Assembly: GCA_034668045.1 (NCBI GenBank) | Contig: JAXDQC010000074.1 | Location: forward strand, 1-57,698 | Length of the DNA: 57,698 bases | Source: Betaproteobacteria bacterium | Lineage (GTDB): Bacteria > Pseudomonadota > Gammaproteobacteria > Burkholderiales > SG8-39 | Direction: 5' to 3' | Shown here: positions 1 through 57,698 of the stretch, piece after piece | Numbering within the stretch: the stretch's first letter is position 1 | Layout of the letters: each line of letters begins with the position of its first letter | Notes under the pieces: generated by a model | Told to the model about the DNA's origin: nothing | The model's database searches: none | Seen by the model: only the letters and a program-made list of their open reading frames with translations | Made by a program: the position numbers and the translations under genes

Positions 1-507
1 GGCGATCTTTTTCCCGCCGAAGTCGATCGCCGCCGACACCACCGACGGGTCCTTCGGCTCGAGATGGAAGCTGTGCACGTGATAGCAGGTGCCGCTGCCC
101 GACGGGAAGAGGCGGCTGGCGGGCTTCGCCGTCACGTCGCACCAGCCGATGTTGGGGACGCGAAAGCCCGGCACTGCCGGGAGCTTGCGGACCTTCCCGG
201 GAACGAGGCCGAGCCCCTCGTGCTTGCCGAATTCCTCGCTCTCGTCGGCGAGAAGCTGCATGCCAAGGCAGATGCCGAACACCGGCACGCCCGCTTTCGC
301 CGCACGGCGGATCGGCTCGACGAGGCCCTGTTCGCGCAGACTCGCCATGCCGTCGCCGAAAGCGCCGACGCCCGGCAGGAGCACCGCGTCGGCAGCGGCG
401 ACGTTGTCTTTCGTGGCGCGCGGCAGGCCGGCGACGCCGATGATCTCGAGCGCCCGCCTCACCGAGGCGAGGTTGCTGATCTGCATGTCGACGAGGACGG
501 CGCTCAT
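1..507 (-). CDS. HisH-like class-I glutamine amidotransferase (WbuY-type ammonia donor); C-terminus runs off the left window edge
   Basis: Not in the ORF track because it is open at the window edge. Reverse translation from the ATG at 507..505 gives MSAVLVDMQISNLASVRRALEIIGV...LLPGVGAFGDGM...VPVFGICLGMQLL, with the nucleophile Cys in GICLGMQ. ATGA overlap with the stop of the upstream gene at 504-506. Confidence 0.8.
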   Translation of the reverse strand, partial: MSAVLVDMQISNLASVRRALEIIGVAGLPRATKDNVAAADAVLLPGVGAFGDGMASLREQGLVEPIRRAAKAGVPVFGICLGMQLLADESEEFGKHEGLGLVPGKVRKLPAVPGFRVPNIGWCDVTAKPASRLFPSGSGTCYHVHSFHLEPKDPSVVSAAIDFGGKKIA

Positions 508-1847
508 CCGGCGACGCGCGGGGCGGGCTTGCGCTCGATCGGCTCGAACGTCATGCGCACCAGGTTCTTGTCCTCGAACGCGCGCACGTAGCGCGCGACG
601 CGCTCGAATGGCAGGTCGTGTTTTTCGGCGATGTCGAGCAGCGTCACCGAGCCGTCGAAATAGCGCAGCAGCGAATCGAGCAGCGCGCCCCATTTCTCCG
701 AATCCTCCGGCAGGTTCTTGTCGATCGCGGGGTCCTTGCGCTCGAGATACAGGTCGTACATCGGATTCGACAGGCAGATGAGGCCGTCGAAGCGCCGCTG
801 CATACGGGCGTTGCCCTCGAGCGTCTCGACGACCTTCTGCAGCACCGTCAGCGTCTCCTCGAGCTGGGCGGGCTGCATGAGCGAAGGCGAATCGAGGCTC
901 GTGTGGTACTCGCGGTAAGGCTGCATCAGGTCTTCCGAGCGCGTCACCTCGACGAACGGCACCTCGTAGCCCGGCGCTTCCCAGACCGTCTCGTCGTTGC
1001 CCGCACCCTGGCGCCACGGCACCTGCACCGATGCCTTAGCGTGGTGCCGCGCCGCGTTGGCGAACGCGCGGTCGAGCGCATGCCCGCCGAGAAACGTCGA
1101 AGCGATCTTGATCGGCCCGCCGGTTCCGGGCATTTCCTCGAACACGCCGCAGACGATCCGGTCGAGCTCGGCGCGCGGCATGTCGCGCAGGTAGAACACC
1201 GTGCCCAGATGCTCCGGGCCGATGACCAGCCGATACGTGTAGTAGGTGTCGCGCTCGCGCAGCCACTGGAAAAGCCGGATCAGCACGGCGGTGCCGGCGA
1301 AACCGTCGTTCGCCATGTGCGGATGACACGAGTTCGAGTGGAAGACGATGGTGCGATCGCTGCGCCCGCGCTTGTCGTGCTCGGCGAGCAGCATCTCGCC
1401 GGCGGAATACTCGGTCTGCAGGTCGACTTCGTAGCTGCCGGCGCCGAGCGCGCGGTAGATCTTGTGCGGCACGGAGAGCGCCCAGTCGGCGGCCCACGGC
1501 CGGTACTGCCACATGCAGTGAAAGACGTAGGCCTCGGGCAGGTCGGGATTAGTCACCAGCTTCGGCTTGAGCGCCTGCCAGTCGAGCTTGCCGGAATACG
1601 ACTTCGAGTAGCGGCCGACGCCGAGCGTGTGCGTGCGGCCGTCGAAAACCACTTTGCCGTCCTTGCGCAGCTCAGCCTTCTTGACGCGCCAGTTCTGCGG
1701 CACGACCCAGCCGTTGAAGCTGTCGCCCGACTTCCAGCGATGCAGCTTGAGCGGCAGCTCCTTGGCGATGCGCGCGAACAGCCGCTCGTTGTCGTCGGCG
1801 ACGACACCGGTCGCATATTCGCAGAGGTCGCGGCTGAGTGAAATCAT
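504..1847 (-). CDS. Aminopeptidase-like domain protein (DUF4910/DUF2172-type, COG4310-like) with a C-terminal winged-helix-like tail
   Basis: 447-aa ORF. The fold call comes from my recollection of this family in O-antigen loci (HSNSCHPHMANDGFAG..., EYHTSLD). ATGA overlaps on both sides. Confidence 0.6.
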   Translation of the reverse strand: MISLSRDLCEYATGVVADDNERLFARIAKELPLKLHRWKSGDSFNGWVVPQNWRVKKAELRKDGKVVFDGRTHTLGVGRYSKSYSGKLDWQALKPKLVTNPDLPEAYVFHCMWQYRPWAADWALSVPHKIYRALGAGSYEVDLQTEYSAGEMLLAEHDKRGRSDRTIVFHSNSCHPHMANDGFAGTAVLIRLFQWLRERDTYYTYRLVIGPEHLGTVFYLRDMPRAELDRIVCGVFEEMPGTGGPIKIASTFLGGHALDRAFANAARHHAKASVQVPWRQGAGNDETVWEAPGYEVPFVEVTRSEDLMQPYREYHTSLDSPSLMQPAQLEETLTVLQKVVETLEGNARMQRRFDGLICLSNPMYDLYLERKDPAIDKNLPEDSEKWGALLDSLLRYFDGSVTLLDIAEKHDLPFERVARYVRAFEDKNLVRMTFEPIERKPAPRVAG

Positions 1848-2728
1848 GTCCGGCGCTCCGGCAGAGGCGCCGGCTGGGACGGCAGTTTAGCGCGCGCAGC
1901 GCGGCGGGACCTGAAGAACGCGTAGAGCAGGACGAGGTCAAGCGCTCCCGCGACCACCATGGCGCCGTAGGCCGCCGGCGACTGCGCGAGCTTGAGCGCG
2001 ATCAGCGTGCGCGAGAGGCCGAAGCCCACGATCCAGACGTCGAAACTCATGCAGATGCGGCGGAAGGTTTCCGCATCCATGCGGTGGATCGCCCACGCGC
2101 CGAGCGGGATGCCCACCAGCACGCTCGGCACGATCCACCAGCCCAAGTGCATCGCTTCGGCGGTGAAGAGGCCGAGCTGGTAATAGGCGAACGCCGTCAG
2201 GCAGGACTCCGCCACGCGGATCAGCGCGAGGCCGGCGCGGAATTCCTGCTTGACCAGCCCCTGGTTGTTGAACAGGAGCGCGAGCGGAGGCCCGGAGATG
2301 GTCGTGACGGAGTACAGAAAACCAAGCGCGGTTCCAAAGGGCACGCCAATCGCTTTTTCCGCGCGGATCGGTCGGCGCACTCCGGCCGCCTGCAACAGGA
2401 TGAGCGGCAGCAGCAATGCATAGGTTGCGAACTTCAGCCAGTCGGGGTCGACGGAGGCGAGGACGTAGCTGCCGAGGGCGACGCCCGGTGCGAGGCCGAG
2501 GATGACGGGCCAGACCCGGCGCCAGACCGCACGGATCGCCGCGCGGTTGATCACCAGCACGTAGAGGTTGATGAACACCTCCACCAGGACGAGCGCCGGG
2601 TTGAGGACCCGGTTGGCGAAGAAGACCAGCCCGACCGGAACCGTCAGCGACGAAAAGCCGTAGCCGAGCGCGCCGTTCACGAACGCCGCCAGGAACGTAA
2701 TGACAACGAGCGCGATGAAACCGTCCAT
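1844..2728 (-). CDS. TauE/SafE (TSUP, DUF81) family integral-membrane permease for sulfur-containing anions
   Basis: 294-aa polytopic hydrophobic protein (MDGFIALVVITFLAAFVNGALGYGFSSLTVP...), typical of the TSUP N-terminus. ATGA overlap with the downstream gene. Confidence 0.78.
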   Translation of the reverse strand: MDGFIALVVITFLAAFVNGALGYGFSSLTVPVGLVFFANRVLNPALVLVEVFINLYVLVINRAAIRAVWRRVWPVILGLAPGVALGSYVLASVDPDWLKFATYALLLPLILLQAAGVRRPIRAEKAIGVPFGTALGFLYSVTTISGPPLALLFNNQGLVKQEFRAGLALIRVAESCLTAFAYYQLGLFTAEAMHLGWWIVPSVLVGIPLGAWAIHRMDAETFRRICMSFDVWIVGFGLSRTLIALKLAQSPAAYGAMVVAGALDLVLLYAFFRSRRAARAKLPSQPAPLPERRT

Positions 2729-2730
2729 GG

Positions 2731-3876
2731 CTAGCCGCCCCCCTTGAGGGCCTCGAAGGCCGATTCGAAGAGAAAGCAGCGCCGCACCAGGTCCGCGGCG
2801 GGACGCTGCGGCGCCTCGAGCAGCGCGCGGCGCGCGACCTCGAGTCCCATGTCGACCAGCACGTCGCCCGAGTCGGTGCGCCAGCTCGCGGGCGAGCCGT
2901 AGACGTCGAAGAAGGTTTTCGCCGGCAGCGCCGACAAGCCGCGATCACCCTCGGTGCGATAACCGAACAGCCCCATGTCAGGACCGCAGAGGTATTCGAT
3001 CAGCGCGACGTGCGTTTCGGGCAGGTAACTGCGCCAGCGCTCCGCCAGCCCGGCGTCGATGGTCGACACGGCAGCGTCATAGCTGCTGTTGCCCTGCCAT
3101 TTTCCGCCGCGCGACGGGTCCGAGAATTCGGCGGTTTCGAGCATGGCGCGGTCGAAATCGACGCCGAAGAAGCGGCACAGCTCGCGCGCGACCTTCTCCG
3201 GCTGCGCGACCAGCTCCTCGTAGCGCACGACCGTGAAGCGCTGCGCTTGCGCGCGCAGCGTCAGGGCGAAGGCGGCGGTTTTCCGCCAATGCCGGAGATA
3301 CGAGAGGATCTGCGCCTGCTGGCTCTGATCGTTCTCGCCCATCTTCAGCATCGAGGCGACGATGGCGCGCGGGTCGCGCACGATCAGTACCGTCTTCGAG
3401 CTCGGCCAGGTCTTGAAGAAGTGCGGCACGAACTCGATGCTCCAGAGCTCCTTCACGCCTGTCCACTTCGGCTTGCCGCGGCCGCGCGTCTTCGCCACGA
3501 GGTCGAGCCCCGCCTGCCAGATGGCGGCGAAGTTCGCCGCCTTCAGCTCGCCGAGATGCGGCACGAGGTCCGCGGATTCGTGCACCGCGCGTCCTTCGAG
3601 GTCCTTCTGCAGCGCCGGCCAGCTGGCTGTGTCGAACGGTATGGCGAAGCTCGCCTGCTGCACCGCCTCCATCAGGCGCTGCTGGTCCTCGAAGAAGTAG
3701 TAGTCGTGCAGCGGCGCCGACGGCGGGACGCCTTTCGCCGCCGCGCTGCGAAACCATTTCAGCACCGGCAGCATCGGGTCCATCGCCATGGCGAACGCGG
3801 GATGCTGCCCGAGCATGCGGCCGATCAGGTTCGTACCGCTGCGCGCGATGCCGGTAACGAAGGCGAAGTCAGCCAT
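2731..3876 (-). CDS. Cytosolic PAPS-dependent sulfotransferase
   Basis: Start moved to the internal ATG at 3876 ([22 protein letters not shown]). This start overlaps the stop of the upstream gene by 8 nt. It has a 5'-PSB-like loop (ARSGTN) and a 3'-PB-like motif (LIVRDPRAIVAS). No signal peptide or TM segment. Confidence 0.8.
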   Translation of the reverse strand: MADFAFVTGIARSGTNLIGRMLGQHPAFAMAMDPMLPVLKWFRSAAAKGVPPSAPLHDYYFFEDQQRLMEAVQQASFAIPFDTASWPALQKDLEGRAVHESADLVPHLGELKAANFAAIWQAGLDLVAKTRGRGKPKWTGVKELWSIEFVPHFFKTWPSSKTVLIVRDPRAIVASMLKMGENDQSQQAQILSYLRHWRKTAAFALTLRAQAQRFTVVRYEELVAQPEKVARELCRFFGVDFDRAMLETAEFSDPSRGGKWQGNSSYDAAVSTIDAGLAERWRSYLPETHVALIEYLCGPDMGLFGYRTEGDRGLSALPAKTFFDVYGSPASWRTDSGDVLVDMGLEVARRALLEAPQRPAADLVRRCFLFESAFEALKGGG

Positions 3877-5644
3877 GGCTCGCCCGCGCGCTTTCGCTCG
3901 ACACGACCGACAGCAGGTTGCGCTTGAGCTGCCCGCCGGGGCGCGAGAAGTCATGGCCGTAGAGCGCCTGCGCGACGCGGCGCAGCTCGATGCGCACCGA
4001 CTGTGCTTCCTCGGCCTGGGTCGTCGCCGGCAGGTCGGCGGGCGACATCAGCTCGAGCAGCGACCGGCTGCCCGAAGCGATCGCCTTCGCCACCATCGGC
4101 CCCATGCGCAGCTGCGGGGCGCGGGCGCGGGTGTCCCTCGCCTGCGTTGCCGTGGAATTGACCATGCGCTCCAGGCGACGCACCAGCCGTACCGGCAGAC
4201 TGCGTCGGGCGTGCTCCTTGTAGGAATAGCTGTCGCTGAGGTCGATCCGGGAATAGAGGTCGTCGAGCGCGAACCAACGGAACGCCTTGGTGCTGTTCTC
4301 CAGGCGCCAGCCGTCGCGCAGCGCGACGTCGATCAGCGAAAGATATTCGGCCGCCGTGTCCGCGGCGTAGTTGATGTCGGGCGCGTAGAAGATCGTGCGC
4401 GTCGAGTAGAGCAGCGTCGGAATGCCGAAGAAGCTCATCTCCTTGCCGGCGTTCGACCAGGCGTTGAGGCAGAGGTCCATTTCCTCGGCGAGGTCGTAGA
4501 GCGAGACGCCGTCGGAGGGCCAGTTGACGCGCACGTTCGGCGGCAGGTCGGTGAAGCGCTTCTCCAGCTCGGCGGCGTGCGCCGATTTCACCCGTTCGCG
4601 GCGGTTCGGAAACTCGCGCGGATGGACGCGCACCAGGAGGAAAAGATCGTCGCGCTTGCGGAAAAACTCGATCAGCCGCTCGATCCACTCGATCTGCGTG
4701 CGGAACGCGCCGCGCTCGAGCGGCGGGATCTGGCCGGTCACCTCGCCCGCCAGCAGCTCGTCGTAGCTGCTCATGGTCGCCACCACCAGCTTCTGTCCCG
4801 GCCGCAGGCCGAAGCGGCCGCGCAGGTCGGGCGCGGTGTCGGAGCGAGCGAGCGAGTAGACAAAGGCGGCTCTGCCCTTGATCAGCTCGAGGAAGTGGTC
4901 GGTAACGTAGCGCGCCGCGCTCGGGCTGCACGGCACGTGCTTGAAGCGCTGCCACTGCGCGATGTTCTCGCCCTGCCAGTAGAGGCCGCGGGTGAAGATC
5001 AGCTTCTGCAAGCGGTCGGAGAGGTTGTTGCTGCCCTGGATGTAGTATTGCGCCACGCCGCGTTTTTCGGCGAGCTTCGCCCAGACGAGGTTCACCGAGT
5101 AGCCGGGCGAGTACAGAACCAGGCGGTCGGGCTGCTCGGCGTCGAACACGCGGCACGCGGCGAGCAGAGAGAGCAGCGAGTTGCGGATCTCGGTAAGGAG
5201 GATCGGCCACTCCGCGTCAGAGAACACCAGCTCCGCCTTCTTGTGCACGAGAAGAAAGGTGCTGAGCGCGGCGCGGCCGTATTCGACGCCGGCGTGCATC
5301 GCCTGCAGGAAGTTTTCGCGCGTGAGGCCGGCAAGCTCGCGCTCCGCGAGGGCATGGTCCTCGGGCGTGAGCAGTTCCGCGATGTCGCGGCCGCGCAAGC
5401 CGAGGTTCTCGCGCAGCACGTTCGCGTTCTGCCGGCAGAGCTCGCACGCCGCCGCCTTCTCCGCCGGCGAGCGGTCGAAGCCCAGGCCCATGGAGGTCAT
5501 CGGCACGCACTGCCGCTCGAATACGCGCCCGCAGGTCAGGTAGACCACGTCGTGGCCGTTCTGCGCGAGCGCCTCTGCGATCAGCGCCTCGGGGAAGGCG
5601 TGGATCCAGATCGCAGCGTGGGGAGCGAAAAAGACCGTTTTCAA
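3869..5644 (-). CDS. Capsule-biosynthesis (KpsS/KpsC/LpsZ-like, Capsule_synth-type) putative GT-B glycosyltransferase
   Basis: 591-aa ORF with a TTG start in a TTGA overlap with the cysNC stop. The C-terminal half ([11 protein letters not shown]...[21 protein letters not shown]) resembles the HP-containing nucleotide-sugar domain of the capsule synthesis family. This family assignment is tentative. Confidence 0.5.
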
Positions 5645-7482
5645 GTCGCCCCCGATGGTCTGTCGAGCTTCGCCAGGATCTGCTCGACGGCCTGCGTCGG
5701 GCTCGCCGACGCGGTGTCGAGACGCACGTCCGGCGCTTCCGGCTTCTCGTAGGCGCTATCGATGCCGGTGAAGTTCTTCAGCTCGCCGCGCCTCGCCTTG
5801 CCGTACAGACCCTTCGGGTCCCTGCGCTCGCATTCGGCGAGCGGCGTGTCGACGAACACCTCGTAGAACTCTCCCGGCTGGAACAGCGCCCGCGCCTGCG
5901 CGCGCTCGGCGCGGAACGGCGAGATGAAGGAGACGATGACCAGCAGGCCGGCATCGACCATCAGCTTCGCCACCTCGGCGACGCGGCGGATGTTTTCGAC
6001 CCGGTCGGCTTCGGTGAAGCCGAGGTCGCGGTTCAGGCCGTGGCGCACGTTGTCGCCGTCGAGGAGATAGGTATGCCGCCCGTCGGCGTGCAGGCGCTTC
6101 TCCAGCAGGTCGGCGATGGTGGATTTGCCGGCGCCGGAGAGGCCGGTGAACCAGAGGCAGCACGGCCGCTGCATCTTCAGCGCGGCGCGCGCGTCCTTGC
6201 TGACCGAGAGCGCCTGCCAGTGGATGTTCGACGCCCGGCGCAGCGCGAAGGCGAGCATGCCGGCGCCGGCGGTCTCGTTCGTCAGCCGGTCGACGACGAT
6301 GAAAGCGCCGAGGCGGCGGTTCTGCTGGTAGGGCTCGAAGGCGACCGGCCGGTCGATGCTGACGGTCACCTCGCCGATCTCGTTGAGCGCCAGGGACTTC
6401 GCCGCGAGCTGCGCGCCGCTGTTCACATCGACGCGGTACTTGATGTGCGTGATGCTGCCGCCGACCTCGCGGCTGTGGAATTTCAGGAGATAGGGACGGC
6501 CGGCGACGAGCGGCTTCTCGCTCATCCACAGCATGCGCGCCTCGAACTGGTCGCTCGCCTCGACCGGCTGCGCCGCTTCGGCGATCACGTCGCCGCGGCT
6601 CACGTCGACCTCGCGGTCGAGGACCAGCGTCACCGATTCGCCGGCTTCGGACTCGCGCACGTCCGCGGCCGCGCGCAGGATCGATTTCACCCGCGCCTGC
6701 ACGCCGCTCGGCGCGACCGAGACGCTGCCGCCGACCGCGATGCGCCCCTGCGCGATGCGCCCGCAGTAGCCGCGGAACTCCGCGTTCGGCCGGTTCACCC
6801 ACTGCACCGGCATGCGGAACGCGCCCTGCGCCGGATCGTGGTCGGGCTGCGCCTGCTCGAGGTGCTCGAGCAGCGTCGCCCCCGAATACCACGGCGATTG
6901 GCGGCTCTTGAAGGTGACGTTGTCGCCGGCGAGTGCAGAAACGGGCAGCGCCTGCACCCGAGTCAAGCCGAGCTCGGCAGCGAACGCGCGATAGTCGCGC
7001 ACGATGTTCTCGAAGGTCTCGCCCGACCAGCCGACGAGGTCCATCTTGTTGACCGCCAGCAGCACCTGCTTCACGCCCAGCATGGCGACGATGCGCGTAT
7101 GGCGGCGGGTCTGCGTCAGCACGCCCTTGCGCGCGTCGAGAAGGATGAGCGCAAGGTCGGCGGTCGAGGCCGCGGTGGCCATGTTGCGCGTGTACTGCTC
7201 GTGGCCCGGCGTGTCGGCGATGATGAAGCGCCGCTCGGCGGTCGCGAAGAAGCGGTAGGCGACGTCGATGGTGATGCCCTGCTCGCGCTCGGCCTGCAGC
7301 CCGTCGACGAGCAGCGCCAGGTCGATCTCCTCGCCCTGCGTGCCGTAGCGCTTCGAGTCGGCGCGCAGCGCGTGCAGCTGGTCCTCGAAGATCTGCTTCG
7401 ACTCGTAGAGCAGCCTGCCGACCAGCGTCGACTTGCCGTCGTCGACGCTGCCGCAGGTGATGAGGCGCAGGCGGCGCTTCAC
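5641..7482 (-). CDS. cysNC: Bifunctional sulfate adenylyltransferase subunit 1 / adenylylsulfate (APS) kinase (CysN-CysC fusion, NodQ-type)
   Basis: GTG start at 7482 ([19 protein letters not shown]), overlapping the cysD TAG by 1 nt. GTPase motifs DTPGH and NKMD are present, and the C-terminal domain has the P-loop GLSGAGKST. The longer 749-aa track ORF is rejected. Confidence 0.92.
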
Positions 7483-8384
7483 TAGAAGTAGCCCTCCTGC
7501 TTCTTGCGCTCCATCGAGCCCGCGCCGTCGTGGTCGATGAGTCGCCCCTGCCGCTCGGAAGTGCGCGCCGCGAGCGTCTCGCGGACGATGTCGGCCACGG
7601 TCGCGGCCGGGCTCTCGATCGCCGCGGTGAGCGGGTAGCAGCCGAGCGTGCGGAAGCGCACCGTGCGCATCTCGGGCTTCTCGCCCTTCTCCAGCGGCAG
7701 GCGCTCGTCGTCGACCATGATCCACTGGTTGCTGCGCTTCACCACCGGCCGCGGCTTGGCGAAATAGAGCGGCACGATCGGGATCCGCTCCTGCTCGATG
7801 TACTGCCAGACGTCGCCCTCGGTCCAGTTGGAGAGCGGAAACACGCGAATGCTCTCGCCCGGGTTGATGCGCGTGTTGTACAGGTTCCACAACTCCGGGC
7901 GCTGCGCCTTCGGGTCCCAGCGATGGCCCTTGGCGCGGAAGGAGAAGACGCGCTCCTTCGCGCGCGACTTTTCCTCGTCGCGCCGCGCGCCGCCGAAAGC
8001 GAGCTCGAAGCCGAGGCTGTCGAGCGCCTGGCGCAGCGCCACGGTCTTCATCACGTCGGTGTAGCGCTCCGAGCCGTGCGTGAAGGGGTTGATCCCCTCG
8101 GCGAGGCCCTCGCGGTTGGTGTGCACCAGCAGCCGGAAGCCCGCCTCGCGCGCCATGCGGTCGCGGAAGGCGATCATTTCGCGGAACTTCCAGGTGGTGT
8201 CGATGTGCAGCAGCGGGAACGGCAGCGGCCCCGGCGCGAACGCCTTCTGCGCGAGGCGCAGCATCACCGAGGAGTCCTTGCCGATCGAATACAGCATCAC
8301 CGGCTTCGGCGAGGTCGCGATCGCCTCGCGGAAGATCTCGATCGATTCCGCTTCCAGCTCGGCGAGGATGGGATCGATCGCCAT
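7482..8384 (-). CDS. cysD: Sulfate adenylyltransferase subunit 2 (NodP-type)
   Basis: Start at the internal ATG 8384 ([20 protein letters not shown]...), with PP-loop SIGKDSS and a C-terminal ...KKQEGYF. TGATG junction with the upstream gene. Confidence 0.92.
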
Positions 8385-9190
8385 CACGCCGCCGCCACGA
8401 AGGCTCGCAGCGTGTACTTGCTGCTTGGCTCGCGCAGGCGTTCCTCGCGCAGCAAGCGGAATCCGGATCGCCTCACCAGGGTGCGCGTCGACTCGGCGCT
8501 GAAGACGTGGTGATGGTCGATGCAGAACTCCTCGCGGCCCGGCCCGTCGACTTGCGCCGATTCGCCGTCGGGCACTTCCAGGTACACCGTACCGCCGGGA
8601 GCGAGCCAGCCGGCGGCTTTGCCCAGCATCTCCACGGGATCGAGCACGTGCTCGAGCACCTTGTTGAAGGTGATCAGGTCGTAGCGCCCGTGCGGCGCCA
8701 TGTGCATGAAATCGCCGCTGATCGCCTCGACGCCGACCACGTCGCGGGCGTGCGCCGCGGCGCGCGGGTCGGGGTCGAGCGCGATGCAGCGCCAGCCGGT
8801 CTCGGCCTCTAGCCGGTGCAGGAAGACGCACAGCCCTGAGCCGACGTCGAGCACCGAGAGCTTTTTCCCGGAACCGAAGTGTCCGTGCGCATACTCGACG
8901 ACACGCGCGACGCGGCCGGTGTTGTCCGACTTCTCCGGCAGCAGCGCAGTGATGCGGTCGAAGGCGCGGCGCAAGCCGTCGCCGCCGTAGGTGGCTTCGA
9001 CATAGGCGCCGGAATAGAGCCCGGACATGTCCATTTCGTGCTGCGAGACGAAGTGGCCGCAGCGGCGGCAGCGCGCCATGCGCCGGCGGTACTCGCCCTT
9101 GAGCGGAAAGCGCACCTCGCCCGCCGGCGGCTCGAGGTACTCGAACACCGTGTCGAACTCGCGCCCGCCGCAGAGGCACTGCTGGATCAT
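8384..9190 (-). CDS. Class I SAM-dependent methyltransferase with an N-terminal Cys4 zinc-ribbon-like motif
   Basis: Start at ATG 9190 in an ATGA overlap (MIQQCLCGG...ARCRRCGH). SAM motif I is LDVGSGLC. Confidence 0.75.
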
Positions 9191-9555
9191 TTGGCTTCGA
9201 GCGCTCGCAGCTTCTCGTCGCTGTCCATCCAGCACACGATCGCCAGGCGTTCGCTTTTCACGTAGGCGTCGAACTCGGCCTGCTTGCCCTTCTCCACCAG
9301 CAGCACGAAGTAGCGCCCGCTCGGGTTCTTCACCAGCACCGCGCGCAGGCCGAACGACGCGAGGCGGCCGTTGAGCGACGGCGTGGCATAGAAGCCCCAG
9401 TCCTTGCGCGCCAGATCGTATTCGGCGCCCGACTCGGTGACGAAGGTGACCTGCTCGTCGGGCGCGAGACGCAGCGTGCCGCAGTCGCGCATCGGGAATT
9501 TCTCGACGTTGCCGACCTGGAACACGCGCGGCGGACGCTTCTCGTCGAATTTCAT
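9187..9555 (-). CDS. Hypothetical 122-aa protein, no recognisable family
   Basis: [30 protein letters not shown]... ATGA overlaps at both ends (9552-9555 and 9187-9190) argue that it is translated. Confidence 0.6.
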
Positions 9556-10670
9556 GACCAGCTCCAGTCGGAAATCAGGAAATCCGGAATCAGCCAAACG
9601 CCGTTGCGCTGCTTCCAGACGTCCTGGTTGCGGAAGCGCTCGGCCATGCCGAAGAAGCGCTCCTCGGGGATCCCGGCGAAGGCGCAGAACCTGGCGATAT
9701 CGCCGCGCGGCGTCTGGTCGCCAGCGCGGCGCACTACGTCGATCGCCGCGTCGCGGCTCAGCCGACCGTTGCGGATCTCGAGCGACAGGTTGTCGAACAG
9801 GCGGGTGAAGCCGAACTTGTACCACTTCATCCAGTGATGGATGGAGATGAAGTCGTCGTCGATGTCGGCGAAGTCGTACAGGCCGGTGCGCGCGCCGCCC
9901 GGGTTCTCGCGGAAGCCGTGCTGCTTCGCCACGGCGTAGGTCTCGGCCGGGTCCCAGCGGAAGTAGTGGCCGAGGAAGACCGCGCGCACGCCGAGCGACT
10001 CCAGGCTGTCGGGATCCGGCCCCGCGTAAGCGGTCAGGTCGGCGGCGGAGAGCCCCTCGCCGACCCAGTCGGCCGCGGTGGTGCCGTGGGTGACCCCGTA
10101 GGTCGCGAGCCAGCGCCGGTCGAGCGCGTGCCCTTCGTGCGCCTTGTCGGCGCTGCCGTACTCGACCGCCGAGTTTTCGCCCCAGACGACGAGCGGCACC
10201 TGGAAGCGGACCGCGACCGTGAGCGGGATGTTGAACAGCGCCAGGTGCATCGGGATGGCGGTACTGCCGTGGCGCTCGAAGGCCTTGACCATGAAGCGCG
10301 CTTCGACCTTCGGGCTAATGCGATAGTCGATGTGGTCGACGCCGAGCGCGACCAGGTTGTCGAGGTTCTGCTGGCCGATCGCGGTGCGTCCCGGCGGCCG
10401 CCAGGTGACGCCGAGCGGCTTCAGGCCGGACTCCAGGCACGTCACCATCTGCCAGGTGCTGTCCTTGCCGCCGCTCACCGGCACGACGCAGTCGTAGCCG
10501 CGGCTCTTGGCGCGCGCCTGCTCGACCAGGCGGCGGAAGGCGGCCTCGCGCTCGGCCCAGTCGATGCGCGGCCGCGACTCGTGGCTGCGGCAGGCGTTGC
10601 AGATCCCCTCGACGTCGAGCTTCAGGCTCGGCCGCGTGTCGGGCAGGATGCAGCGCCGGCAGTACTTCAT
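9552..10670 (-). CDS. N-acetyl sugar amidotransferase (WbuX/WbpG/PseA family, PP-loop ATP-pyrophosphatase)
   Basis: 372 aa. Tetracysteine signature CRRC...GICNAC and PP-loop SGGKDS. ATGA overlaps on both sides. Confidence 0.85.
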   Translation of the reverse strand: MKYCRRCILPDTRPSLKLDVEGICNACRSHESRPRIDWAEREAAFRRLVEQARAKSRGYDCVVPVSGGKDSTWQMVTCLESGLKPLGVTWRPPGRTAIGQQNLDNLVALGVDHIDYRISPKVEARFMVKAFERHGSTAIPMHLALFNIPLTVAVRFQVPLVVWGENSAVEYGSADKAHEGHALDRRWLATYGVTHGTTAADWVGEGLSAADLTAYAGPDPDSLESLGVRAVFLGHYFRWDPAETYAVAKQHGFRENPGGARTGLYDFADIDDDFISIHHWMKWYKFGFTRLFDNLSLEIRNGRLSRDAAIDVVRRAGDQTPRGDIARFCAFAGIPEERFFGMAERFRNQDVWKQRNGVWLIPDFLISDWSWS

Positions 10671-12508
10671 GCGGGAACCGTGGCGCCGAATTCCTCGAGG
10701 AACAGCTTGGCGTTGAGGAAGTAGAAGAGGAACTTGCTTTCGCTGTTGGGCAGGTCGGGCCGCTCGAGGAGCGCGGCGATCTTCTCGCGCCGGATCAGGT
10801 CGAACACCGGGCTGTCGGCGAGCACCTCGCGCCGCACCGCCGGGTCGCGCACGTCGAGGAAATCGAAGATCGGCGCATTGAAGCCCACCTTACGGCGGTT
10901 GTCGAGCAGCGCCTGCGGCACCAGGCCGCGCACCGCGTCGCGCAGCACCGCCTTGGCGCGGCCGTGGCGCACCAGGTGGCGCGTCGGGATCGACTGGCAG
11001 AACTCGAACAGGTCGCGATCGAGGAACGGCGAGCGGTTCTCGATCGAGTAATACATCGCGTTGAGATCGTCCTCGTGCAGGATCACCGGGATCGTCTCGC
11101 GGAACAGCTCGTTCAGCATGCGGTTGCGCAGCAGCCGCCCGGCGAAGCGCTCCTCGGCGAAGCGCTCGACCCACGGCGCCGTGAGATAGGCGGCGAAGCC
11201 ATCCGCATCCATGAAGATGTGCTCGCGGAACTGCGGGTCGCGGACGAAGAGCTCGGGATCGCGCAGGTGCGGATTGCGCACCGCCGGCAGCACGTGCTCG
11301 CGCCAGGCGTCGAGCGAGCCGGCGTGCAGCGCCGCGTCGCCCTTCACCTCATAGAGGTAGGCGAGGTGGTGGTCGTAATAGCCGGTAAAGAGCTCGTCGG
11401 CGGCCGTGCCGCTCACCGAGATGCGATAGCCGTGCGCGGCGATGCTCTCCTGCAGCATCTGATGCGCGTAGTAGGTGATGGTGTACACCGGCGCGTCGTG
11501 GTAGCGCACCTGCTCGCGCAGCCGCGGCAGGAAATTCGCCGGGCTGACCGGAATCGCGGTGTGGCGCACGCCGAGCTCGCGCACCGCGAGGTCCACCATG
11601 TCCTGCTCCTCGTAGCGCGCGTCGGTGTTCACGATGGTGAAGCCGTGCACGTCGAAGTCGAACTCGCGCTTGGCGATGCCGATCAGCGCATTCGAGTCGA
11701 TGCCGCCGCTCATGCAGAAGGCGAGCGGCACGTCGGCGCGCAAGCGCAGCTCGACCGAGCGCACCAGCCGCTCGCGCGCGCCAGCCACCGCCTGCTCGTA
11801 GCTCATCTCGGCCTTCTCCACCGAGCGGGGGTTCCAGTAGCGCTCGAGCTTCTCGCCGCGCGCGTCGACGTGCAGCACGTGCGCGGCGGGCAGCTCGTCC
11901 AGCCCTTCGAAGAAGGTCTCGCGCCCCTTGTAGAGCGCCTTGTAGCCGTTCACCAGGAAGCGGCGCAGGTGGTTCAGGTTGGGTCGCAGCGGCCGGCCGA
12001 GCAGCGCGGCGATGAATTTGGGCTCCGAACCGAAATAGATTCCGCCGTCGGCACGATAGAGGTAGAGCGGCTTCTCGCCGAAGCGGTCGCGGCAGAGCGA
12101 GAGGCGCTTCGCCCGCTCGTCGTAGAAGGCGAACGCCCACATGCCTTCGCAGCGGTCGAGTGCACCCCAGCCTTCGCTGGCGAGGAGCTGCGTCAGGACT
12201 TCGGTGTCGGAATCGGTGCGGAACTTCGCGCCGCGCGCGGCGAGGTCGCGCTTGCGCTCGACATAGTTGTAGAGCTCGCCGTTGAGGATGATCGCGCGGC
12301 CGTCGTGCTCGAACGGCTGGTGCGAGCGCGGGTCGAGGTCGATGATCGACAGCCGGCTGTGCAGCAGCACGGCGTTGCGCTCGCCGTCCACCGGCCAGGT
12401 CTTGGTGGCCTGGTAGTCGGGGCCGCGCCGGCCCATGCGGCGCAGGCATTCCTTGAGCGCGCCTGGCTCGATGCGCCGCGGTCCGAAGTAGCCGGCGATG
12501 CCGCACAT
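10667..12508 (-). CDS. Asparagine synthase (glutamine-hydrolysing)-like amidotransferase (AsnB/WbpS-like)
   Basis: 613 aa. N-terminal MCGIAGY (Ntn nucleophile Cys2) and a synthetase PP-loop region (CMSGGIDS). Confidence 0.85.
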   Translation of the reverse strand: MCGIAGYFGPRRIEPGALKECLRRMGRRGPDYQATKTWPVDGERNAVLLHSRLSIIDLDPRSHQPFEHDGRAIILNGELYNYVERKRDLAARGAKFRTDSDTEVLTQLLASEGWGALDRCEGMWAFAFYDERAKRLSLCRDRFGEKPLYLYRADGGIYFGSEPKFIAALLGRPLRPNLNHLRRFLVNGYKALYKGRETFFEGLDELPAAHVLHVDARGEKLERYWNPRSVEKAEMSYEQAVAGARERLVRSVELRLRADVPLAFCMSGGIDSNALIGIAKREFDFDVHGFTIVNTDARYEEQDMVDLAVRELGVRHTAIPVSPANFLPRLREQVRYHDAPVYTITYYAHQMLQESIAAHGYRISVSGTAADELFTGYYDHHLAYLYEVKGDAALHAGSLDAWREHVLPAVRNPHLRDPELFVRDPQFREHIFMDADGFAAYLTAPWVERFAEERFAGRLLRNRMLNELFRETIPVILHEDDLNAMYYSIENRSPFLDRDLFEFCQSIPTRHLVRHGRAKAVLRDAVRGLVPQALLDNRRKVGFNAPIFDFLDVRDPAVRREVLADSPVFDLIRREKIAALLERPDLPNSESKFLFYFLNAKLFLEEFGATVPA

Positions 12509-12509
12509 A

Positions 12510-13523
12510 TCAGGAAACGTCCTCGGGACGAATCAGCTCATGGCGGCGGAGCGAGCGGCGCAGCTTGCGGCCGATGAGCTCGGCGGCGCGCGTCGGCGGC
12601 AGTCCCTCCCCCGGGCGCACGTAGTCGAAATCCGCGGCCGCGAGAACCGTCCCTTCGCCGAGCGCGCGGGCCGCGACCACGCTGCGCCGCACCGCGCGCG
12701 CGCTCGCGCGGTCGGCGATCGAATCGTCCTTCGCGCCCCCGCCGATGATGCGCTTCGCGCCCCGCACCAGCGCCGCCAGGCGGCTCATCTCGCCGGGATC
12801 GGCGGCGAGCGCATGGTCGCGGAAGGCGGAGGTGTTCTTGTCGAGCGTGAAGTGCTTCTCGATGATGCGCGCGCCGGCGCCGAGCGACATCAGCGCCACG
12901 TCGATGCCGAGTACGTGGTCGGAATAGCCGATGACGAGCCCGAACTTGTTCCGCAGGGTCGCGATGCCCTCGAGGTTCGCTTGCTCGGGCTGCGTCGGGT
13001 AGAGGCTCACGCAGTGCAGGAGGGCGAGCCGCTCCTCGAGGCGCGCGCCCACGGGGAGGGCGGCGCGAAACGTCGCCACGGCGTGCTCGATCTCCGGCAG
13101 GGTCGCCATGCCGGTCGAAAGCACCACCGGCTTGCCGCTCTTCGCGGCTAGCGCGAGCAGCGGGTCGAAATCGAGGTCGCCCGAGGCGATCTTGACCGCG
13201 TCGAGCGTCGGCAGGATCGCCGCCAGCGTATCGACGTCGAACGCCGAGGCCATGAAGATGCCGCGGCGTTCGTGCACCCGGCGGGCGATGTCCTGGTAGA
13301 CGGACACCGGCAGCTTGAAGCGCGACAGCTGCTTCACCCGCTCGGTCTGCTCGACCGAGACCAGGCGCTCCGGCTCGATCAGCTGGAACTTGACGATGTG
13401 CGCGCCGCAGTCGAGCGCTCGCTCGGCCAGCGCGAGCGCGGCGCGCGGATCGCCTTCGTGGTTGTTGCCGATCTCGGCGATCAGCAGCACCTCGCGGTCG
13501 GTGTCGAGCGCGCCGATCTTCAT
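12510..13523 (-). CDS. NeuB-family (sialic/pseudaminic/legionaminic acid-type) ulosonic acid synthase with a C-terminal SAF domain
   Basis: Start at the internal ATG 13523 in an ATGA overlap. MKIGALDTDREVLLIAEIGNNHEGD..., GYSDH. Confidence 0.85.
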   Translation of the reverse strand: MKIGALDTDREVLLIAEIGNNHEGDPRAALALAERALDCGAHIVKFQLIEPERLVSVEQTERVKQLSRFKLPVSVYQDIARRVHERRGIFMASAFDVDTLAAILPTLDAVKIASGDLDFDPLLALAAKSGKPVVLSTGMATLPEIEHAVATFRAALPVGARLEERLALLHCVSLYPTQPEQANLEGIATLRNKFGLVIGYSDHVLGIDVALMSLGAGARIIEKHFTLDKNTSAFRDHALAADPGEMSRLAALVRGAKRIIGGGAKDDSIADRASARAVRRSVVAARALGEGTVLAAADFDYVRPGEGLPPTRAAELIGRKLRRSLRRHELIRPEDVS

Positions 13524-14209
13524 TGCATCACCGCCCCGTCCCGCACGTGGGCGTGCAGCACATACTTCGCCTCCGCCACGCGGAAGCCCATCCGCTCGTA
13601 GAGCCGCATCGCTGCGGTATTCGCCAGCTGGGTACCGACCCGCAGCTTCTCGGCGCGTTGCGCCCAGCGCGCGGCGAACGCCTGGGTCAGGGTCTCGCCA
13701 AGCTTGCGGCCCTGCCGCTCGGGATGAACGGCCACGAGGTCGATCACCGCCGCGTTGCCCGCCTTCAGCACGGCGAGGAACCCCGCCGGCATGCCGTTCT
13801 CGACGACCACCAGCACCTCTTCGCCGCGCTTGCCGGCGAGGCAGTTCTCGGCCCAGGCGCGCTTCACGCGGTCGGCGAGCTCGCGCGGAAAGCGCGGATC
13901 GCGGTGGAAGCGCGACCAGACGAAGGCGCGCTCGGCGATCGCGAGCACCGGCTCTCGGTCGGCGGCGATTGCCTTGCGCACGTCTTTCGGCTCGCGCCGG
14001 CTCGCGGCGGCGCATTCGAGGACGACATGGGTATCGACGATGCGGAACCCCGCGGCGACGAAGCGCTCCAGGCGCGTGACTTCACTCACGGGCACCTTGG
14101 TGAAGAAGAAACCGTCGCGCTTCGCGGCAAGCTGCGCGGCATCAATCTCCGCGCCTGCCGAGTAGCAGGCGATGCCGGTCACGCTCGTGAGCCACCCGTC
14201 GGCGGTCAT
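13520..14209 (-). CDS. GNAT-family N-acetyltransferase (two-domain, WecD/PseH-like layout)
   Basis: Start at ATG 14209 in an ATGA overlap. Acetyl-CoA motif VHPERQGRKLG. Confidence 0.75.
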   Translation of the reverse strand: MTADGWLTSVTGIACYSAGAEIDAAQLAAKRDGFFFTKVPVSEVTRLERFVAAGFRIVDTHVVLECAAASRREPKDVRKAIAADREPVLAIAERAFVWSRFHRDPRFPRELADRVKRAWAENCLAGKRGEEVLVVVENGMPAGFLAVLKAGNAAVIDLVAVHPERQGRKLGETLTQAFAARWAQRAEKLRVGTQLANTAAMRLYERMGFRVAEAKYVLHAHVRDGAVMQ

Positions 14210-15243
14210 GGGGCGGCGCGGAATGCCTCCGGCATTCGCTTTGCCAGGCCCTTGTACCAGTCGATGTAGCGCACGAAGCCCTTCTCCAGCGGGAAGCTCG
14301 GCCGGTACCCGATCAACCGCTTCGCTTTCTCCACCGACAGCGTGCCGCGCTCGGGCATGAGCGCATCGCGCGGGCTGTACTTCACCTCGATGCCGGGGAA
14401 GTTCTGCTTCACGATCTCGGCCATCTGGTTGAGCGAGCGGGCGCCGCCGTAAGTGAGGTTGAACACCTGGTTGCGCGCCTCGGGCTTCTCGATGCACAGC
14501 ATCAGCCCCTGCACCAGATCGCCGATGTAGGTGAAGTCGAGCGCGTCGGTGCCGTCGCCGTTGATGGTGAGCGGCAGGCCGCGCAGCGCGTTCTCGATGA
14601 ACGCCTGGCCGACGCGGCGGCTGACGCAGCGCTCGCCATAGAGCGCCGAGGGCCGCACGATGGTGTAGGGCAGCTTGAACACCTGGTTGTAGGCGATCAC
14701 CAGCTTCTCGCCGCCGTACTTCAACGCGCCGTAAATCCCCATCGGCTCGCAATGGCGGTCTTCCGTCGCCGTCTGGCCGTCGAAATTCCCATACACCATG
14801 GAAGAGGAGAAGTAGATGAAATGCCGCTCGTGGCCGCGCGCGCAATCGAGCGCGTTCTCGAGCGTGCGGAAGCTGTGATCGAAGGTGCTGAAGGGATCCT
14901 TGTTGGCGCGATTGGCATGCGCGATGGCGGCGAGCTGGACGATGGTGTCCGGCTCGATGTCGGTGAGACAGCGGGAAAGCACCTGGTAGTCGCGCGCGTC
15001 GACGACATGCAGGGGAATATTCGCCTCGTGCAGCGCCGCAAGGCGCTCGTAGACCAGGTTCATGTACAGCGTCTTGCTCGGGTCATTCGAAGCGCTCGAG
15101 AACGCACCGAGGTTGTTGACCTGCAGGCCGTCGACGATGTGCGGCTTGGCGCCGCGGGCCGCCAGCGCGAGCGCCAGGTTGTGTCCGATGAAGCCGGCGC
15201 CGCCGATCAAAGCGATTCGACGTCCGGCGAGTGCGTCTGCCAT
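14206..15243 (-). CDS. Extended-SDR NAD-dependent sugar epimerase/dehydratase
   Basis: 345 aa. GGAGFIGHNL Rossmann motif and catalytic YGALK. Confidence 0.8.
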   Translation of the reverse strand: MADALAGRRIALIGGAGFIGHNLALALAARGAKPHIVDGLQVNNLGAFSSASNDPSKTLYMNLVYERLAALHEANIPLHVVDARDYQVLSRCLTDIEPDTIVQLAAIAHANRANKDPFSTFDHSFRTLENALDCARGHERHFIYFSSSMVYGNFDGQTATEDRHCEPMGIYGALKYGGEKLVIAYNQVFKLPYTIVRPSALYGERCVSRRVGQAFIENALRGLPLTINGDGTDALDFTYIGDLVQGLMLCIEKPEARNQVFNLTYGGARSLNQMAEIVKQNFPGIEVKYSPRDALMPERGTLSVEKAKRLIGYRPSFPLEKGFVRYIDWYKGLAKRMPEAFRAAP

Positions 15244-16397
15244 TATTTGCTCTCCCTCAAGGCTTGCGCGAATTGCCGCGCGATGTAATCGATGTCTTCA
15301 TCCCCGACGTGCGGTCCGACCGGCAGCGCGATCGCGTGATCGCTGATTCGTGCCGCATTCGGAAAGCGGCTGGCATCGTAGCCGTACTTGTCCCGGTAGT
15401 ACTTCAGCCGCGGCACCGGGTGCGGGTAGTAGACGCTCGTCCCCACGCCCGCGGCGTTCAGCTTGGCGACCATCGCATCGCGCCGCTGGCCCGCGCCGCC
15501 CTCGAGCAGCGCGGTCAGGCAGTAGTGGCTGTTCTCCGCGTGCTTCGCTTGTACGTCGAGGACGCGCACGTTCTCGAGCTGCGAGAGCGCCGCCTTCAGC
15601 CGGGCGAAATTGCTCCGCCGCCTATCGAGCATGATGTTCAGGCGCTCGAGCTGCTTGCGGCCGATCGCGGCATTGATGTCGCTCATGCGGTAGTTGATGC
15701 CGAGCGTCGGCACGTCGTAGACGCCCGGGATCGCGCGTTCGGCAAAGCCGCGGTCGACGCCGAACGCACGTGCCTTCGCCACCTTCGCGGCAAGCTCGGC
15801 GTGCCGGCTGACGAACATGCCGCCGTCGCCGGTGGTGATGTGCTTCACCGGGTAGAACGAGACGATAGCCGCGTCGCCGAAGAGGCCAGCGTGCTTGCCG
15901 CGCCAGCGCGTGCCGACGGCGAGCGCGCAGTCTTCGATCACTTTGAGCTTGTGGCGCTCGGCGATCGCCATGATGGCGTCCATGTCGCAGGGAATGCCGG
16001 CGTAATGGACCAGTCCTATCGCGCGCGTGCGCGGCGTGATCAGCGCCTCGATCTGGGCCGGGTCCATGTTGCCGGTCGCGAGATCGCAGTCGGCGAACAC
16101 CGGCTTGGCGCCGACCACCTCCACCGCGTGCGCGGTGGCGACGTGCGTCTGCGCCGCGACGATGACCTCATCGCCCGCGCCGATGCCGAGCTGCCAGTAG
16201 GCGAGATGCAGCGCCGCCATGCCCGAGCTGGTGGTGAGGCAGTGGCCGCCGCCGAGGACCGCGGCGAATTCCTTCTCGAAGGCGTGCGCCTGCGGGCCGT
16301 GCGTCAGCACGTCGCCGGAGAGCACCTGCATCACGGCGTTTTTCTCGGCGTCGGTGATCCACGGGCGGCCGAAGGCGATCTTGCGGGTTTCGTTCAT
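15243..16397 (-). CDS. DegT/DnrJ/EryC1/StrS-family PLP-dependent sugar aminotransferase
   Basis: Start at ATG 16397 in an ATGA overlap (MNETRKIAFGRPWI...). PLP-lysine context SFYPVKHITTGDGG. Confidence 0.88.
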   Translation of the reverse strand: MNETRKIAFGRPWITDAEKNAVMQVLSGDVLTHGPQAHAFEKEFAAVLGGGHCLTTSSGMAALHLAYWQLGIGAGDEVIVAAQTHVATAHAVEVVGAKPVFADCDLATGNMDPAQIEALITPRTRAIGLVHYAGIPCDMDAIMAIAERHKLKVIEDCALAVGTRWRGKHAGLFGDAAIVSFYPVKHITTGDGGMFVSRHAELAAKVAKARAFGVDRGFAERAIPGVYDVPTLGINYRMSDINAAIGRKQLERLNIMLDRRRSNFARLKAALSQLENVRVLDVQAKHAENSHYCLTALLEGGAGQRRDAMVAKLNAAGVGTSVYYPHPVPRLKYYRDKYGYDASRFPNAARISDHAIALPVGPHVGDEDIDYIARQFAQALRESK

Positions 16398-17395
16398 GGG
16401 TACTCGATGGTTTGGGGCTTGCGCTCCGCGGCGGCGCGGTCGCACGCCAGGCAGATGGCAATGCCGTCGAAGAAGGATTGCGTCACGGCGTCATAGCCAG
16501 GCGCACCGGCAATGGCGTCGAGAAAGGGCCGGATCAGTTCGCCTTTTCCCGCCGGCAGCGCCGCCATCGGCATGCGCTCGGCGGTCTCGCCCGGATCCCG
16601 GCTGCGGTGCATGCGCGGCCCCTGGTCGTCGTAGAGGAATGTCGCGCGCGTGCCGAAAGCGCGCACCACATGCTGGTGCCGGTGCACGCTGCCGAAGTTG
16701 GCCGTGATGCGCGCCACCAGCCCTGAGGCGAATTCCAGCGTCGCGGCGCGAAAATCGTCGTAGCGAAAGCCGGAGCCTTCGGTGGAAATGCGGTTCCCGG
16801 CGGCGCTGACGCGGCTGGGACGCTCGCCGGTGAGCCAGAGCAGCAGGTCGACGAGGTGGATGCCGCCGCCCAGCATCACTGAGTAGTCGCCGATGCCGCT
16901 GCGCCAGCCCTCGGTGATCTTGTGCAGCCGGCCGTACAGGTAATCGCCATCGAACGCATAGAGAGCGCCCAGCTCGCCGTTCTCGATGCTGCGCTTGAGG
17001 GCGAGATAGGCTGGCGCGGTGCGCAGGACGAGATTGCTGCCGATCTTCACGCGTCCGCCGCTTCGCGCCCAGAGCACTTTCAGCTCGGCGAGCTGCGCGC
17101 TCGTCATGCAGAGCGGCTTCTCGACGAAGACGTGCTTTCCCGCCTGCAACGCGTCGCGCGCCTGCTTGAAGTGCGCGTCGTCGAAGGAGGCGATCGAGAC
17201 CACCTGCACCGACGCATCGCTCAGAACGGCTTCGTAGTCGTTGGCCGTGCGGCTGCCGGGAAACTGCGCGGCGAGGCGTTCGGCACGCTGCCGGTCGAGG
17301 TCATGGAGCCAGACGATTTTGGCGCGAGGATCGGCGGCATAAGCCCGCGCATGCTGCTCGCCGACGCCCAGACCGACGACGGCCACGCCGATCAT
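16394..17395 (-). CDS. Gfo/Idh/MocA-family NAD(P)-dependent oxidoreductase
   Basis: Start at ATG 17395 in an ATGA overlap (MIGVAVVGLGVGEQHA...). VFVEKPL motif. Confidence 0.85.
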   Translation of the reverse strand: MIGVAVVGLGVGEQHARAYAADPRAKIVWLHDLDRQRAERLAAQFPGSRTANDYEAVLSDASVQVVSIASFDDAHFKQARDALQAGKHVFVEKPLCMTSAQLAELKVLWARSGGRVKIGSNLVLRTAPAYLALKRSIENGELGALYAFDGDYLYGRLHKITEGWRSGIGDYSVMLGGGIHLVDLLLWLTGERPSRVSAAGNRISTEGSGFRYDDFRAATLEFASGLVARITANFGSVHRHQHVVRAFGTRATFLYDDQGPRMHRSRDPGETAERMPMAALPAGKGELIRPFLDAIAGAPGYDAVTQSFFDGIAICLACDRAAAERKPQTIEYP

Positions 17396-18057
17396 TGGGG
17401 GGCCTCGACGGCGGACGCGAAGCTCGGCACCGATCCAGCGGCGATCAGGGCTTCGACGGCCTGCAGATCCTCCCTCGTGTCGACGGCGAGCGAGCGGCGG
17501 CTGGCGGCGGCTTCGCGGCACGCCACGTTGCGCACGCGGAACCTGCCCGGTGCGCGATACAGAGCGAGCGTCACGTGCTCGCGCTCCTCTGCCGTCCACG
17601 CAGCAGTGTCGATGCCGGCAAAGCACTCGGCGCGGACGACCTCGACGCTTTGTCCGGGTGGAAAGGTGCGCGGCTGCACGTTGGTGATGAGGTCGTATTG
17701 CGGCCCCCGCCGGGCGGCAACCTCGACGACGAGCTCGGGGTCGATGAGCGGGCTGTCGCCGCTGATGCGCACGAACCACTCGCACGGATGCGCGGCGAGG
17801 CACTGCTGGAATCGCTTCGCGACATTCTCCAGGTCGCCGCGAAACAGGGCATGGCCGTGACGCGCGGCGAACGCCGCCAGCAGATCGTCGCTCGAGTCGA
17901 CGCTCGTCGCCAGCACGACGCGCTGCGGACCGAAGGCGCGGCCGCAACGCTCCAGGACATGCGCGATCAGCGGCCGCCCGGCGAGCGGCGCCAGGACTTT
18001 GCCGGGAAAGCGCCGCGAGCTCATGCGCGCCTGGACGAAGATACGGACCGCGCTCAC
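17392..18057 (-). CDS. Cytidylyltransferase-family protein (SpsF/PseF/NeuA-like nucleotide-sugar activating enzyme)
   Basis: GTG start at 18057 (VSAVRIFVQARMSSRRFPGKVLAPLAGRPLI) in a GTGA overlap with the stop of the upstream MarR-like ORF. The longer 290-aa track ORF is rejected. Confidence 0.72.
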   Translation of the reverse strand: MSAVRIFVQARMSSRRFPGKVLAPLAGRPLIAHVLERCGRAFGPQRVVLATSVDSSDDLLAAFAARHGHALFRGDLENVAKRFQQCLAAHPCEWFVRISGDSPLIDPELVVEVAARRGPQYDLITNVQPRTFPPGQSVEVVRAECFAGIDTAAWTAEEREHVTLALYRAPGRFRVRNVACREAAASRRSLAVDTREDLQAVEALIAAGSVPSFASAVEAPQ

Positions 18058-18382
18058 CGCTGCCGGGCCTCGCGCCGCAAGCGGTCGATCTCCTTGCGCA
18101 ACGCCTCGTATTCGGCCGTCTTGCGCTGCAGGAAGTGCAGCGCGTTGCGCGATTTCGCGCTCACGCCGCGCGGCGTCAGCACGTACAGGTAGGCGCGCTT
18201 GTTCTTGCTGTTGCGGAAGTTGTTGGCCTTGACCAGGCCGCGGCCGATCAGCGCCTTCAGGCAATAGTTGACCTTGCCGACGCTGACGCCGAGCTGCTCG
18301 GCGAGCGCGCGCTGCGAGACCTTCGGGTCGCGCTCAAGCTCGCGCAGGATGCGGAAATGCGGCTCTTCCAGAAACCCCCCAT
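18054..18382 (-). CDS. MarR-family EPS-associated transcriptional regulator (TIGR04176-like). The start codon is unresolved: the nearest ATG is out of frame across a G6 tract
   Basis: Absent from the ORF track. The minus-strand frame 18380..18054 reads GGFLEEPHFRILRELERDPKVSQRALAEQLGVSVGKVNYCLKALIGRGLVKANNFRNSKNKRAYLYVLTPRGVSAKSRNALHFLQRKTAEYEALRKEIDRLRREARQR*. It has an in-frame TGA at 18389..18387 and no in-frame ATG, GTG or TTG near the N-terminus. The ATG at 18382..18380 would be in frame only if the C6 run at 18375-18380 held one more C. Confidence 0.75.
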
Positions 18383-18401
18383 TTGTTCAATCGTTGAACA
18401 A
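18383..18401. promoter_or_regulatory. Perfect 8-bp inverted repeat TTGTTCAA-TCG-TTGAACAA in the 41-bp divergent intergenic region; candidate MarR operator
   Basis: Read directly from the sequence: 18383-18390 is the reverse complement of 18394-18401. It abuts the regulator start region and lies 23 bp upstream of the ATG at 18424. Confidence 0.4.
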
Positions 18402-18423
18402 TCTGGCATTATATCCTTGTCGG

Positions 18424-20345
18424 ATGAGGCTTGGCTTCCTGCTCCTGGCCCCCGCCGTCGTCTGTGCCGGACAGGATCTGCACGTCTCTCCCTCGGGCCC
18501 GAGCCTCGAAAGCGTGCTGGAAGCGGCGGCTGAGAAGCCCGGCACCACCGTGTGGATTGCGAGCGGCGTCTATGAGCTGCAGCGCTCCCTGCGGCTCGAC
18601 GCGCGGCACTCGGGCATCGCGCTACGGGCGATGCCCGGCGAAGAAGTGCGGCTCAGCGGCGCGCGCGTCCTGCCGATCGAGAGCTTCGGACGGCCGAGCG
18701 TCGCGCAGCGTGAGCGACTTGACCCGGCGGCGAAGGATCAGGTCGTCGTCATCGACCTCAAGGCGCTCGGCATAAAGGACTTCGGCAGCATCGCCGCCGA
18801 TGGGGCCGAGGTGTTTTTCGATGATCGCCCATTGCCTCTCGCCCGTTGGCCTAACGAAGGCTTCGCGACTGACTTGCTAACCACTGGCGGCGCGCCGTTC
18901 GAGAAGCTCGGATACAAGGGCGACCGACTAGGCGTGTTCACCTATGCAGGAGAACGGCCCGAGCGCTGGCTGCGAGAGAAAGATCTCTGGCTGCACGGTT
19001 ACTGGTTCTGGGACTGGGAGGACATCTACCAGCGCGTCGCCTCGCTTGACCCTCGGAAGAAGCTCATTTACCTGCAGCCGCCCGTCTATTGGAATGGCTT
19101 CCGTGACGGCGCCCGCTATTTCGTGCTCAACGCCCTGAGCGAGCTCGACCAGCCGGGCGAGTGGTATCTCGACCGCGAAGAAAGAATGCTTTACTTATGG
19201 CCGCCGCAACCGCTTGCCGGGGCACGCATCACCCTGTCGATGCTGCGTGACCCCGTGATCGCCATCACGAACGCTTCAAGGGTGGTGATGAGCGGACTGA
19301 CCATCGAAGGGGGCCGCAACAACGGAATCGAGATCGCTGGCGGTGCCGGCAATGTCGTCTCTGGATGCACCGTGCGGAACCTCGGCGGCTGGGGAATTGT
19401 CGTCACCAGCGGCAACAGCCACACCATCGAGCGCTGCCAGCTCTCGCAGCTCGGCCGCGGTGGCGTGCTCCTCGCCGGCGGCGAGCGCACTACCCTCGAG
19501 CCCGGCGCGCATGCGGTCATCGACAGCCGCATCTTCGACTACGCCCGCCTGAAACGCGCCTATGCGCCGGGCGTGAAGCTGGCAGGCGTGGGCCACCGCG
19601 TGCAGAACAACGAGATCTTCGATGCACCGCACATCGCCGTCTGGTTTGCCGGCAACGACCACCTTATCGAGCGCAACGAGATCCGCGGCGTCTGCCGCGA
19701 GACCGGCGATGCCGGCGCGATCTACGCTGGGCGGGACTGGACCGAGCGCGGAACCGTGATCCGCCACAACTACATCCACGACGTCTCCGGGCTGGGCGAG
19801 CACGGCTGCCAGGCGATCTATCTCGACGACATGGCAAGCGGCATCGTCGTCACCGGCAACATCACGCGCGGCAGCCGGCGCGGCATTCTCATGGGGGGCG
19901 GACGGGACAATGTCGTCGAAGACAACGTGCTCATGGACTGCACCGAATCGGTGGTCTTCGATAACCGCGGCCTGAAATCGTACCGTGAAGCCGTCAAGCC
20001 GCCCGACGGCGTCATGGTGCGGCACCTGGCGCAGATGCCGGTCGATCGCCCGCCGTGGTCGACGCGCCATCCCGAGCTGCAGCGCTTGCTTGCCGACAAT
20101 CCCGGCTCGCCGAAGAACAACGTCATCCGGCGCAACATCGCCTGGCGCTGCCCGCCGCCGAAGCTCGCGCGGGAGGTGGTGCGCTTCGGCCGCGTCGAGG
20201 ACAACGAGCCATGGTTCGTCGATCCCGGCATCATCGCCGCCGACGGCAAGCTCGATCTGCCAGCCGGCGCACCGATCGTGCGCGGCGAGCCGGCGCTGCG
20301 AAATTTCCCGGCCGATTCCATCGGCCCGCGCCCGGCGGCGGCGCG

Positions 20346-20349
<4 letters not shown>
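18424..20349 (+). CDS. Secreted right-handed parallel beta-helix repeat protein (polysaccharide lyase/hydrolase-like)
   Basis: Start at ATG 18424 gives the signal peptide MRLGFLLLAPAVVCAGQD. PbH1-like repeats follow (NNGIEIAGGAGNVVSGCTVRNLGGWGIVVTSGNSHTIERCQL...). The longer track ORF starting at 18268 would overlap the regulator and is rejected. Confidence 0.72.
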
Positions 20350-21628
<1,279 letters not shown>

Positions 21629-21632
<4 letters not shown>

Positions 21633-22585
21633 TTTTGCAGGACCGGCCGGGCGGCCGCATTGCCGACATACCACTCGTACGCGGCGCGCAGGCCGCGCTC
21701 CAGCGGCGTCTTTGCCGACCAGCCGAGCGCGCGCAGCCGGGAGACGTCCATGACCTTGCGCGGCATGCCGTCGGGCTTCGATGGATCGTATTCGAAGCTG
21801 CCGCTCCAGCCGGCAATACCGGCGACCAGCTCGGCGAGCTCGCGGATGGTGATGTCTTCGCCGGTGCCGACGTTGATGTGGCCCTCGCCGGAGTAGTTCC
21901 GCATGAGAAAGACCAGCGCGTCCGCCAGGTCTTCGACGTAGAGAAATTCGCGCTTCGGCTGGCCGGTGCCCCAGATGCGCATCGATTTTTCGCCCCGCTC
22001 CCTGGCGGCGTGGACCTTCACGAGCATGGCCGCCGCCACATGCGAGGTTTCGGGGTCGTAGTTGTCGCCCGGGCCGTAGAGATTGGTCGGCATGGCCGAG
22101 ATGAAATCGCAGCCGTATTGGCGGCGGTAAGCCTCGCAGAGCTTCATGCCGGCGATCTTCGCCACGGCGTACCACTGGTTGGTCGGTTCCAGCGGCCCGG
22201 TCAGCAGAGCGGCTTCAGTCATGGGCTGCGAAGCCGCGCGCGGATAGACGCAGGAAGAACTGAGGAACAGGAGCTTCTCGACGCGGGCCTGCCACGCGGC
22301 GTGGATGACGTTCGCTTCGATCAGGAGGTTGTCGTAGATGAACTCTGCCGGGTGAGTATCGTTGGCGTGGATTCCCCCGACCGTGCCGGCGGCGAGGAAG
22401 ACCGCCTGGGGTCGATGGCGCTTCAGCCATTGCTCGACCTGCTCCTGCCGGCGCAGATCGACTTCGTCGCGCCCGACCGTCAGTACTTCGCAGCGTTCCG
22501 CGCCGAGACGCCGCACGATGGCCGAGCCGGCCATGCCACGGTGGCCGGCGACCCAGACCCGCTTGCCCTCAAGCGCGTAGCTCAT
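21629..22585 (-). CDS. fcl: GDP-L-fucose synthase
   Basis: 318 aa. VWVAGHRGMAGSAI..., SSCVYP, YAVAKIAG, and NLYGPGDNY, typical of Fcl/WcaG. Confidence 0.9.
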
Positions 22586-23570
22586 CCCGCTTGCCCTCGG
22601 CGCTGCGGTAATACGAGCGGTACCAGGCGACGAAGCGCTCGACGCCGACCTCGACCGGCGTCACCGGCACCTGGCCCACTTGGCGGCGCAGCTTCTCGCT
22701 GGAGGCGAAATTCTCTTGCACGTCGCCGGGCTGCATGTCGGCGAGCTCGATGGCGGCCTTGCGGCCGGTGGCCTGCTCGATCGCGCGCACGAAGTCGATC
22801 AGGTTGATCGGCGCGCCGCGGCCGACGTTGTAGAGGCGCGCGCGCTCGCCAGCGTCCGGGAACGGCGTCTCGGCGACCTTTGCCAGCGCCGCGACCGTGT
22901 CGTCGATGTAGGTGAAATCGCGCCGCATCTCGCCCTGGTTGAAGAGCTGGATCGGCCGGCCTTCGAGGATGGCGCGCGTGAAGATGAAGAGGGCCATGTC
23001 GGGTCGCCCCCAGGGCCCATAGACCGTGAAGAAGCGCAGGCCGGTCGAGCGCAGGCCGAACAGCCGCCCATAGCTGTGCGCCATCAGCTCGTTGGCGCGC
23101 TTGGTGACGGCGTAGAGGCTGATCGGCTGGTCGACCCGCTGCTCCTCGCTGAACGGCATCTCGGTGTTGGCGCCGTATACGCTCGAGCTGCTCGCGTAGC
23201 ACAGGTGAGCGACGCCGTTCAGGCGGCAGCCCTCGAGGATGTTGAGGAAGCCGGCGACGTTGCTCTGCACGTACGCCATCGGGTTGACGAGCGAATAGCG
23301 CACGCCCGCCTGCGCGGCGAGGTGCACCACGCAGTCGAAGCGGCGCGCGGCGAAAAGCGCCTTGATCGCCGCCTCGTCGGCGACATCGAGGCGCTCGAAC
23401 GTGAAGCGCGGATGCGGCTTGAGCCGCGCCAGGCGCGCTTCCTTCAGCGCCGGATCGTAGTAGGCATTCATGCTGTCCAGCCCGACGAGCTCGTGGCCGT
23501 GCTCGAGCAGGACCTGGCACGCATGCATGCCAATGAAGCCGGCCGCGCCGGTGACCAGGAACCTACTCAT
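22569..23570 (-). CDS. NAD-dependent epimerase, UDP-glucuronate/UDP-GlcNAcA 4-epimerase family (LpsL/TviC-like)
   Basis: 333 aa. [35 protein letters not shown]. Confidence 0.8.
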
Positions 23571-24651
23571 GCTGGTCGAAGGCCTTGTAGCCGTGTTTTC
23601 GCACCAGGCTGACGCGCTCGGCTTCGCGCAGGTCTTCCCGCGCCATTTCCTTCACCAGGTCGCCGAAGCGCACCTTCGGTCGCCAGCCGAGCCTGGCTGC
23701 GGCCTTGCTCGCGTCGCCCAGCAGCGTGTCAACCTCCGCGGGGCGGAAGTAGCGCGGGTCGATGGCAATCACGCAGCGGCCGGCGGCGTCGAAGCCCTTC
23801 TCCTCGGCGCCCTTGCCTTTCCAGGCGAGCGGCAGGCCGAGCTCCTGCGCCGCCGCCTGCGCGAACTCCCGCACGCTGTGCTGCTCGCCGGTGGCAATCA
23901 CATAGTCTTCGGGTTGCGGCTGCTGCAGCATCAGCCACTGCGCCTCGACGAAGTCGCGCGCGTGGCCCCAGTCGCGCCGCGCGTCGAGGTTGCCGAGGTA
24001 CAGCCGCTCCTGCAGGCCGAGCTTGATGCGGGCGAGGCCGCGCGTGATCTTGCGCGTCACGAAGGTTTCGCCGCGGATCGGCGATTCGTGGTTGAAGAGG
24101 ATGCCGTTACAGGCGAAAAGGCCGTAGGCCTCGCGATAATTGACGGTGATCCAGTAGGCGTAGAGCTTCGCCACGCCGTAGGGGGAGCGAGGATAGAACG
24201 GTGTCGTCTCGCGCTGCGGCGTCTCCGCCACCTTGCCATAGAGCTCGGAGCTGGACGCCTGGTAGAAGCGAACCTTCTTCTCCATGCCGAGGATCCGGAT
24301 CGCCTCCAGGACGCGCAGGGGGCCGAGCGCGTCCGACTGCGCGGTGTATTCCGGCTCCTCGAAGGACACCGCCACATGGCTCTGCGCCGCGAGGTTGTAG
24401 ATCTCGTCGGGCTGGGCCTGCTGGATGACGCGCAGCAGGCTGAGCGAATCGGTCATGTCGCCGTAATGCAGGACCAGACGCCGGTCGGAATCGTGCGGGT
24501 CCTGGTACAGGTGGTCGATGCGCTGCGTGTTGATGAGCGACGTGCGCCGCTTGATGCCGTGCACGACGTAGCCCTTGGCCAGCAGGAATTCGGCGAGGTA
24601 AGCGCCGTCCTGGCCGGTGATGCCGGTGAGCAAGGCGACTTTGGCTTTCAT
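23563..24651 (-). CDS. gmd: GDP-mannose 4,6-dehydratase
   Basis: 362 aa. [54 protein letters not shown]. Confidence 0.93.
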
Positions 24652-24669
24652 CGGGAAGCGATTCTACTG

Positions 24670-26073
24670 TCAGCTGCGCCCGTACCGGTCTTCGAAGCGC
24701 TCGATGTCGTCTTCGCCCAGGTAGGCGCCGGACTGCACCTCGACGATCTCCAGCGGCACCGTGCCGGAGTTTTCCAGCCGGTGCCTGACGCCGAGCGGGA
24801 TGTAGGTCGATTCGTTTGCCTTCAGCTCGAACTTGTCTTCGCCGCGCGTCACCTGGGCCGTGCCGCGCACCACCACCCAGTGCTCGGCGCGCTGGCGGTG
24901 GCTCTGCAGCGACAGCGAGGCGCCCGGCTTCACCACCAGCGACTTGACGATGAATCCCGGACCGGCGTGCAGCAGGTCGAAGTGGCCCCAGGGGCGATGC
25001 ACCTTGCGGTGCGCGTCCGCCTCCTGCCGGCGCGCGACCTTCAGCTTCGCCACGACCTCCTTCACGTCGGCGGCACGGCTCTTGGGCGCGACCAGCAGCG
25101 CGTCGGGCGTGTCGATAATGAGCAGATCCTGCGTGCCGACGGCGGCCACCAGGCGACCATCGGCCAGGACGAGGGTCTGATCGGCGTCCTGCAGCAGCAC
25201 GTCGCCCTGCGCGGCGTTGCCGCGCGGGTCGCGCACCGAGGCTTCCCAGAGCGCGTCCCATGAGCCGATGTCCGACCATCCCGCATCGAGCGAGACCACG
25301 CGCAACCGGGGCGCGCCGCCGCCCGCGAGGCGCTCGGCGACGGCCTTGTCGATCGACTCGGCGCGGCAGGCGAGGAACGATTCGCGCTCGAGGCGCAGAA
25401 ACTCGCCGTCGCGTTGCGCGCGCGACCATGCCTTCTCGCTGGCGGCGGCGATATCGGGCGCGAGGCGCGCGAGGGCGTTCTGCCAGCAGGAAACGCGCAG
25501 CATGAACATGCCGCTGTTCCAGCTGTATTTCCCCGAGGCGACGAACTCCCGCGCCCTCGCCGCGTCGGGCTTCTCGACGAACGCTTCGACTTCGCCCGTG
25601 CCGCGGATGTAGCCGTAGCCGATTTCGGCGCGCTCGGGCTTCACGCCGAAGACGACGAAGTCGCCTTTGGCAGCCAGCTCGGCTGCGGCGGCCACCGCGT
25701 CGCGGAATCCCTGCGGCTTGCGGATCAGGTGATCGGCCGGCATGACCAGCATGACCGGATCTGCGCCGCCGCGCCCCGCCTCGAGCGCGGCGACTGCGAG
25801 CGCGGGCGCGGTATTGCGTCCTTCCGGCTCGAGGATCAGCGCGAGCGGTGCGCGGCCGGCTTCGCGCAGCTGCTCGGCGCTGATGAAGCGGTGCTTCTCG
25901 TTGCAGACCACGAGCGGCGGCCGGCCATCCACCCGCAGCGCGGTGTCCTGCAGCAGCGAATGCTCGCCGAACAGGCGTAGCAGCGGTTTCGGATGATCTT
26001 CGCGCGACAGCGGCCAGAGCCGGGTGCCGGCGCCACCGGAGAGGATGACGGGCTGAATGTCGATGGCGGCCAT
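24670..26073 (-). CDS. manC: Mannose-1-phosphate guanylyltransferase / mannose-6-phosphate isomerase (type II PMI-GMP)
   Basis: 467 aa. N-terminal ILSGGAGTRLWPLSR and a C-terminal cupin (RPWGHF...SLQSHRQRAEHWVVV). Confidence 0.9.
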   Translation of the reverse strand: MAAIDIQPVILSGGAGTRLWPLSREDHPKPLLRLFGEHSLLQDTALRVDGRPPLVVCNEKHRFISAEQLREAGRAPLALILEPEGRNTAPALAVAALEAGRGGADPVMLVMPADHLIRKPQGFRDAVAAAAELAAKGDFVVFGVKPERAEIGYGYIRGTGEVEAFVEKPDAARAREFVASGKYSWNSGMFMLRVSCWQNALARLAPDIAAASEKAWSRAQRDGEFLRLERESFLACRAESIDKAVAERLAGGGAPRLRVVSLDAGWSDIGSWDALWEASVRDPRGNAAQGDVLLQDADQTLVLADGRLVAAVGTQDLLIIDTPDALLVAPKSRAADVKEVVAKLKVARRQEADAHRKVHRPWGHFDLLHAGPGFIVKSLVVKPGASLSLQSHRQRAEHWVVVRGTAQVTRGEDKFELKANESTYIPLGVRHRLENSGTVPLEIVEVQSGAYLGEDDIERFEDRYGRS

Positions 26074-26900
26074 TATGTCATCGCCGCGAGCGCGTCCCGC
26101 CAGTCGGGAAGAGGCCGGCCGAGCGCCTTCGCCGCCCGGGCGTTGCCGAGCACCGAGTAGGCGGGCCGCTGCGCCGGACTGGGAAAGCGGCTCGACTTCA
26201 CCGCCTCCACCGTCGAGCGGGAGCCCGCCCGGCGAACCACTTCGCGCGCGAACTCGTAGCGCGTCGCCGCGCCCGAAGGCACGAGGTGCATCAGCCCGGT
26301 TGCTTCAAGCTTGAGCAATTCCAAAGTAAAAGAAGCCAGAAAGGCGCTCGTGGTCGGCACGCTCGTCTGATCGTCGACCATCTGCATCGGCTCGTTCGCG
26401 TCCGCTTTGCGCCGGATGATCTGGTAGAAATTCGCCGCGCGCGGGCCGTAAACCCAGCTCGTGCGAAGGATCAGATGGCGGCAGCCGCAGGCCTGGATGG
26501 CCCGCTCGCCGGCGAGTTTGCTGCGCGCATACGCGCCGAGCGGCCGCGGCGCATCGGCCTCAACATAGGGCGTGCGCTTCGTGCCGTCGAAAACGTAGTC
26601 CGTGGAGTAGTGCACGAGCAACGCCCCCAGGCGCTTCGCCTCCTCGCCGAGGAGCCCCGGCGCTTCGCCGTTCACGCGCGTGGCCAGCTCGTTCTCCGAC
26701 TCTGCCTTGTCCACCGCCGTGTAGGCCGCGGCATTGACGATCAGGTCGGGCTTCGCCTCGCGCAGCAGCCGCGAGATCATCGCCGCATCCGAGAGATCGA
26801 GCGCGAGGCGGTCGGTGGTGACCAGATCGCCCAGGGCGGCGAGCGCGCGCTCGAGCTCCCAGCCCACCTGCCCGTGGCGGCCGGTGAGCAGAATTCTCAC
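26073..26900 (-). CDS. rfbD: dTDP-4-dehydrorhamnose reductase
   Basis: 275 aa, GTG start (VRILLTGRHGQVGWEL). NAAAYTAVDKAE, STDYVFDG, YARSKLAGE. Confidence 0.88.
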   Translation of the reverse strand: MRILLTGRHGQVGWELERALAALGDLVTTDRLALDLSDAAMISRLLREAKPDLIVNAAAYTAVDKAESENELATRVNGEAPGLLGEEAKRLGALLVHYSTDYVFDGTKRTPYVEADAPRPLGAYARSKLAGERAIQACGCRHLILRTSWVYGPRAANFYQIIRRKADANEPMQMVDDQTSVPTTSAFLASFTLELLKLEATGLMHLVPSGAATRYEFAREVVRRAGSRSTVEAVKSSRFPSPAQRPAYSVLGNARAAKALGRPLPDWRDALAAMT

Positions 26901-26910
26901 GGAAAGACCA

Positions 26911-27456
26911 TCACGGAAAAACTTCGGCCTCCGCGAGCTTCGCGCCTTTCGCGTCGCGCGGCGAGAGCACCGGCTCGCCCTTGATCGGCCAGCGGATGCC
27001 GAGCTTGCCGTCGTTCCAGACGATGACGCGCTCGTGCTCGGGCGCCCAGAAATCCGACAACTTGTAGAGCACCTCGGTGCCCTCGGCGAGGGCGAGAAAG
27101 CCGTGCGCGAAGCCTGGCGGGATCCAGGCCATGCGGCGGTCGGCGGCGGACAGCGTGAAGCCCGCCCACTTGCCGAAGCGCGGCGAGCTGCGGCGCAGAT
27201 CGACGGCGACGTCGTAGATTTCGCCGCGCAGGACGCTGATCAGCTTGCCCTGCGGGCGGACCACCTGGTAGTGCAGGCCGCGCAGCACGTTCCTGGCCGA
27301 ACGCGAGCGGTTATCCTGCACGAAGTCGACGTCGACGCCGCTCAGCTCCCGGAAGCGGCGCCGGTTGTAGCTCTCGTACGCGTAGCCGCGCGCGTCTTCG
27401 AACACGGTGGGCTCCAGGAGGACTACGCCGGCGAGCTCGGTCTCGATCAGCTTCAT
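26911..27456 (-). CDS. rfbC: dTDP-4-dehydrorhamnose 3,5-epimerase
   Basis: 181 aa. FEDARGY..., NVLRGLHYQ, PPGFAHGF. Confidence 0.9.
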   Translation of the reverse strand: MKLIETELAGVVLLEPTVFEDARGYAYESYNRRRFRELSGVDVDFVQDNRSRSARNVLRGLHYQVVRPQGKLISVLRGEIYDVAVDLRRSSPRFGKWAGFTLSAADRRMAWIPPGFAHGFLALAEGTEVLYKLSDFWAPEHERVIVWNDGKLGIRWPIKGEPVLSPRDAKGAKLAEAEVFP

Positions 27457-27485
27457 CGGATATTAGGCAGTATACGGCCCTGCTG

Positions 27486-29153
27486 ATGCGCACCCGGATC
27501 GTCCAAACCCTCTGCTGCGCGCTTTTCGTCGCCTCGTCCGCTTGGGCGCAAGAGACGGAGGAATTTCCCGCCGTCGAGCCGCCCGCGGTCGGCTGGGTGA
27601 CGTCGCTCGCCGATCTCGAGGCGGCGGGCGCCACGATCGGCGCGATCCGCATCCTGCCGCAGAACATCTTCGACCTGACCGATGAGAGGGAAAACTACCT
27701 CCTTTACCGGCTCGCCAATGCGATCCACATCGTCACGCGGCCCGACGTGGTGCGCGAGACGCTGCTCTTCAAGACCGGCGACCCGCTGTCGCTGCGGGTG
27801 ATCGAGGAGTCGGAGCGGCTGCTGCGCTCCACGCTGCAGGTCTACAGCGCGCGCATCCGGGCGGTCGCGGTTCACGAAGGCGTGGTCGGCCCCACGGTCG
27901 ACCTCGAGGTCGTGACCCGGGACCGCTGGACGCTCGATCCCTCGGTCAGCTTCAGCCGCACCGGCGGGGTGAATAATGATCGCGTTGGCCTGAAGGAAGC
28001 CAACGTGTTCGGCACGGGCTTGTCGGTCGGCTTTTCACGCTCGTCGAACGTCGACCGGACCAGCAATACGTTCGACCTGTCGCACCCACACGCCTTCGGC
28101 CCCTTTACCAACGCAAGCTACTCGTACGCGGATACCAGCGACGGCAGGGCGTGGAACGTCAACATCAATCGGCCGTTCTTCGCCCTCGATTCGCGCTACT
28201 CCGGCGGCGTATCGGCGGGGAGCAGCGAGCGCAGCGAGGCGGTGTACGTCAGCGGCGTCAACACCGGTACGTACCAGCACCAGCAGGGCACCTTCAACGC
28301 CTTCGGCGGCTGGTCGGCAGGCCTGGTCGACGGCTGGACCCGCCGCCATACCGTAGGCCTCCAGTACGCGGACAACAGCTACGCCCGGATTCCCGGCCAG
28401 TCGCCCGAGGGAGATCTGCCTGCCGACCTGACCATCGCCGCCCCCTACTACCGCTTGGACCTTATCCAGGACCGTTTCCGCACCGGCATCAACTTCAACC
28501 AGATCGGCAAGCCCGAGGATTTCAACGTCGGCCTGAACCTCAGCGCGCAGTTGGGCCGCTCGCTCTCCGCGCTCGGCTCGACTCGCGAGCAGTGGCTCTA
28601 CGGCGCCAGCATTGCGAAGGGCTTCGACGTCGGGCAGCGGGGCCTGCTGCGGGCCAGCGCCGGTTCCTCCGGGCGATATGCCTCGGGCAGCGAGAATCAG
28701 ACGTCGTCTCTTGCAGCCCAGTACTTTCACAGGCACAACGGCGGCTACACCTTCTTCGGCTCTTTCAGCGGCAGCATGGTGAGCAACCCGGACGTTCCCA
28801 ACCCGCTCACGCTCGGCGGCGACAACGACTTGCGCGGCTATCCGCTGCGCTACCAGAGCGGCAACAAGTCGATGCTCGTCAACCTCGAGGAGCGCCTCTA
28901 CACCGACTGGTATCCCTTCCGGCTGGTCCGGGTCGGCGGCGCGGTGTTCTACGACGGCGGCCGTGCCTGGGGCGGCAGCAACCCGAACACGGCCAACTCG
29001 GGATGGCTGAGCGACGTCGGCTTCGGCCTGCGGCTGCTGACCGACCGCTCCGCGGTGAGCAACGTGCTGCACCTCGATGTCGCTTTCCCGCTCAACCGGG
29101 AGGCCGGCATCGACGCCGTGCAGTTCCTGGTCTACACCAAGATCACGCTATGA
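27486..29153 (+). CDS. Omp85-superfamily outer-membrane beta-barrel protein (BamA/TamA/ShlB-like) with an N-terminal POTRA-like region
   Basis: 555 aa. Signal peptide [24 protein letters not shown]6-loop motif DLRGYP, and C-terminal aromatic-rich strands (...[11 protein letters not shown]). Confidence 0.7.
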
Positions 29154-30026
29154 GAACAGCCGCTCCGACAATACGCGCAGGAGGTATTCGCCGTAGCCCG
29201 ATTTCTGCAGCGGCTTCGCCAGCGCCGCGAGCTGCTTCGCGTCGATGAAGCCCATGCGCCAGGCCACTTCCTCGGGGCAGGCGATCTTCAAGCCCTGCCG
29301 GCGCTCCACCGTCTCGATGAACTGCGCCGCCTCGAGCAGGCTCTCGTGCGTGCCGGTGTCGAGCCAGGCCATGCCCCGGCCCATCGGCACGACCTCCAGC
29401 TCGCCGCGCTCGAGATAGGCGCGGTTGACGTCGCTGATCTCCAGCTCGCCGCGCGCGGAAGGCTTGAGCTTCGACGCGATGCCGACCACGCTGGCATCGT
29501 AGAAATACAGTCCCGTGACGGCGTAGCGCGATTTCGGCTGCTTCGGCTTCTCCTCGATGCTGAGAGCCTTGCCCTTGCGATCGAAAGCGACGACGCCGTA
29601 GCGCTCGGGGTCGCGGACCGGATAGGCAAACACGGTCGCGCCGCGTTTGCGCTTCGATGCGCCCTTCAGCATCTTGGTCAGGTCGTGGCCGTAGAAGATG
29701 TTGTCGCCCAGCACCAGGGCCACGCGATCCTCGCCGATGAAGTCGCGCGCGATGATGAACGCCTGGGCGATGCCCTTCGGCTTGGGCTGCACTGCGTAGT
29801 CGAGGCGCAGGCCCCACTTCCGGCCGTTGCCCAGCAGCTGCTTGAAGCGCGGCGTGTCTTCGGGCGTGGAGATGACGAGGATGTCCCTGATCCCCGCCAG
29901 CATCAGCGTCGAGAGCGGGTAGTACACCATCGGCTTGTCGTACACCGGCAGCAGCTGCTTCGACACGGCCTGCGTCACCGGATAGAGGCGCGTGCCCGAG
30001 CCGCCGGCGAGGATGATCCCCTTCAT
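29148..30026 (-). CDS. rfbA: Glucose-1-phosphate thymidylyltransferase
   Basis: Start at ATG 30026 in an ATGA overlap. [18 protein letters not shown]...[16 protein letters not shown]. Confidence 0.93.
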
Positions 30027-31024
30027 GCCGCCTGCGGCGCGTAGCGCTGCGCGTGCGCGAGGTACCACTGCACGGTCTTCTCCAGCCCACCGTCGAAGCG
30101 CTCCTTCGGCTGCCAGCCGAGCTCGCGCCGGATCTTGGCGATGTCCATCGCATAGCGCCGGTCGTGGCCCGGCCGGTCGGCGACGAACTCGATCAGGTCG
30201 GCATGCCGCCCCGACTTGCGCGGCCGCGCCCGGTCGAGGCAGGCGCAGAGCGCCTGCACGACTTCCAGGTTGCCCCGCTCGCACTCGCCGCCGATGTTGT
30301 AGGTCTCGCCGGCAATGCCCTTCTCCAGCACGAGGCGCAGCGCGTCGCAGTGGTCGTCGACGTAGAGCCAGTCGCGGCGATTGCGGCCGTCGCCGTAGAC
30401 CGGCAGCCGCTCACCGGCGAGCGCATTGCGGATGACGAGCGGGATCAGCTTCTCCGGGAACTGGCGCGGACCGTAGTTGTTGGAGCAATTCGTGGTCAGC
30501 GTCGGCAGGCCGTAGGTGTGGAAGTAGGCGCGAACCAGGTGGTCGGCCGCCGCCTTCGAAGCCGCGTAGGGGCTGTTGGGCGCGTAAGGCCGCGTCTCGC
30601 TGAATGGCGCCTCGTCGAGCCCGAGCGAGCCGTAGACCTCGTCGGTGGAGACGTGCAGGAAGCGAAAGCCGGCATTCTTCTCGGCGTGGCTTCTCGCTTC
30701 CTCGAGCAACGCGAACGTGCCGACCACGTTGGTCTGGATGAAGTCCGCCGGCCCGGCGATCGAGCGGTCGACGTGGCTCTCGGCGGCGAAGTGGACGATG
30801 GCGCGCGGCTGGTGCTGGCGCAGGAGCGAGCGCACCAGCTCGCGGTCGCCGATGTCGCCGCGCACGAAGACGTGCCTGGCGTTCGTCTTGATCGAATCGA
30901 GATTCGCCAGGCTGCCGGCGTAAGTCAGCAGGTCGAGATTGACGATCGCCTCGCCCGTCAGCGCGAGCGTCGAGAGGACGAAATTCGAGCCGATGAACCC
31001 CGCACCGCCCGTGACCAAGAGCAT
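30023..31024 (-). CDS. rfbB: dTDP-glucose 4,6-dehydratase
   Basis: Start at internal ATG 31024 ([15 protein letters not shown]). [18 protein letters not shown]. Confidence 0.93.
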
Positions 31025-31031
31025 GGAGCGA

Positions 31032-32228
31032 TTATCGCTTAGGCAATCGCGACAGCCACAGGCCGAAAAGCAGCGCGGCGAGGATGCCATGCTCGTGGTG
31101 GAAAGTGGTGTTCACCAAACCGACGCCGCAAGTGACGATCCAGGCGCTGGCCGCGCCGCCCCAGGCGAGCCAGGCCGCGTCGTCGTCAGCGGCGGCCGGC
31201 CGTTCACGGATCAGGCTCACCAGCAACGCGAGGAGCATCGCCATCGCAGGCACCAAGCCGACCAGGCCGCGCTCGGCCAGCGTATTGAAGTAGAGGCTGT
31301 GGCCGTGGCGGTAAAAAGCATAGGTCCCGGCGTCGAACGGCTCGCCGGCCTGCGTGCGCCATTCGCGCAGCTTGTCCTCGGTGATGAGCTTGAAATTGTC
31401 CACGCCCACGCCTGCCAGGGGATAGCGCTGCCATGCGTGCACCGCGGCGTGCCAGATCGCGATGCGATTCGCAAGGATGTTGCGCGCCTCGGTTAATGCC
31501 TCCTGCTTGACGAGCACTTCGGCACGAATAACGAAGCCGACGGCAACTATCGCGGCGAGCACGAGCGCCGTGGCCGGCAGCGCGGCGCGCCAGCGCCGCC
31601 GCCACGCGGCGGCGAGCGCGAGCGGCACGACGATGCCCATGCCGATCGCGCCCCGGCTTACGGTATAGATGAGCGAGCCGAAGACGGCGAGGGTGACGAT
31701 AAAGCCGCCGGTGCGCGCGAGCGGCGACCATTTCAGCCAGCGCGCGAGCACCCAGGCAACGCAGACCCCGAGGACGATCGCAATGTAGATCGCGGTGTGA
31801 TTGACGTGGCCGACCGAGTTGAGCTGCAGCCCGCCTCCCTGGCCCTTGAGGATCGCCAGGTAGGCTTGCGCGAGACCGACGACTGTCGACGCGACCAGCG
31901 CACCCAGGATCCAGCGCACCTCGCGCGCCTCGTAGCGCGAGCGCTTCACGGCCCACAGAGCGCCGCCGATGCGAACCATGTCGACGAGGCCCCGCCACTC
32001 GTCGCCGCCGCGAATGCCGGCGAAAACGGCGGCAAGCGCCGCCGAGCCGAGCCAGGCGGCGATCAAGCTGTCCCAGATGTCCCAGCGGCCACCCCAGTCC
32101 CGGCCGCGCACGCGATTGACCAGCCACACGACCAGGTAAAGGGTCAGAAAGATGCTTTTGGGCGCTTCGTAGAGCGGCAGGAAGACGCAAATCGCGAGTA
32201 GCGTGCCGATTTCGAGGCGCCGGCTCAT
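31032..32228 (-). CDS. O-antigen ligase/polymerase family (Wzy_C domain) integral membrane protein
   Basis: Start at ATG 32228 in an ATGA overlap. Polytopic, with a periplasmic-loop motif [18 protein letters not shown]. Confidence 0.75.
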
Positions 32229-32782
32229 CTCTTCACCCGCAGGTGAAACCACAGGCTGTTGGCCGGAAACATGAAGCAGAAATGCTTCTCGTACTTGTGC
32301 GGCGAGAGCGCGAACAGGCCGCGCGCGACGTGCGAGAACGGGAACGACTTGCCGAAGTCGAGGCCGCGCCCGACCATGACGAAGCGCCGCGCGCTGTAGA
32401 AGTTCGAGTGCCGCGTCCCCTCGGTGAAGTACTCGAGCGAATCGTAGGCGAGGTGCCGGACGTGGGTCGGGTCCTGGTACGAGTAGAGGCTGGAGAAGTG
32501 CGGCGTGGTGACGATGACGTCGGCGCCGTCGCGGCCGACGCGGTGCACCTCCTCCATCAGCGCGACGATGTTCTGCAGGTGCTCGATCACGTTGCGCATC
32601 AGGATGACGTCGAAGGCGGCGTCGGGCAGCGGATAGGGAAAGCGGTTCAGGTCGTGCCGCACGTCGGCGTCCGCCGCGTCGGCGAAGTCGATGCCGGTCG
32701 CGCCGCGGAACTTGGCGCGGCCGCAGCCGACGTCGAGGACCTTGCGCCCCTGGCAGAGCTGCTCGATCTCAGCGGTGCGCAT
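32225..32782 (-). CDS. Small class I SAM-dependent methyltransferase
   Basis: Start at ATG 32782 (MRTAEIEQLCQGRKVLDVGCG...). Motif I VLDVGCG, and post-I/II DVILMRNVIEHL. Confidence 0.7.
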   Translation of the reverse strand: MRTAEIEQLCQGRKVLDVGCGRAKFRGATGIDFADAADADVRHDLNRFPYPLPDAAFDVILMRNVIEHLQNIVALMEEVHRVGRDGADVIVTTPHFSSLYSYQDPTHVRHLAYDSLEYFTEGTRHSNFYSARRFVMVGRGLDFGKSFPFSHVARGLFALSPHKYEKHFCFMFPANSLWFHLRVKR

Positions 32783-33845
32783 CCGCCGCTTTCCTGTAGA
32801 TGGCTTCCATGCGATCGAGCATGGTGTCGTAGCTGAAGCGCTGCGCGCAATGCCGCCGCGCCGCCGCGCCCAGGTTTTCCCGCAATCCCGCATCGTCCAG
32901 GAGGGTCCGCAGGGCCGCATGCAGGGCTTTCGGATCTTGCGGCGGAACAACCAGGGCCGTCGCCTCGTTAACGGCGAGCTCCGCCATGCTGCCGATGTTG
33001 GTCGTCACGCACGGCAGGCCGACCAGCATCGCCTGGATGAGCGCCTGCGGCACGCCCTCGTTCGCGTACGAAGGCAGCGCGAAGACGTCGAAGGCCTGCA
33101 GCCACGGCACGACGTCGCCCTGGTTGCCGGCGAAGAGAACCTTGTACTTGATTCCCATCGTCGCGACCTGCGTCTCCAGCATCGGCCGCTGCGGTCCGTC
33201 GCCGACGATGACCAGGCCCGCTTCCTGGGGCAGTGCCTCGAGGAGAAAACGGTGGCCCTTCCAGCTGCGCAGGGTAGCGACGATTCCCACCAGCTTTTTT
33301 TCCTTCGGCAGGCCGAGCTTCTGCCTCGCCGCCATCCGGTCGCCGGGCCGGAAGCGCTCGGTGTCGATGCCGGTCGGCACCGAGTCGATGCGCTCGGCGG
33401 GGAAACCGTTGCGCTCGACCAGATCTTTCTTCAGCGCTTCGCCCGCCGTGACGATGTGCGTGGTCGCGCTGGTGTAGAGCCAGGTGCTGAGCGGGTTGCG
33501 CGGCACCGGCGCGGAGATGTGGCGGGTGCGCACCATCGGGTGGGGGCGGCCGAGCGAGCGAAGCGCCAGCGCCGACAGCCACGAATCGGTGGAGCTATGC
33601 GTGCTGACGATGTCGCACTCCTGAAGCTTCCTCTTCAAGGAAACGAAACCATTCCAGCTCTTGCGCGCGATGGGCACTGCCTCGGGCCGCAGGCCCCAGT
33701 TGGGCGCCTCAACGAAGATGCGCGCCTCTGCAGGGCACAGCAGCCTGATCTCATGGCCGCGCCGCGCCAGTCCCTGCGATTCGGAGAGGATCCTGATCTC
33801 CTGCCCGCCCCAGCCGAGCGAGGATTCGGTGTGGACAATCCTCAT
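32769..33845 (-). CDS. Glycosyltransferase family 4 (GT-B)
   Basis: Start at ATG 33845 in an ATGA overlap with the msbA stop. MRIVHTESSLGWGGQEIR... and an EX7E-like region PSYANEGVPQALIQAM. Confidence 0.8.
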   Translation of the reverse strand: MRIVHTESSLGWGGQEIRILSESQGLARRGHEIRLLCPAEARIFVEAPNWGLRPEAVPIARKSWNGFVSLKRKLQECDIVSTHSSTDSWLSALALRSLGRPHPMVRTRHISAPVPRNPLSTWLYTSATTHIVTAGEALKKDLVERNGFPAERIDSVPTGIDTERFRPGDRMAARQKLGLPKEKKLVGIVATLRSWKGHRFLLEALPQEAGLVIVGDGPQRPMLETQVATMGIKYKVLFAGNQGDVVPWLQAFDVFALPSYANEGVPQALIQAMLVGLPCVTTNIGSMAELAVNEATALVVPPQDPKALHAALRTLLDDAGLRENLGAAARRHCAQRFSYDTMLDRMEAIYRKAADAHR

Positions 33846-35620
33846 GCCGCCGCGCGGCCATTGGCCTCGCGCGTGTGCTCGGCGGCGTACTGGGTGCGGT
33901 ACAGGCGGGCGTAGACGCCGTCGGCGGCGAGCAGCTCGGCGTGGCGGCCGAGCTCGACGACGCGGCCGCGGTCGAGCACCGCGATGCGGTCGGCGCGCTC
34001 GATGGTGGAGAGGCGATGGGCGATCACCACCGTGGTCCGGCCGCGCATCAGCACTTCCAGCGCCGCCTGCACGGCGCGCTCCGATTCCGAGTCGAGCGCG
34101 GAGGTCGCCTCGTCGAGGACCAGCACCGGCGCGTTCTTCAGCAGCGCGCGCGCGATCGCCAGGCGCTGGCGCTGGCCGCCGGAGAGACGCAGCCCGTTCT
34201 CGCCGATCAGCGTGTTCAGCCCCTCGGGCGTCTCGCGGATGAACTCCATGGCGTGCGCTGCGGCAGCCGCGGCGATCACGTCTTTCTCCGCCGCGCCGCC
34301 CATGCGGCCGTAGGCGATGTTGGCGAAGATCGAGTCGTTGAAGAGCACGACCTCCTGGCTGACGAGAGCCACGTTGGCGCGCAGGCTCTCGAGCGTCAGC
34401 GCCTGCAGGTCGTGGCCGTCGAGCAGGATGCGGCCGCCGTCGGGCGCGTAGAAGCGCGGCAGCATGTTGGCGAGCGTGGTCTTGCCGCCGCCCGAGGGTC
34501 CGACCAGCGCCAGCGTTTCGCCGGGGCGGATGTGCAGGTCGATGCCGTCGAGCGCCGGGTCCTTGCGCGTCGCGTAAGTGAAGCCGACGCGCTCGAAAGC
34601 GAGCTCGCCGCGCGCCCTCCCCAGGTTCACCGTGCCGGTGTCCGGCTCGACCGGGGCGTCGATCAGCTCGAACACGCTCTCGGCGGCGGCGAGGCCGCGC
34701 TGCAGCGGCGTGTTGACCTCGGTGAGATGCTTGATCGGCGCGAGCAGCATCAGCATGGCGGTGAGGAAGGAGGCGAACTCGCCGATGCTGGTGCGGGCGG
34801 CGAGCGATTCCTGCAACGCGATGTAGACGATCACCGAGAGCGCCACCGCCGCCAGCATGTGGGTGATCGGCGTGGTGAGCGCGGCGGCGGTGCCGGCGCG
34901 CATGTTGAAGCCGCGCAGCGCCTGCGCGCCGCGGCGGAAGCGGCCGGCCTCGTAGTCCTGGCCGCCGAACACCTTCACCACCTTGTGGCAGTCGATCGCC
35001 TCCTGCAGCACGCCGACCAGGTCGCCGAGCTGTCGCTGCGACTCGCGCGACATGCTGCGCAGCCGCTTGGCGATCAGGCGCACCGTCAGGCCCACCGGCG
35101 GCAGGATCAGGAACGCGATCATGGTCAGCTTCCAGTTGAGATACAGCAGCCAGGCGAGCAGGCCGAGGATGGCGATCGAATCCTTGACCACGACGGTGAG
35201 CACCGTCGTCGCCGCGGCCGTGACGTTGGCGACGTCGTAGGCAACCTTGGAGAGCAGCGCGCCCGAGGTGTGGTCGTCGAAGTAGCGCGCGGGGAAGCGC
35301 AGCAGGCGCGAGAACATCGCCGTGCGCAGGTCGAGCACGACGCGCTGCGCCACCCAGTTCATCGCGTACGAAGAGGTGAACGTCAGCATGCCGCGCACGG
35401 CGATCACGCCGACGATGGCGCCGGCGAACGCGAGCGGCGGCCAGGTCGGGCCCGTGGGCGCGAAGCCGGCGTCGAGCAGCGGCTTGAGCAGCGCCGGAAA
35501 GAGCGGCTCGGTCGCCGCCGCGGCGATCATGCCCAGCACCGCCAGGCCGAAGACCTTCCAGTACGGCCGCGTATAGGAGAGCAGCCGCGTGTAGAGCTCG
35601 CGCGAGCTCGGCGGCGTCAT
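33842..35620 (-). CDS. msbA: Lipid A export ABC transporter permease/ATPase
   Basis: 592 aa. Six-TM N-terminal domain, Walker A GPSGGGKTT, signature LSGGQRQR, Walker B VLVLDEATS. Confidence 0.88.
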   Translation of the reverse strand: MTPPSSRELYTRLLSYTRPYWKVFGLAVLGMIAAAATEPLFPALLKPLLDAGFAPTGPTWPPLAFAGAIVGVIAVRGMLTFTSSYAMNWVAQRVVLDLRTAMFSRLLRFPARYFDDHTSGALLSKVAYDVANVTAAATTVLTVVVKDSIAILGLLAWLLYLNWKLTMIAFLILPPVGLTVRLIAKRLRSMSRESQRQLGDLVGVLQEAIDCHKVVKVFGGQDYEAGRFRRGAQALRGFNMRAGTAAALTTPITHMLAAVALSVIVYIALQESLAARTSIGEFASFLTAMLMLLAPIKHLTEVNTPLQRGLAAAESVFELIDAPVEPDTGTVNLGRARGELAFERVGFTYATRKDPALDGIDLHIRPGETLALVGPSGGGKTTLANMLPRFYAPDGGRILLDGHDLQALTLESLRANVALVSQEVVLFNDSIFANIAYGRMGGAAEKDVIAAAAAAHAMEFIRETPEGLNTLIGENGLRLSGGQRQRLAIARALLKNAPVLVLDEATSALDSESERAVQAALEVLMRGRTTVVIAHRLSTIERADRIAVLDRGRVVELGRHAELLAADGVYARLYRTQYAAEHTREANGRAAA

Positions 35621-36741
35621 GCACGCCCCGCGGCGAGCGTGCCGTAGAGATCGGCCAGGCGTCCCGCCATGCCGTCGATGCCGAAGCGCTCGGCGGTCGC
35701 GCGCGCCGCTTGCGCGGGCCGGGGGGTGCGCACCGCCTGGTCGGCAGCCTGCATCAGGCGCGACAGGTTCGCGGCGTCGTCGGGCTCGCAGATCCAGCCG
35801 TTGACACCCGTCTCGACGATCTCGGCGGCGCCGCAGCGCGAGCTGACGATCGCCGGCAGGCCCATGGCGAAGGCTTCGAGTACGGTGTTGGGAAACGGGT
35901 CATAGCGCGTCGGCAGCACGAGGCAGTCGGCCGCAGCATACAGGGGACGCACGTCCTCCCGCCCGCCGAGAAAGACGACCCGATTGGATTTCCCGGCGAG
36001 GTTCCGGTAGCGCGCTTCGTCCCGGTCCGTGCCCACGACCACGAGCCAGAACGACTCGTTGTTCGCCTGCGCGAGCGCGGCGATGGCCGCCTCGAGGCCT
36101 TTGCGCGCGAAGCCCGAGCCGACAAAGAGAAAGAGCGTATCGCGCGGCCGGCAGCCGAGCTCTGCGCGGGTCTTGCCCCGCAGCGCCTCGCCGAGGCGCG
36201 GATGAAAGTGCTCCAGGTCGACGCCGCTGTAGATGACGTGCAGTTTTTCCGGCGCGACGCGGAACGCGCGCTGGATCTCGTCGCGCACCATGCGCGAGTT
36301 GCAGATCACGGCGCGCAGCCGCGGGTGCTCGAACATGCGCCGCTCGGCGCCGCAGACATAGCGGTGATACGGATTGAGGGCGATCGCGAGCCGCTCGACC
36401 AGCCCGGCCGCGGCGCGGCGCAGCTCGAGCCAGCGCCGGTGCACGCCGTCGCCGGCGCGGTAGAGGTCGCAGCCGGGAATACGCTCGTGCGACTGCACCA
36501 CATCGAAGCCCAGGCGCCGCCACGCCGCGCGCGCGGCGCGCGCGAAGGCCCAGTCGCGCCACAGGCTGCCGAGGTAGAAGGGATCGACGCGCTCCACCTG
36601 CCGAGCGCCCCAGCCCTCGGCGCTGCGCGAGATGAGCGTCACGTCGGCGCCGCCGCGCTCGAGCGCCGGAAGCGCGCGCGCCACGAAGCGCTCGGCGCCG
36701 CCGTACGGGTTGTAGCGCTGCCGCACGATGGCAATCTTCAT
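35617..36741 (-). CDS. Glycosyltransferase family 4, LPS-core WaaG-like
   Basis: Start at ATG 36741 in an ATGA overlap. MKIAIVRQRYNPYGGAERF... and PTRYDPFPNTVLEAFAMGLP. Confidence 0.8.
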   Translation of the reverse strand: MKIAIVRQRYNPYGGAERFVARALPALERGGADVTLISRSAEGWGARQVERVDPFYLGSLWRDWAFARAARAAWRRLGFDVVQSHERIPGCDLYRAGDGVHRRWLELRRAAAGLVERLAIALNPYHRYVCGAERRMFEHPRLRAVICNSRMVRDEIQRAFRVAPEKLHVIYSGVDLEHFHPRLGEALRGKTRAELGCRPRDTLFLFVGSGFARKGLEAAIAALAQANNESFWLVVVGTDRDEARYRNLAGKSNRVVFLGGREDVRPLYAAADCLVLPTRYDPFPNTVLEAFAMGLPAIVSSRCGAAEIVETGVNGWICEPDDAANLSRLMQAADQAVRTPRPAQAARATAERFGIDGMAGRLADLYGTLAAGRA

Positions 36742-37787
36742 CCGCCGAGCAGCTCGCGCGCGGCGGCGTGCACCGGCTCGACGCCGAGCAGCGTCAGGCA
36801 TTCGCTCACCTTGCCGCCGCCGCAGCCGTCGACGCCGCACGGCCGGCAGCTGTGCGTCGTCGTCACCACCCGCTGCTCGACGTTCCAGGGTCCCCACGCC
36901 ACTTCGCTGCTCGGCCCGAACAGCGCCAGCGTCGGCACCCCCATGGCGGCGGCGAGATGCATCGGCATCGAGTCGACGCCGATGAAAAGCCTGGCGCGCG
37001 CGGTCAATGCGCCCAGCTCCTTGAGCGAGAGCTTGCCGGCGAGGTTCACCGCTTGCGACTTCATCTTCGCCAGAATCTCGTCGATGAACCTGGTCTCGTC
37101 GGGCGCCGAAGTCATGACGATGCGATGGCCTTCTTCCGCCAGCTTGTCGGCGAGCGCGGCGTTGCGCTCCGCCGGCCAGCACTTGAAGCGCCATCGGGAC
37201 GCCGGGTGCATGTGCACGAACGGCTCGCTCATGAGCTCGCGCGCCCTCGCTTCGGCGGCCGCGCCGGGCATGAATACCACCTTGCGCTCGCCGGTTCCCG
37301 GCTGCACGCCGATGCGCCGCAGCGCATCGAGATTGACCTCGACGAGGTGGCGGTTGCGCACCAGCGGATAGCGGTGCGTGAAGCTGTTGTCCCACAGGCG
37401 GCCGCGGCCGGGGTCGATCGGCCCGACGCTGAAGCGCGCGCCGAGCGTGCGCGCTAGCCAGGCGCCGCGCGGCTGCTCCGACAGGTGCACGAGCAGGTCG
37501 TAGCGCCTGGCGCGCAGCGCGCCGAACAGGTCCTTTTCATGCCGCAGCCGCTCGAGCGCGCCCAGCGACCGCCAGCGGCGGCCGACGGTATGCAGTTGGG
37601 CGAGCGCCGGGTGGCCTGCCAGCATCGGCGCGGTATCGTCGTAGACCAGCGCGTCGACCTCGATTGCCGGCGCGTGCGCCTTGAGCACGCTCAGCACCGG
37701 CGCGGCGAGCAGCACGTCGCCGTGATGACGCAGCTTCACCACCAGCGCGCGCCCGCATTCCCCCAGCGGGACGGCGTCCTTCACCAT
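36738..37787 (-). CDS. GT9 lipopolysaccharide heptosyltransferase (heptosyltransferase III-like)
   Basis: 349 aa. ALVVKLRHHGDVLLAAPV, GVDSMPMHLAAAMGVPTLALFGPS, and a C-terminal CRPCGVDGCGG. Confidence 0.8.
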   Translation of the reverse strand: MVKDAVPLGECGRALVVKLRHHGDVLLAAPVLSVLKAHAPAIEVDALVYDDTAPMLAGHPALAQLHTVGRRWRSLGALERLRHEKDLFGALRARRYDLLVHLSEQPRGAWLARTLGARFSVGPIDPGRGRLWDNSFTHRYPLVRNRHLVEVNLDALRRIGVQPGTGERKVVFMPGAAAEARARELMSEPFVHMHPASRWRFKCWPAERNAALADKLAEEGHRIVMTSAPDETRFIDEILAKMKSQAVNLAGKLSLKELGALTARARLFIGVDSMPMHLAAAMGVPTLALFGPSSEVAWGPWNVEQRVVTTTHSCRPCGVDGCGGGKVSECLTLLGVEPVHAAARELLGG

Positions 37788-37801
37788 CCCGCGAGGTTAC
37801 C

Positions 37802-39766
37802 TCAATCCAGCCGGTACCCCACCGAGGCGTAGGCGGCGATTCCGGCGACCGGCAGCGCGCTGAAGGTATCCGGGCCGGTCGCCGTGCCGTAGCTGAAGTA
37901 CTTCCGGTTGAAGAGGTTGCGCACCTCGAAGGCGAGCTCCCAGCGCGCGAGCCGCTGCTCGAGCTTCAGATCGGCGACGGTATAGCTCGGCTGCTGGCGC
38001 GGCGCGGTGTTCGCCTGGTCGTTGTCGAAGCGCTGGCGGCCGACATAGCGCAGGTTGAAATTGAAGCGGCTGCGCGCGGCGAACAGCCAGGAGACGCCCG
38101 CCGTCGCGATTCGCTCCGGCACGAGCGGCACCTTCTTGCCGGTGACATCGACACCGCCATAGACGCCCTCGCGAAAGCGAGCGTCCATCCATGCCGCGGC
38201 GGCGCGCAGGTCGAGCGTCTGCGTGGCGCGCCAGCTCGTCTCGAGCTCGAGGCCGCGGCGCCGCGTCGGCTGCAGGTTGACGTTGGAGAAAGTGAGCGGG
38301 CTGAAGTAGATCTCGTTCTCGAGGTCGGTCTGGTAGACGCTGACGCGGCCGCGCGCGCCGCTGCGCTCCACCTCGAGCCCGGCCTCGGTGGTTTTCGCGG
38401 TCTGCGGCAAGAGGAGGTCCGGGTTGCAGGGCGGAAAGAAGCAGGCGTTCTCGTCGAAGTTGGCGAGGCGGAAGCTGGTGCCGTACTTCGCGTAGGTCGA
38501 AAAGCCGCCGCCGAGAGCCTGCCGCAGCGCCGCTTCCCAGGCTCTGAGCGTGTCGCTGCGGCCGCGCTTGTCGACCGGGAAGACCTTTTCCTCGAGGTTC
38601 TGATCGACGAGCTGCAGCCGGCCGCCAAGGACGATGCGCGTCGTCTCGGTCGCCCAGAGGCTCGCCTGCGCGTACCCGGCGCTCGAATCCTGCGTGCCGA
38701 CGCGGCGCGAGAACGGGGTGCTGACGGTCGAGGGGCTGGACGCGCTGCGGGTTTCGTATTCCCATCCCTCGAATTCTGCGCCGACGATCAGCTCGTGCTT
38801 GCGCCCGAAGGCGGGCAGCGCGAACTTGGCGCGGGGCGAGAAATTCCAGACTTCTGCGTCGGTATCGGTGAAGAAGCCGCCAAAGAGCGCGAAAAAGGCC
38901 TGCGTGCTCTTCTGGCGATAGCCAAGGTCCGCCGCCAGCTCGTGCCCGCCGAGGGCCTGGCTGCCGCCGAGAATGACATGCGCGCCATCGCGCCTGCTCC
39001 AGTCGTCCGGCGTACGGGTCTGCCGCGGATCGTCCTTGATCTGCTGCTCGGTGAGCGAGCCGGGCAAGCGCTGGCTCTGCTGGTCGGCGCCGAGCTTCAG
39101 ATAGGCGCGGTTCGAAGTGCCGGTCGCCTCGAGGCGGCCGCCGAAGCTCGTCTGGCGGTAGGCGCCGTTGCGGCGGTAGCCGTCGGTGTCTTCGGTCGAT
39201 AGCGCGAATCCCGCACCGAAGGTGTCGCCCGCGGTATCGCCGCTGACGCGCGCCTCCTTGCTCCGGAAGCTGCCGTAGCGGCCAAGCGCCCGGCCGCGCG
39301 TCTCGCCCGCCTTCGGACGCCGGGTGATGATGTTGATCGTCCCCGCCGTCGCGTTCGCGCCGTACAGAACCGAGCCGCTGCCGCGCACGATCTCGATGCG
39401 CTCGATCGAGTCGAGCGGCACGGCGCTGAGCTGCGCCGAGACGACCTCATTCTCGGAGATGCGCAGCCCGTCGATCATGATCAGGGTGTTCTGGTCGCCG
39501 GTGATGCCAAAGCCGCGCAGGTCGACCTGTGGATTCTGCGTGCCGGCGAGATCGCGAATCTGCAGCAGGCCGTACTGGGCAAGGATGTCGCCGAGGTTGG
39601 AAGAAGCGCTGCGCTGGATGTCCTCGGCCGTGATCACCGTGACACCGACCGGCAGATCGCGCTTCGAGTCGGCAAAGCGGGTGGCGGTGATGACGACCGA
39701 GTCGTCCTGAGCAAAAGCAACGGAAAAAGCGAGTCCGGCCAGAAGGCCGAGTGCGGCGGTACGCAT
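37802..39766 (-). CDS. TonB-dependent outer-membrane receptor, BtuB-like (cobalamin riboswitch-controlled)
   Basis: 654 aa. Signal peptide, TonB box DDSVVITATR, and plug motifs (IEIVRGSGSVLYG). A cobalamin riboswitch lies immediately upstream. Confidence 0.85.
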   Translation of the reverse strand: MRTAALGLLAGLAFSVAFAQDDSVVITATRFADSKRDLPVGVTVITAEDIQRSASSNLGDILAQYGLLQIRDLAGTQNPQVDLRGFGITGDQNTLIMIDGLRISENEVVSAQLSAVPLDSIERIEIVRGSGSVLYGANATAGTINIITRRPKAGETRGRALGRYGSFRSKEARVSGDTAGDTFGAGFALSTEDTDGYRRNGAYRQTSFGGRLEATGTSNRAYLKLGADQQSQRLPGSLTEQQIKDDPRQTRTPDDWSRRDGAHVILGGSQALGGHELAADLGYRQKSTQAFFALFGGFFTDTDAEVWNFSPRAKFALPAFGRKHELIVGAEFEGWEYETRSASSPSTVSTPFSRRVGTQDSSAGYAQASLWATETTRIVLGGRLQLVDQNLEEKVFPVDKRGRSDTLRAWEAALRQALGGGFSTYAKYGTSFRLANFDENACFFPPCNPDLLLPQTAKTTEAGLEVERSGARGRVSVYQTDLENEIYFSPLTFSNVNLQPTRRRGLELETSWRATQTLDLRAAAAWMDARFREGVYGGVDVTGKKVPLVPERIATAGVSWLFAARSRFNFNLRYVGRQRFDNDQANTAPRQQPSYTVADLKLEQRLARWELAFEVRNLFNRKYFSYGTATGPDTFSALPVAGIAAYASVGYRLD

Positions 39767-39780
39767 GGAATTACCTTCCT

Positions 39781-39958
39781 GGCGTCATCCCCGACGCCTG
39801 TTGGTTGAGAAGGCTTTCCAGGCCGGTCTCCGGACTCGCGAGGTATGACGCCTCGACCTTCCAGCGATGCCTTGCCGTGGTCGTAACTCCGAGGCGCCTC
39901 TCTCGCTCACCGTTGCGGGGGCAGTCCAGGCTTCGCACCTGATTCCCGTACACCTAGT
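39781..39958 (-). promoter_or_regulatory. Cobalamin (B12) riboswitch in the 5' leader of the TonB-dependent receptor
   Basis: The minus-strand leader reads ...GGTGTACGGGAATCAGGTGCGAAGCCTGGACTGCCCCCGCAACGGTGAGCG...GACCACGGCAAG...AGTCCGGAGACCGGCC(B12 box)...GGCGTCGGGGATGACGCC-AGGAAGG-N7-ATG. The core and B12-box strings match my memory of the consensus. Confidence 0.82.
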
Positions 39959-40049
39959 AAGCGGAGCCTATGATAAGGCATGAGGGAATACATGCAAAAA
40001 CGCGGCTTACTGCTTGACCTAGCATGAATTTTGGATGATAGTTCCGCCG

Positions 40050-40244
40050 ATGGACACGGAGCTGAACTCCCTCGAAGCCAAGGTCGCGCAGTTCGTCACC
40101 CTGTGCGAGCGGCTACGCGCGGAAAATTCGTCGCTTCGCCAGCAGCTCACCGTCGCGCAAAACGACGCCAAGCGGCTGAACGAGAAAATCGACGGTGCGA
40201 AGTCGCGTCTTGAAGGCTTGCTCAATCGACTCCCGGCCGGCTGA
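40050..40244 (+). CDS. Small coiled-coil protein of the type found upstream of zapA in proteobacteria (TIGR02449/ZapB-like)
   Basis: MDTELNSLEAKVAQFVTLCERLRAENSSLRQQL...; heptad-like. I prefer the internal ATG at 40050 over the track start at 40035. Confidence 0.6.
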   Translation: MDTELNSLEAKVAQFVTLCERLRAENSSLRQQLTVAQNDAKRLNEKIDGAKSRLEGLLNRLPAG

Positions 40245-40248
40245 GCGC

Positions 40249-40557
40249 GTGGCCGAAGTCAAGACTGTCGAAGTCAACCTGCTGGGCCGGACCTATCGCG
40301 TCGCCTGCGGTGACGAGGAGCGCGAAGCGCTGATGCAGGCGGTCGCCTACCTCGACGCGAAGATGAACGAGATCCGCAAGGCCGGCAAAGTGATGGGCGC
40401 GGAGCGAATCGCCGTCATGGCGGCGCTCAACGTGGCGCACGAATTGCTTAGCGTCAGGCTTGGCTCGGGCTTCGACCTCGGCCAGGCGAAGCGCCGCCTG
40501 TCGGCGCTCGAGTCGCAGCTCGACGCGGCGATTGCGAAGCAGGAGAAGTTGTTTTAA
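40249..40557 (+). CDS. zapA: Cell division protein ZapA
   Basis: GTG start at 40249, 5 nt after the upstream stop. VAEVKTVEVNLLGRTYRVACGDEEREALMQAVAYLDAKMNEIR... Confidence 0.8.
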   Translation: MAEVKTVEVNLLGRTYRVACGDEEREALMQAVAYLDAKMNEIRKAGKVMGAERIAVMAALNVAHELLSVRLGSGFDLGQAKRRLSALESQLDAAIAKQEKLF

Positions 40558-40564
40558 AAAGAAC

Positions 40565-40757
40565 CTAAGTCCCTGCTGTGAGCGACCGGGCTCATATTTT
40601 CCGAACCGATAGCTTCCCCAGGTTGCGGCCTAGCGTCACTGTTGTGATCGTCCCACGCCTCGCGTGACTGGATGAACCTGATGTGACCGGAAAGCGACCA
40701 CCCTGTTTAGCCAGGGTTCGGGAGCCGAGCCCACCGCCATAAGCGGGGACCCTTTCC
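40565..40757 (+). ncRNA. ssrS: 6S RNA (SsrS); ends approximate
   Basis: Classic position right after zapA. The 5' arm AAGTCCCTGCTGTG..GGGCTC pairs with the 3' arm GAGCCC..CATAAGCGGGGAC. Internal strings GGGCTCATATTTTCCGAACC and CACCCTGTTTAGCCAGGGTTCGGGAGCCGAGCC resemble E. coli 6S (GAGCCGAUAUUUCAUACC and CACCUUGAACCAAGGGUUCAAGGGUUACAGCC). Confidence 0.75.
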
Positions 40758-40777
40758 CTCCGGTATAAGACCAGCCT

Positions 40778-41233
40778 ATGACGTACTGGCTGATGAAGAC
40801 CGAGCCCGACGAGTGCTCGATCGATGATGCGCTGGCGGCGAAAGATCGCCTTACGCCCTGGAGCGGCGTGCGCAACTACCAAGCGCGCAACTTCATGAAG
40901 GACCGGATGAAGGTCGGCGACGGCGTGCTTTTCTATCACTCGAGTTGCCCGGAGCCGGGCATCGCCGGCCTGGCCGAGGTTGCCTCGGTCGCCTATCCCG
41001 ACGCAAGCCAGTTCGATCGCAAGAGCCCTTACTACGACAAGGACTCCAAGAAGGAGGCGCCGCGCTGGTTCAACGTCGACGTGCGGGCGTTGCGCAAGAC
41101 CCGGTTGATTGCGTTGGACGAAATGCGAAAACAGAAACCGCTGGCGAAGATGGTGACGCTGCGGCCGGGGAACCGGCTTTCGATTACCCCGGTGACCGAG
41201 GCCGAGTGGAAGCACATCCAGAAGCTGCTCTGA
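40778..41233 (+). CDS. EVE (DUF55) domain protein
   Basis: [18 protein letters not shown]...[13 protein letters not shown]...VLFYHS. Confidence 0.85.
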
Positions 41234-42276
41234 AGAACGACACGCTCCTGCGCGCACTGGCGCGCCAGCCGACGGAGTACACGCCGATCTGGCTGATGCG
41301 CCAGGCCGGGCGTTACCTGCCCGAGTACAACGCCACGCGCGCCCGCGCCGGCAGCTTCCTCAAGCTGGCGAAGACGCCCGCACTCGCCACTGAGGTGACG
41401 CTGCAGCCACTCGAGCGCTTCCCGCTCGATGCGGCGATCCTTTTTTCCGACATTCTCACCATTCCGGACGCCATGGGCCTCGGCCTCGCCTTCGTCGAGG
41501 GCGAAGGCCCTCGTTTCGAGCGGCCGCTGCGGGACGAAGGCGAGATTCGCAAGCTCGCCGCTCCAGATTTGACTCACCTGCAGTATGTCTTCGACGCGGT
41601 GCGCGAAATCCGCACCGCCCTCGACGGCCGCGTGCCGCTGATCGGCTTCGCCGGCAGCCCTTTCACGCTCGCCTGCTACATGATCGAGGGCGCCGGCAGC
41701 GACGACTGGCGCACCGTCAAGGCGATGCGGCAGTCCCGCCCCGATTTGCTGCACACGATCCTCGGGGTGAACGCGCGCGCGGTGAGCGCCTACTTGAACG
41801 CGCAGATCGAGGCCGGCGCGCAGGTGGTCATGCTCTTCGATACCTGGGGCGGCACGCTCGCGCTCGAGGACTACGATCCCTTCTCGCTCGCCTACTGCAG
41901 GCAGATCTTCCGCGCGGTGAAGGGCGTGCCGCGCATTCTGTTCACCCGCAACGGCAATGCGTGGCTCGGCGCGATGATGCAGAGCGGTTGCGACGCGGTT
42001 GGTCTCGACTGGACGAGCGATCCACGCGCCGCGCGCCGCCTCGCGGCGGGAAAAATCGCGCTGCAAGGAAATCTTGATCCCGCCACGCTCTTCTCTTCCA
42101 CGGAAAACGTGCGCGCTGCGGCGCGTGCGGTGCTGGACAGCTTCGGCACCGAGCCAGGCTACGTGTTCAATCTTGGTCATGGCATCCAACCCGGCACGCC
42201 GGTGGATTCTGTTTCAGCCTTGGTAGACGAAGTACGCACTTACAGCAGGCGTTTGCGCGGGGCTGGAACGGCTTGA
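41206..42276 (+). CDS. hemE: Uroporphyrinogen decarboxylase
   Basis: [33 protein letters not shown]... The GTG at 41206 is the nearest canonical start before the conserved LKND, giving a 28-nt overlap with the EVE gene. The track ORF from 40945 is rejected. Confidence 0.88.
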
Positions 42277-42426
42277 CTTATGCACAAAGAAAGGGCCCTG
42301 CCGGGACTTTCCCGTCGCTAGGACGTTCCGCTGGGAACGGATTGGCAAGCCTTTGAGACTTATGAAGAAAAGGGGCGATCAGCGGGCGGCTCGCATGTCG
42401 AAACGGGGGGTAGAGGACCCTATGAC

Positions 42427-44477
<2,051 letters not shown>

Positions 44478-44478
<1 letters not shown>

Positions 44479-46103
44479 TGCCCGACCCGAAAGACGTCTT
44501 CAAAGAGGAGCTTGAAGGCGAACTACGGAAGCTCGCGCCGGGAAATCCAACCGAACCGCACATTGAACGGCCGAAGAATCCCGAGCATGGTGATTTCTCG
44601 ACAAATGTGGCGCTGCAGCTTGCCAAGCAACTGGGCCGGAAGCCGCGCGAAATCGCTGAGCATTTGCAGAAAGCTATCGAGCCGGCACTGATCAAAAGAG
44701 GAGTTACGACCCAAGGCGGGGTTTCGATAGCGGGTCCTGGTTTCCTAAACCTGAAGATCAGCTCCGCTCCCAGGCTTCAGCCGATCAAGGATGCTCTAAG
44801 CCAGGGCAAGAACTATGGTCGGACGGTGAAAGCCACGCCGCAATCGGTGCAGGTCGAGTTCGTTTCCGCCAATCCCACGGGACCGCTGCATGTCGGCCAC
44901 GGCCGCCAGGCGGCGCTCGGCGACGCGATCGCGGCGTTGCTCGAATCGCAGGGCGAGCAAGTGACGCGCGAGTTCTACTACAACGACGCCGGCGCGCAGA
45001 TCGACAAGCTCGCCTGGTCGGTGCAGGCGCGCGCCCGGGGCCTCAAGCCCGGCCAGCCCGGCTGGCCGGAAGAAGGCTATGCGGGCGAGTACATCGAAGA
45101 CATCTCGAAGGAAATCCAAAACGCCGACGATCTCGATGCCATCCGCCGGCACGCCGTGGCCTATCTGCGCAAGGAGCAGGACGCCGACCTGCAGGCGTTC
45201 GGCGTCAAGTTCGACGTCTACTACCTCGAATCGAGTCTCTACAGCGAAGGCAAGGTCGCGAACGTCGTCGCCCTCTGGGAGAAAAACGGCAAGAGCTACG
45301 AGAACGAGGGCGCGCTCTGGCTGCGCACCACCGACTATGGGGACGACAAGGACCGCGTGGTGCGCAAATCGGACGGCGGCTACACGTATTTCGTCCCCGA
45401 CGTCGCGTATCACGTCAGCAAGTGGCAGCGCGGCTTCCGCAAGGTGACCAACGTGCAGGGCACCGACCATCACAGCACCATCACCCGTGTGCGCGCCGGG
45501 CTGCAGGCGCTCGGCATGGGCATCCCCGAGGGCTATCCCGACTACGTCCTGCACAGCCTGGTGCGGGTCATGCGCGGCGGCGAGGAAGTGAAGATCTCCA
45601 AGCGCGCCGGCGCCTACGTCACGCTGCGCGATCTCATCGACTGGGTGGGGCGCGACGCGGTGCGCTTCTTCCTCGTCTCGCGCAAGGCGGACTCGGAGTT
45701 CGTCTTCGACGTCGACCTCGCGCGCGAGAAAAGCCTGGAGAACCCGGTGTATTACGTGCAGTACGCGCATGCGCGGATCTGCGCCGTCTTTGCGCAAGGG
45801 TCTGCGCCGCCGGACGCTTTCGACGCCGACCTGTTGAACGGCGAGAAGGAACTGCAGCTGGCGAGCAAGATCGCGGAATATCCGGACGTGATCGCGGTCG
45901 CGGCGAAGGAGCTGGCGCCGCACGCCGTCGCCTTCTACCTGCGCGAACTCGCGGCGCAGTTCCACAGCTACTATAATGCCGAGCGCATCCTCGTCGAGGA
46001 TGCGGCTTTGCGGACGGCGAGGCTCGCGCTTTGCGCGGCAGTGCGCCAGACCCTGGCCAACGGGCTGTCGCTCCTAGGCGTCAGCGCTCCGGAGAAGATG
46101 TAG
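44478..46103 (+). CDS. argS: Arginine--tRNA ligase
   Basis: Start at ATG 44478 (TGATG junction with priA). [14 protein letters not shown] (HIGH) and ISKRAG (KMSK-like). The track ORF from 43605 is rejected. Confidence 0.92.
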
Positions 46104-46703
46104 ATGCCACCAACGAGAACCGCACCCGCCACGCGCAAGCGCTCGGCAGGTGGCTTCCTGTTCGGATTGTTCACCGGCGTGGTGATCGGCCTCGCCGTGT
46201 CCCTGGCGATCGCCTTCTACCTCAATCGCGCGCCGGTGCCGTTCATTACCGCTAAGCCGCGGCAGGCGGAAAAGGAAGCCAAGCCGCCAGCCATCGCCGG
46301 CCTGCCGCAGAGCGCGGCGGCGCCCGTCACGGCGCCGGAGAAGCCGAAGTTCGACTTCTACAAGATCCTGCCGGGCTCCGAAGAGCCGGTCACCGAGCGC
46401 GAGCTGCGCGAGCGGCTGCGCGCCTCGCGCAGCGGCCCGGGTCAACAGGAAGTTTCCAAGGACGTTTATTTCATTCAGGCCGGGTCGTTCCAGAACCCGG
46501 CCGACGCGGACAACCAGAAGGCGCGCCTCGCGATCCTCGGCTTCGAGTCGAGCGTCGAGCCGGCGAACCTGCCCGACAAGGGCACCTGGTATCGCGTGCG
46601 CATGGGGCCGTACTCGAAGCTCGATGAGATCAACCGCATCCGCCAGTCGCTGGCGCAGAACGGCATCGAGGCCAACCTGGTGAAGATCAAGGAGCCGCAG
46701 TAG
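46104..46703 (+). CDS. SPOR domain-containing cell-division/peptidoglycan-binding protein
   Basis: N-terminal TM segment (FLFGLFTGVVIGLAVSLAIAFYL) and a C-terminal SPOR domain (YFIQAGSFQNPADADNQKARLAILGF...WYRVRMGPY). Confidence 0.8.
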   Translation: MPPTRTAPATRKRSAGGFLFGLFTGVVIGLAVSLAIAFYLNRAPVPFITAKPRQAEKEAKPPAIAGLPQSAAAPVTAPEKPKFDFYKILPGSEEPVTERELRERLRASRSGPGQQEVSKDVYFIQAGSFQNPADADNQKARLAILGFESSVEPANLPDKGTWYRVRMGPYSKLDEINRIRQSLAQNGIEANLVKIKEPQ

Positions 46704-47327
46704 ATGAGAAAACTTTTCGCCGCCGTCGCCGCAGCCCTGCTGCTCGTCCCCTGCCTCGCCTCGGCGCAGCAGCCGGGGAAATTCGCCTACACCGAGCTCA
46801 AGCCGGTGCAGCCGACCGAGTCGGGCAACAAGGTCGAGGTGCTGGAATTCTTCTGGTACGGCTGCCCGCACTGCTACAACCTCGAGCCGCTCCTCGAAGG
46901 CTGGACCAAGAAGCTGCCCGCCGACGTGCAGTTCCGCCGCGTGCCGGCGATCCTCAGCGAGCGCTGGGAATACGACGCGGCGATCTACTACACCTTTGAA
47001 GCGATGAACCTGCTCGGCAAGCTGCACCGGCCGTTCTTCGACGCCATCCACCGCGACCGCCTGCGCACCGAGAGCCAGCAGGCGCTCGCCGAGTGGCTCG
47101 GCAAGCAGGGCGTCGACGCCAACCGCTTTTTCGACACCATGAAATCCATGGGCGTGGACGCGAAGGTGCGCCGGGCCGCGCAGCTCACGCTCGCCTATCG
47201 CATCAACGGCACGCCGGGCATGGCGGTGCAGGGGCGCTACACCGTCAGCGCCGAGCAGGCGCGCTCGCACCAGGGCATGATCGAGACGGTCGACTACCTC
47301 GTCGACATCGCGAGGAAGCAGAAATAA
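46704..47327 (+). CDS. dsbA: Thiol:disulfide interchange protein DsbA
   Basis: Signal peptide and active site FFWYGCPHCY. Confidence 0.88.
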   Translation: MRKLFAAVAAALLLVPCLASAQQPGKFAYTELKPVQPTESGNKVEVLEFFWYGCPHCYNLEPLLEGWTKKLPADVQFRRVPAILSERWEYDAAIYYTFEAMNLLGKLHRPFFDAIHRDRLRTESQQALAEWLGKQGVDANRFFDTMKSMGVDAKVRRAAQLTLAYRINGTPGMAVQGRYTVSAEQARSHQGMIETVDYLVDIARKQK

Positions 47328-48058
47328 GAGTCGTCATCACCGGCGCTTCCTCCGGCATCGGCGAAGCGCTGGCGCGGCACTACGCCTCGCAGGGCGCGAC
47401 GCTCGGCCTGATCGCCCGCCGGCCCGCCGCGATCGGCAGCTTCACCGGCAAGTCCTACCAGCTCGACGTGACCGACGCGCGCGCGATGGCGGCCGCCGCC
47501 GGAGACTTCGGCGTGCCCGACCTGGTCATTGCCAACGCGGGGGTCTCGGCCGGCACGAGCGGCGAGGAACTGCGCGACATGGAGCATCTGCGGCGGCTGC
47601 TCGAGGTCAATGTCATCGGCGTCGCCGTCACCCTGGCCGCCTTCGCGCCGGCGATGCGCAAGGCCGGGCGCGGCACGCTCGCCTGCATCGCCAGCGTCGC
47701 CGGCTTCCGCGGCCTCGCCGGCAACGGCGCCTACAGCGCCTCGAAGGCGGCGGCGATCACCTGGATGGAGAGCCTGCGCACCGAGATGCACGGCAGCGGC
47801 GTCGCGGTGGTCTGCATCTGCCCCGGCTATATCGACACGCCGATGACGCGGGTGAACCGCTTCCGCATGCCGTTTCTCCTGCCCGCCGAAGAGGCGGCGA
47901 GGCGCATTGCGCGCGCCATCGAGCGGCGACCGCGTCTTGCGGTCGTGCCGTGGCAGATGGCGCTGGTCTCCGTGGCGCTGCGCGCCATGCCCGGCTGGCT
48001 CTACGACCGGCTGGCCGCCGGCGCGCCGCGCAAGCCTAGGAGCTCGCCACCTTCGTAG
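47324..48058 (+). CDS. Short-chain dehydrogenase/reductase (classical SDR); apparent non-canonical ATA start
   Basis: IRVVITGASSGIGEALA..., NAG, and YSASKAA. The only canonical in-frame start, ATG 47093, would overlap dsbA by 235 nt. An AGGAAG SD lies 5 nt upstream of the ATA at 47324. Confidence 0.7.
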   Translation: MRVVITGASSGIGEALARHYASQGATLGLIARRPAAIGSFTGKSYQLDVTDARAMAAAAGDFGVPDLVIANAGVSAGTSGEELRDMEHLRRLLEVNVIGVAVTLAAFAPAMRKAGRGTLACIASVAGFRGLAGNGAYSASKAAAITWMESLRTEMHGSGVAVVCICPGYIDTPMTRVNRFRMPFLLPAEEAARRIARAIERRPRLAVVPWQMALVSVALRAMPGWLYDRLAAGAPRKPRSSPPS

Positions 48059-49817
48059 AAAGTCTGAGCTTGGCGTACCGGCCAGGCGCGGGCTCGATCG
48101 CTTTTTGTGGAATACGCGCCGGAACTTTATCTGCGCCGGTTTTCTCGATCCACGCCTGCCAGTCTTCCCACCACGAGCCGGGACGCTGCGTCGCGCTCTC
48201 GAACCATTTCTCGGCGGTCTCGGGCAGCGCGTCATTGGACCAGTAGTGGTATTTCTTCGCCGCCGGCGGATTGACGATGCCGGCAATGTGGCCCGAGCCG
48301 CCCAGGACGAAGCGCACCGGGCCCTTCAGATATTTCGCGCCTTTGTAGGTCGTCTTCCAAGGCGCGATGTGGTCCTCGACCGTGGAGATGAAGTACGACG
48401 GGATCTTCACCTTCGCAAGATCGATCGGCGTGCCGGCGAGCTGGATGCCGCCCGGGACGCCCATCAGGTTCTTGATGTACATGTTGCGCAGATAGAAGCT
48501 GTGCATGCGCGCCGGCATGCGCGTCGAGTCGGCGTTCCAGTAGAGGAGATCGAACGGGAACGGGTCCTTGCCCATCAGGTAATTGTTGACCACGAAAGAC
48601 CAGACGAGATCGTTCGAGCGCAGCATGTTGAAGGTGCTCGCCATCTCCGAGCCCTCGAGGTAGCCGCGCTCGTTCATCTTGCGCTCGAGGCTCTCCACCT
48701 GCGCTTCGTCGATGAACACGCCGAGCTCGCCCGGCTGGGAGAAATCGAGCAGGCTGACGAAGAAGGTGGCGCTCTTCACCCGCTCGTCGCCCTTGGCGGC
48801 CAGGTAGGCGAGGGTCGCGCCCAGCAGCGTGCCGCCCAGGCAGTAGCCGATGAAGTTCACCTCGCGCTCGCCGGTCGCGCGCTCCACCGCGTCGAGCGCG
48901 GCGAGCGGCCCTTCCCGCATGTAGTCGTCGAAGCCCTTCTGCGCCAGCTTCGCGTCGGGGTTCACCCAGGAGACCACGAACACCGTGTGTCCCTGGTTCA
49001 CCGCCCATTTGATGAAGGAGTTCTTCTCGCGCAGGTCGAGGATGTAGTACTTGTTGATCCAGGGCGGCACGATGATGAGCGGGCGCTTGAGCACCTTGTC
49101 GGTCGCCGGCTTGTACTGGATGAGCTGCATCAGCTCGTTCTCGAACACCACGCTGCCGGGCGTGGTGGCGACGTTCTCGCCCAGCTTGAAGGCCTTCTCG
49201 TCGGTCATCGAGATCTGCAGCTGCCCGCCGCCCTTCTCGATGTCGGCGAGGAGGTTGTTCAGGCCGCGCACCAGGTTCTGCCCGCCGCTCGCCACCGTCT
49301 CGCGCAGCACCTGCGGATTGGTAAGCAGGAAGTTCGTCGGCGACAGGGCATCGACGTACTGGCGCGTGAAGAAGGCGACCTTCTTCTCCGATTCCGGGCT
49401 CAGGCCTTCGACCTTCGACACCGCGTCCTGGATGTGCCGCGCGGAGATGAGGTAGGACTGCTTGATGAGATCGAAGAGGAAGTTCGTCGACCAGTCCTCG
49501 CCCTTGAAGCGCGAGTCGCTCTTCGCCGGCTGGGCGATCGGCGCCGATTGCATGCCGAACATCTTCATCCAGCTCGACTGCCAGAGCCGCATGTAGTCGA
49601 CCCACAGGTTCACCGACATCGAAGCGACGAGCGCCGGATCGTTCGCCATCTTCGCGTACAGGTCCATGTACGCCTTGGCGATGCCCATCTCGTCGCGCAT
49701 CGCCGAGGAGAGCGATTGCGCCTGCTTCTGGGCAAAGTCGGCAAGGATCTTGGAAGAACGCTCGGCGACCGACTGAACGACCTTCGAATCAACTGGCTGC
49801 ATAACGCATGATGCCAT
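48036..49817 (-). CDS. phaC: Class I poly(R)-hydroxyalkanoate synthase
   Basis: 593 aa. Lipase box GYCLGG, PPWINKYYILDL, and DHIAPW. An alternative ATG lies at 49802. Confidence 0.9.
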   Translation of the reverse strand: MASCVMQPVDSKVVQSVAERSSKILADFAQKQAQSLSSAMRDEMGIAKAYMDLYAKMANDPALVASMSVNLWVDYMRLWQSSWMKMFGMQSAPIAQPAKSDSRFKGEDWSTNFLFDLIKQSYLISARHIQDAVSKVEGLSPESEKKVAFFTRQYVDALSPTNFLLTNPQVLRETVASGGQNLVRGLNNLLADIEKGGGQLQISMTDEKAFKLGENVATTPGSVVFENELMQLIQYKPATDKVLKRPLIIVPPWINKYYILDLREKNSFIKWAVNQGHTVFVVSWVNPDAKLAQKGFDDYMREGPLAALDAVERATGEREVNFIGYCLGGTLLGATLAYLAAKGDERVKSATFFVSLLDFSQPGELGVFIDEAQVESLERKMNERGYLEGSEMASTFNMLRSNDLVWSFVVNNYLMGKDPFPFDLLYWNADSTRMPARMHSFYLRNMYIKNLMGVPGGIQLAGTPIDLAKVKIPSYFISTVEDHIAPWKTTYKGAKYLKGPVRFVLGGSGHIAGIVNPPAAKKYHYWSNDALPETAEKWFESATQRPGSWWEDWQAWIEKTGADKVPARIPQKAIEPAPGRYAKLRLSTKVASS

Positions 49818-50790
49818 CCGCCCCCGCCGTCCGCTTCAGGCGTCCCGCGTAGTAAAGATAGTGCAGATGGGCGATCGCCTCGCCCATGGCGAAGAAGGTC
49901 TGGTGCGCGTCGAGCGGCCGGCGGAAGAGCAGCCCGAGCAGCTCGCCCGCGCTCATCGCCTTCCCCTTCAAGGCTTCGATCAGCTTGGCGAAGTGCGCCT
50001 GGTGGTGGCCTTCCAGCTGGCCAACGCGCGCGTGGGCGCCGCGGAACGGCTTGCCGTGCGAGGGCAGCACCAGTACGTCCTCGGGCAGCTCGCGGTAGCG
50101 TTTCAGCGACTCGAGGAAGAGCCGCAGCGGGTCGCCCTCCGGGTCGATCGACCAGACGCTGACGTTGGTCGAGATGGTGGAGAGCAGCATGTCGCCGGCA
50201 ATGACCACGTTCAGCGCCTCGCAGTAGAGCGAAAGGTGCTCCGGCGCGTGGCCGTGGCCGATGAAGGCGCGCCAGTCCTGGTCGCCGATCCTCACCTTGT
50301 CGCCCTCGATGATGCGCCGGTACGAAAGCGGAAACTCCGGCACCAGCGCGGCGTAGCGATTGCCCCGGCCCGTCATTGTTTTTGCGCGCTCGGGATCGAG
50401 GCCGTTCTGGCGGAAGACTTCGAGCACCGCCTCGGTCGTGTAGCCGGCGCTCGACGCGCGCACCGCGTGCGCAGTCAGGTATTCGCCTTGCGTGGTCCAG
50501 AACTCGGCGCCGAACTTCTGCACCAGCCAGGCCGCGTTGCCGGCGTGATCGGGATGGTAGTGCGTCAGCACGACGCGGCGAATATCCTTGCCGGCGAGGA
50601 TTTTTTCCCACAGCTCGCGCGTGGTCGCGTCACCGATTCCGGTGTCGACGATGGTATCGCCCGCCAGCCACAGGTTGATATGGTCGAGCGCGAACGGCAG
50701 CGGCATGCTGAGCCAGCGCACGCCGGGCGCGACTTCGATCGTCGCGCCGGGCTCGGGGGTCTCGGGGTAGGGGTAGTTGAGAGAAGACAT
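49789..50790 (-). CDS. MBL-fold metallo-hydrolase
   Basis: 333 aa with motif THYHPDHAG. Confidence 0.8.
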   Translation of the reverse strand: MSSLNYPYPETPEPGATIEVAPGVRWLSMPLPFALDHINLWLAGDTIVDTGIGDATTRELWEKILAGKDIRRVVLTHYHPDHAGNAAWLVQKFGAEFWTTQGEYLTAHAVRASSAGYTTEAVLEVFRQNGLDPERAKTMTGRGNRYAALVPEFPLSYRRIIEGDKVRIGDQDWRAFIGHGHAPEHLSLYCEALNVVIAGDMLLSTISTNVSVWSIDPEGDPLRLFLESLKRYRELPEDVLVLPSHGKPFRGAHARVGQLEGHHQAHFAKLIEALKGKAMSAGELLGLLFRRPLDAHQTFFAMGEAIAHLHYLYYAGRLKRTAGADGIMRYAAS

Positions 50791-50815
50791 CCGCTAGAAT
50801 CGCTCGCCACTCACC

Positions 50816-51208
50816 ATGCAGATCCTGGAAACAGAGCGCACCGAGTTTTCGATCAGCGAACTGGCGCGCGAGTTCGACGTCACGCCGCGCGCGATCCGCT
50901 TCTACGAGGACCAGGGCCTGATCTCGCCGCGGCGCGTCGGCCAGCGGCGAGTGTACACGCCGCGCGACCGCACCCGCCTCAAGCTCACCCTGCGCGGCAA
51001 GCGCCTCGGCCTGACGCTGTCCGAGATCCGCGAGCTGATCGACATGTACGAGCCGGGCCGCGACCAGCGGCCGCAGCTGGCGCGCTTCCTTGCCGTGCTG
51101 GAAGAGCACAAGGCGATCCTGCAGCAGCAGCAGGCCGACATCGACGCCCAGCTGTCGGAGATCCAGGCCTTCGAGAAGAAGGTGCGAAAGCAGCTCAAGC
51201 GCAGTTGA
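50816..51208 (+). CDS. liuR: MerR-family transcriptional regulator, LiuR-like (branched-chain acyl-CoA catabolism)
   Basis: FSISELAREFDVTPRAIRFYEDQGLISPRR (MerR HTH). Sits directly upstream of a thioesterase and isovaleryl-CoA dehydrogenase. The symbol is assigned from context. Confidence 0.7.
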   Translation: MQILETERTEFSISELAREFDVTPRAIRFYEDQGLISPRRVGQRRVYTPRDRTRLKLTLRGKRLGLTLSEIRELIDMYEPGRDQRPQLARFLAVLEEHKAILQQQQADIDAQLSEIQAFEKKVRKQLKRS

Positions 51209-51233
51209 CGTTTACGTAAACGTCAAGTAGGGT
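51205..51233 (+). promoter_or_regulatory. Perfect 22-bp palindrome TTGACGTTTACGTAAACGTCAA (51205-51226) embedded in a candidate promoter: -35 TTGACG, 17-nt spacer, -10 TAGGGT
   Basis: Palindrome verified base by base. It overlaps the liuR stop codon and lies 14-20 nt upstream of the next gene. Confidence 0.55.
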
Positions 51234-51245
51234 TGCAGGTTGCCC

Positions 51246-51668
51246 ATGGACCTGCCTTTGGACCACGTTCGCGACAGCTTTTCCCGGCAGAAGGCCATGA
51301 CGCTCATCGGCGCGTCGCTGGCCTCCATCGAGGCCGGCGCCAGCGAAATCCGCCTGCCCTATCGCGCCGACCTGACGCAGCAGAAGGGCTTCGTCCACGG
51401 CGGCATCATCGGCATGATCGCCGACTCGGCGGCCGGCTACGCCGCCTACAGCCTGATGCCGCCGAGCGCATCGCTCGTCACGGTCGAGTACAAGATGAAC
51501 ATCCTCGCGCCTGCGCGCGGCGGGCTGGTCGCGCGCGGCACGGTGATCAAGTCGGGCCGTACACTTACCGTGGCGCGCGCCGAGGTGTACGCTGAGGACG
51601 GCACGCACGTCGCGTCGATGCAGCAGACGCTGATGATGCTGCCGAATACCCCCGACACCGCTGAATGA
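51246..51668 (+). CDS. PaaI-family hotdog-fold thioesterase
   Basis: [12 protein letters not shown]...[24 protein letters not shown] at 40 nt-scale proximity (51240) is an alternative start. ATGA overlap with ivd. Confidence 0.78.
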
Positions 51669-52804
51669 GCTACCTGAATTTCGACCACGGCGAGACCATC
51701 GCCATGCTGCGCGAGTCCGTGCGCGATTTTGCGTCGAAGGAAATCGCCCCGCGCGCGGCGCAGATCGATTCTGCCAATCAATTCCCGCCCGACCTGTGGC
51801 GCAAGATGGGCAGCCTGGGCCTGCTCGGCGTCACCGTCGAGGAAGCCTACGGCGGCACGGCGATGGGCTATCTCGCCCACATCGTCGCCATGGAGGAAAT
51901 CTCGCGCGCCTCGGCGTCAATCGGCCTCTCCTACGGCGCCCACTCGAACCTGTGCGTCAACCAGATCCGGCGCAACGGCTCGGAGGCGCAGAAGAAGAAA
52001 TACCTGCCGAAGCTCGTTTCGGGCGAGCACGTCGGCGCGCTCGCCATGTCGGAGCCGGGCGCGGGTTCGGATGTGGTTGGAATGAAATTAAAAGCAGAAA
52101 GAAAAAAAGATCATTACGTCCTCAATGGCAACAAGATGTGGATCACCAACGGCCCCGATGCCGACACGCTCGTCATCTACGGCAAAGGTGAAGGCATCAC
52201 TGCCTTCCTGGTCGAGAAGGGCATGAAGGGCTTCTCCACTGCACAGAAGCTCGACAAGCTCGGCATGCGCGGCTCCAACACCTGCGAGCTGGTGTTCCGC
52301 GACTGCGAAGTGCCGGCCGAGAACGTGCTGGGCGAAGAAGGCAAGGGCGTGAAAGTGCTCATGTCCGGGCTCGACTACGAGCGCGCGGTGCTCGCCGGCG
52401 GACCGCTCGGCATCATGGCCGCCTGCCTCGATGTCGTGATGCCCTACGTGCACGAGCGCAAGCAGTTCGGCCAGCCGATCGGCGAATTCCAGCTCATGCA
52501 GGGCAAGATCGCCGACATGTACACCACCTTCTCGGCGTGCCGCGCCTACGTCTACGCGGTCGGCCAGGCGCTGGACCGGAACGAGACGACGCGCAAGGAC
52601 GCCGCGGGCGCGATCCTCTACGCCGCGGAAAAAGCGACCTGGATGGCGGGCGAAGCGATCCAGGCGATGGGCGGCATGGGCTACATCAACGAGACGCCCC
52701 CCGGGCGCCTCTGGCGCGACGCCAAACTCTATGAAATCGGCGCTGGCACTTCCGAGATCCGCCGCTGGCTGATCGGCCGGGAACTGTTTGGAGAGACCGC
52801 GTGA
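51665..52804 (+). CDS. ivd: Isovaleryl-CoA dehydrogenase
   Basis: 379 aa. [46 protein letters not shown]. Confidence 0.88.
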
Positions 52805-53397
52805 GCCTCAAACAACTGCTCGATAACAACCGCGCCTGGGCGAAGGAGATGCTCTCCCAGGACAGGCAGTACTTCAGCCGCCTCGCCCAGCAGCAATCGC
52901 CGCAATACCTCTGGATCGGCTGCTCCGACTCGCGCGTGCCGGCGAACCAGATCACCGGGCTCGCCCCGGGCGAGGTTTTCGTCCATCGCAACATCGCCAA
53001 CGTCGTCGTGCACACCGACCTCAATTGCCTGTCGGTGATCCAGTTCGCGGTCGACATCCTCAAGATCCGCCACATCATCCTTTGCGGCCACTACGGCTGC
53101 AGCGGCGTCGAGGCGGCGATGACCAAGCACCGCATCGGCCTCTCCGACAACTGGCTGCGCCACGTGCAGGACGTGGCCGCCAAGCACCAGCCCGATCTCG
53201 ACAAGCTGGTCGGCCAGAACCTGCGCCACCGGCGCCTCTGCGAGCTGAACGTGCGCGAGCAGGTGCAGAACATCATCGAGTGCACCGCGGTGCAGGAAGC
53301 CTGGGAGCGCGGCCAGCCGCTCGATGTGCACGGCTGGATCTACGACCTCAAGGACGGCCTGCTGACGGATTTGCGGGTGTCGCGCTCCTCCGCATGA
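52801..53397 (+). CDS. can: Beta-class carbonic anhydrase
   Basis: GTG start in a GTGA overlap. [24 protein letters not shown]. Confidence 0.9.
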
Positions 53398-53831
53398 GTC
53401 GCCTGATCGAAACCTACCGCGGCGCGGTTTACCCCTGGCACTGCGACCAGATGGGGCACATGAACGTCATGTGGTACGTCGGCAAGTTCGACGAGGCGAC
53501 CTGGAATCTCTTTGCCGCCATCGGCGTGACCATGGCCTACCTGCGGGAAAACAAGCGCGGCATGGCAGCGGTGCAGCAGGACATCACCTATAAGCGCGAG
53601 CTGCTCGCCGGCGATACCGTCACGGTGCGCTCGATGCTGCTCGAGGTGCGCGAAAAGTCGGCCAAGTTCGTGCATGAGATGCGCCACGCCGTTACCGGCG
53701 AGATCGCCGCGATCTGTGTCCTCACCGGCGTCTCGATCGACACCCGGACCCGCAAGTCGTGCCCGTTCGCGGCCGACATCGTCGAGCGCGCCAAGACCCT
53801 GGTCGGCAACTACGAACTAGGAAAGCGCTGA
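53394..53831 (+). CDS. 4HBT/YbgC-type acyl-CoA thioesterase (hotdog fold)
   Basis: Start at ATG 53394 in an ATGA overlap. [28 protein letters not shown]. Confidence 0.75.
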   Translation: MSRLIETYRGAVYPWHCDQMGHMNVMWYVGKFDEATWNLFAAIGVTMAYLRENKRGMAAVQQDITYKRELLAGDTVTVRSMLLEVREKSAKFVHEMRHAVTGEIAAICVLTGVSIDTRTRKSCPFAADIVERAKTLVGNYELGKR

Positions 53832-53832
53832 C

Positions 53833-54918
53833 ATGGCCCGCGTCTCGACCCCCTTCTCCGAAAAGCTCGGCCTGCGTCTGCCGCTCATTGCCGCGCCGAT
53901 GGCCGGCGGACCCACCACGCCGGAGCTGGTGGCCGCGTCGTCAGCCGCCGGCGCTCTCGGCTCCTTCGGTTTTGCCTACACGCAGCCCGACGAGATGAGG
54001 CGCCAGGCCGTACTGGTGCGCGCAAAGACCGACAAGCCGTTCGGCATCAACCTCTTCGTCTCGCCCCAGCCCGGTCCAATTCCTTCACAAGACGATGCTC
54101 TTCGGGCCGTAAGCGGCTACTACAAGGAAATGGGCCTGCCAGCTCCCGAGCCGGTGAAGCCGCCCTACGTGCCCGATCTCGAGGCGCAGTTCAAGGCAGT
54201 CGAGGAGATCGGCCCGCGCGTCTTTACCGTTCACCTCGGCGGACTTACGCGCGAGCAGGTCAGGCGATTCCAGTCGAAAGGCATGCTCGTCGGCGGCAGT
54301 GCCAACTGCGTCGTGGAAGCCAAAGGCCTGGAGGCCGCGGGCTTCGATTTCGTCATCGCGCAAGGCGGCGAGGCCGGCGGCCATCGCGGCAGCTACCTGC
54401 GCGATCCCTATCGATCGCTCACCGGCACTTTCGCGCTCACGCGCATGCTCGTCGCGGCGGTGAAGCTGCCGGTCGTCGCCGCGGGCGGCATCATGGACGG
54501 CGCCGGCATCGCCGCGGCGCTCGCGCTCGGCGCCCAGGCGGCGCAACTCGGCACCGCCTTCATCCCCTGCCCCGAGAGCGGCGCCGCGCAGGTGCACAAG
54601 GACCTGCTGGTCAACAGCACCGAGGACGACACCGGCATCACCGAAAAATTCTCCGGCAAGCCGGCGCGCGGCATCGTCAACCGCTTCATGAAGGAAATGG
54701 CGAACGAGCCGACGCTCGCCTTCCCGGCGCAGAATGCGGTCACCGGAAAGATTCGCCAGGCCTCCGCGAAGGCCGGCAAGCCCGACTTCATCGCGCTGTG
54801 GGCGGGCCAGGCGATGCCGCTCGCCCGCGCGCTTCCCGCCGCCGAGCTGATCGCGCGCCTCGATGCCGAGACGCGGCAAGCGTTGCAACACCTGAAAGGC
54901 CTGATCCATGAAAGCTGA
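53833..54918 (+). CDS. Nitronate monooxygenase-family (NMO/2-nitropropane dioxygenase-like) FMN oxidoreductase
   Basis: LPLIAAPMAGGPTTPELVAA...AQGGEAGGH...VVAAGGI. Confidence 0.8.
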   Translation: MARVSTPFSEKLGLRLPLIAAPMAGGPTTPELVAASSAAGALGSFGFAYTQPDEMRRQAVLVRAKTDKPFGINLFVSPQPGPIPSQDDALRAVSGYYKEMGLPAPEPVKPPYVPDLEAQFKAVEEIGPRVFTVHLGGLTREQVRRFQSKGMLVGGSANCVVEAKGLEAAGFDFVIAQGGEAGGHRGSYLRDPYRSLTGTFALTRMLVAAVKLPVVAAGGIMDGAGIAAALALGAQAAQLGTAFIPCPESGAAQVHKDLLVNSTEDDTGITEKFSGKPARGIVNRFMKEMANEPTLAFPAQNAVTGKIRQASAKAGKPDFIALWAGQAMPLARALPAAELIARLDAETRQALQHLKGLIHES

Positions 54919-56089
54919 TCCGATCGTCATCGTCTCGGCCGCGCGCACGCCGATGGGCGCGTTCCAGGGCGAGCTGAAGGGCTTCGCCGCGCCGGAGCTC
55001 GGCGCCGCCGCCATCCGCGCCGCCGTCGAGCGCGCGAAAATCCACCCCGAGGATGTGCAGGAAGTCCTGATGGGCTGCGTCCTGCCGGCTGGTCAGGGGC
55101 AGGCGCCGGCGCGGCAGGCTTCGCTGGGCGCCGGACTGCCGCTCGCGGCCGGCTGCACGACCATCAACAAGATGTGCGGCTCGGGAATGAAAGCGGCGAT
55201 GCTCGCGCACGACATCCTCGGCAACGAGAATGTGGTCATCGTGGCCGGCGGCATGGAATCCATGACCAACGCGCCCTACCTGCTGCCGAAGGCCCGCGCC
55301 GGCCTGCGCATGGGCCACGCCCAGGTGATCGACCACATGTTCTACGACGGGCTCGAGGATGCGTACGACAAGGGGCGTCTCATGGGCACCTTTGCAGAGG
55401 ATTGCGCGCAAAAATATTCGTTCTCGCGAGCCTCTCAGGACGAGTTCGCGATCACCTCGCTGAAAAGGGCGCAGACCGCGAACAAGGACGGCTCGTTCGC
55501 CTGGGAAATCACGCCCATCGCGGTCAAGGCGGGCAAGGACGAGAAGTTCATCGAGAACGACGAGCAGCCGTTCAAGGCGAACTTCGAGAAGATCCCGGCG
55601 CTCAAGCCGGCGTTCCGCAAGGACGGCACCGTCACCGCGGCGAATTCCAGCTCGATTTCGGATGGCGCCGCCGCCCTGGTGATGATGCGCCGCTCGAGCG
55701 CCGAGAAGCGCGGCCTCGCGCCGCTCGCTGTGGTCGTCGGTCACTCGACGCACGCACAGGAACCGGGATTGTTTACGACCGCGCCGGTAGGGGCCATAAA
55801 AAAATTACTTGAAAAAAACAACTGGACAGCGAGCAGTGTCGATCTCTACGAAATCAACGAAGCCTTCGCGGTCGTCGCCATGGCGGCGATGAAGGAGCAC
55901 GGCCTGCCGCACGACAAGGTGAACGTGCACGGCGGCGCCTGCGCACTCGGCCATCCGATCGGCGCCTCGGGCGCCAGGATCCTGGTGACGCTGATCGGTG
56001 CGCTGCGCAAGCGCGGGCTGAAGCGCGGCGTCGCCAGCCTGTGCATCGGCGGCGGCGAAGCAACGGCAATGGGTGTGGAATTAATCTGA
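54908..56089 (+). CDS. Acetyl-CoA C-acyltransferase/acetyltransferase (thiolase II-like)
   Basis: 393 aa. Active-site [27 protein letters not shown], and CIGGGEA. Confidence 0.9.
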
Positions 56090-56481
56090 AACGACAGCTT
56101 CAGGCTCTGCTCGATCGTGCCCGTTTCCTGCGGCCCTACGGGTTCCGCGTCGTCGCGGCGGACAAGAGGAAGTGCACCCTCGAGCTGCCGCACAAAGCGG
56201 CGCTCGAGCGCCCGGGCGGCATCATCAACGGCCCGGCGCTGATGGCGGCAGCCGATTGCGCCATGTGGCTCGCGATCAAGGCGCGCATCGGCGTCGAGGG
56301 CGACGCGCTGACCTCCGCGCTCAACACCGCGTTCCTCGCCCCGGCGATGGGCGAGCACGTCTACTGCACCGCGCGCATCCTGAAGATGGGCCGGCGGCGC
56401 ATCTACGGCGTCGCCGAGTGCCACGGCAAGAAGGGCAACCTCTTCAGCCACCACACGCTCACCTATGTCCGCGCCGGCTGA
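56041..56481 (+). CDS. PaaI-family hotdog thioesterase; start uncertain
   Basis: ...[25 protein letters not shown]... The only canonical start is the GTG at 56041, giving a 49-nt overlap with the thiolase. A CTG at 56086 would form a CTGA stop-start junction. Confidence 0.7.
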
Positions 56482-57586
56482 AGAAATCCGCCAGGCGGTG
56501 CGCCGCTTCGCCAGGGAGCAGCTCGTACCGCACGCCGCGCAATGGGATCGCGACGCCACGTTTCCGCGCGAGGCGCTCGCGGGCCTCGCCGCCATGGGCT
56601 TGTACGCGGTCGCGGTCCCCGAGGAGCTTGGCGGCGCCGGGCTCGACTACACCTCGCTCGCCGTCGCCTGCGAGGAGATTTCGGCCGGCGATTGCGCGAC
56701 AGCGACGATCGTTTCGGTGAACAACCTGGTCGCTGGAATCCTCGCCGGATACGGAAGCAAAGAGCAAAAGGAGACCTTTCTCAAGCCGCTGGCGCAGGGC
56801 AAGCGCATCGGTGCCTTCGCGCTCACCGAGCCGCATGTCGGCTCGGATGCGGCGGCGATCACCACCCGCGCCGAGCGCCAGGGCAACCACTACGTCCTGA
56901 ACGGCACGAAGCAGTTCATCACCTCGGGCAAGAACGCCGACTTCGCCATCGTCTTCGCCGTCACCGACAAGGGCGCCGGCAAGAAAGGCATCAGCGCCTT
57001 CGTCGTGCCCACCTCGACGCCCGGCTACAAAGTGGCGCGCATCGAAGAGAAGACCGGCCAGCACGCCTCCGACACCGCGCAGATCGTGCTTGAAAACTGC
57101 AAGACCGAGCATCTGCTCGCCCAGGAAGGCCAGGGCTACCGCATCGCCCTCGCCAACCTCGAGTCCGGCCGCATCAACGTCGCCGCGCAGGCGACCGGCG
57201 TCGCCCGTGCCGCCTTCGAAGCGGCGCTCGCCTATGCCCGCGAGCGCAAGAGCATGGGCAAGACGCTGATCGAGCACCAGGCCGTCAACTTCCGCCTCGC
57301 CGACATGGCGACCGGCGTCGAAGCCGGCCGGCAGATGTACCTGCACGCGGCGGCGCTGCGCGATGCGGGCAAGCCCTGCATCAAGGAGGCGTCGATGGCG
57401 AAGCTCTTCGCCTCCGAGATGGCGGAGAAGGTGTGCTCGGACGCGATGCAGATCCACGGCGGCTACGGCTACGTCGCCGACTTCCCGGTCGAGCGCCTTT
57501 GGCGCGACGTGCGCGTGACGCAGATCTACGAGGGTGCGAGCGACATTCAGCGTCTCGTCATTGGCAGGGTCCTGGAGGAAGGCTGA
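56465..57586 (+). CDS. Acyl-CoA dehydrogenase (short/branched-chain type)
   Basis: 373 aa. [33 protein letters not shown]. Confidence 0.9.
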
Positions 57587-57698
57587 TGGCTGCGCCGATC
57601 GACTTCTACTTCGACTTCTCCTCGCCTTACGGTTATTTCGCCGCGACAAAGATCGACGACATCGCGGCCCGGCACGCGCGCACTGTCACCTGGCGTCC
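57586..57698 (+). CDS. 2-hydroxychromene-2-carboxylate isomerase/DsbA-like family protein; N-terminal fragment running off the right edge
   Basis: [42 protein letters not shown] junction with the ACAD gene. Confidence 0.6.
   Translation, partial: MAAPIDFYFDFSSPYGYFAATKIDDIAARHARTVTWR

Follow-up and report, generated by a model that had tools for sequence, protein, structure and literature searches.

Several bacterial pathways pair a Gfo/Idh/MocA dehydrogenase with a DegT aminotransferase, as in WbpB/WbpE, GnnA/GnnB and NtdC/NtdA, and the characterised sugar dehydrogenases of the former family oxidise mostly at C3. C3-oxidation/elimination chemistry is also used by the NAD-dependent glycosidases GH4 and GH109, the second of which has the Gfo fold, and the uronamides and 3-acetamidino uronic acids of Pseudomonas O-antigens are products of AsnB and WbuX enzymes. 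In Bacillus subtilis use of Leg genetically requires spsF, and the dehydratase gene spsM lies at a locus separate from spsC-G (PMC7439481). The Campylobacter jejuni PtmG protein is described as the equivalent amidotransferase to WbuX, and deacetylation and formylation have been shown to proceed on the CMP-sugar (preprint 10.64898/2026.04.20.719630). Here we analyse a window of 57,698 nucleotides (the whole stretch of DNA under study, 68% G+C) in which a NeuB-type synthase is encoded together with a Gfo/DegT pair and amidotransferases of these kinds. All features given below by coordinates are encoded on the minus strand.

Results

A ten-gene operon conserved across phyla

GC3-based gene calls gave six genes between positions 12510 and 18057, which encode an SpsF-type cytidylyltransferase, a Gfo/Idh/MocA oxidoreductase, a DegT aminotransferase, an extended SDR, a WecD-like GNAT and a NeuB synthase with a SAF domain. 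An earlier note on this DNA had named these families and considered the genes coupled, and the gene calls, Pfam and NCBIfam searches and gene overlaps bear this out. The boundary it had drawn at 12510 was too narrow, as the unit extends to 8384 and takes in four further coupled genes encoding an AsnB-type protein, WbuX, a 122-residue protein and a SAM methyltransferase. The genes are linked by ATGA or TAATG start/stop overlaps, nearly all ten via ATGA. Between 7800 and 18400 no promoter-like site was found, and terminator-like sites did not exceed the frequency seen in shuffled sequence. Given the ATGA overlaps, the lack of internal promoter-like sites and the same gene order at other loci, 8384-18057 is a single operon of ten translationally coupled genes.

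The comparison set comprised 83 related loci with flanks of up to 10 kb, 60 of which had enough flank for gene order to be counted. The core was collinear in 44 of the 60, and a further six retained the cytidylyltransferase, Gfo, DegT and SDR genes, in this order, immediately 5' of neuB. Cassette loci occur in more than ten phyla and were found in Proteobacteria, Chloroflexota, Verrucomicrobiota, Planctomycetota, Cyanobacteria, Actinomycetota and SAR11, with the same gene order in Methylocystis, Anaerolineales and Azospirillum. Our literature search found no publication describing the cassette.

Textbook dehydratase and hydrolase genes are missing beside the cassette

No protein of the 57.7-kb window contained an Epimerase_2 domain (the NeuC/LegG fold) or a PseG-type GT28 domain, or had Polysacc_synt_2 as its best family. 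When the window was searched by tblastn with PGAP-annotated NeuC, PseG, LegB and CapD references, only RmlB and one other SDR were recovered, at about 30% identity. Hence, the absence of a CapD/PseB/LegB-type dehydratase that the earlier note had reported extends to the whole window, as judged by tblastn, the family searches and the SDR motif described below, and so does that of a PseG/NeuC/LegG-type hydrolase or 2-epimerase. NeuC/LegG, PseG and true LegB or PseB were likewise absent beside the cassette in about 50 cassette loci (10 kb flanks). Among all 83 loci the NeuC type was found solely in L084, a non-cassette outgroup, true LegB only in the non-cassette L082, and the PseG type in none within flanks of up to 10 kb; CapD-like genes near cassettes were confined to the far flanks of L019 and L079. 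No phosphatase, kinase or hydrolase family recurred alongside the cassette in the flanks of the related loci. As the same absence is seen throughout these loci, it is a property of the cassette rather than a peculiarity of this contig.

The missing 4,6-dehydratase and hydrolase of an ordinary Leg/Pse pathway might be encoded elsewhere in the genome, with the Gfo protein and SDR acting in tailoring (for example C4 or C8 epimerisation through oxidation and reduction) to give a stereoisomer. The separate spsM locus of B. subtilis (PMC7439481) is a precedent, a PseI-like gene (H17) lies on a large A. brasilense replicon that possibly belongs to a cassette-bearing strain, the related A. brasilense Sp7 has a canonical pseG/pseI cluster, and DegT, GNAT and NeuB of the cassette are Pse/Leg-like. 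However, the canonical clusters recovered by the same searches (L084, L086, L087 and L090) hold these genes together, whereas none of the roughly 50 cassette loci, which span more than ten phyla and include streamlined SAR11 genomes, has them within 10 kb. Moreover, a block that crosses phyla would be expected to be self-sufficient, and NeuB, DegT and the cytidylyltransferase all score below the curated Pse/Leg cut-offs. We consider this arrangement unlikely.

Cytidylyltransferase, dehydrogenase, aminotransferase and acetyltransferase

The first gene of the operon (17392-18057; 221 residues from an inferred GTG start; CTP_transf_3, PF02348, 5.5e-22) probably encodes a CMP-ulosonate synthetase. 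Its best PDB match was the Leptospira cytidylyltransferase 6OEW (82 bits), with KdsB aligning to the N-terminal half only; in the NCBIfam search KdsB subfamilies gave the top score (70 bits) and the PseF model gave no match. It is 39% identical over 203 residues to the SpsF-type protein encoded beside pseI in the canonical Pse cluster of A. brasilense Sp7. The next gene (16394-17395, 333 residues), which has ATGA overlaps on both sides, encodes an NAD-dependent sugar oxidoreductase of the Gfo/Idh/MocA family (PF01408, PF22725 and PF02894; N-terminal domain 6e-23, C-terminal domain 3e-19). Its top named NCBIfam models, IolG (92 bits) and archaeal UDP-GlcNAc 3-dehydrogenase (73 bits), both fell far below cut-off, and PDB matches included 6JW6 (70 bits) and WbpB (49 bits). 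The DegT/DnrJ/EryC1 PLP-dependent sugar aminotransferase (15243-16397, 384 residues; PF01041, 3e-116) has PseC, ArnB and Per as its nearest named relatives, scoring 291 bits with PseC (cut-off 423), 261 with ArnB and 217 with LegC (cut-off 420) in NCBIfam and 216, 204, 193 and 156 bits with ArnB, perosamine synthase, QdtB and KdnA in the PDB.

The two-domain N-acetyltransferase (13520-14209, 229 residues; PF00583 and PF13508) has the two-domain WecD/RffC as its best named relative in NCBIfam, the dTDP-Fuc4N acyltransferase models scoring 96 and 68 bits, under their cut-offs, and its residues 38-218 align with WecD (PDB 2FS5). The gene is missing from SAR11 and some Planctomycetota loci, and one locus that lacks it, L054, contains a formyltransferase gene.

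The extended SDR lacks the dehydratase glutamate

The SDR (14206-15243, 345 residues; Epimerase, PF01370, 7e-40) is the most conserved protein of the cassette, with 55-89% identity between phyla. It scored well below the cut-offs for RmlB (106 bits against 365) and LegB (70 against 475) and gave 20 bits with PseB; its top PDB matches were UDP-GlcNAc 4-epimerase 6WJB, Pal 6BWL and UDP-GlcA 4-epimerase 6ZL6. The motifs S146-S147-S148-M149-x-Y151-G152 and Y171xxxK175 were invariant in 51 orthologues, so that at the position of the catalytic glutamate of RmlB, LegB and Gmd, in (S/T)(D/S)E, the cassette SDRs show an invariant methionine (SSSM-x-YG). Judged by these residues, the SDR is epimerase/oxidoreductase-like rather than a classical 4,6-dehydratase or a hidden LegB, although a conserved insert and the motifs H109 and N114-K115-D116, all unique to it, may mean a function other than epimerisation.

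These residues also bear on a scheme in which each Pse/Leg step would have a direct replacement: the SDR would form the 4-keto nucleotide sugar, DegT and GNAT the 4-acetamido group, Gfo would take the place of the missing hydrolase, and NeuB and the SpsF-type enzyme would finish the pathway. Gfo would transiently oxidise C3 to acidify H2, the nucleotide would leave C1, water would re-add with possible inversion at C2, and the bound NADH would then reduce C3. The scheme has the merit of matching six enzymes to six steps, four of them from the expected families, and no other release candidate recurs in the 83 loci; the mostly C3-acting Gfo enzymes would suit such an elimination better than placement of an amino group where NeuB could use it, and the Gfo protein is weakly similar to glycoside and disaccharide 3-dehydrogenase families. 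However, GH109 structures were not among the best 60 PDB sequence matches to Gfo, we know of no Gfo enzyme that hydrolyses nucleotide sugars, known dehydratases and decarboxylases have an acid/base residue that the SDR does not, which makes it hard to see how a 4-keto product would be formed and released, and the overlapping Gfo and DegT genes resemble a classical oxidation-transamination pair. We therefore regard one-for-one replacement as distinctly improbable.

The NeuB synthase

NeuB (12510-13523, 337 residues) consists of a PEP-condensing ulosonic acid synthase domain (PF03102, 3e-58) and a C-terminal SAF domain (PF08666, 1e-10), and fell below both curated equivalog cut-offs (NeuB_NnaB, 246 bits against 400; PseI, 187 against 340). 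The catalytic, metal and PEP residues of Neisseria meningitidis NeuB are kept in 71 of 71 cassette NeuBs, with E134 replaced by D and N184 by S, T or A. At position 184 the protein of the window has Ser, as do the PseI and LegI references, in contrast to the Asn of Neisseria NeuB. In neighbour-joining trees it was separate from the PseI, LegI and Neisseria NeuB references. Of 100 bootstrap replicates, 99 kept the PseI references and 92 the LegI references out of the clade with the core cassette NeuBs, although strict monophyly of all cassette NeuBs had a bootstrap value of only 23%. The placement that the earlier note had put forward as a check thus gave no clustering with any of these references. 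The nearest non-cassette NeuBs include that of L082, a cluster with LegB-, PtmE- and HisH/HisF-like genes.

Amination could instead follow condensation: a common sugar would be turned by NeuB into a Kdn-, Kdo- or Neu-like acid, Gfo, DegT and GNAT would add the acetamido group to the free or CMP-linked ulosonate, much as KdnB and KdnA do for Kdo8N, and the SDR would epimerise the CMP-sugar. Such a route would no longer need a nucleotide-sugar hydrolase, and nucleotide sugars are possibly preferred for acetimidoylation (preprint 10.64898/2026.04.20.719630). With the 156 bits given above, DegT is clearly related to KdnA (5K8B), the aminotransferase for Kdo8N, and the top Gfo models act on free cyclitols or sugars (IolG, levoglucosan dehydrogenase and others). 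But the source of the free aldose would be unaccounted for, as neither phosphatase nor 2-epimerase genes recur in the neighbourhood of the cassette; Ser184 is that of PseI and LegI; and to our knowledge a dehydrogenase and aminotransferase acting on a CMP-nonulosonate would be without precedent. This order of events seems to us decidedly unlikely.

Tailoring genes and neighbouring modules

The AsnB-type glutamine-hydrolysing amidotransferase (10667-12508, 613 residues; PF00733 and GATase_7) has the N-terminal Cys2 and an SGGIDS PP-loop and exceeds the TIGR01536 cut-off (343 bits against 267). Its gene comes right after neuB in 44 of the 60 loci used for counting gene order, WbuX-lacking ones among them, and is missing or displaced in six that otherwise retain the cassette; it is a near-core member. 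WbuX (9552-10670, 372 residues), an N-acetyl sugar amidotransferase (TIGR03573, 313 bits against a cut-off of 203), is predicted to convert an acetamido to an acetimidoyl group and shares 30% identity with WbuX from a canonical Leg cluster, one in which HisH and HisF are present too. Its ammonia donor is probably the HisH-like glutaminase (with HisF) whose gene is truncated by the contig end (1-498) and whose product is 40% identical to HisH of the A. thermophilum Leg cluster; downstream of the cassette HisH and HisF are found in L041, L049 and L066 and HisH alone in L031 and L048.

The conserved 122-residue protein (9187-9555) belongs to an unannotated family and had no Pfam match. The family comprises 2070 clusters at 90% identity, every one named 'hypothetical', and 385 representatives at 50% identity, many of which are N-terminal fusions of about 400 residues; the partner is Methyltransf_23 in P0251, P0255 and P0266 and GNAT in P0244. 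Its AF2 model (pLDDT 87.5) matched no PDB fold at E ≤ 0.001. The protein is probably an adaptor or substrate-binding domain serving the tailoring methyltransferase. That class I SAM methyltransferase (8384-9190; 268 residues from the ATG at 9190; PF13489, 2.6e-20) ends the coupled string, its gene overlapping that of the 122-residue protein by ATGA. In 28 of 37 collinear loci it comes after WbuX and the small protein. Genes for acetimidoyl and N-methyl tailoring speak for an amino sugar of the Leg/Pse kind.

The sulfation module (2731-7890; APS_kinase, GTP_EFTU and Sulfotransfer_3 domains) consists of a CysN/CysC fusion (5641-7890), a 591-residue protein without a family match (3869-5644) and a sulfotransferase (2731-3954). 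Downstream of the cassette the sulfotransferase family recurs in 16 loci and APS kinase in seven, and the module is an accessory decoration.

The nucleotide-sugar 6-dehydrogenase that the earlier note had placed at 20346 is genuine (20346-21656; TIGR03026, 365 bits against a cut-off of 190) and TviB-like (441 bits, cut-off 592). It lies 2.3 kb upstream of the cassette and has homologues in nine related loci, in L068 (the example examined) directly upstream of the cassette. The dehydrogenase is loosely associated and may supply a uronic acid to the same glycan. The earlier note had also weighed a WbpB/WbpE/WbpD-like 3-amination to a 2,3-diacetamido uronic acid, which this dehydrogenase would feed, leaving NeuB and the cytidylyltransferase with an undefined substrate; in the form considered here AsnB would amidate the acid and those two enzymes would serve an unrelated sugar. 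The proximity of the dehydrogenase and the AsnB and WbuX roles in Pseudomonas O-antigens fit that reading. It is nevertheless weak: Anaerolineales loci carry a separate triad of Gfo, LbH-acetyltransferase and DegT adjoining the full cassette, and a 3-amino hexose would leave the ulosonate ring without O6. In addition, NeuB and the cytidylyltransferase have a fixed place in the gene order of the cassette at 44-50 of 60 loci, the acetyltransferase is a WecD-like GNAT rather than a WbpD-type left-handed beta-helix, and most loci lack the dehydrogenase. We think it very improbable.

Discussion

The cassette appears to encode a NeuB-type pathway without the textbook dehydratase and hydrolase, as the earlier note had proposed and as the related loci, the SDR motif, the NeuB scores and the trees support. 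Our best explanation, held tentatively, is that the ten genes make a CMP-activated N-acyl/acetimidoyl amino-ulosonic acid, related to Leg and Pse, for the LPS or capsule glycan of the window, and that the cassette may be horizontally spread and largely self-contained. From family membership, the Gfo dehydrogenase would oxidise a nucleotide-linked N-acetylhexosamine to a keto sugar, which DegT would transaminate; the WecD-like GNAT would N-acetylate the new amine, for which a formyltransferase may substitute in some lineages. The SDR, as its catalytic motif suggests, would act as a C4-type epimerase or oxidoreductase. Since it would not act as a dehydratase, the sugar probably retains its terminal hydroxyl and would not be 9-deoxy. 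An activity matching no known family in the cassette would then remove the nucleotide; as no cassette enzyme accounts for this release, the scheme is incomplete. It must also assume C4 (or other) regiochemistry for Gfo, because C3 amination would give no normal ulosonate ring. NeuB, with its catalytic residues intact, would join the free sugar to PEP and the SpsF-type enzyme would form the CMP-sugar. WbuX with HisH and HisF would convert acetamido to acetimidoyl, methylation of the sugar would, by analogy with PtmG and PtmH, fall to the 122-residue protein and methyltransferase, and the AsnB-type enzyme would amidate some carboxylate. Sulfation and further methylation would differ by lineage.

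We found no earlier description of the product or of part of this chemistry, and the cassette appears to be a widespread unit making what is likely a decorated sialic-acid-like surface sugar. The relatives of DegT and GNAT, Ser184 of NeuB, the L082 neighbour and the WbuX score suggest a substrate related to those of the Leg and Pse pathways. Compared with these systems, the best reading of the cassette is that oxidation and transamination take the place of 4,6-dehydration.

Extent and conservation of the operon

Genes were called by third-position G+C because, at the approximately 68% G+C of the window, mechanically generated ORF lists contain a great many shadow ORFs. The earlier note had described a unit of six genes in 12510-18057, and all six were called on the minus strand with domain matches (E-values of 1e-10 to 1e-116): a CTP_transf_3 cytidylyltransferase (17392-18057), a Gfo/Idh/MocA oxidoreductase (GFO, 16394-17395), a DegT aminotransferase (15243-16397), an extended SDR (14206-15243), a GNAT acetyltransferase (13520-14209) and a NeuB synthase with a SAF domain (12510-13523). 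These assignments rest on Pfam domains, joined for the GNAT protein by NCBIfam and PDB matches that give the two-domain WecD as its closest named relative. The six genes exist, but the unit does not end with them, as four more genes follow on the same strand with ATGA-type overlaps. These encode an AsnB-type glutamine amidotransferase (10667-12508; TIGR01536, 343 bits, cut-off 267), a WbuX-family N-acetyl sugar amidotransferase (9552-10670), a conserved 122-aa protein that lacks a Pfam family (9187-9555), and a class I SAM methyltransferase recognized by its Pfam domain (8384-9190). The WbuX protein matches the full TIGR03573 profile at 313 bits, over the curated cut-off (203.2) for the WbuX/PseA/PtmG/WbpG family. 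A scan for promoters and terminators at the operon boundaries gave nothing above chance. We refer to the ten genes (8384-18057) as the cassette.

Downstream of the cassette on the same strand lie genes encoding a CysN/C fusion, a sulfotransferase, a TauE exporter, a DUF4910 protein and a HisH-like glutaminase. The remainder of the window is a lipopolysaccharide/polysaccharide region with GDP-fucose and dTDP-rhamnose genes, a Wzy_C protein, an MsbA-like ABC transporter and a heptosyltransferase. In that region the mechanical RmlA ORF and RmlB (29148-30284 and 30023-31090, minus strand) share about 260 bp; RmlA probably starts close to residue 88 of the mechanical ORF, where its Pfam match begins. 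Two large proteins of the polysaccharide locus that lack a Pfam family, of 591 aa (3869-5644, minus strand) and of 555 aa (27486-29153, plus strand), are glycosyltransferase or polymerase candidates; the 45 ORF families that are most widespread in the surroundings of the cassette include neither. Divergent from the cassette is a 693-aa right-handed beta-helix protein (18268-20349, plus strand; N-terminal start uncertain) with a weak GH141-insertion match, which could be a glycan-modifying or glycan-degrading enzyme.

The same ten genes are found in the same order on contigs of Methylocystis sp. B8, in a complete Anaerolineales genome (NeuB proteins 55-57% identical), and on the Azospirillum brasilense MTCC4039 plasmid p5. 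The p5 copy, the one found in a plasmid collection, has no more than generic PGAP names. A scan of one genome per species gave 80 loci. These belong to Burkholderiales, Rhodocyclaceae (Ca. Propionivibrio aalborgensis and Sulfuritalea among them), Afipia, Xanthobacteraceae, Rhodospirillales, Steroidobacteraceae, Pelagibacteraceae, Anaerolineales, Dehalococcoidia, Verrucomicrobiota, Planctomycetota, Desulfobacterota, Methylomirabilota, Binatia, SAR324, Cyanobacteria (Leptolyngbya PCC 6406) and Actinomycetota. Gene order was counted by tblastn with the ten window proteins in 60 distinct loci having enough flank to judge. The order cytidylyltransferase-GFO-DegT-SDR-(GNAT)-NeuB-AsnB was collinear on one strand in 44 of the 60 (GNAT included in 41 of the 44), and in six further loci the first four genes lie directly upstream of NeuB. 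Of the 37 collinear loci whose right flank is long enough, 28 go on to the WbuX, small protein and methyltransferase genes. Thus, six or seven genes form a near-invariant core of the cassette, to which a tailoring module of three genes is frequently added. The SDR is its best-conserved member (55-89% identity by tblastn in related loci). In one locus, L054, the GNAT gene is absent and a formyltransferase gene is present.

As judged from the encoded sequences, the cassette is a conserved, mobile operon specifying a predicted competent NeuB-type synthase, an SpsF-type cytidylyltransferase, an oxidoreductase/aminotransferase/acetyltransferase set, and an SDR that is predicted not to be a dehydratase.

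The NeuB synthase and the cytidylyltransferase

The window NeuB passes both Pfam thresholds (PF03102, 197.6 bits versus a cut-off of 22.1; SAF, 42.5 versus 21). The window protein keeps all of the metal, PEP and catalytic residues of Neisseria meningitidis NeuB (E25, K53, Q55, K129, S132, S154, Y186, S213, H215, E234, H236, D247 and R314). Each is also conserved in 71 of 71 cassette NeuBs, apart from R314 (70 of the 71). At the position of Neisseria NeuB Asn184 the window protein has serine, as do the PseI and LegI references. The window protein fell below the cut-offs of both curated models, TIGR03569 (NeuB_NnaB, N-acetylneuraminate/legionaminate synthase; 246.4 bits, cut-off 399.65) and TIGR03586 (PseI; 187.4 bits, cut-off 340.25). 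Annotation sources name the cassette synthase N,N'-diacetyllegionaminate synthase or 'family protein'. Its identity is 29% to N. meningitidis NeuB, 30-34% to Campylobacter jejuni PseI and PGAP-named PseI proteins, and 35-39% to PGAP-named NeuBs in LegI contexts; this range of 29-39% to characterized or PGAP-named references compares with a median of 45% inside the cassette clade.

Phylogenetic placement of NeuB, a check proposed in the earlier note, set the core cassette clade apart from the PseI references in 99 of 100 neighbor-joining bootstrap trees and from the LegI references in 92 of 100. When the long SAR11 branches are included, all cassette NeuBs are strictly monophyletic in only 23 of 100; these branches are unstable and a partial, uncharacterized Leptospira sequence (PDB 6NCS) moves in and out of the clade. 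The robust outcome is limited to the exclusion of the characterized PseI and LegI references. For the synthase and the cytidylyltransferase the best matches among solved structures, 6NCS and 6OEW, are both uncharacterized Leptospira structural-genomics proteins, and Leptospira may have a related NeuB and SpsF pair with structures already solved.

The cytidylyltransferase (PF02348, 79 bits versus a Pfam cut-off of 22.6) reaches no curated equivalog and is remote from PseF, LegF and KdsB. It is a putative CMP-ulosonate synthetase, the one pointer to an ulosonate substrate being its 39% identity to the SpsF-type gene adjoining pseI in A. brasilense Sp7. In Bacillus subtilis spsF is genetically required for legionaminic acid use (PMC7439481).

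The SDR is not a disguised LegB- or RmlB-type dehydratase

In known 4,6-dehydratases a glutamate abstracts the C5 proton. We aligned 51 cassette SDRs with the RmlB and Gmd proteins of the window and two LegB references. The dehydratases have the motif STDE, STSE or SSSE (STSE in the LegB references), whereas the cassette SDRs have an invariant SSSM with the Tyr-x3-Lys pair intact. The proton-abstracting glutamate is thus absent from the cassette SDR, and with methionine invariant at this position in 51 orthologues, a LegB- or RmlB-type dehydratase in disguise was ruled out. The SDR also scores far under the RmlB, LegB and PseB models (70 bits to LegB, TIGR04180, with a cut-off of 475). Among solved structures it is best matched by the UDP-GlcNAc 4-epimerase 6WJB, Pal (6BWL) and a UDP-glucuronate 4-epimerase, and the family has its own conserved insert and motifs.

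Search for the missing dehydratase and hydrolase

The earlier note had found neither a CapD/PseB/LegB-type dehydratase signature nor a PseG/NeuC/LegG gene, and both observations held for the whole window. When its roughly 45 proteins were searched with Pfam and NCBIfam for the missing genes, nothing came up beyond Gmd, Fcl, RmlB and one ambiguous SDR. The window has no 4,6-dehydratases other than Gmd and RmlB, both genuine; no protein had a PseG-type domain, an Epimerase_2 domain (the NeuC/LegG fold) or Polysacc_synt_2 as its best family, and the top PseB (TIGR03589) scores were 20-34 bits (cut-off 408).

We extended the search to 83 numbered related loci (flanks up to 10 kb) using reference NeuC, PseG, LegB, CapD-type, PseF, LegF, PseH, LegH, HisH and HisF proteins from PGAP-annotated canonical Leg/Pse clusters of Azospirillum and Mesorhizobium plasmids, plus further NeuC and LegB-like SDR queries from an Aestuarium plasmid (submitter annotation). 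The two PGAP PseG references gave no tblastn match at E<=1e-5 in the window or the 83 loci. NeuC references matched only L084, a canonical cluster with an outgroup NeuB, and a weak 127-aa fragment in L012. True LegB (54% identity) was found only in L082, a non-cassette locus, and CapD-type genes only in the far flanks of two of the 83 loci. All-against-all clustering of the flank ORFs revealed no recurring phosphatase, kinase or hydrolase. A canonical pathway with its dehydratase and hydrolase encoded at other genome sites has a precedent in B. subtilis spsM (PMC7439481); we consider it unlikely for the cassette.

A proposed route

We tentatively favor a route in which the keto intermediate for transamination would come from the GFO dehydrogenase rather than from 4,6-dehydration, the SDR would act as an epimerase, and nucleotide release would fall to an activity with no known assigned enzyme. 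The product would be a Leg- or Pse-like amino-ulosonic acid, probably with its terminal hydroxyl kept.

The DegT protein is closest to PseC, ArnB and the perosamine synthases but is also near the 3-aminotransferase QdtB and the Kdo8N enzyme KdnA, so its regiochemistry cannot be read from similarity. If the sugar were instead modified after condensation, as for Kdo8N, the GFO and DegT proteins would be late tailoring enzymes, which seems rather improbable.

Two readings assign sugar release to GFO itself. One is a one-for-one replacement in which GFO would release the sugar by GH4/GH109-type oxidation and elimination, and we give it little credence. The other holds that the cassette is an unrecognized fourth route to sialic-acid-like sugars, in which GFO would replace PseG/LegG/NeuC, the methionine SDR would replace the 4,6-dehydratase and a new ulosonic acid would be made. 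GFO would then free, and perhaps 2-epimerize, the sugar by transient C3 oxidation and elimination, GH4/GH109-type chemistry acting on a nucleotide sugar. The product could be, for example, a 5,7-diamino sugar with its 9-hydroxyl kept, or an 8- or 10-carbon analogue, and it would undergo acetimidoylation, N-methylation, amidation and sulfation as additional modifications. We regard this proposal as doubtful.

The earlier note had also offered a competing reading in which GFO, DegT and GNAT carry out a 3-amination like that of WbpB, WbpE and WbpD. Two Anaerolineales loci (L002 and L003) bear on this. Directly upstream of the cassette (2717-5340) they have another full set of GFO, hexapeptide acetyltransferase and DegT genes, a Wbp-like triad, and thus a Wbp-like module and the cassette coexist. 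Given this separate triad and the locking of NeuB and the cytidylyltransferase into the cassette, the 3-amination reading is very improbable, and a simple Wbp-type triad was rejected as the main interpretation. L002 and L003 also have, downstream, a protein of the LIC12162 Pfam family, named for a Leptospira gene.

Tailoring genes and recurrent neighbors

The predicted acetimidoyl and methyl tailoring genes of the cassette are analogous to C. jejuni PtmG and PtmH (preprint 10.64898/2026.04.20.719630). The HisH-like glutaminase gene at the window edge (1-498, minus strand) is truncated by the contig end, and its HisF partner would sit just past that end. A HisH/HisF pair is the usual ammonia donor of WbuX-type amidotransferases. 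AsnB was ruled out as the WbuX donor, as it is kept in loci lacking WbuX and HisH/HisF are found in several loci.

The family of the 122-aa protein comprises about 2070 clusters at 90% identity, none of which has a name (385 representatives at 50%). In the 50%-identity library many members are the N-terminal domain of proteins of about 400 aa, the C-terminal part of which is Methyltransf_23 or, in one case, GNAT. From these fusions we read the protein as a putative adaptor or substrate-binding domain for tailoring enzymes. Its AF2 model is confident (pLDDT 87.5), yet no PDB fold matched at E<=0.001.

ORF clustering also gave the recurrent neighbors of the cassette: more methyltransferases, including the sugar C-methyltransferase type, MarR-like and NusG-like regulators, HisH and HisF, and in nine loci a nucleotide-sugar 6-dehydrogenase, whose gene directly precedes the cassette in L068. 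A sulfate-activation and sulfotransferase module (2731-7890) and TauE (1844-2728) share the minus strand with the window cassette. Sixteen other loci have a member of the sulfotransferase family of this module downstream of the cassette, and APS kinase recurs in seven, a recurrence which suggests that the glycan, or the sugar itself, is sulfated. The DUF4910/DUF2172/HTH_47 protein (504-1847, minus strand), which is aminopeptidase-like, belongs to a family found near the cassette in 15 loci including that of Methylocystis (L001).

A gene of the Methyltransf_13/14 sugar C-methyltransferase type lies upstream of the cassette in L026 (3019-4281) and in ten other loci. C-methylation would yield an ulosonic acid with an extended carbon skeleton. 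C10 CMP-keto acids that lack an assignment have been reported in Magnetospirillum gryphiswaldense, together with CMP-linked HexNAc-like species (preprint 10.64898/2026.04.20.719630). Solving the cassette could offer a possible explanation for unassigned CMP-linked keto acids found by mass spectrometry in environmental bacteria.

Significance

Nonulosonic acids are located at the outer tip of bacterial surface glycans and control charge, recognition by phages and the immune system, and the assembly of flagella. To our knowledge, genome-based prediction of these sugars uses only three biosynthetic logics, those of Neu, Leg and Pse. Pipelines that require PseB/LegB plus PseG/LegG/NeuC would overlook or mis-assign the cassette, which is carried by bacteria from soil, freshwater, wastewater and the sea that belong to more than ten phyla and include SAR11. 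Its breadth and unexplained chemistry should interest glycobiologists: solving it could give a new sugar, a new way of freeing a sugar from its nucleotide, and a function for a hypothetical family of about 2000 clusters that partners methyltransferases.

Comparison with known systems

A full-text literature search found no description of the cassette. We compared it with four known systems. With the Pse pathway of Campylobacter and Helicobacter (PseB, PseC, PseH, PseG, PseI and PseF) it shares a DegT enzyme, a GNAT, a NeuB-family synthase with SAF and a CTP_transf_3 enzyme, and PseC is the top-scoring curated model for the cassette DegT. However, neither in the window nor next to any cassette locus is there a PseB-type (Polysacc_synt_2) inverting dehydratase or a PseG hydrolase; the PseC, PseI and PseB scores are all below cut-off, there is no PseF or PseH match, and the GFO, SDR and AsnB genes are additional.

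[quoted passage not shown] The WbuX/PtmG-type amidotransferase followed by a methyltransferase recalls Leg5AmNMe7Ac tailoring, and HisH at the window edge resembles the HisH/HisF pair of the A. thermophilum Leg cluster. The NeuB of L082, a cluster with LegB-, PtmE-, HisH- and HisF-like genes, is among the closest non-cassette NeuBs. Unlike the Leg systems, the cassette has an SDR matching LegB at 70 bits (cut-off 475) and missing the catalytic glutamate, has no NeuC/LegG and no PtmE-type nucleotidyltransferase, and its acetyltransferase is a GNAT rather than the hexapeptide type of LegH.

The WbpA/WbpB/WbpE/WbpD/WbpI route to UDP-2,3-diacetamido-2,3-dideoxy uronic acids, like GnnA/GnnB, has adjoining Gfo/Idh/MocA and DegT genes followed by N-acetylation, as in the cassette. 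A nearby nucleotide-sugar 6-dehydrogenase and the WbpG-like WbuX and WbpS-like AsnB tailoring enzymes add to the likeness. In contrast, the cassette acetyltransferase is a GNAT and not a WbpD-type left-handed beta-helix, the match of GFO to WbpB is weak (49 bits), and NeuB and a cytidylyltransferase invariably accompany the cassette.

Kdo8N synthesis, in which Shewanella KdnB and KdnA act on Kdo, uses an iron alcohol dehydrogenase as oxidase in place of Gfo/Idh/MocA and KdsA as synthase in place of NeuB, and it lacks the SDR, GNAT and AsnB. Nevertheless, KdnA is a clear homologue of the cassette DegT, and the Shewanella pathway resembles the route proposed for the cassette in that oxidation and then DegT-family transamination place an amino group, there on an ulosonic acid, with no dehydratase.

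What the first reader, a model, noticed from the sequence alone, without database searches (positions are those of the whole stretch)
18054..18423. Unannotated MarR-type EPS regulator whose only nearby ATG is frame-shifted across a G6/C6 homopolymer
The six-frame track misses a 108-codon minus-strand frame that strongly resembles the EPS-associated MarR family (HFRILRELERDPKVSQRALAEQLGVSVGKVNYCLKALIGRGLVKANNFRNSKNKRAYLYVLTPRG).
- Its stop forms a GTGA overlap with the first biosynthetic gene, so it heads the 18-gene operon.
- The frame has an upstream in-frame TGA at 18389..18387 and no in-frame ATG, GTG or TTG.
- The ATG at 18382..18380 would give MGGFLEEPHF... only if the C6 run at 18375-18380 were C7.
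- The options are a sequencing or assembly indel, a genuine frameshift (regulator off), slipped-strand phase variation of the master regulator, or initiation at the in-frame CTG at 18371..18369.
Basis: seen in the sequence. Interest (0 to 1): 0.62.

Follow-up and report, generated by a model that had tools for sequence, protein, structure and literature searches.

The report
MarR regulator starting at rare CTG codon
The "frame-shifted" polysaccharide regulator gene is most likely intact: the run of six G is its ribosome-binding site, and translation probably starts at a rare CTG codon just after it, as it does at ACG or CTG in most close relatives.

Summary
The sequence features are all present as described. 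A minus-strand frame (18386..18057) encodes a TIGR04176 EPS-associated MarR protein. An in-frame TGA closes the frame upstream, there is no ATG/GTG/TTG ahead of the DNA-binding domain, and an out-of-frame ATG abuts a G6 run.

Comparison with 17 close relatives (74-90% identity) changes the reading. The stretch between a conserved palindrome (TGTTCAA-n3-TTGAACA) and the first conserved codon varies in length by non-multiples of three, so it is non-coding. The window has the commonest spacing (19 nt).

The G run sits where a Shine-Dalgarno should be. The codon 3-5 nt (mostly 4) after it is ACG (11 loci), CTG (3, including the window), GTG (2), ATG (1) or GCG (1). Nine loci have no canonical start at all, yet codons 2-17 are under the same purifying selection as the rest of the gene. 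The ATG is missing in half of the relatives.

Independent contigs from two sequencing runs carry the same G6.

Verdict: an intact 105-aa regulator that starts at near-cognate CTG 18371. It is not a frameshift, an assembly error or phase variation. There is no direct translation evidence. The conserved ACG/CTG starts are the moderately interesting part.

The parts
18054..18371 (-). Proposed coding sequence of the EPS-associated MarR regulator: 105 codons from CTG 18371..18369 to TGA 18056..18054.
   Evidence: TIGR04176 scores 149.7 bits against a cutoff of 88, and the profile is 105 positions long. Homologs of 105 aa start with ATG/GTG at exactly this codon. Codons 2-17 have pN/pS 0.19, against 0.18 for the rest of the gene.
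18369..18371 (-). Proposed near-cognate start codon CTG.
   Evidence: The homologous codon in 18 clade loci is ACG x11, CTG x3, GTG x2, ATG x1 and GCG x1. L173 has ATG here, with the same upstream in-frame TGA. This is an inference; there are no protein data.
18375..18380 (-). The G6 run, read as the Shine-Dalgarno sequence at -9..-4 of the CTG. It is not coding sequence.
   Evidence: Relatives carry GGAGG, GGGAGG, GGGGG or GAGGGG at the same place, 3-5 nt (mostly 4) before the start-position codon. In this genome SD-like 4-mers peak at -12..-9 before the first ATG of 1207 long ORFs.
18380..18382 (-). Out-of-frame ATG, fortuitous and probably not used.
   Evidence: The ATG is absent in L012-L017, L089, L170 and L173 (for example ATAAGGGGG, AAGCGGGG). 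It is out of frame in L009, L010, L011 and L171. No G-rich SD lies upstream of it.
18384..18400 (.). Perfect palindrome TGTTCAA-cga-TTGAACA, a likely operator. It contains the in-frame TGA (18389..18387) and the third-frame TTG.
   Evidence: It is conserved in all 17 clade relatives and in many distant family members upstream of their ATG. The strict form occurs only once in the 3.96-Mb assembly. Binding by this protein is inferred.
18408..18413 (-). TATAAT, a -10-like box for the regulator/operon promoter.
   Evidence: T(A/C/G)TAAT is conserved 7-14 nt upstream of the palindrome in most relatives, whatever the upstream gene (GCTAAA in L014; none evident in L172). No matching -35 was found, and the consensus scan found no full sigma-70 site, so this is inferred only.
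17392..18057 (-). First biosynthetic gene, a CTP_transf_3 cytidylyltransferase. Its GTG start overlaps the regulator's TGA.
   Evidence: Pfam PF02348, E 5.5e-22. All 14 clade loci examined have an ATGA or GTGA stop/start overlap at this junction.
18424..20349 (+). Divergent gene for a secreted right-handed beta-helix protein. Its ATG lies 52 nt from the proposed CTG.
   Evidence: Pfam Beta_helix, E 1e-22. The same divergent neighbour is seen in L169 and, judging by the reverse-strand ATG, in L009.

Best explanation
The gene is an intact EPS-associated MarR-family regulator of 105 residues.

Proposed layout of its 5' end:
- The transcript probably starts just downstream of a conserved -10-like box (18413..18408).
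- The short leader carries a conserved palindrome, which is a likely operator and possibly the protein's own binding site.
- The G6 run serves as the Shine-Dalgarno sequence.
- Translation starts at the near-cognate CTG at 18371..18369, three T after the G run, and is read by initiator tRNA as Met.

The ATG next to the G run and the TTG inside the palindrome are chance features of the untranslated leader.

A weak start codon behind a strong ribosome-binding site would keep the regulator scarce relative to the enzymes encoded on the same polycistronic mRNA. The regulator's stop overlaps the start of the next gene.

What is shown and what is inferred:
- Shown: the anatomy, its conservation, the non-coding nature of the leader, and purifying selection on codons 2-17.
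- Inferred: that CTG is the initiation codon, where the promoter lies, that the palindrome is the operator, and the throttling role.
For: 1. The sequence is real. Logan contigs of two runs from different samples and studies (X1 depth 6.7, X2 depth 6.0) match the window over 18224..18900 with 0 differences and 0 gaps.

2. The leader is non-coding. The distance from TTGAAC to the first conserved codon across 18 clade loci is 18 nt (4 loci), 19 nt (8, including the window), 20 nt (3), 22 nt (2) and 29 nt (1). All three frames therefore occur, and the in-frame TGA is the commonest state, seen in 10 of 18 loci.

3. Nine of the 18 loci have no in-frame ATG/GTG/TTG before the conserved domain. Only about 1 of 150 more distant family loci lacks one.

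4. The codon just before the conserved EE..HF is ACG x11, CTG x3, GTG x2, ATG x1 and GCG x1. All but the GCG are ATG or one base away from it. L173 has ATG at this position at the same 19-nt distance and with the same in-frame TGA, which fixes the start position by homology.

5. Codons 2-17 have pN/pS 0.19, against 0.18 for codons 18-100. The TIGR04176, MarR and HTH_24 profiles begin at these residues.

6. Codon 18 (Val) is GTC/GTT/ATC in most loci, so the 88-aa database calls are artefacts.

7. A G-rich SD (GGAGG, GGGAGG, GGGGG) sits 3-5 nt (mostly 4) before every ACG/CTG codon. The one ATG locus has no SD.

8. This genome uses SD motifs, peaking at -12..-9; the G run occupies -9..-4 of the CTG.

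9. In E. coli reporters, CUG initiates at 1-2% of AUG. ACG falls in the 0.1-1% group and gave an N-terminal Met by mass spectrometry (bioRxiv 10.1101/063800).

10. A soil metatranscriptome contig 96% identical to the window covers 18183..18379 without a gap.
Against: - There are no protein, ribosome-profiling or transcription-start data.
- The runs are held only as contigs, so minority tract lengths cannot be seen.
- The invariance of ACG (11 of 11) is not diagnostic by itself, because several ordinary codons in the gene are equally invariant.
- L170 has GCG at the start position. GCG is not a near-cognate codon. That locus does have an in-frame ATG eight codons upstream.
- The SD-to-start spacing (3-5 nt after the G run) is on the short side of this genome's distribution.
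- No full sigma-70 promoter was detected.
- Near-cognate starts are weak in E. coli, and their efficiency in this uncultured organism is unknown.
Confidence: 0.72

Rival explanations
1. This strain carries a genuine inactivating frameshift. The regulator is a pseudogene, and the operon is therefore deregulated or silent.
For: The nearest relative by leader sequence, L169, has one more base between the ATG and the first conserved codon, and its ATG is in frame as MGGSTEEPHF. No canonical start exists in the window.
Against: The window has the commonest spacing of the clade (19 nt). Eight relatives share the state with no canonical start. The ATG is absent in half of the clade. The coding frame has no other lesion over 105 codons, and the conserved stop/start overlap is kept.
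Confidence: 0.08
2. Translation starts at another non-canonical site. Candidates are the ATC of codon 8 (RIL) or another codon between the TGA and the CTG.
For: ATC/ATT/ATA are near-cognate codons, and this Ile codon is conserved.
Against: The Ile codon lies about 24 nt from the SD. Codons 2-7 show coding-type conservation and belong to the family profile. In L012 and L089 a TAA lies only four codons before the ACG, which leaves no other near-cognate codon upstream.
Confidence: 0.07
3. The G6 is a sequencing or assembly indel, and the true tract is G7 with the ATG as the start.
For: The genome is a fragmented metagenome-assembled genome of 230 contigs. Homopolymers are classic sites of indel error.
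Against: Contigs built independently from two runs in two studies give the identical sequence. A 96%-identical RNA-library contig shows the same TTTCTG and at least five G. Many relatives from other assemblies are also 'out of frame'.
Confidence: 0.04
4. The G tract undergoes slipped-strand phase variation. G7 would switch the ATG on and G5 would switch the TTG on, so G6 is the OFF state of a master regulator.
For: Both +1 and -1 changes would bring a canonical start into frame. G-run length differs among relatives, from 3 to 6.
Against: Six G is short for a contingency tract. Neither the ATG nor the TTG has an SD. The tract is interrupted in relatives (GGGAGGG, GGAGG). Two samples show the same length. 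The OFF-like state is the majority state across the clade.
Confidence: 0.03
5. Translation initiates at the out-of-frame ATG and reaches the MarR frame by programmed ribosomal frameshifting or transcriptional slippage on the G run.
For: A slippery homopolymer lies directly after an ATG.
Against: The ATG is not conserved and has no SD. There is no conserved stimulatory structure; the fold z-score is -0.15. Relatives without the ATG have the same problem and the same ACG/CTG solution.
Confidence: 0.03

Closest known systems
TIGR04176 / NCBIfam MarR family EPS-associated transcriptional regulator
   Same: It scores 149.7 bits against a cutoff of 88 and aligns over profile positions 3-104 of 105. 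It has a single winged-helix domain plus a C-terminal helix. It sits at the head of a polysaccharide or nonulosonic-acid gene cluster.
   Different: In this clade the start codon is mostly ACG or CTG instead of ATG. No family member appears to have been studied experimentally: one paper in the library merely mentions the name, and there is no close solved structure.
Near-cognate start codons in bacteria: AUU of E. coli infC and pcnB (from my own knowledge), and CTG/ATT/ATC/ATA annotated as rare starts
   Same: A weak, one-base-off start codon sits behind a normal ribosome-binding site on a gene whose product is needed at a low, controlled level. It is conserved among relatives.
   Different: The codon here is CTG in the window and ACG in most relatives. 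ACG is not among the start codons of NCBI table 11. No link to IF3 autoregulation is shown. All the evidence is comparative.
Homopolymer phase-variable (contingency) genes, such as poly-G tracts in Neisseria, Haemophilus and Campylobacter surface-structure genes (from my own knowledge)
   Same: A G run lies near the 5' end of a gene that controls a surface polysaccharide.
   Different: The tract is only 6 nt long. It lies in the untranslated leader as the SD, is interrupted in relatives, and has the same length in two samples.

Membership tests
TIGR04176 MarR_EPS | Score above the curated NCBIfam cutoff over nearly the full profile. | tested here: met
   149.7 bits against a cutoff of 88, covering profile positions 3-104 of 105.
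TIGR04176 MarR_EPS | Small (about 105 aa) protein with a single winged-helix MarR-type domain. | tested here: met
   It is 105 codons long from the CTG. Pfam HTH_24, MarR_2, MarR and HTH_27 all match.
TIGR04176 MarR_EPS | Encoded next to exopolysaccharide or surface-glycan biosynthesis genes. | tested here: met
   The downstream genes are a cytidylyltransferase, a Gfo/Idh/MocA oxidoreductase, a DegT aminotransferase, an epimerase, a GNAT, NeuB and AsnB. Relatives are followed by CTP_transf_3, UDP-glucose dehydrogenase or a GHMP kinase.
Gene with a near-cognate (non-ATG/GTG/TTG) start codon | No canonical in-frame start between the upstream stop and the conserved N-terminal domain. | tested here: met
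   This holds for the window and 8 of 17 relatives.
Gene with a near-cognate (non-ATG/GTG/TTG) start codon | A near-cognate codon at a suitable distance behind a Shine-Dalgarno, homologous to a canonical start in relatives. | tested here: met
   The layout is G6, then TTT, then CTG. The same position holds ATG in L173 and GTG in L017 and L176. SD use in this genome is shown.
Gene with a near-cognate (non-ATG/GTG/TTG) start codon | Protein N-terminus or ribosome initiation mapped to that codon. | not testable with these tools
   The organism is uncultured and no proteome or ribosome profiling exists.
Homopolymer phase-variable (contingency) locus | The tract lies in coding sequence, or in a promoter spacer, so that its length sets ON or OFF. 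| tested here: not met
   The tract lies in a leader whose length varies out of frame among relatives, and it acts as the SD.
Homopolymer phase-variable (contingency) locus | Tract length is polymorphic within populations or between isolates of one strain. | tested here: inconclusive
   Two runs both give G6. Only contigs are held, not reads, so minority variants cannot be seen.

The most novel reading that the evidence does not exclude
ACG is not listed as a start codon in NCBI table 11 and, as far as I could find, is undocumented as a natural bacterial start. In this reading, ACG is the conserved native initiation codon of a clade of soil-bacterial EPS regulators and interchanges with CTG, GTG and ATG.

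The weak codon is paired with a strong G-rich Shine-Dalgarno sequence at a nearly fixed spacing of about 4 nt, while the one ATG member lacks an SD. Start-codon strength and SD strength would therefore co-evolve as a translational throttle. That throttle would set the regulator-to-enzyme ratio on one polycistronic mRNA and might respond to IF3.
Probability: 0.5. Interest if true: 0.55.

Novelty: new member of a known kind. Interest (0 to 1): 0.4.

Why it matters
- **Annotation.** Gene finders either skip this regulator or give its relatives arbitrary N-termini. Database entries of 88, 105, 109, 111-112 and 118 aa all come from the same architecture. The head gene of a large surface-glycan operon is therefore missed or mis-called in soil metagenomes.
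- **Biology.** A clade-wide ACG or CTG start behind a strong ribosome-binding site would be a clean natural example of start-codon choice setting the dose of a regulator in bacteria.
- **Testability.** A small reporter series in a laboratory strain would test it.
- **Method.** An 'out-of-frame ATG next to a homopolymer' can be a ribosome-binding site rather than a frameshift.

Tried and rejected
- **Promoter and terminator scan of 18000-18700.** It found no full sigma-70 site and no terminator. The -10 box is therefore supported only by conservation.
- **RNA fold of the leader.** It is no more stable than shuffled sequences, z -0.15. I propose no riboswitch or frameshift stimulator.
- **ACG invariance as a test of start function.** I rejected this as diagnostic, because GGC, CGC, AGC and GCG codons elsewhere in the gene are equally invariant.
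- **Alternative 88-aa start at the Val of KVSQR.** Rejected, because that codon is GTC/GTT/ATC in most loci.
- **Raw-read heterogeneity.** It could not be assessed, because X1 and X2 are held only as Logan contigs.
- **Look-ups without DNA.** Four of twelve contig look-ups returned no DNA: P0001, P0034, P0024 and P0038.
- **16S 3' end.** The only anti-SD-like match in the assembly is not an rRNA end, so I showed SD use statistically instead.
- **Kinship of the L089 genome to this one.** The tool did not report it.
- **PDB sequence search.** The only hit is a distant LrpA, E 0.002.
- **Literature on ACG starts.** The 40 best-ranked of 143 papers all concern eukaryotes, viruses or organelles.

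Full report
**1. Observation**

The minus strand of 18389..18054 reads *TNGGFLEEPHFRILRELERDPKVSQRALAEQLGVSVGK...EARQR*.
- The in-frame TGA is at 18389..18387.
- The next in-frame ATG/GTG/TTG is the GTG at 18182. It would give only 42 aa and no HTH.
- The ATG at 18382..18380 is in another frame and gives MGGFWKSRISAS....
- That ATG abuts a run of six G at 18380..18375.
- CTG at 18371..18369 is in frame.
- The stop overlaps the GTG of the next gene as GTGA at 18057..18054.
- The translated frame scores 149.7 bits against TIGR04176 MarR_EPS (cutoff 88), aligned to profile positions 3-104 of 105. It also matches the HTH_24, MarR_2 and MarR Pfam families.

Minor corrections:
- The frame has 110 sense codons, not 108.
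- A second ATG (18409) shares the wrong frame.
- A TTG (18390..18388) lies in the third frame.

**2. Is the sequence right?**

Two public soil-metagenome runs from different samples and studies hold this stretch. Their independently built Logan contigs match the window with 0 differences and 0 gaps. X1 covers 17911..18900 at depth 6.7, and X2 covers 18224..18900 at depth 6.0.

A soil metatranscriptome contig 96% identical to the window covers 18183..18379 without a gap.

Only contigs are available, not reads. Minority tract lengths therefore cannot be excluded.

**3. What the relatives show**

A protein search found many close homologs (74-94% identity). Their called N-termini are strikingly inconsistent:
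- 88 aa (VSQR...)
- 105 aa (MEEQHF...)
- 109 aa (MGGPTEE...)
- 111-112 aa (LNKWGVFTEE...)
- 118 aa (MPDCSTIEQMGGSTEE...)

I collected the DNA of 17 such relatives from metagenome contigs, one species-representative genome and exact-protein look-ups. I then lined up their 5' regions.

Every locus has the same architecture:
- a -10-like T(A/C/G)TAAT (most loci);
- 7-14 nt later, a palindrome (T/C)GTTCAA-n3-TTGAAC;
- then an A-rich stretch and a G-rich run (GGAGG, GGGAGG, GGGGG, GAGGGG);
- then 3-5 mostly pyrimidine bases (4 in most loci);
- then one codon followed by the conserved (E/D)(E/D)xHF RILRELERDP.

The distance from TTGAAC to that codon is 18 nt (4 loci), 19 nt (8 loci, including the window), 20 nt (3), 22 nt (2) and 29 nt (1).
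- All three reading frames therefore occur, so this stretch is not coding.
- The commonest state puts the TGA of TTGAAC in frame (10 of 18 loci), exactly as in the window.
- The ATG beside the G run is missing in 9 of the 17 relatives (for example ATAAGGGGG, AAGCGGGG, ATACGGGGG).
- Where the ATG is present, it is out of frame in four more loci.

The window is therefore not frame-shifted relative to its clade.

**4. Where translation starts**

The codon just before the conserved EE is distributed as follows:

| Codon | Loci |
|---|---|
| ACG | 11 |
| CTG | 3 (window, L009, L172) |
| GTG | 2 (L017, L176) |
| ATG | 1 (L173) |
| GCG | 1 (L170) |

- L173 fixes the position. It has ATG at the same 19-nt distance, with the same in-frame TGA six codons upstream and no other possible start.
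- Nine loci have neither ATG, GTG nor TTG anywhere between the upstream stop and the domain.
- In L012 and L089 a TAA lies only four codons before the ACG.
- Among about 150 more distant family members, essentially all have ATG/GTG/TTG one to eight codons upstream of the aligned position. The single exception (L108) has CTG where its near-twin L039 has TTG.

The N-terminal codons are translated:
- pN/pS over codons 2-17 is 0.19, against 0.18 for codons 18-100, across all pairs of 15 of these loci.
- The family profiles begin at these residues.

The internal Val codon that some gene finders use as a start (the 88-aa calls) is GTC, GTT or ATC in most loci.

The genome itself uses Shine-Dalgarno sequences. 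GGAG/GAGG/AGGA/GGGG 4-mers peak at -12..-9 before the first ATG of 1207 long, high-GC3 ORFs. The G run occupies -9..-4 of the CTG. No such motif precedes the 18382 ATG.

The simplest reading is that the G6 run is the ribosome-binding site and that CTG (ACG in most relatives) is the start codon.

In E. coli reporters, CUG initiates at 1-2% of AUG. ACG belongs to the 0.1-1% group, and its product carried an N-terminal Met (bioRxiv 10.1101/063800).

The one ATG locus has no G-rich SD, whereas all 14 ACG/CTG loci have one. This looks like compensation, but it rests on a single ATG example.

**5. Caveats**

- There is no direct evidence of translation.
- ACG being invariant (11 of 11) is not diagnostic, because other codons in the gene are as invariant.
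- L170 has GCG at the start position. It does carry an in-frame ATG in the palindrome spacer.
- No -35 element or full sigma-70 site was found.
- The leader RNA is not unusually structured.

**6. Context and mechanism**

The regulator's stop overlaps the start of the next gene in all 14 clade loci examined (ATGA or GTGA).

In the window the following genes are a CTP_transf_3 cytidylyltransferase, a Gfo/Idh/MocA oxidoreductase, a DegT aminotransferase, an SDR epimerase, a GNAT, NeuB and AsnB. This is a nonulosonic-acid-type glycan operon. A secreted beta-helix protein is encoded divergently, 52 nt away.

The palindrome is conserved far beyond the clade, always just upstream of the family's gene. 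Its strict form occurs once in the 3.96-Mb assembly. It is the obvious candidate operator for a winged-helix dimer. Binding has not been tested.

I infer that the weak start codon keeps the regulator scarce relative to the enzymes translated from the same mRNA.

**7. Comparison with known things and verdict**

The protein is a clear member of TIGR04176. That family seems never to have been studied experimentally, and it has no close solved structure.

The start-codon arrangement works like known near-cognate starts, such as the AUU of infC and pcnB in E. coli (from my own knowledge). CTG is an accepted rare start in table 11. ACG is not, and the top-ranked 40 of 143 papers mentioning ACG starts all concern eukaryotes, viruses or organelles.

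Earlier unchecked notes of this scan report similar ACG/CTG cases in other genomes.

The frameshift, assembly-error and phase-variation readings are not supported. My confidence in it is about 0.7.

Noticed in passing
window 18384-18400: The perfect palindrome TGTTCAA-cga-TTGAACA is conserved upstream of TIGR04176 genes, both in the clade and in many distant Gamma/Betaproteobacteria-labelled MAGs. Examples are L003, L005, L029, L053, L106, L112 and L116. Its strict form occurs only once in this assembly.
   Followed up: partly
L173:230-303: The only clade member with ATG at the start position has no G-rich Shine-Dalgarno (AACAAACACGCCCTGC ATG). All ACG/CTG members have one. This may be compensation between start-codon strength and SD strength.
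   Followed up: partly
L170:340-425: This relative has GCG (Ala) at the start position. It also has an in-frame ATG inside the palindrome spacer (CAATGGTTGAAC). It may have switched to another start, or it may be a dead allele.
   Followed up: no
L108 and L039, just upstream of the match: In a more distant pair of Lysobacterales-type loci, one has CTG where the near-identical other has TTG, and it has no other canonical start. This looks like an independent CTG start in the same family.
   Followed up: no
window 18372-18423: Only 52 nt separate the proposed CTG from the ATG of the divergent beta-helix gene (18424). That ATG has no recognisable Shine-Dalgarno (CATTATATCCTTGTCGG ATG). Both promoters must overlap the palindrome or lie inside coding sequence.
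   Followed up: no
G000 contig C172:1717-1730: A palindrome-like GTTCATCATTGAAC lies in an AT-rich, apparently intergenic stretch. It may be a second site for a related regulator.
   Followed up: no
proteins P0001-P0042: Public gene calls for this clade have at least five different N-termini (88, 105, 109, 111-112 and 118 aa). Which one is called depends on which chance ATG or TTG of the leader happens to be in frame. This is a systematic annotation artefact.
   Followed up: yes
window 18369, runs X4 and X26: Contigs of relatives that break off at 18369 continue upstream with ...GGGGGGTTGTC ACG (DNA run X4) and ...CCC ACG (RNA run X26). These are further sightings of the ACG type, one of them in a metatranscriptome.
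   Followed up: no
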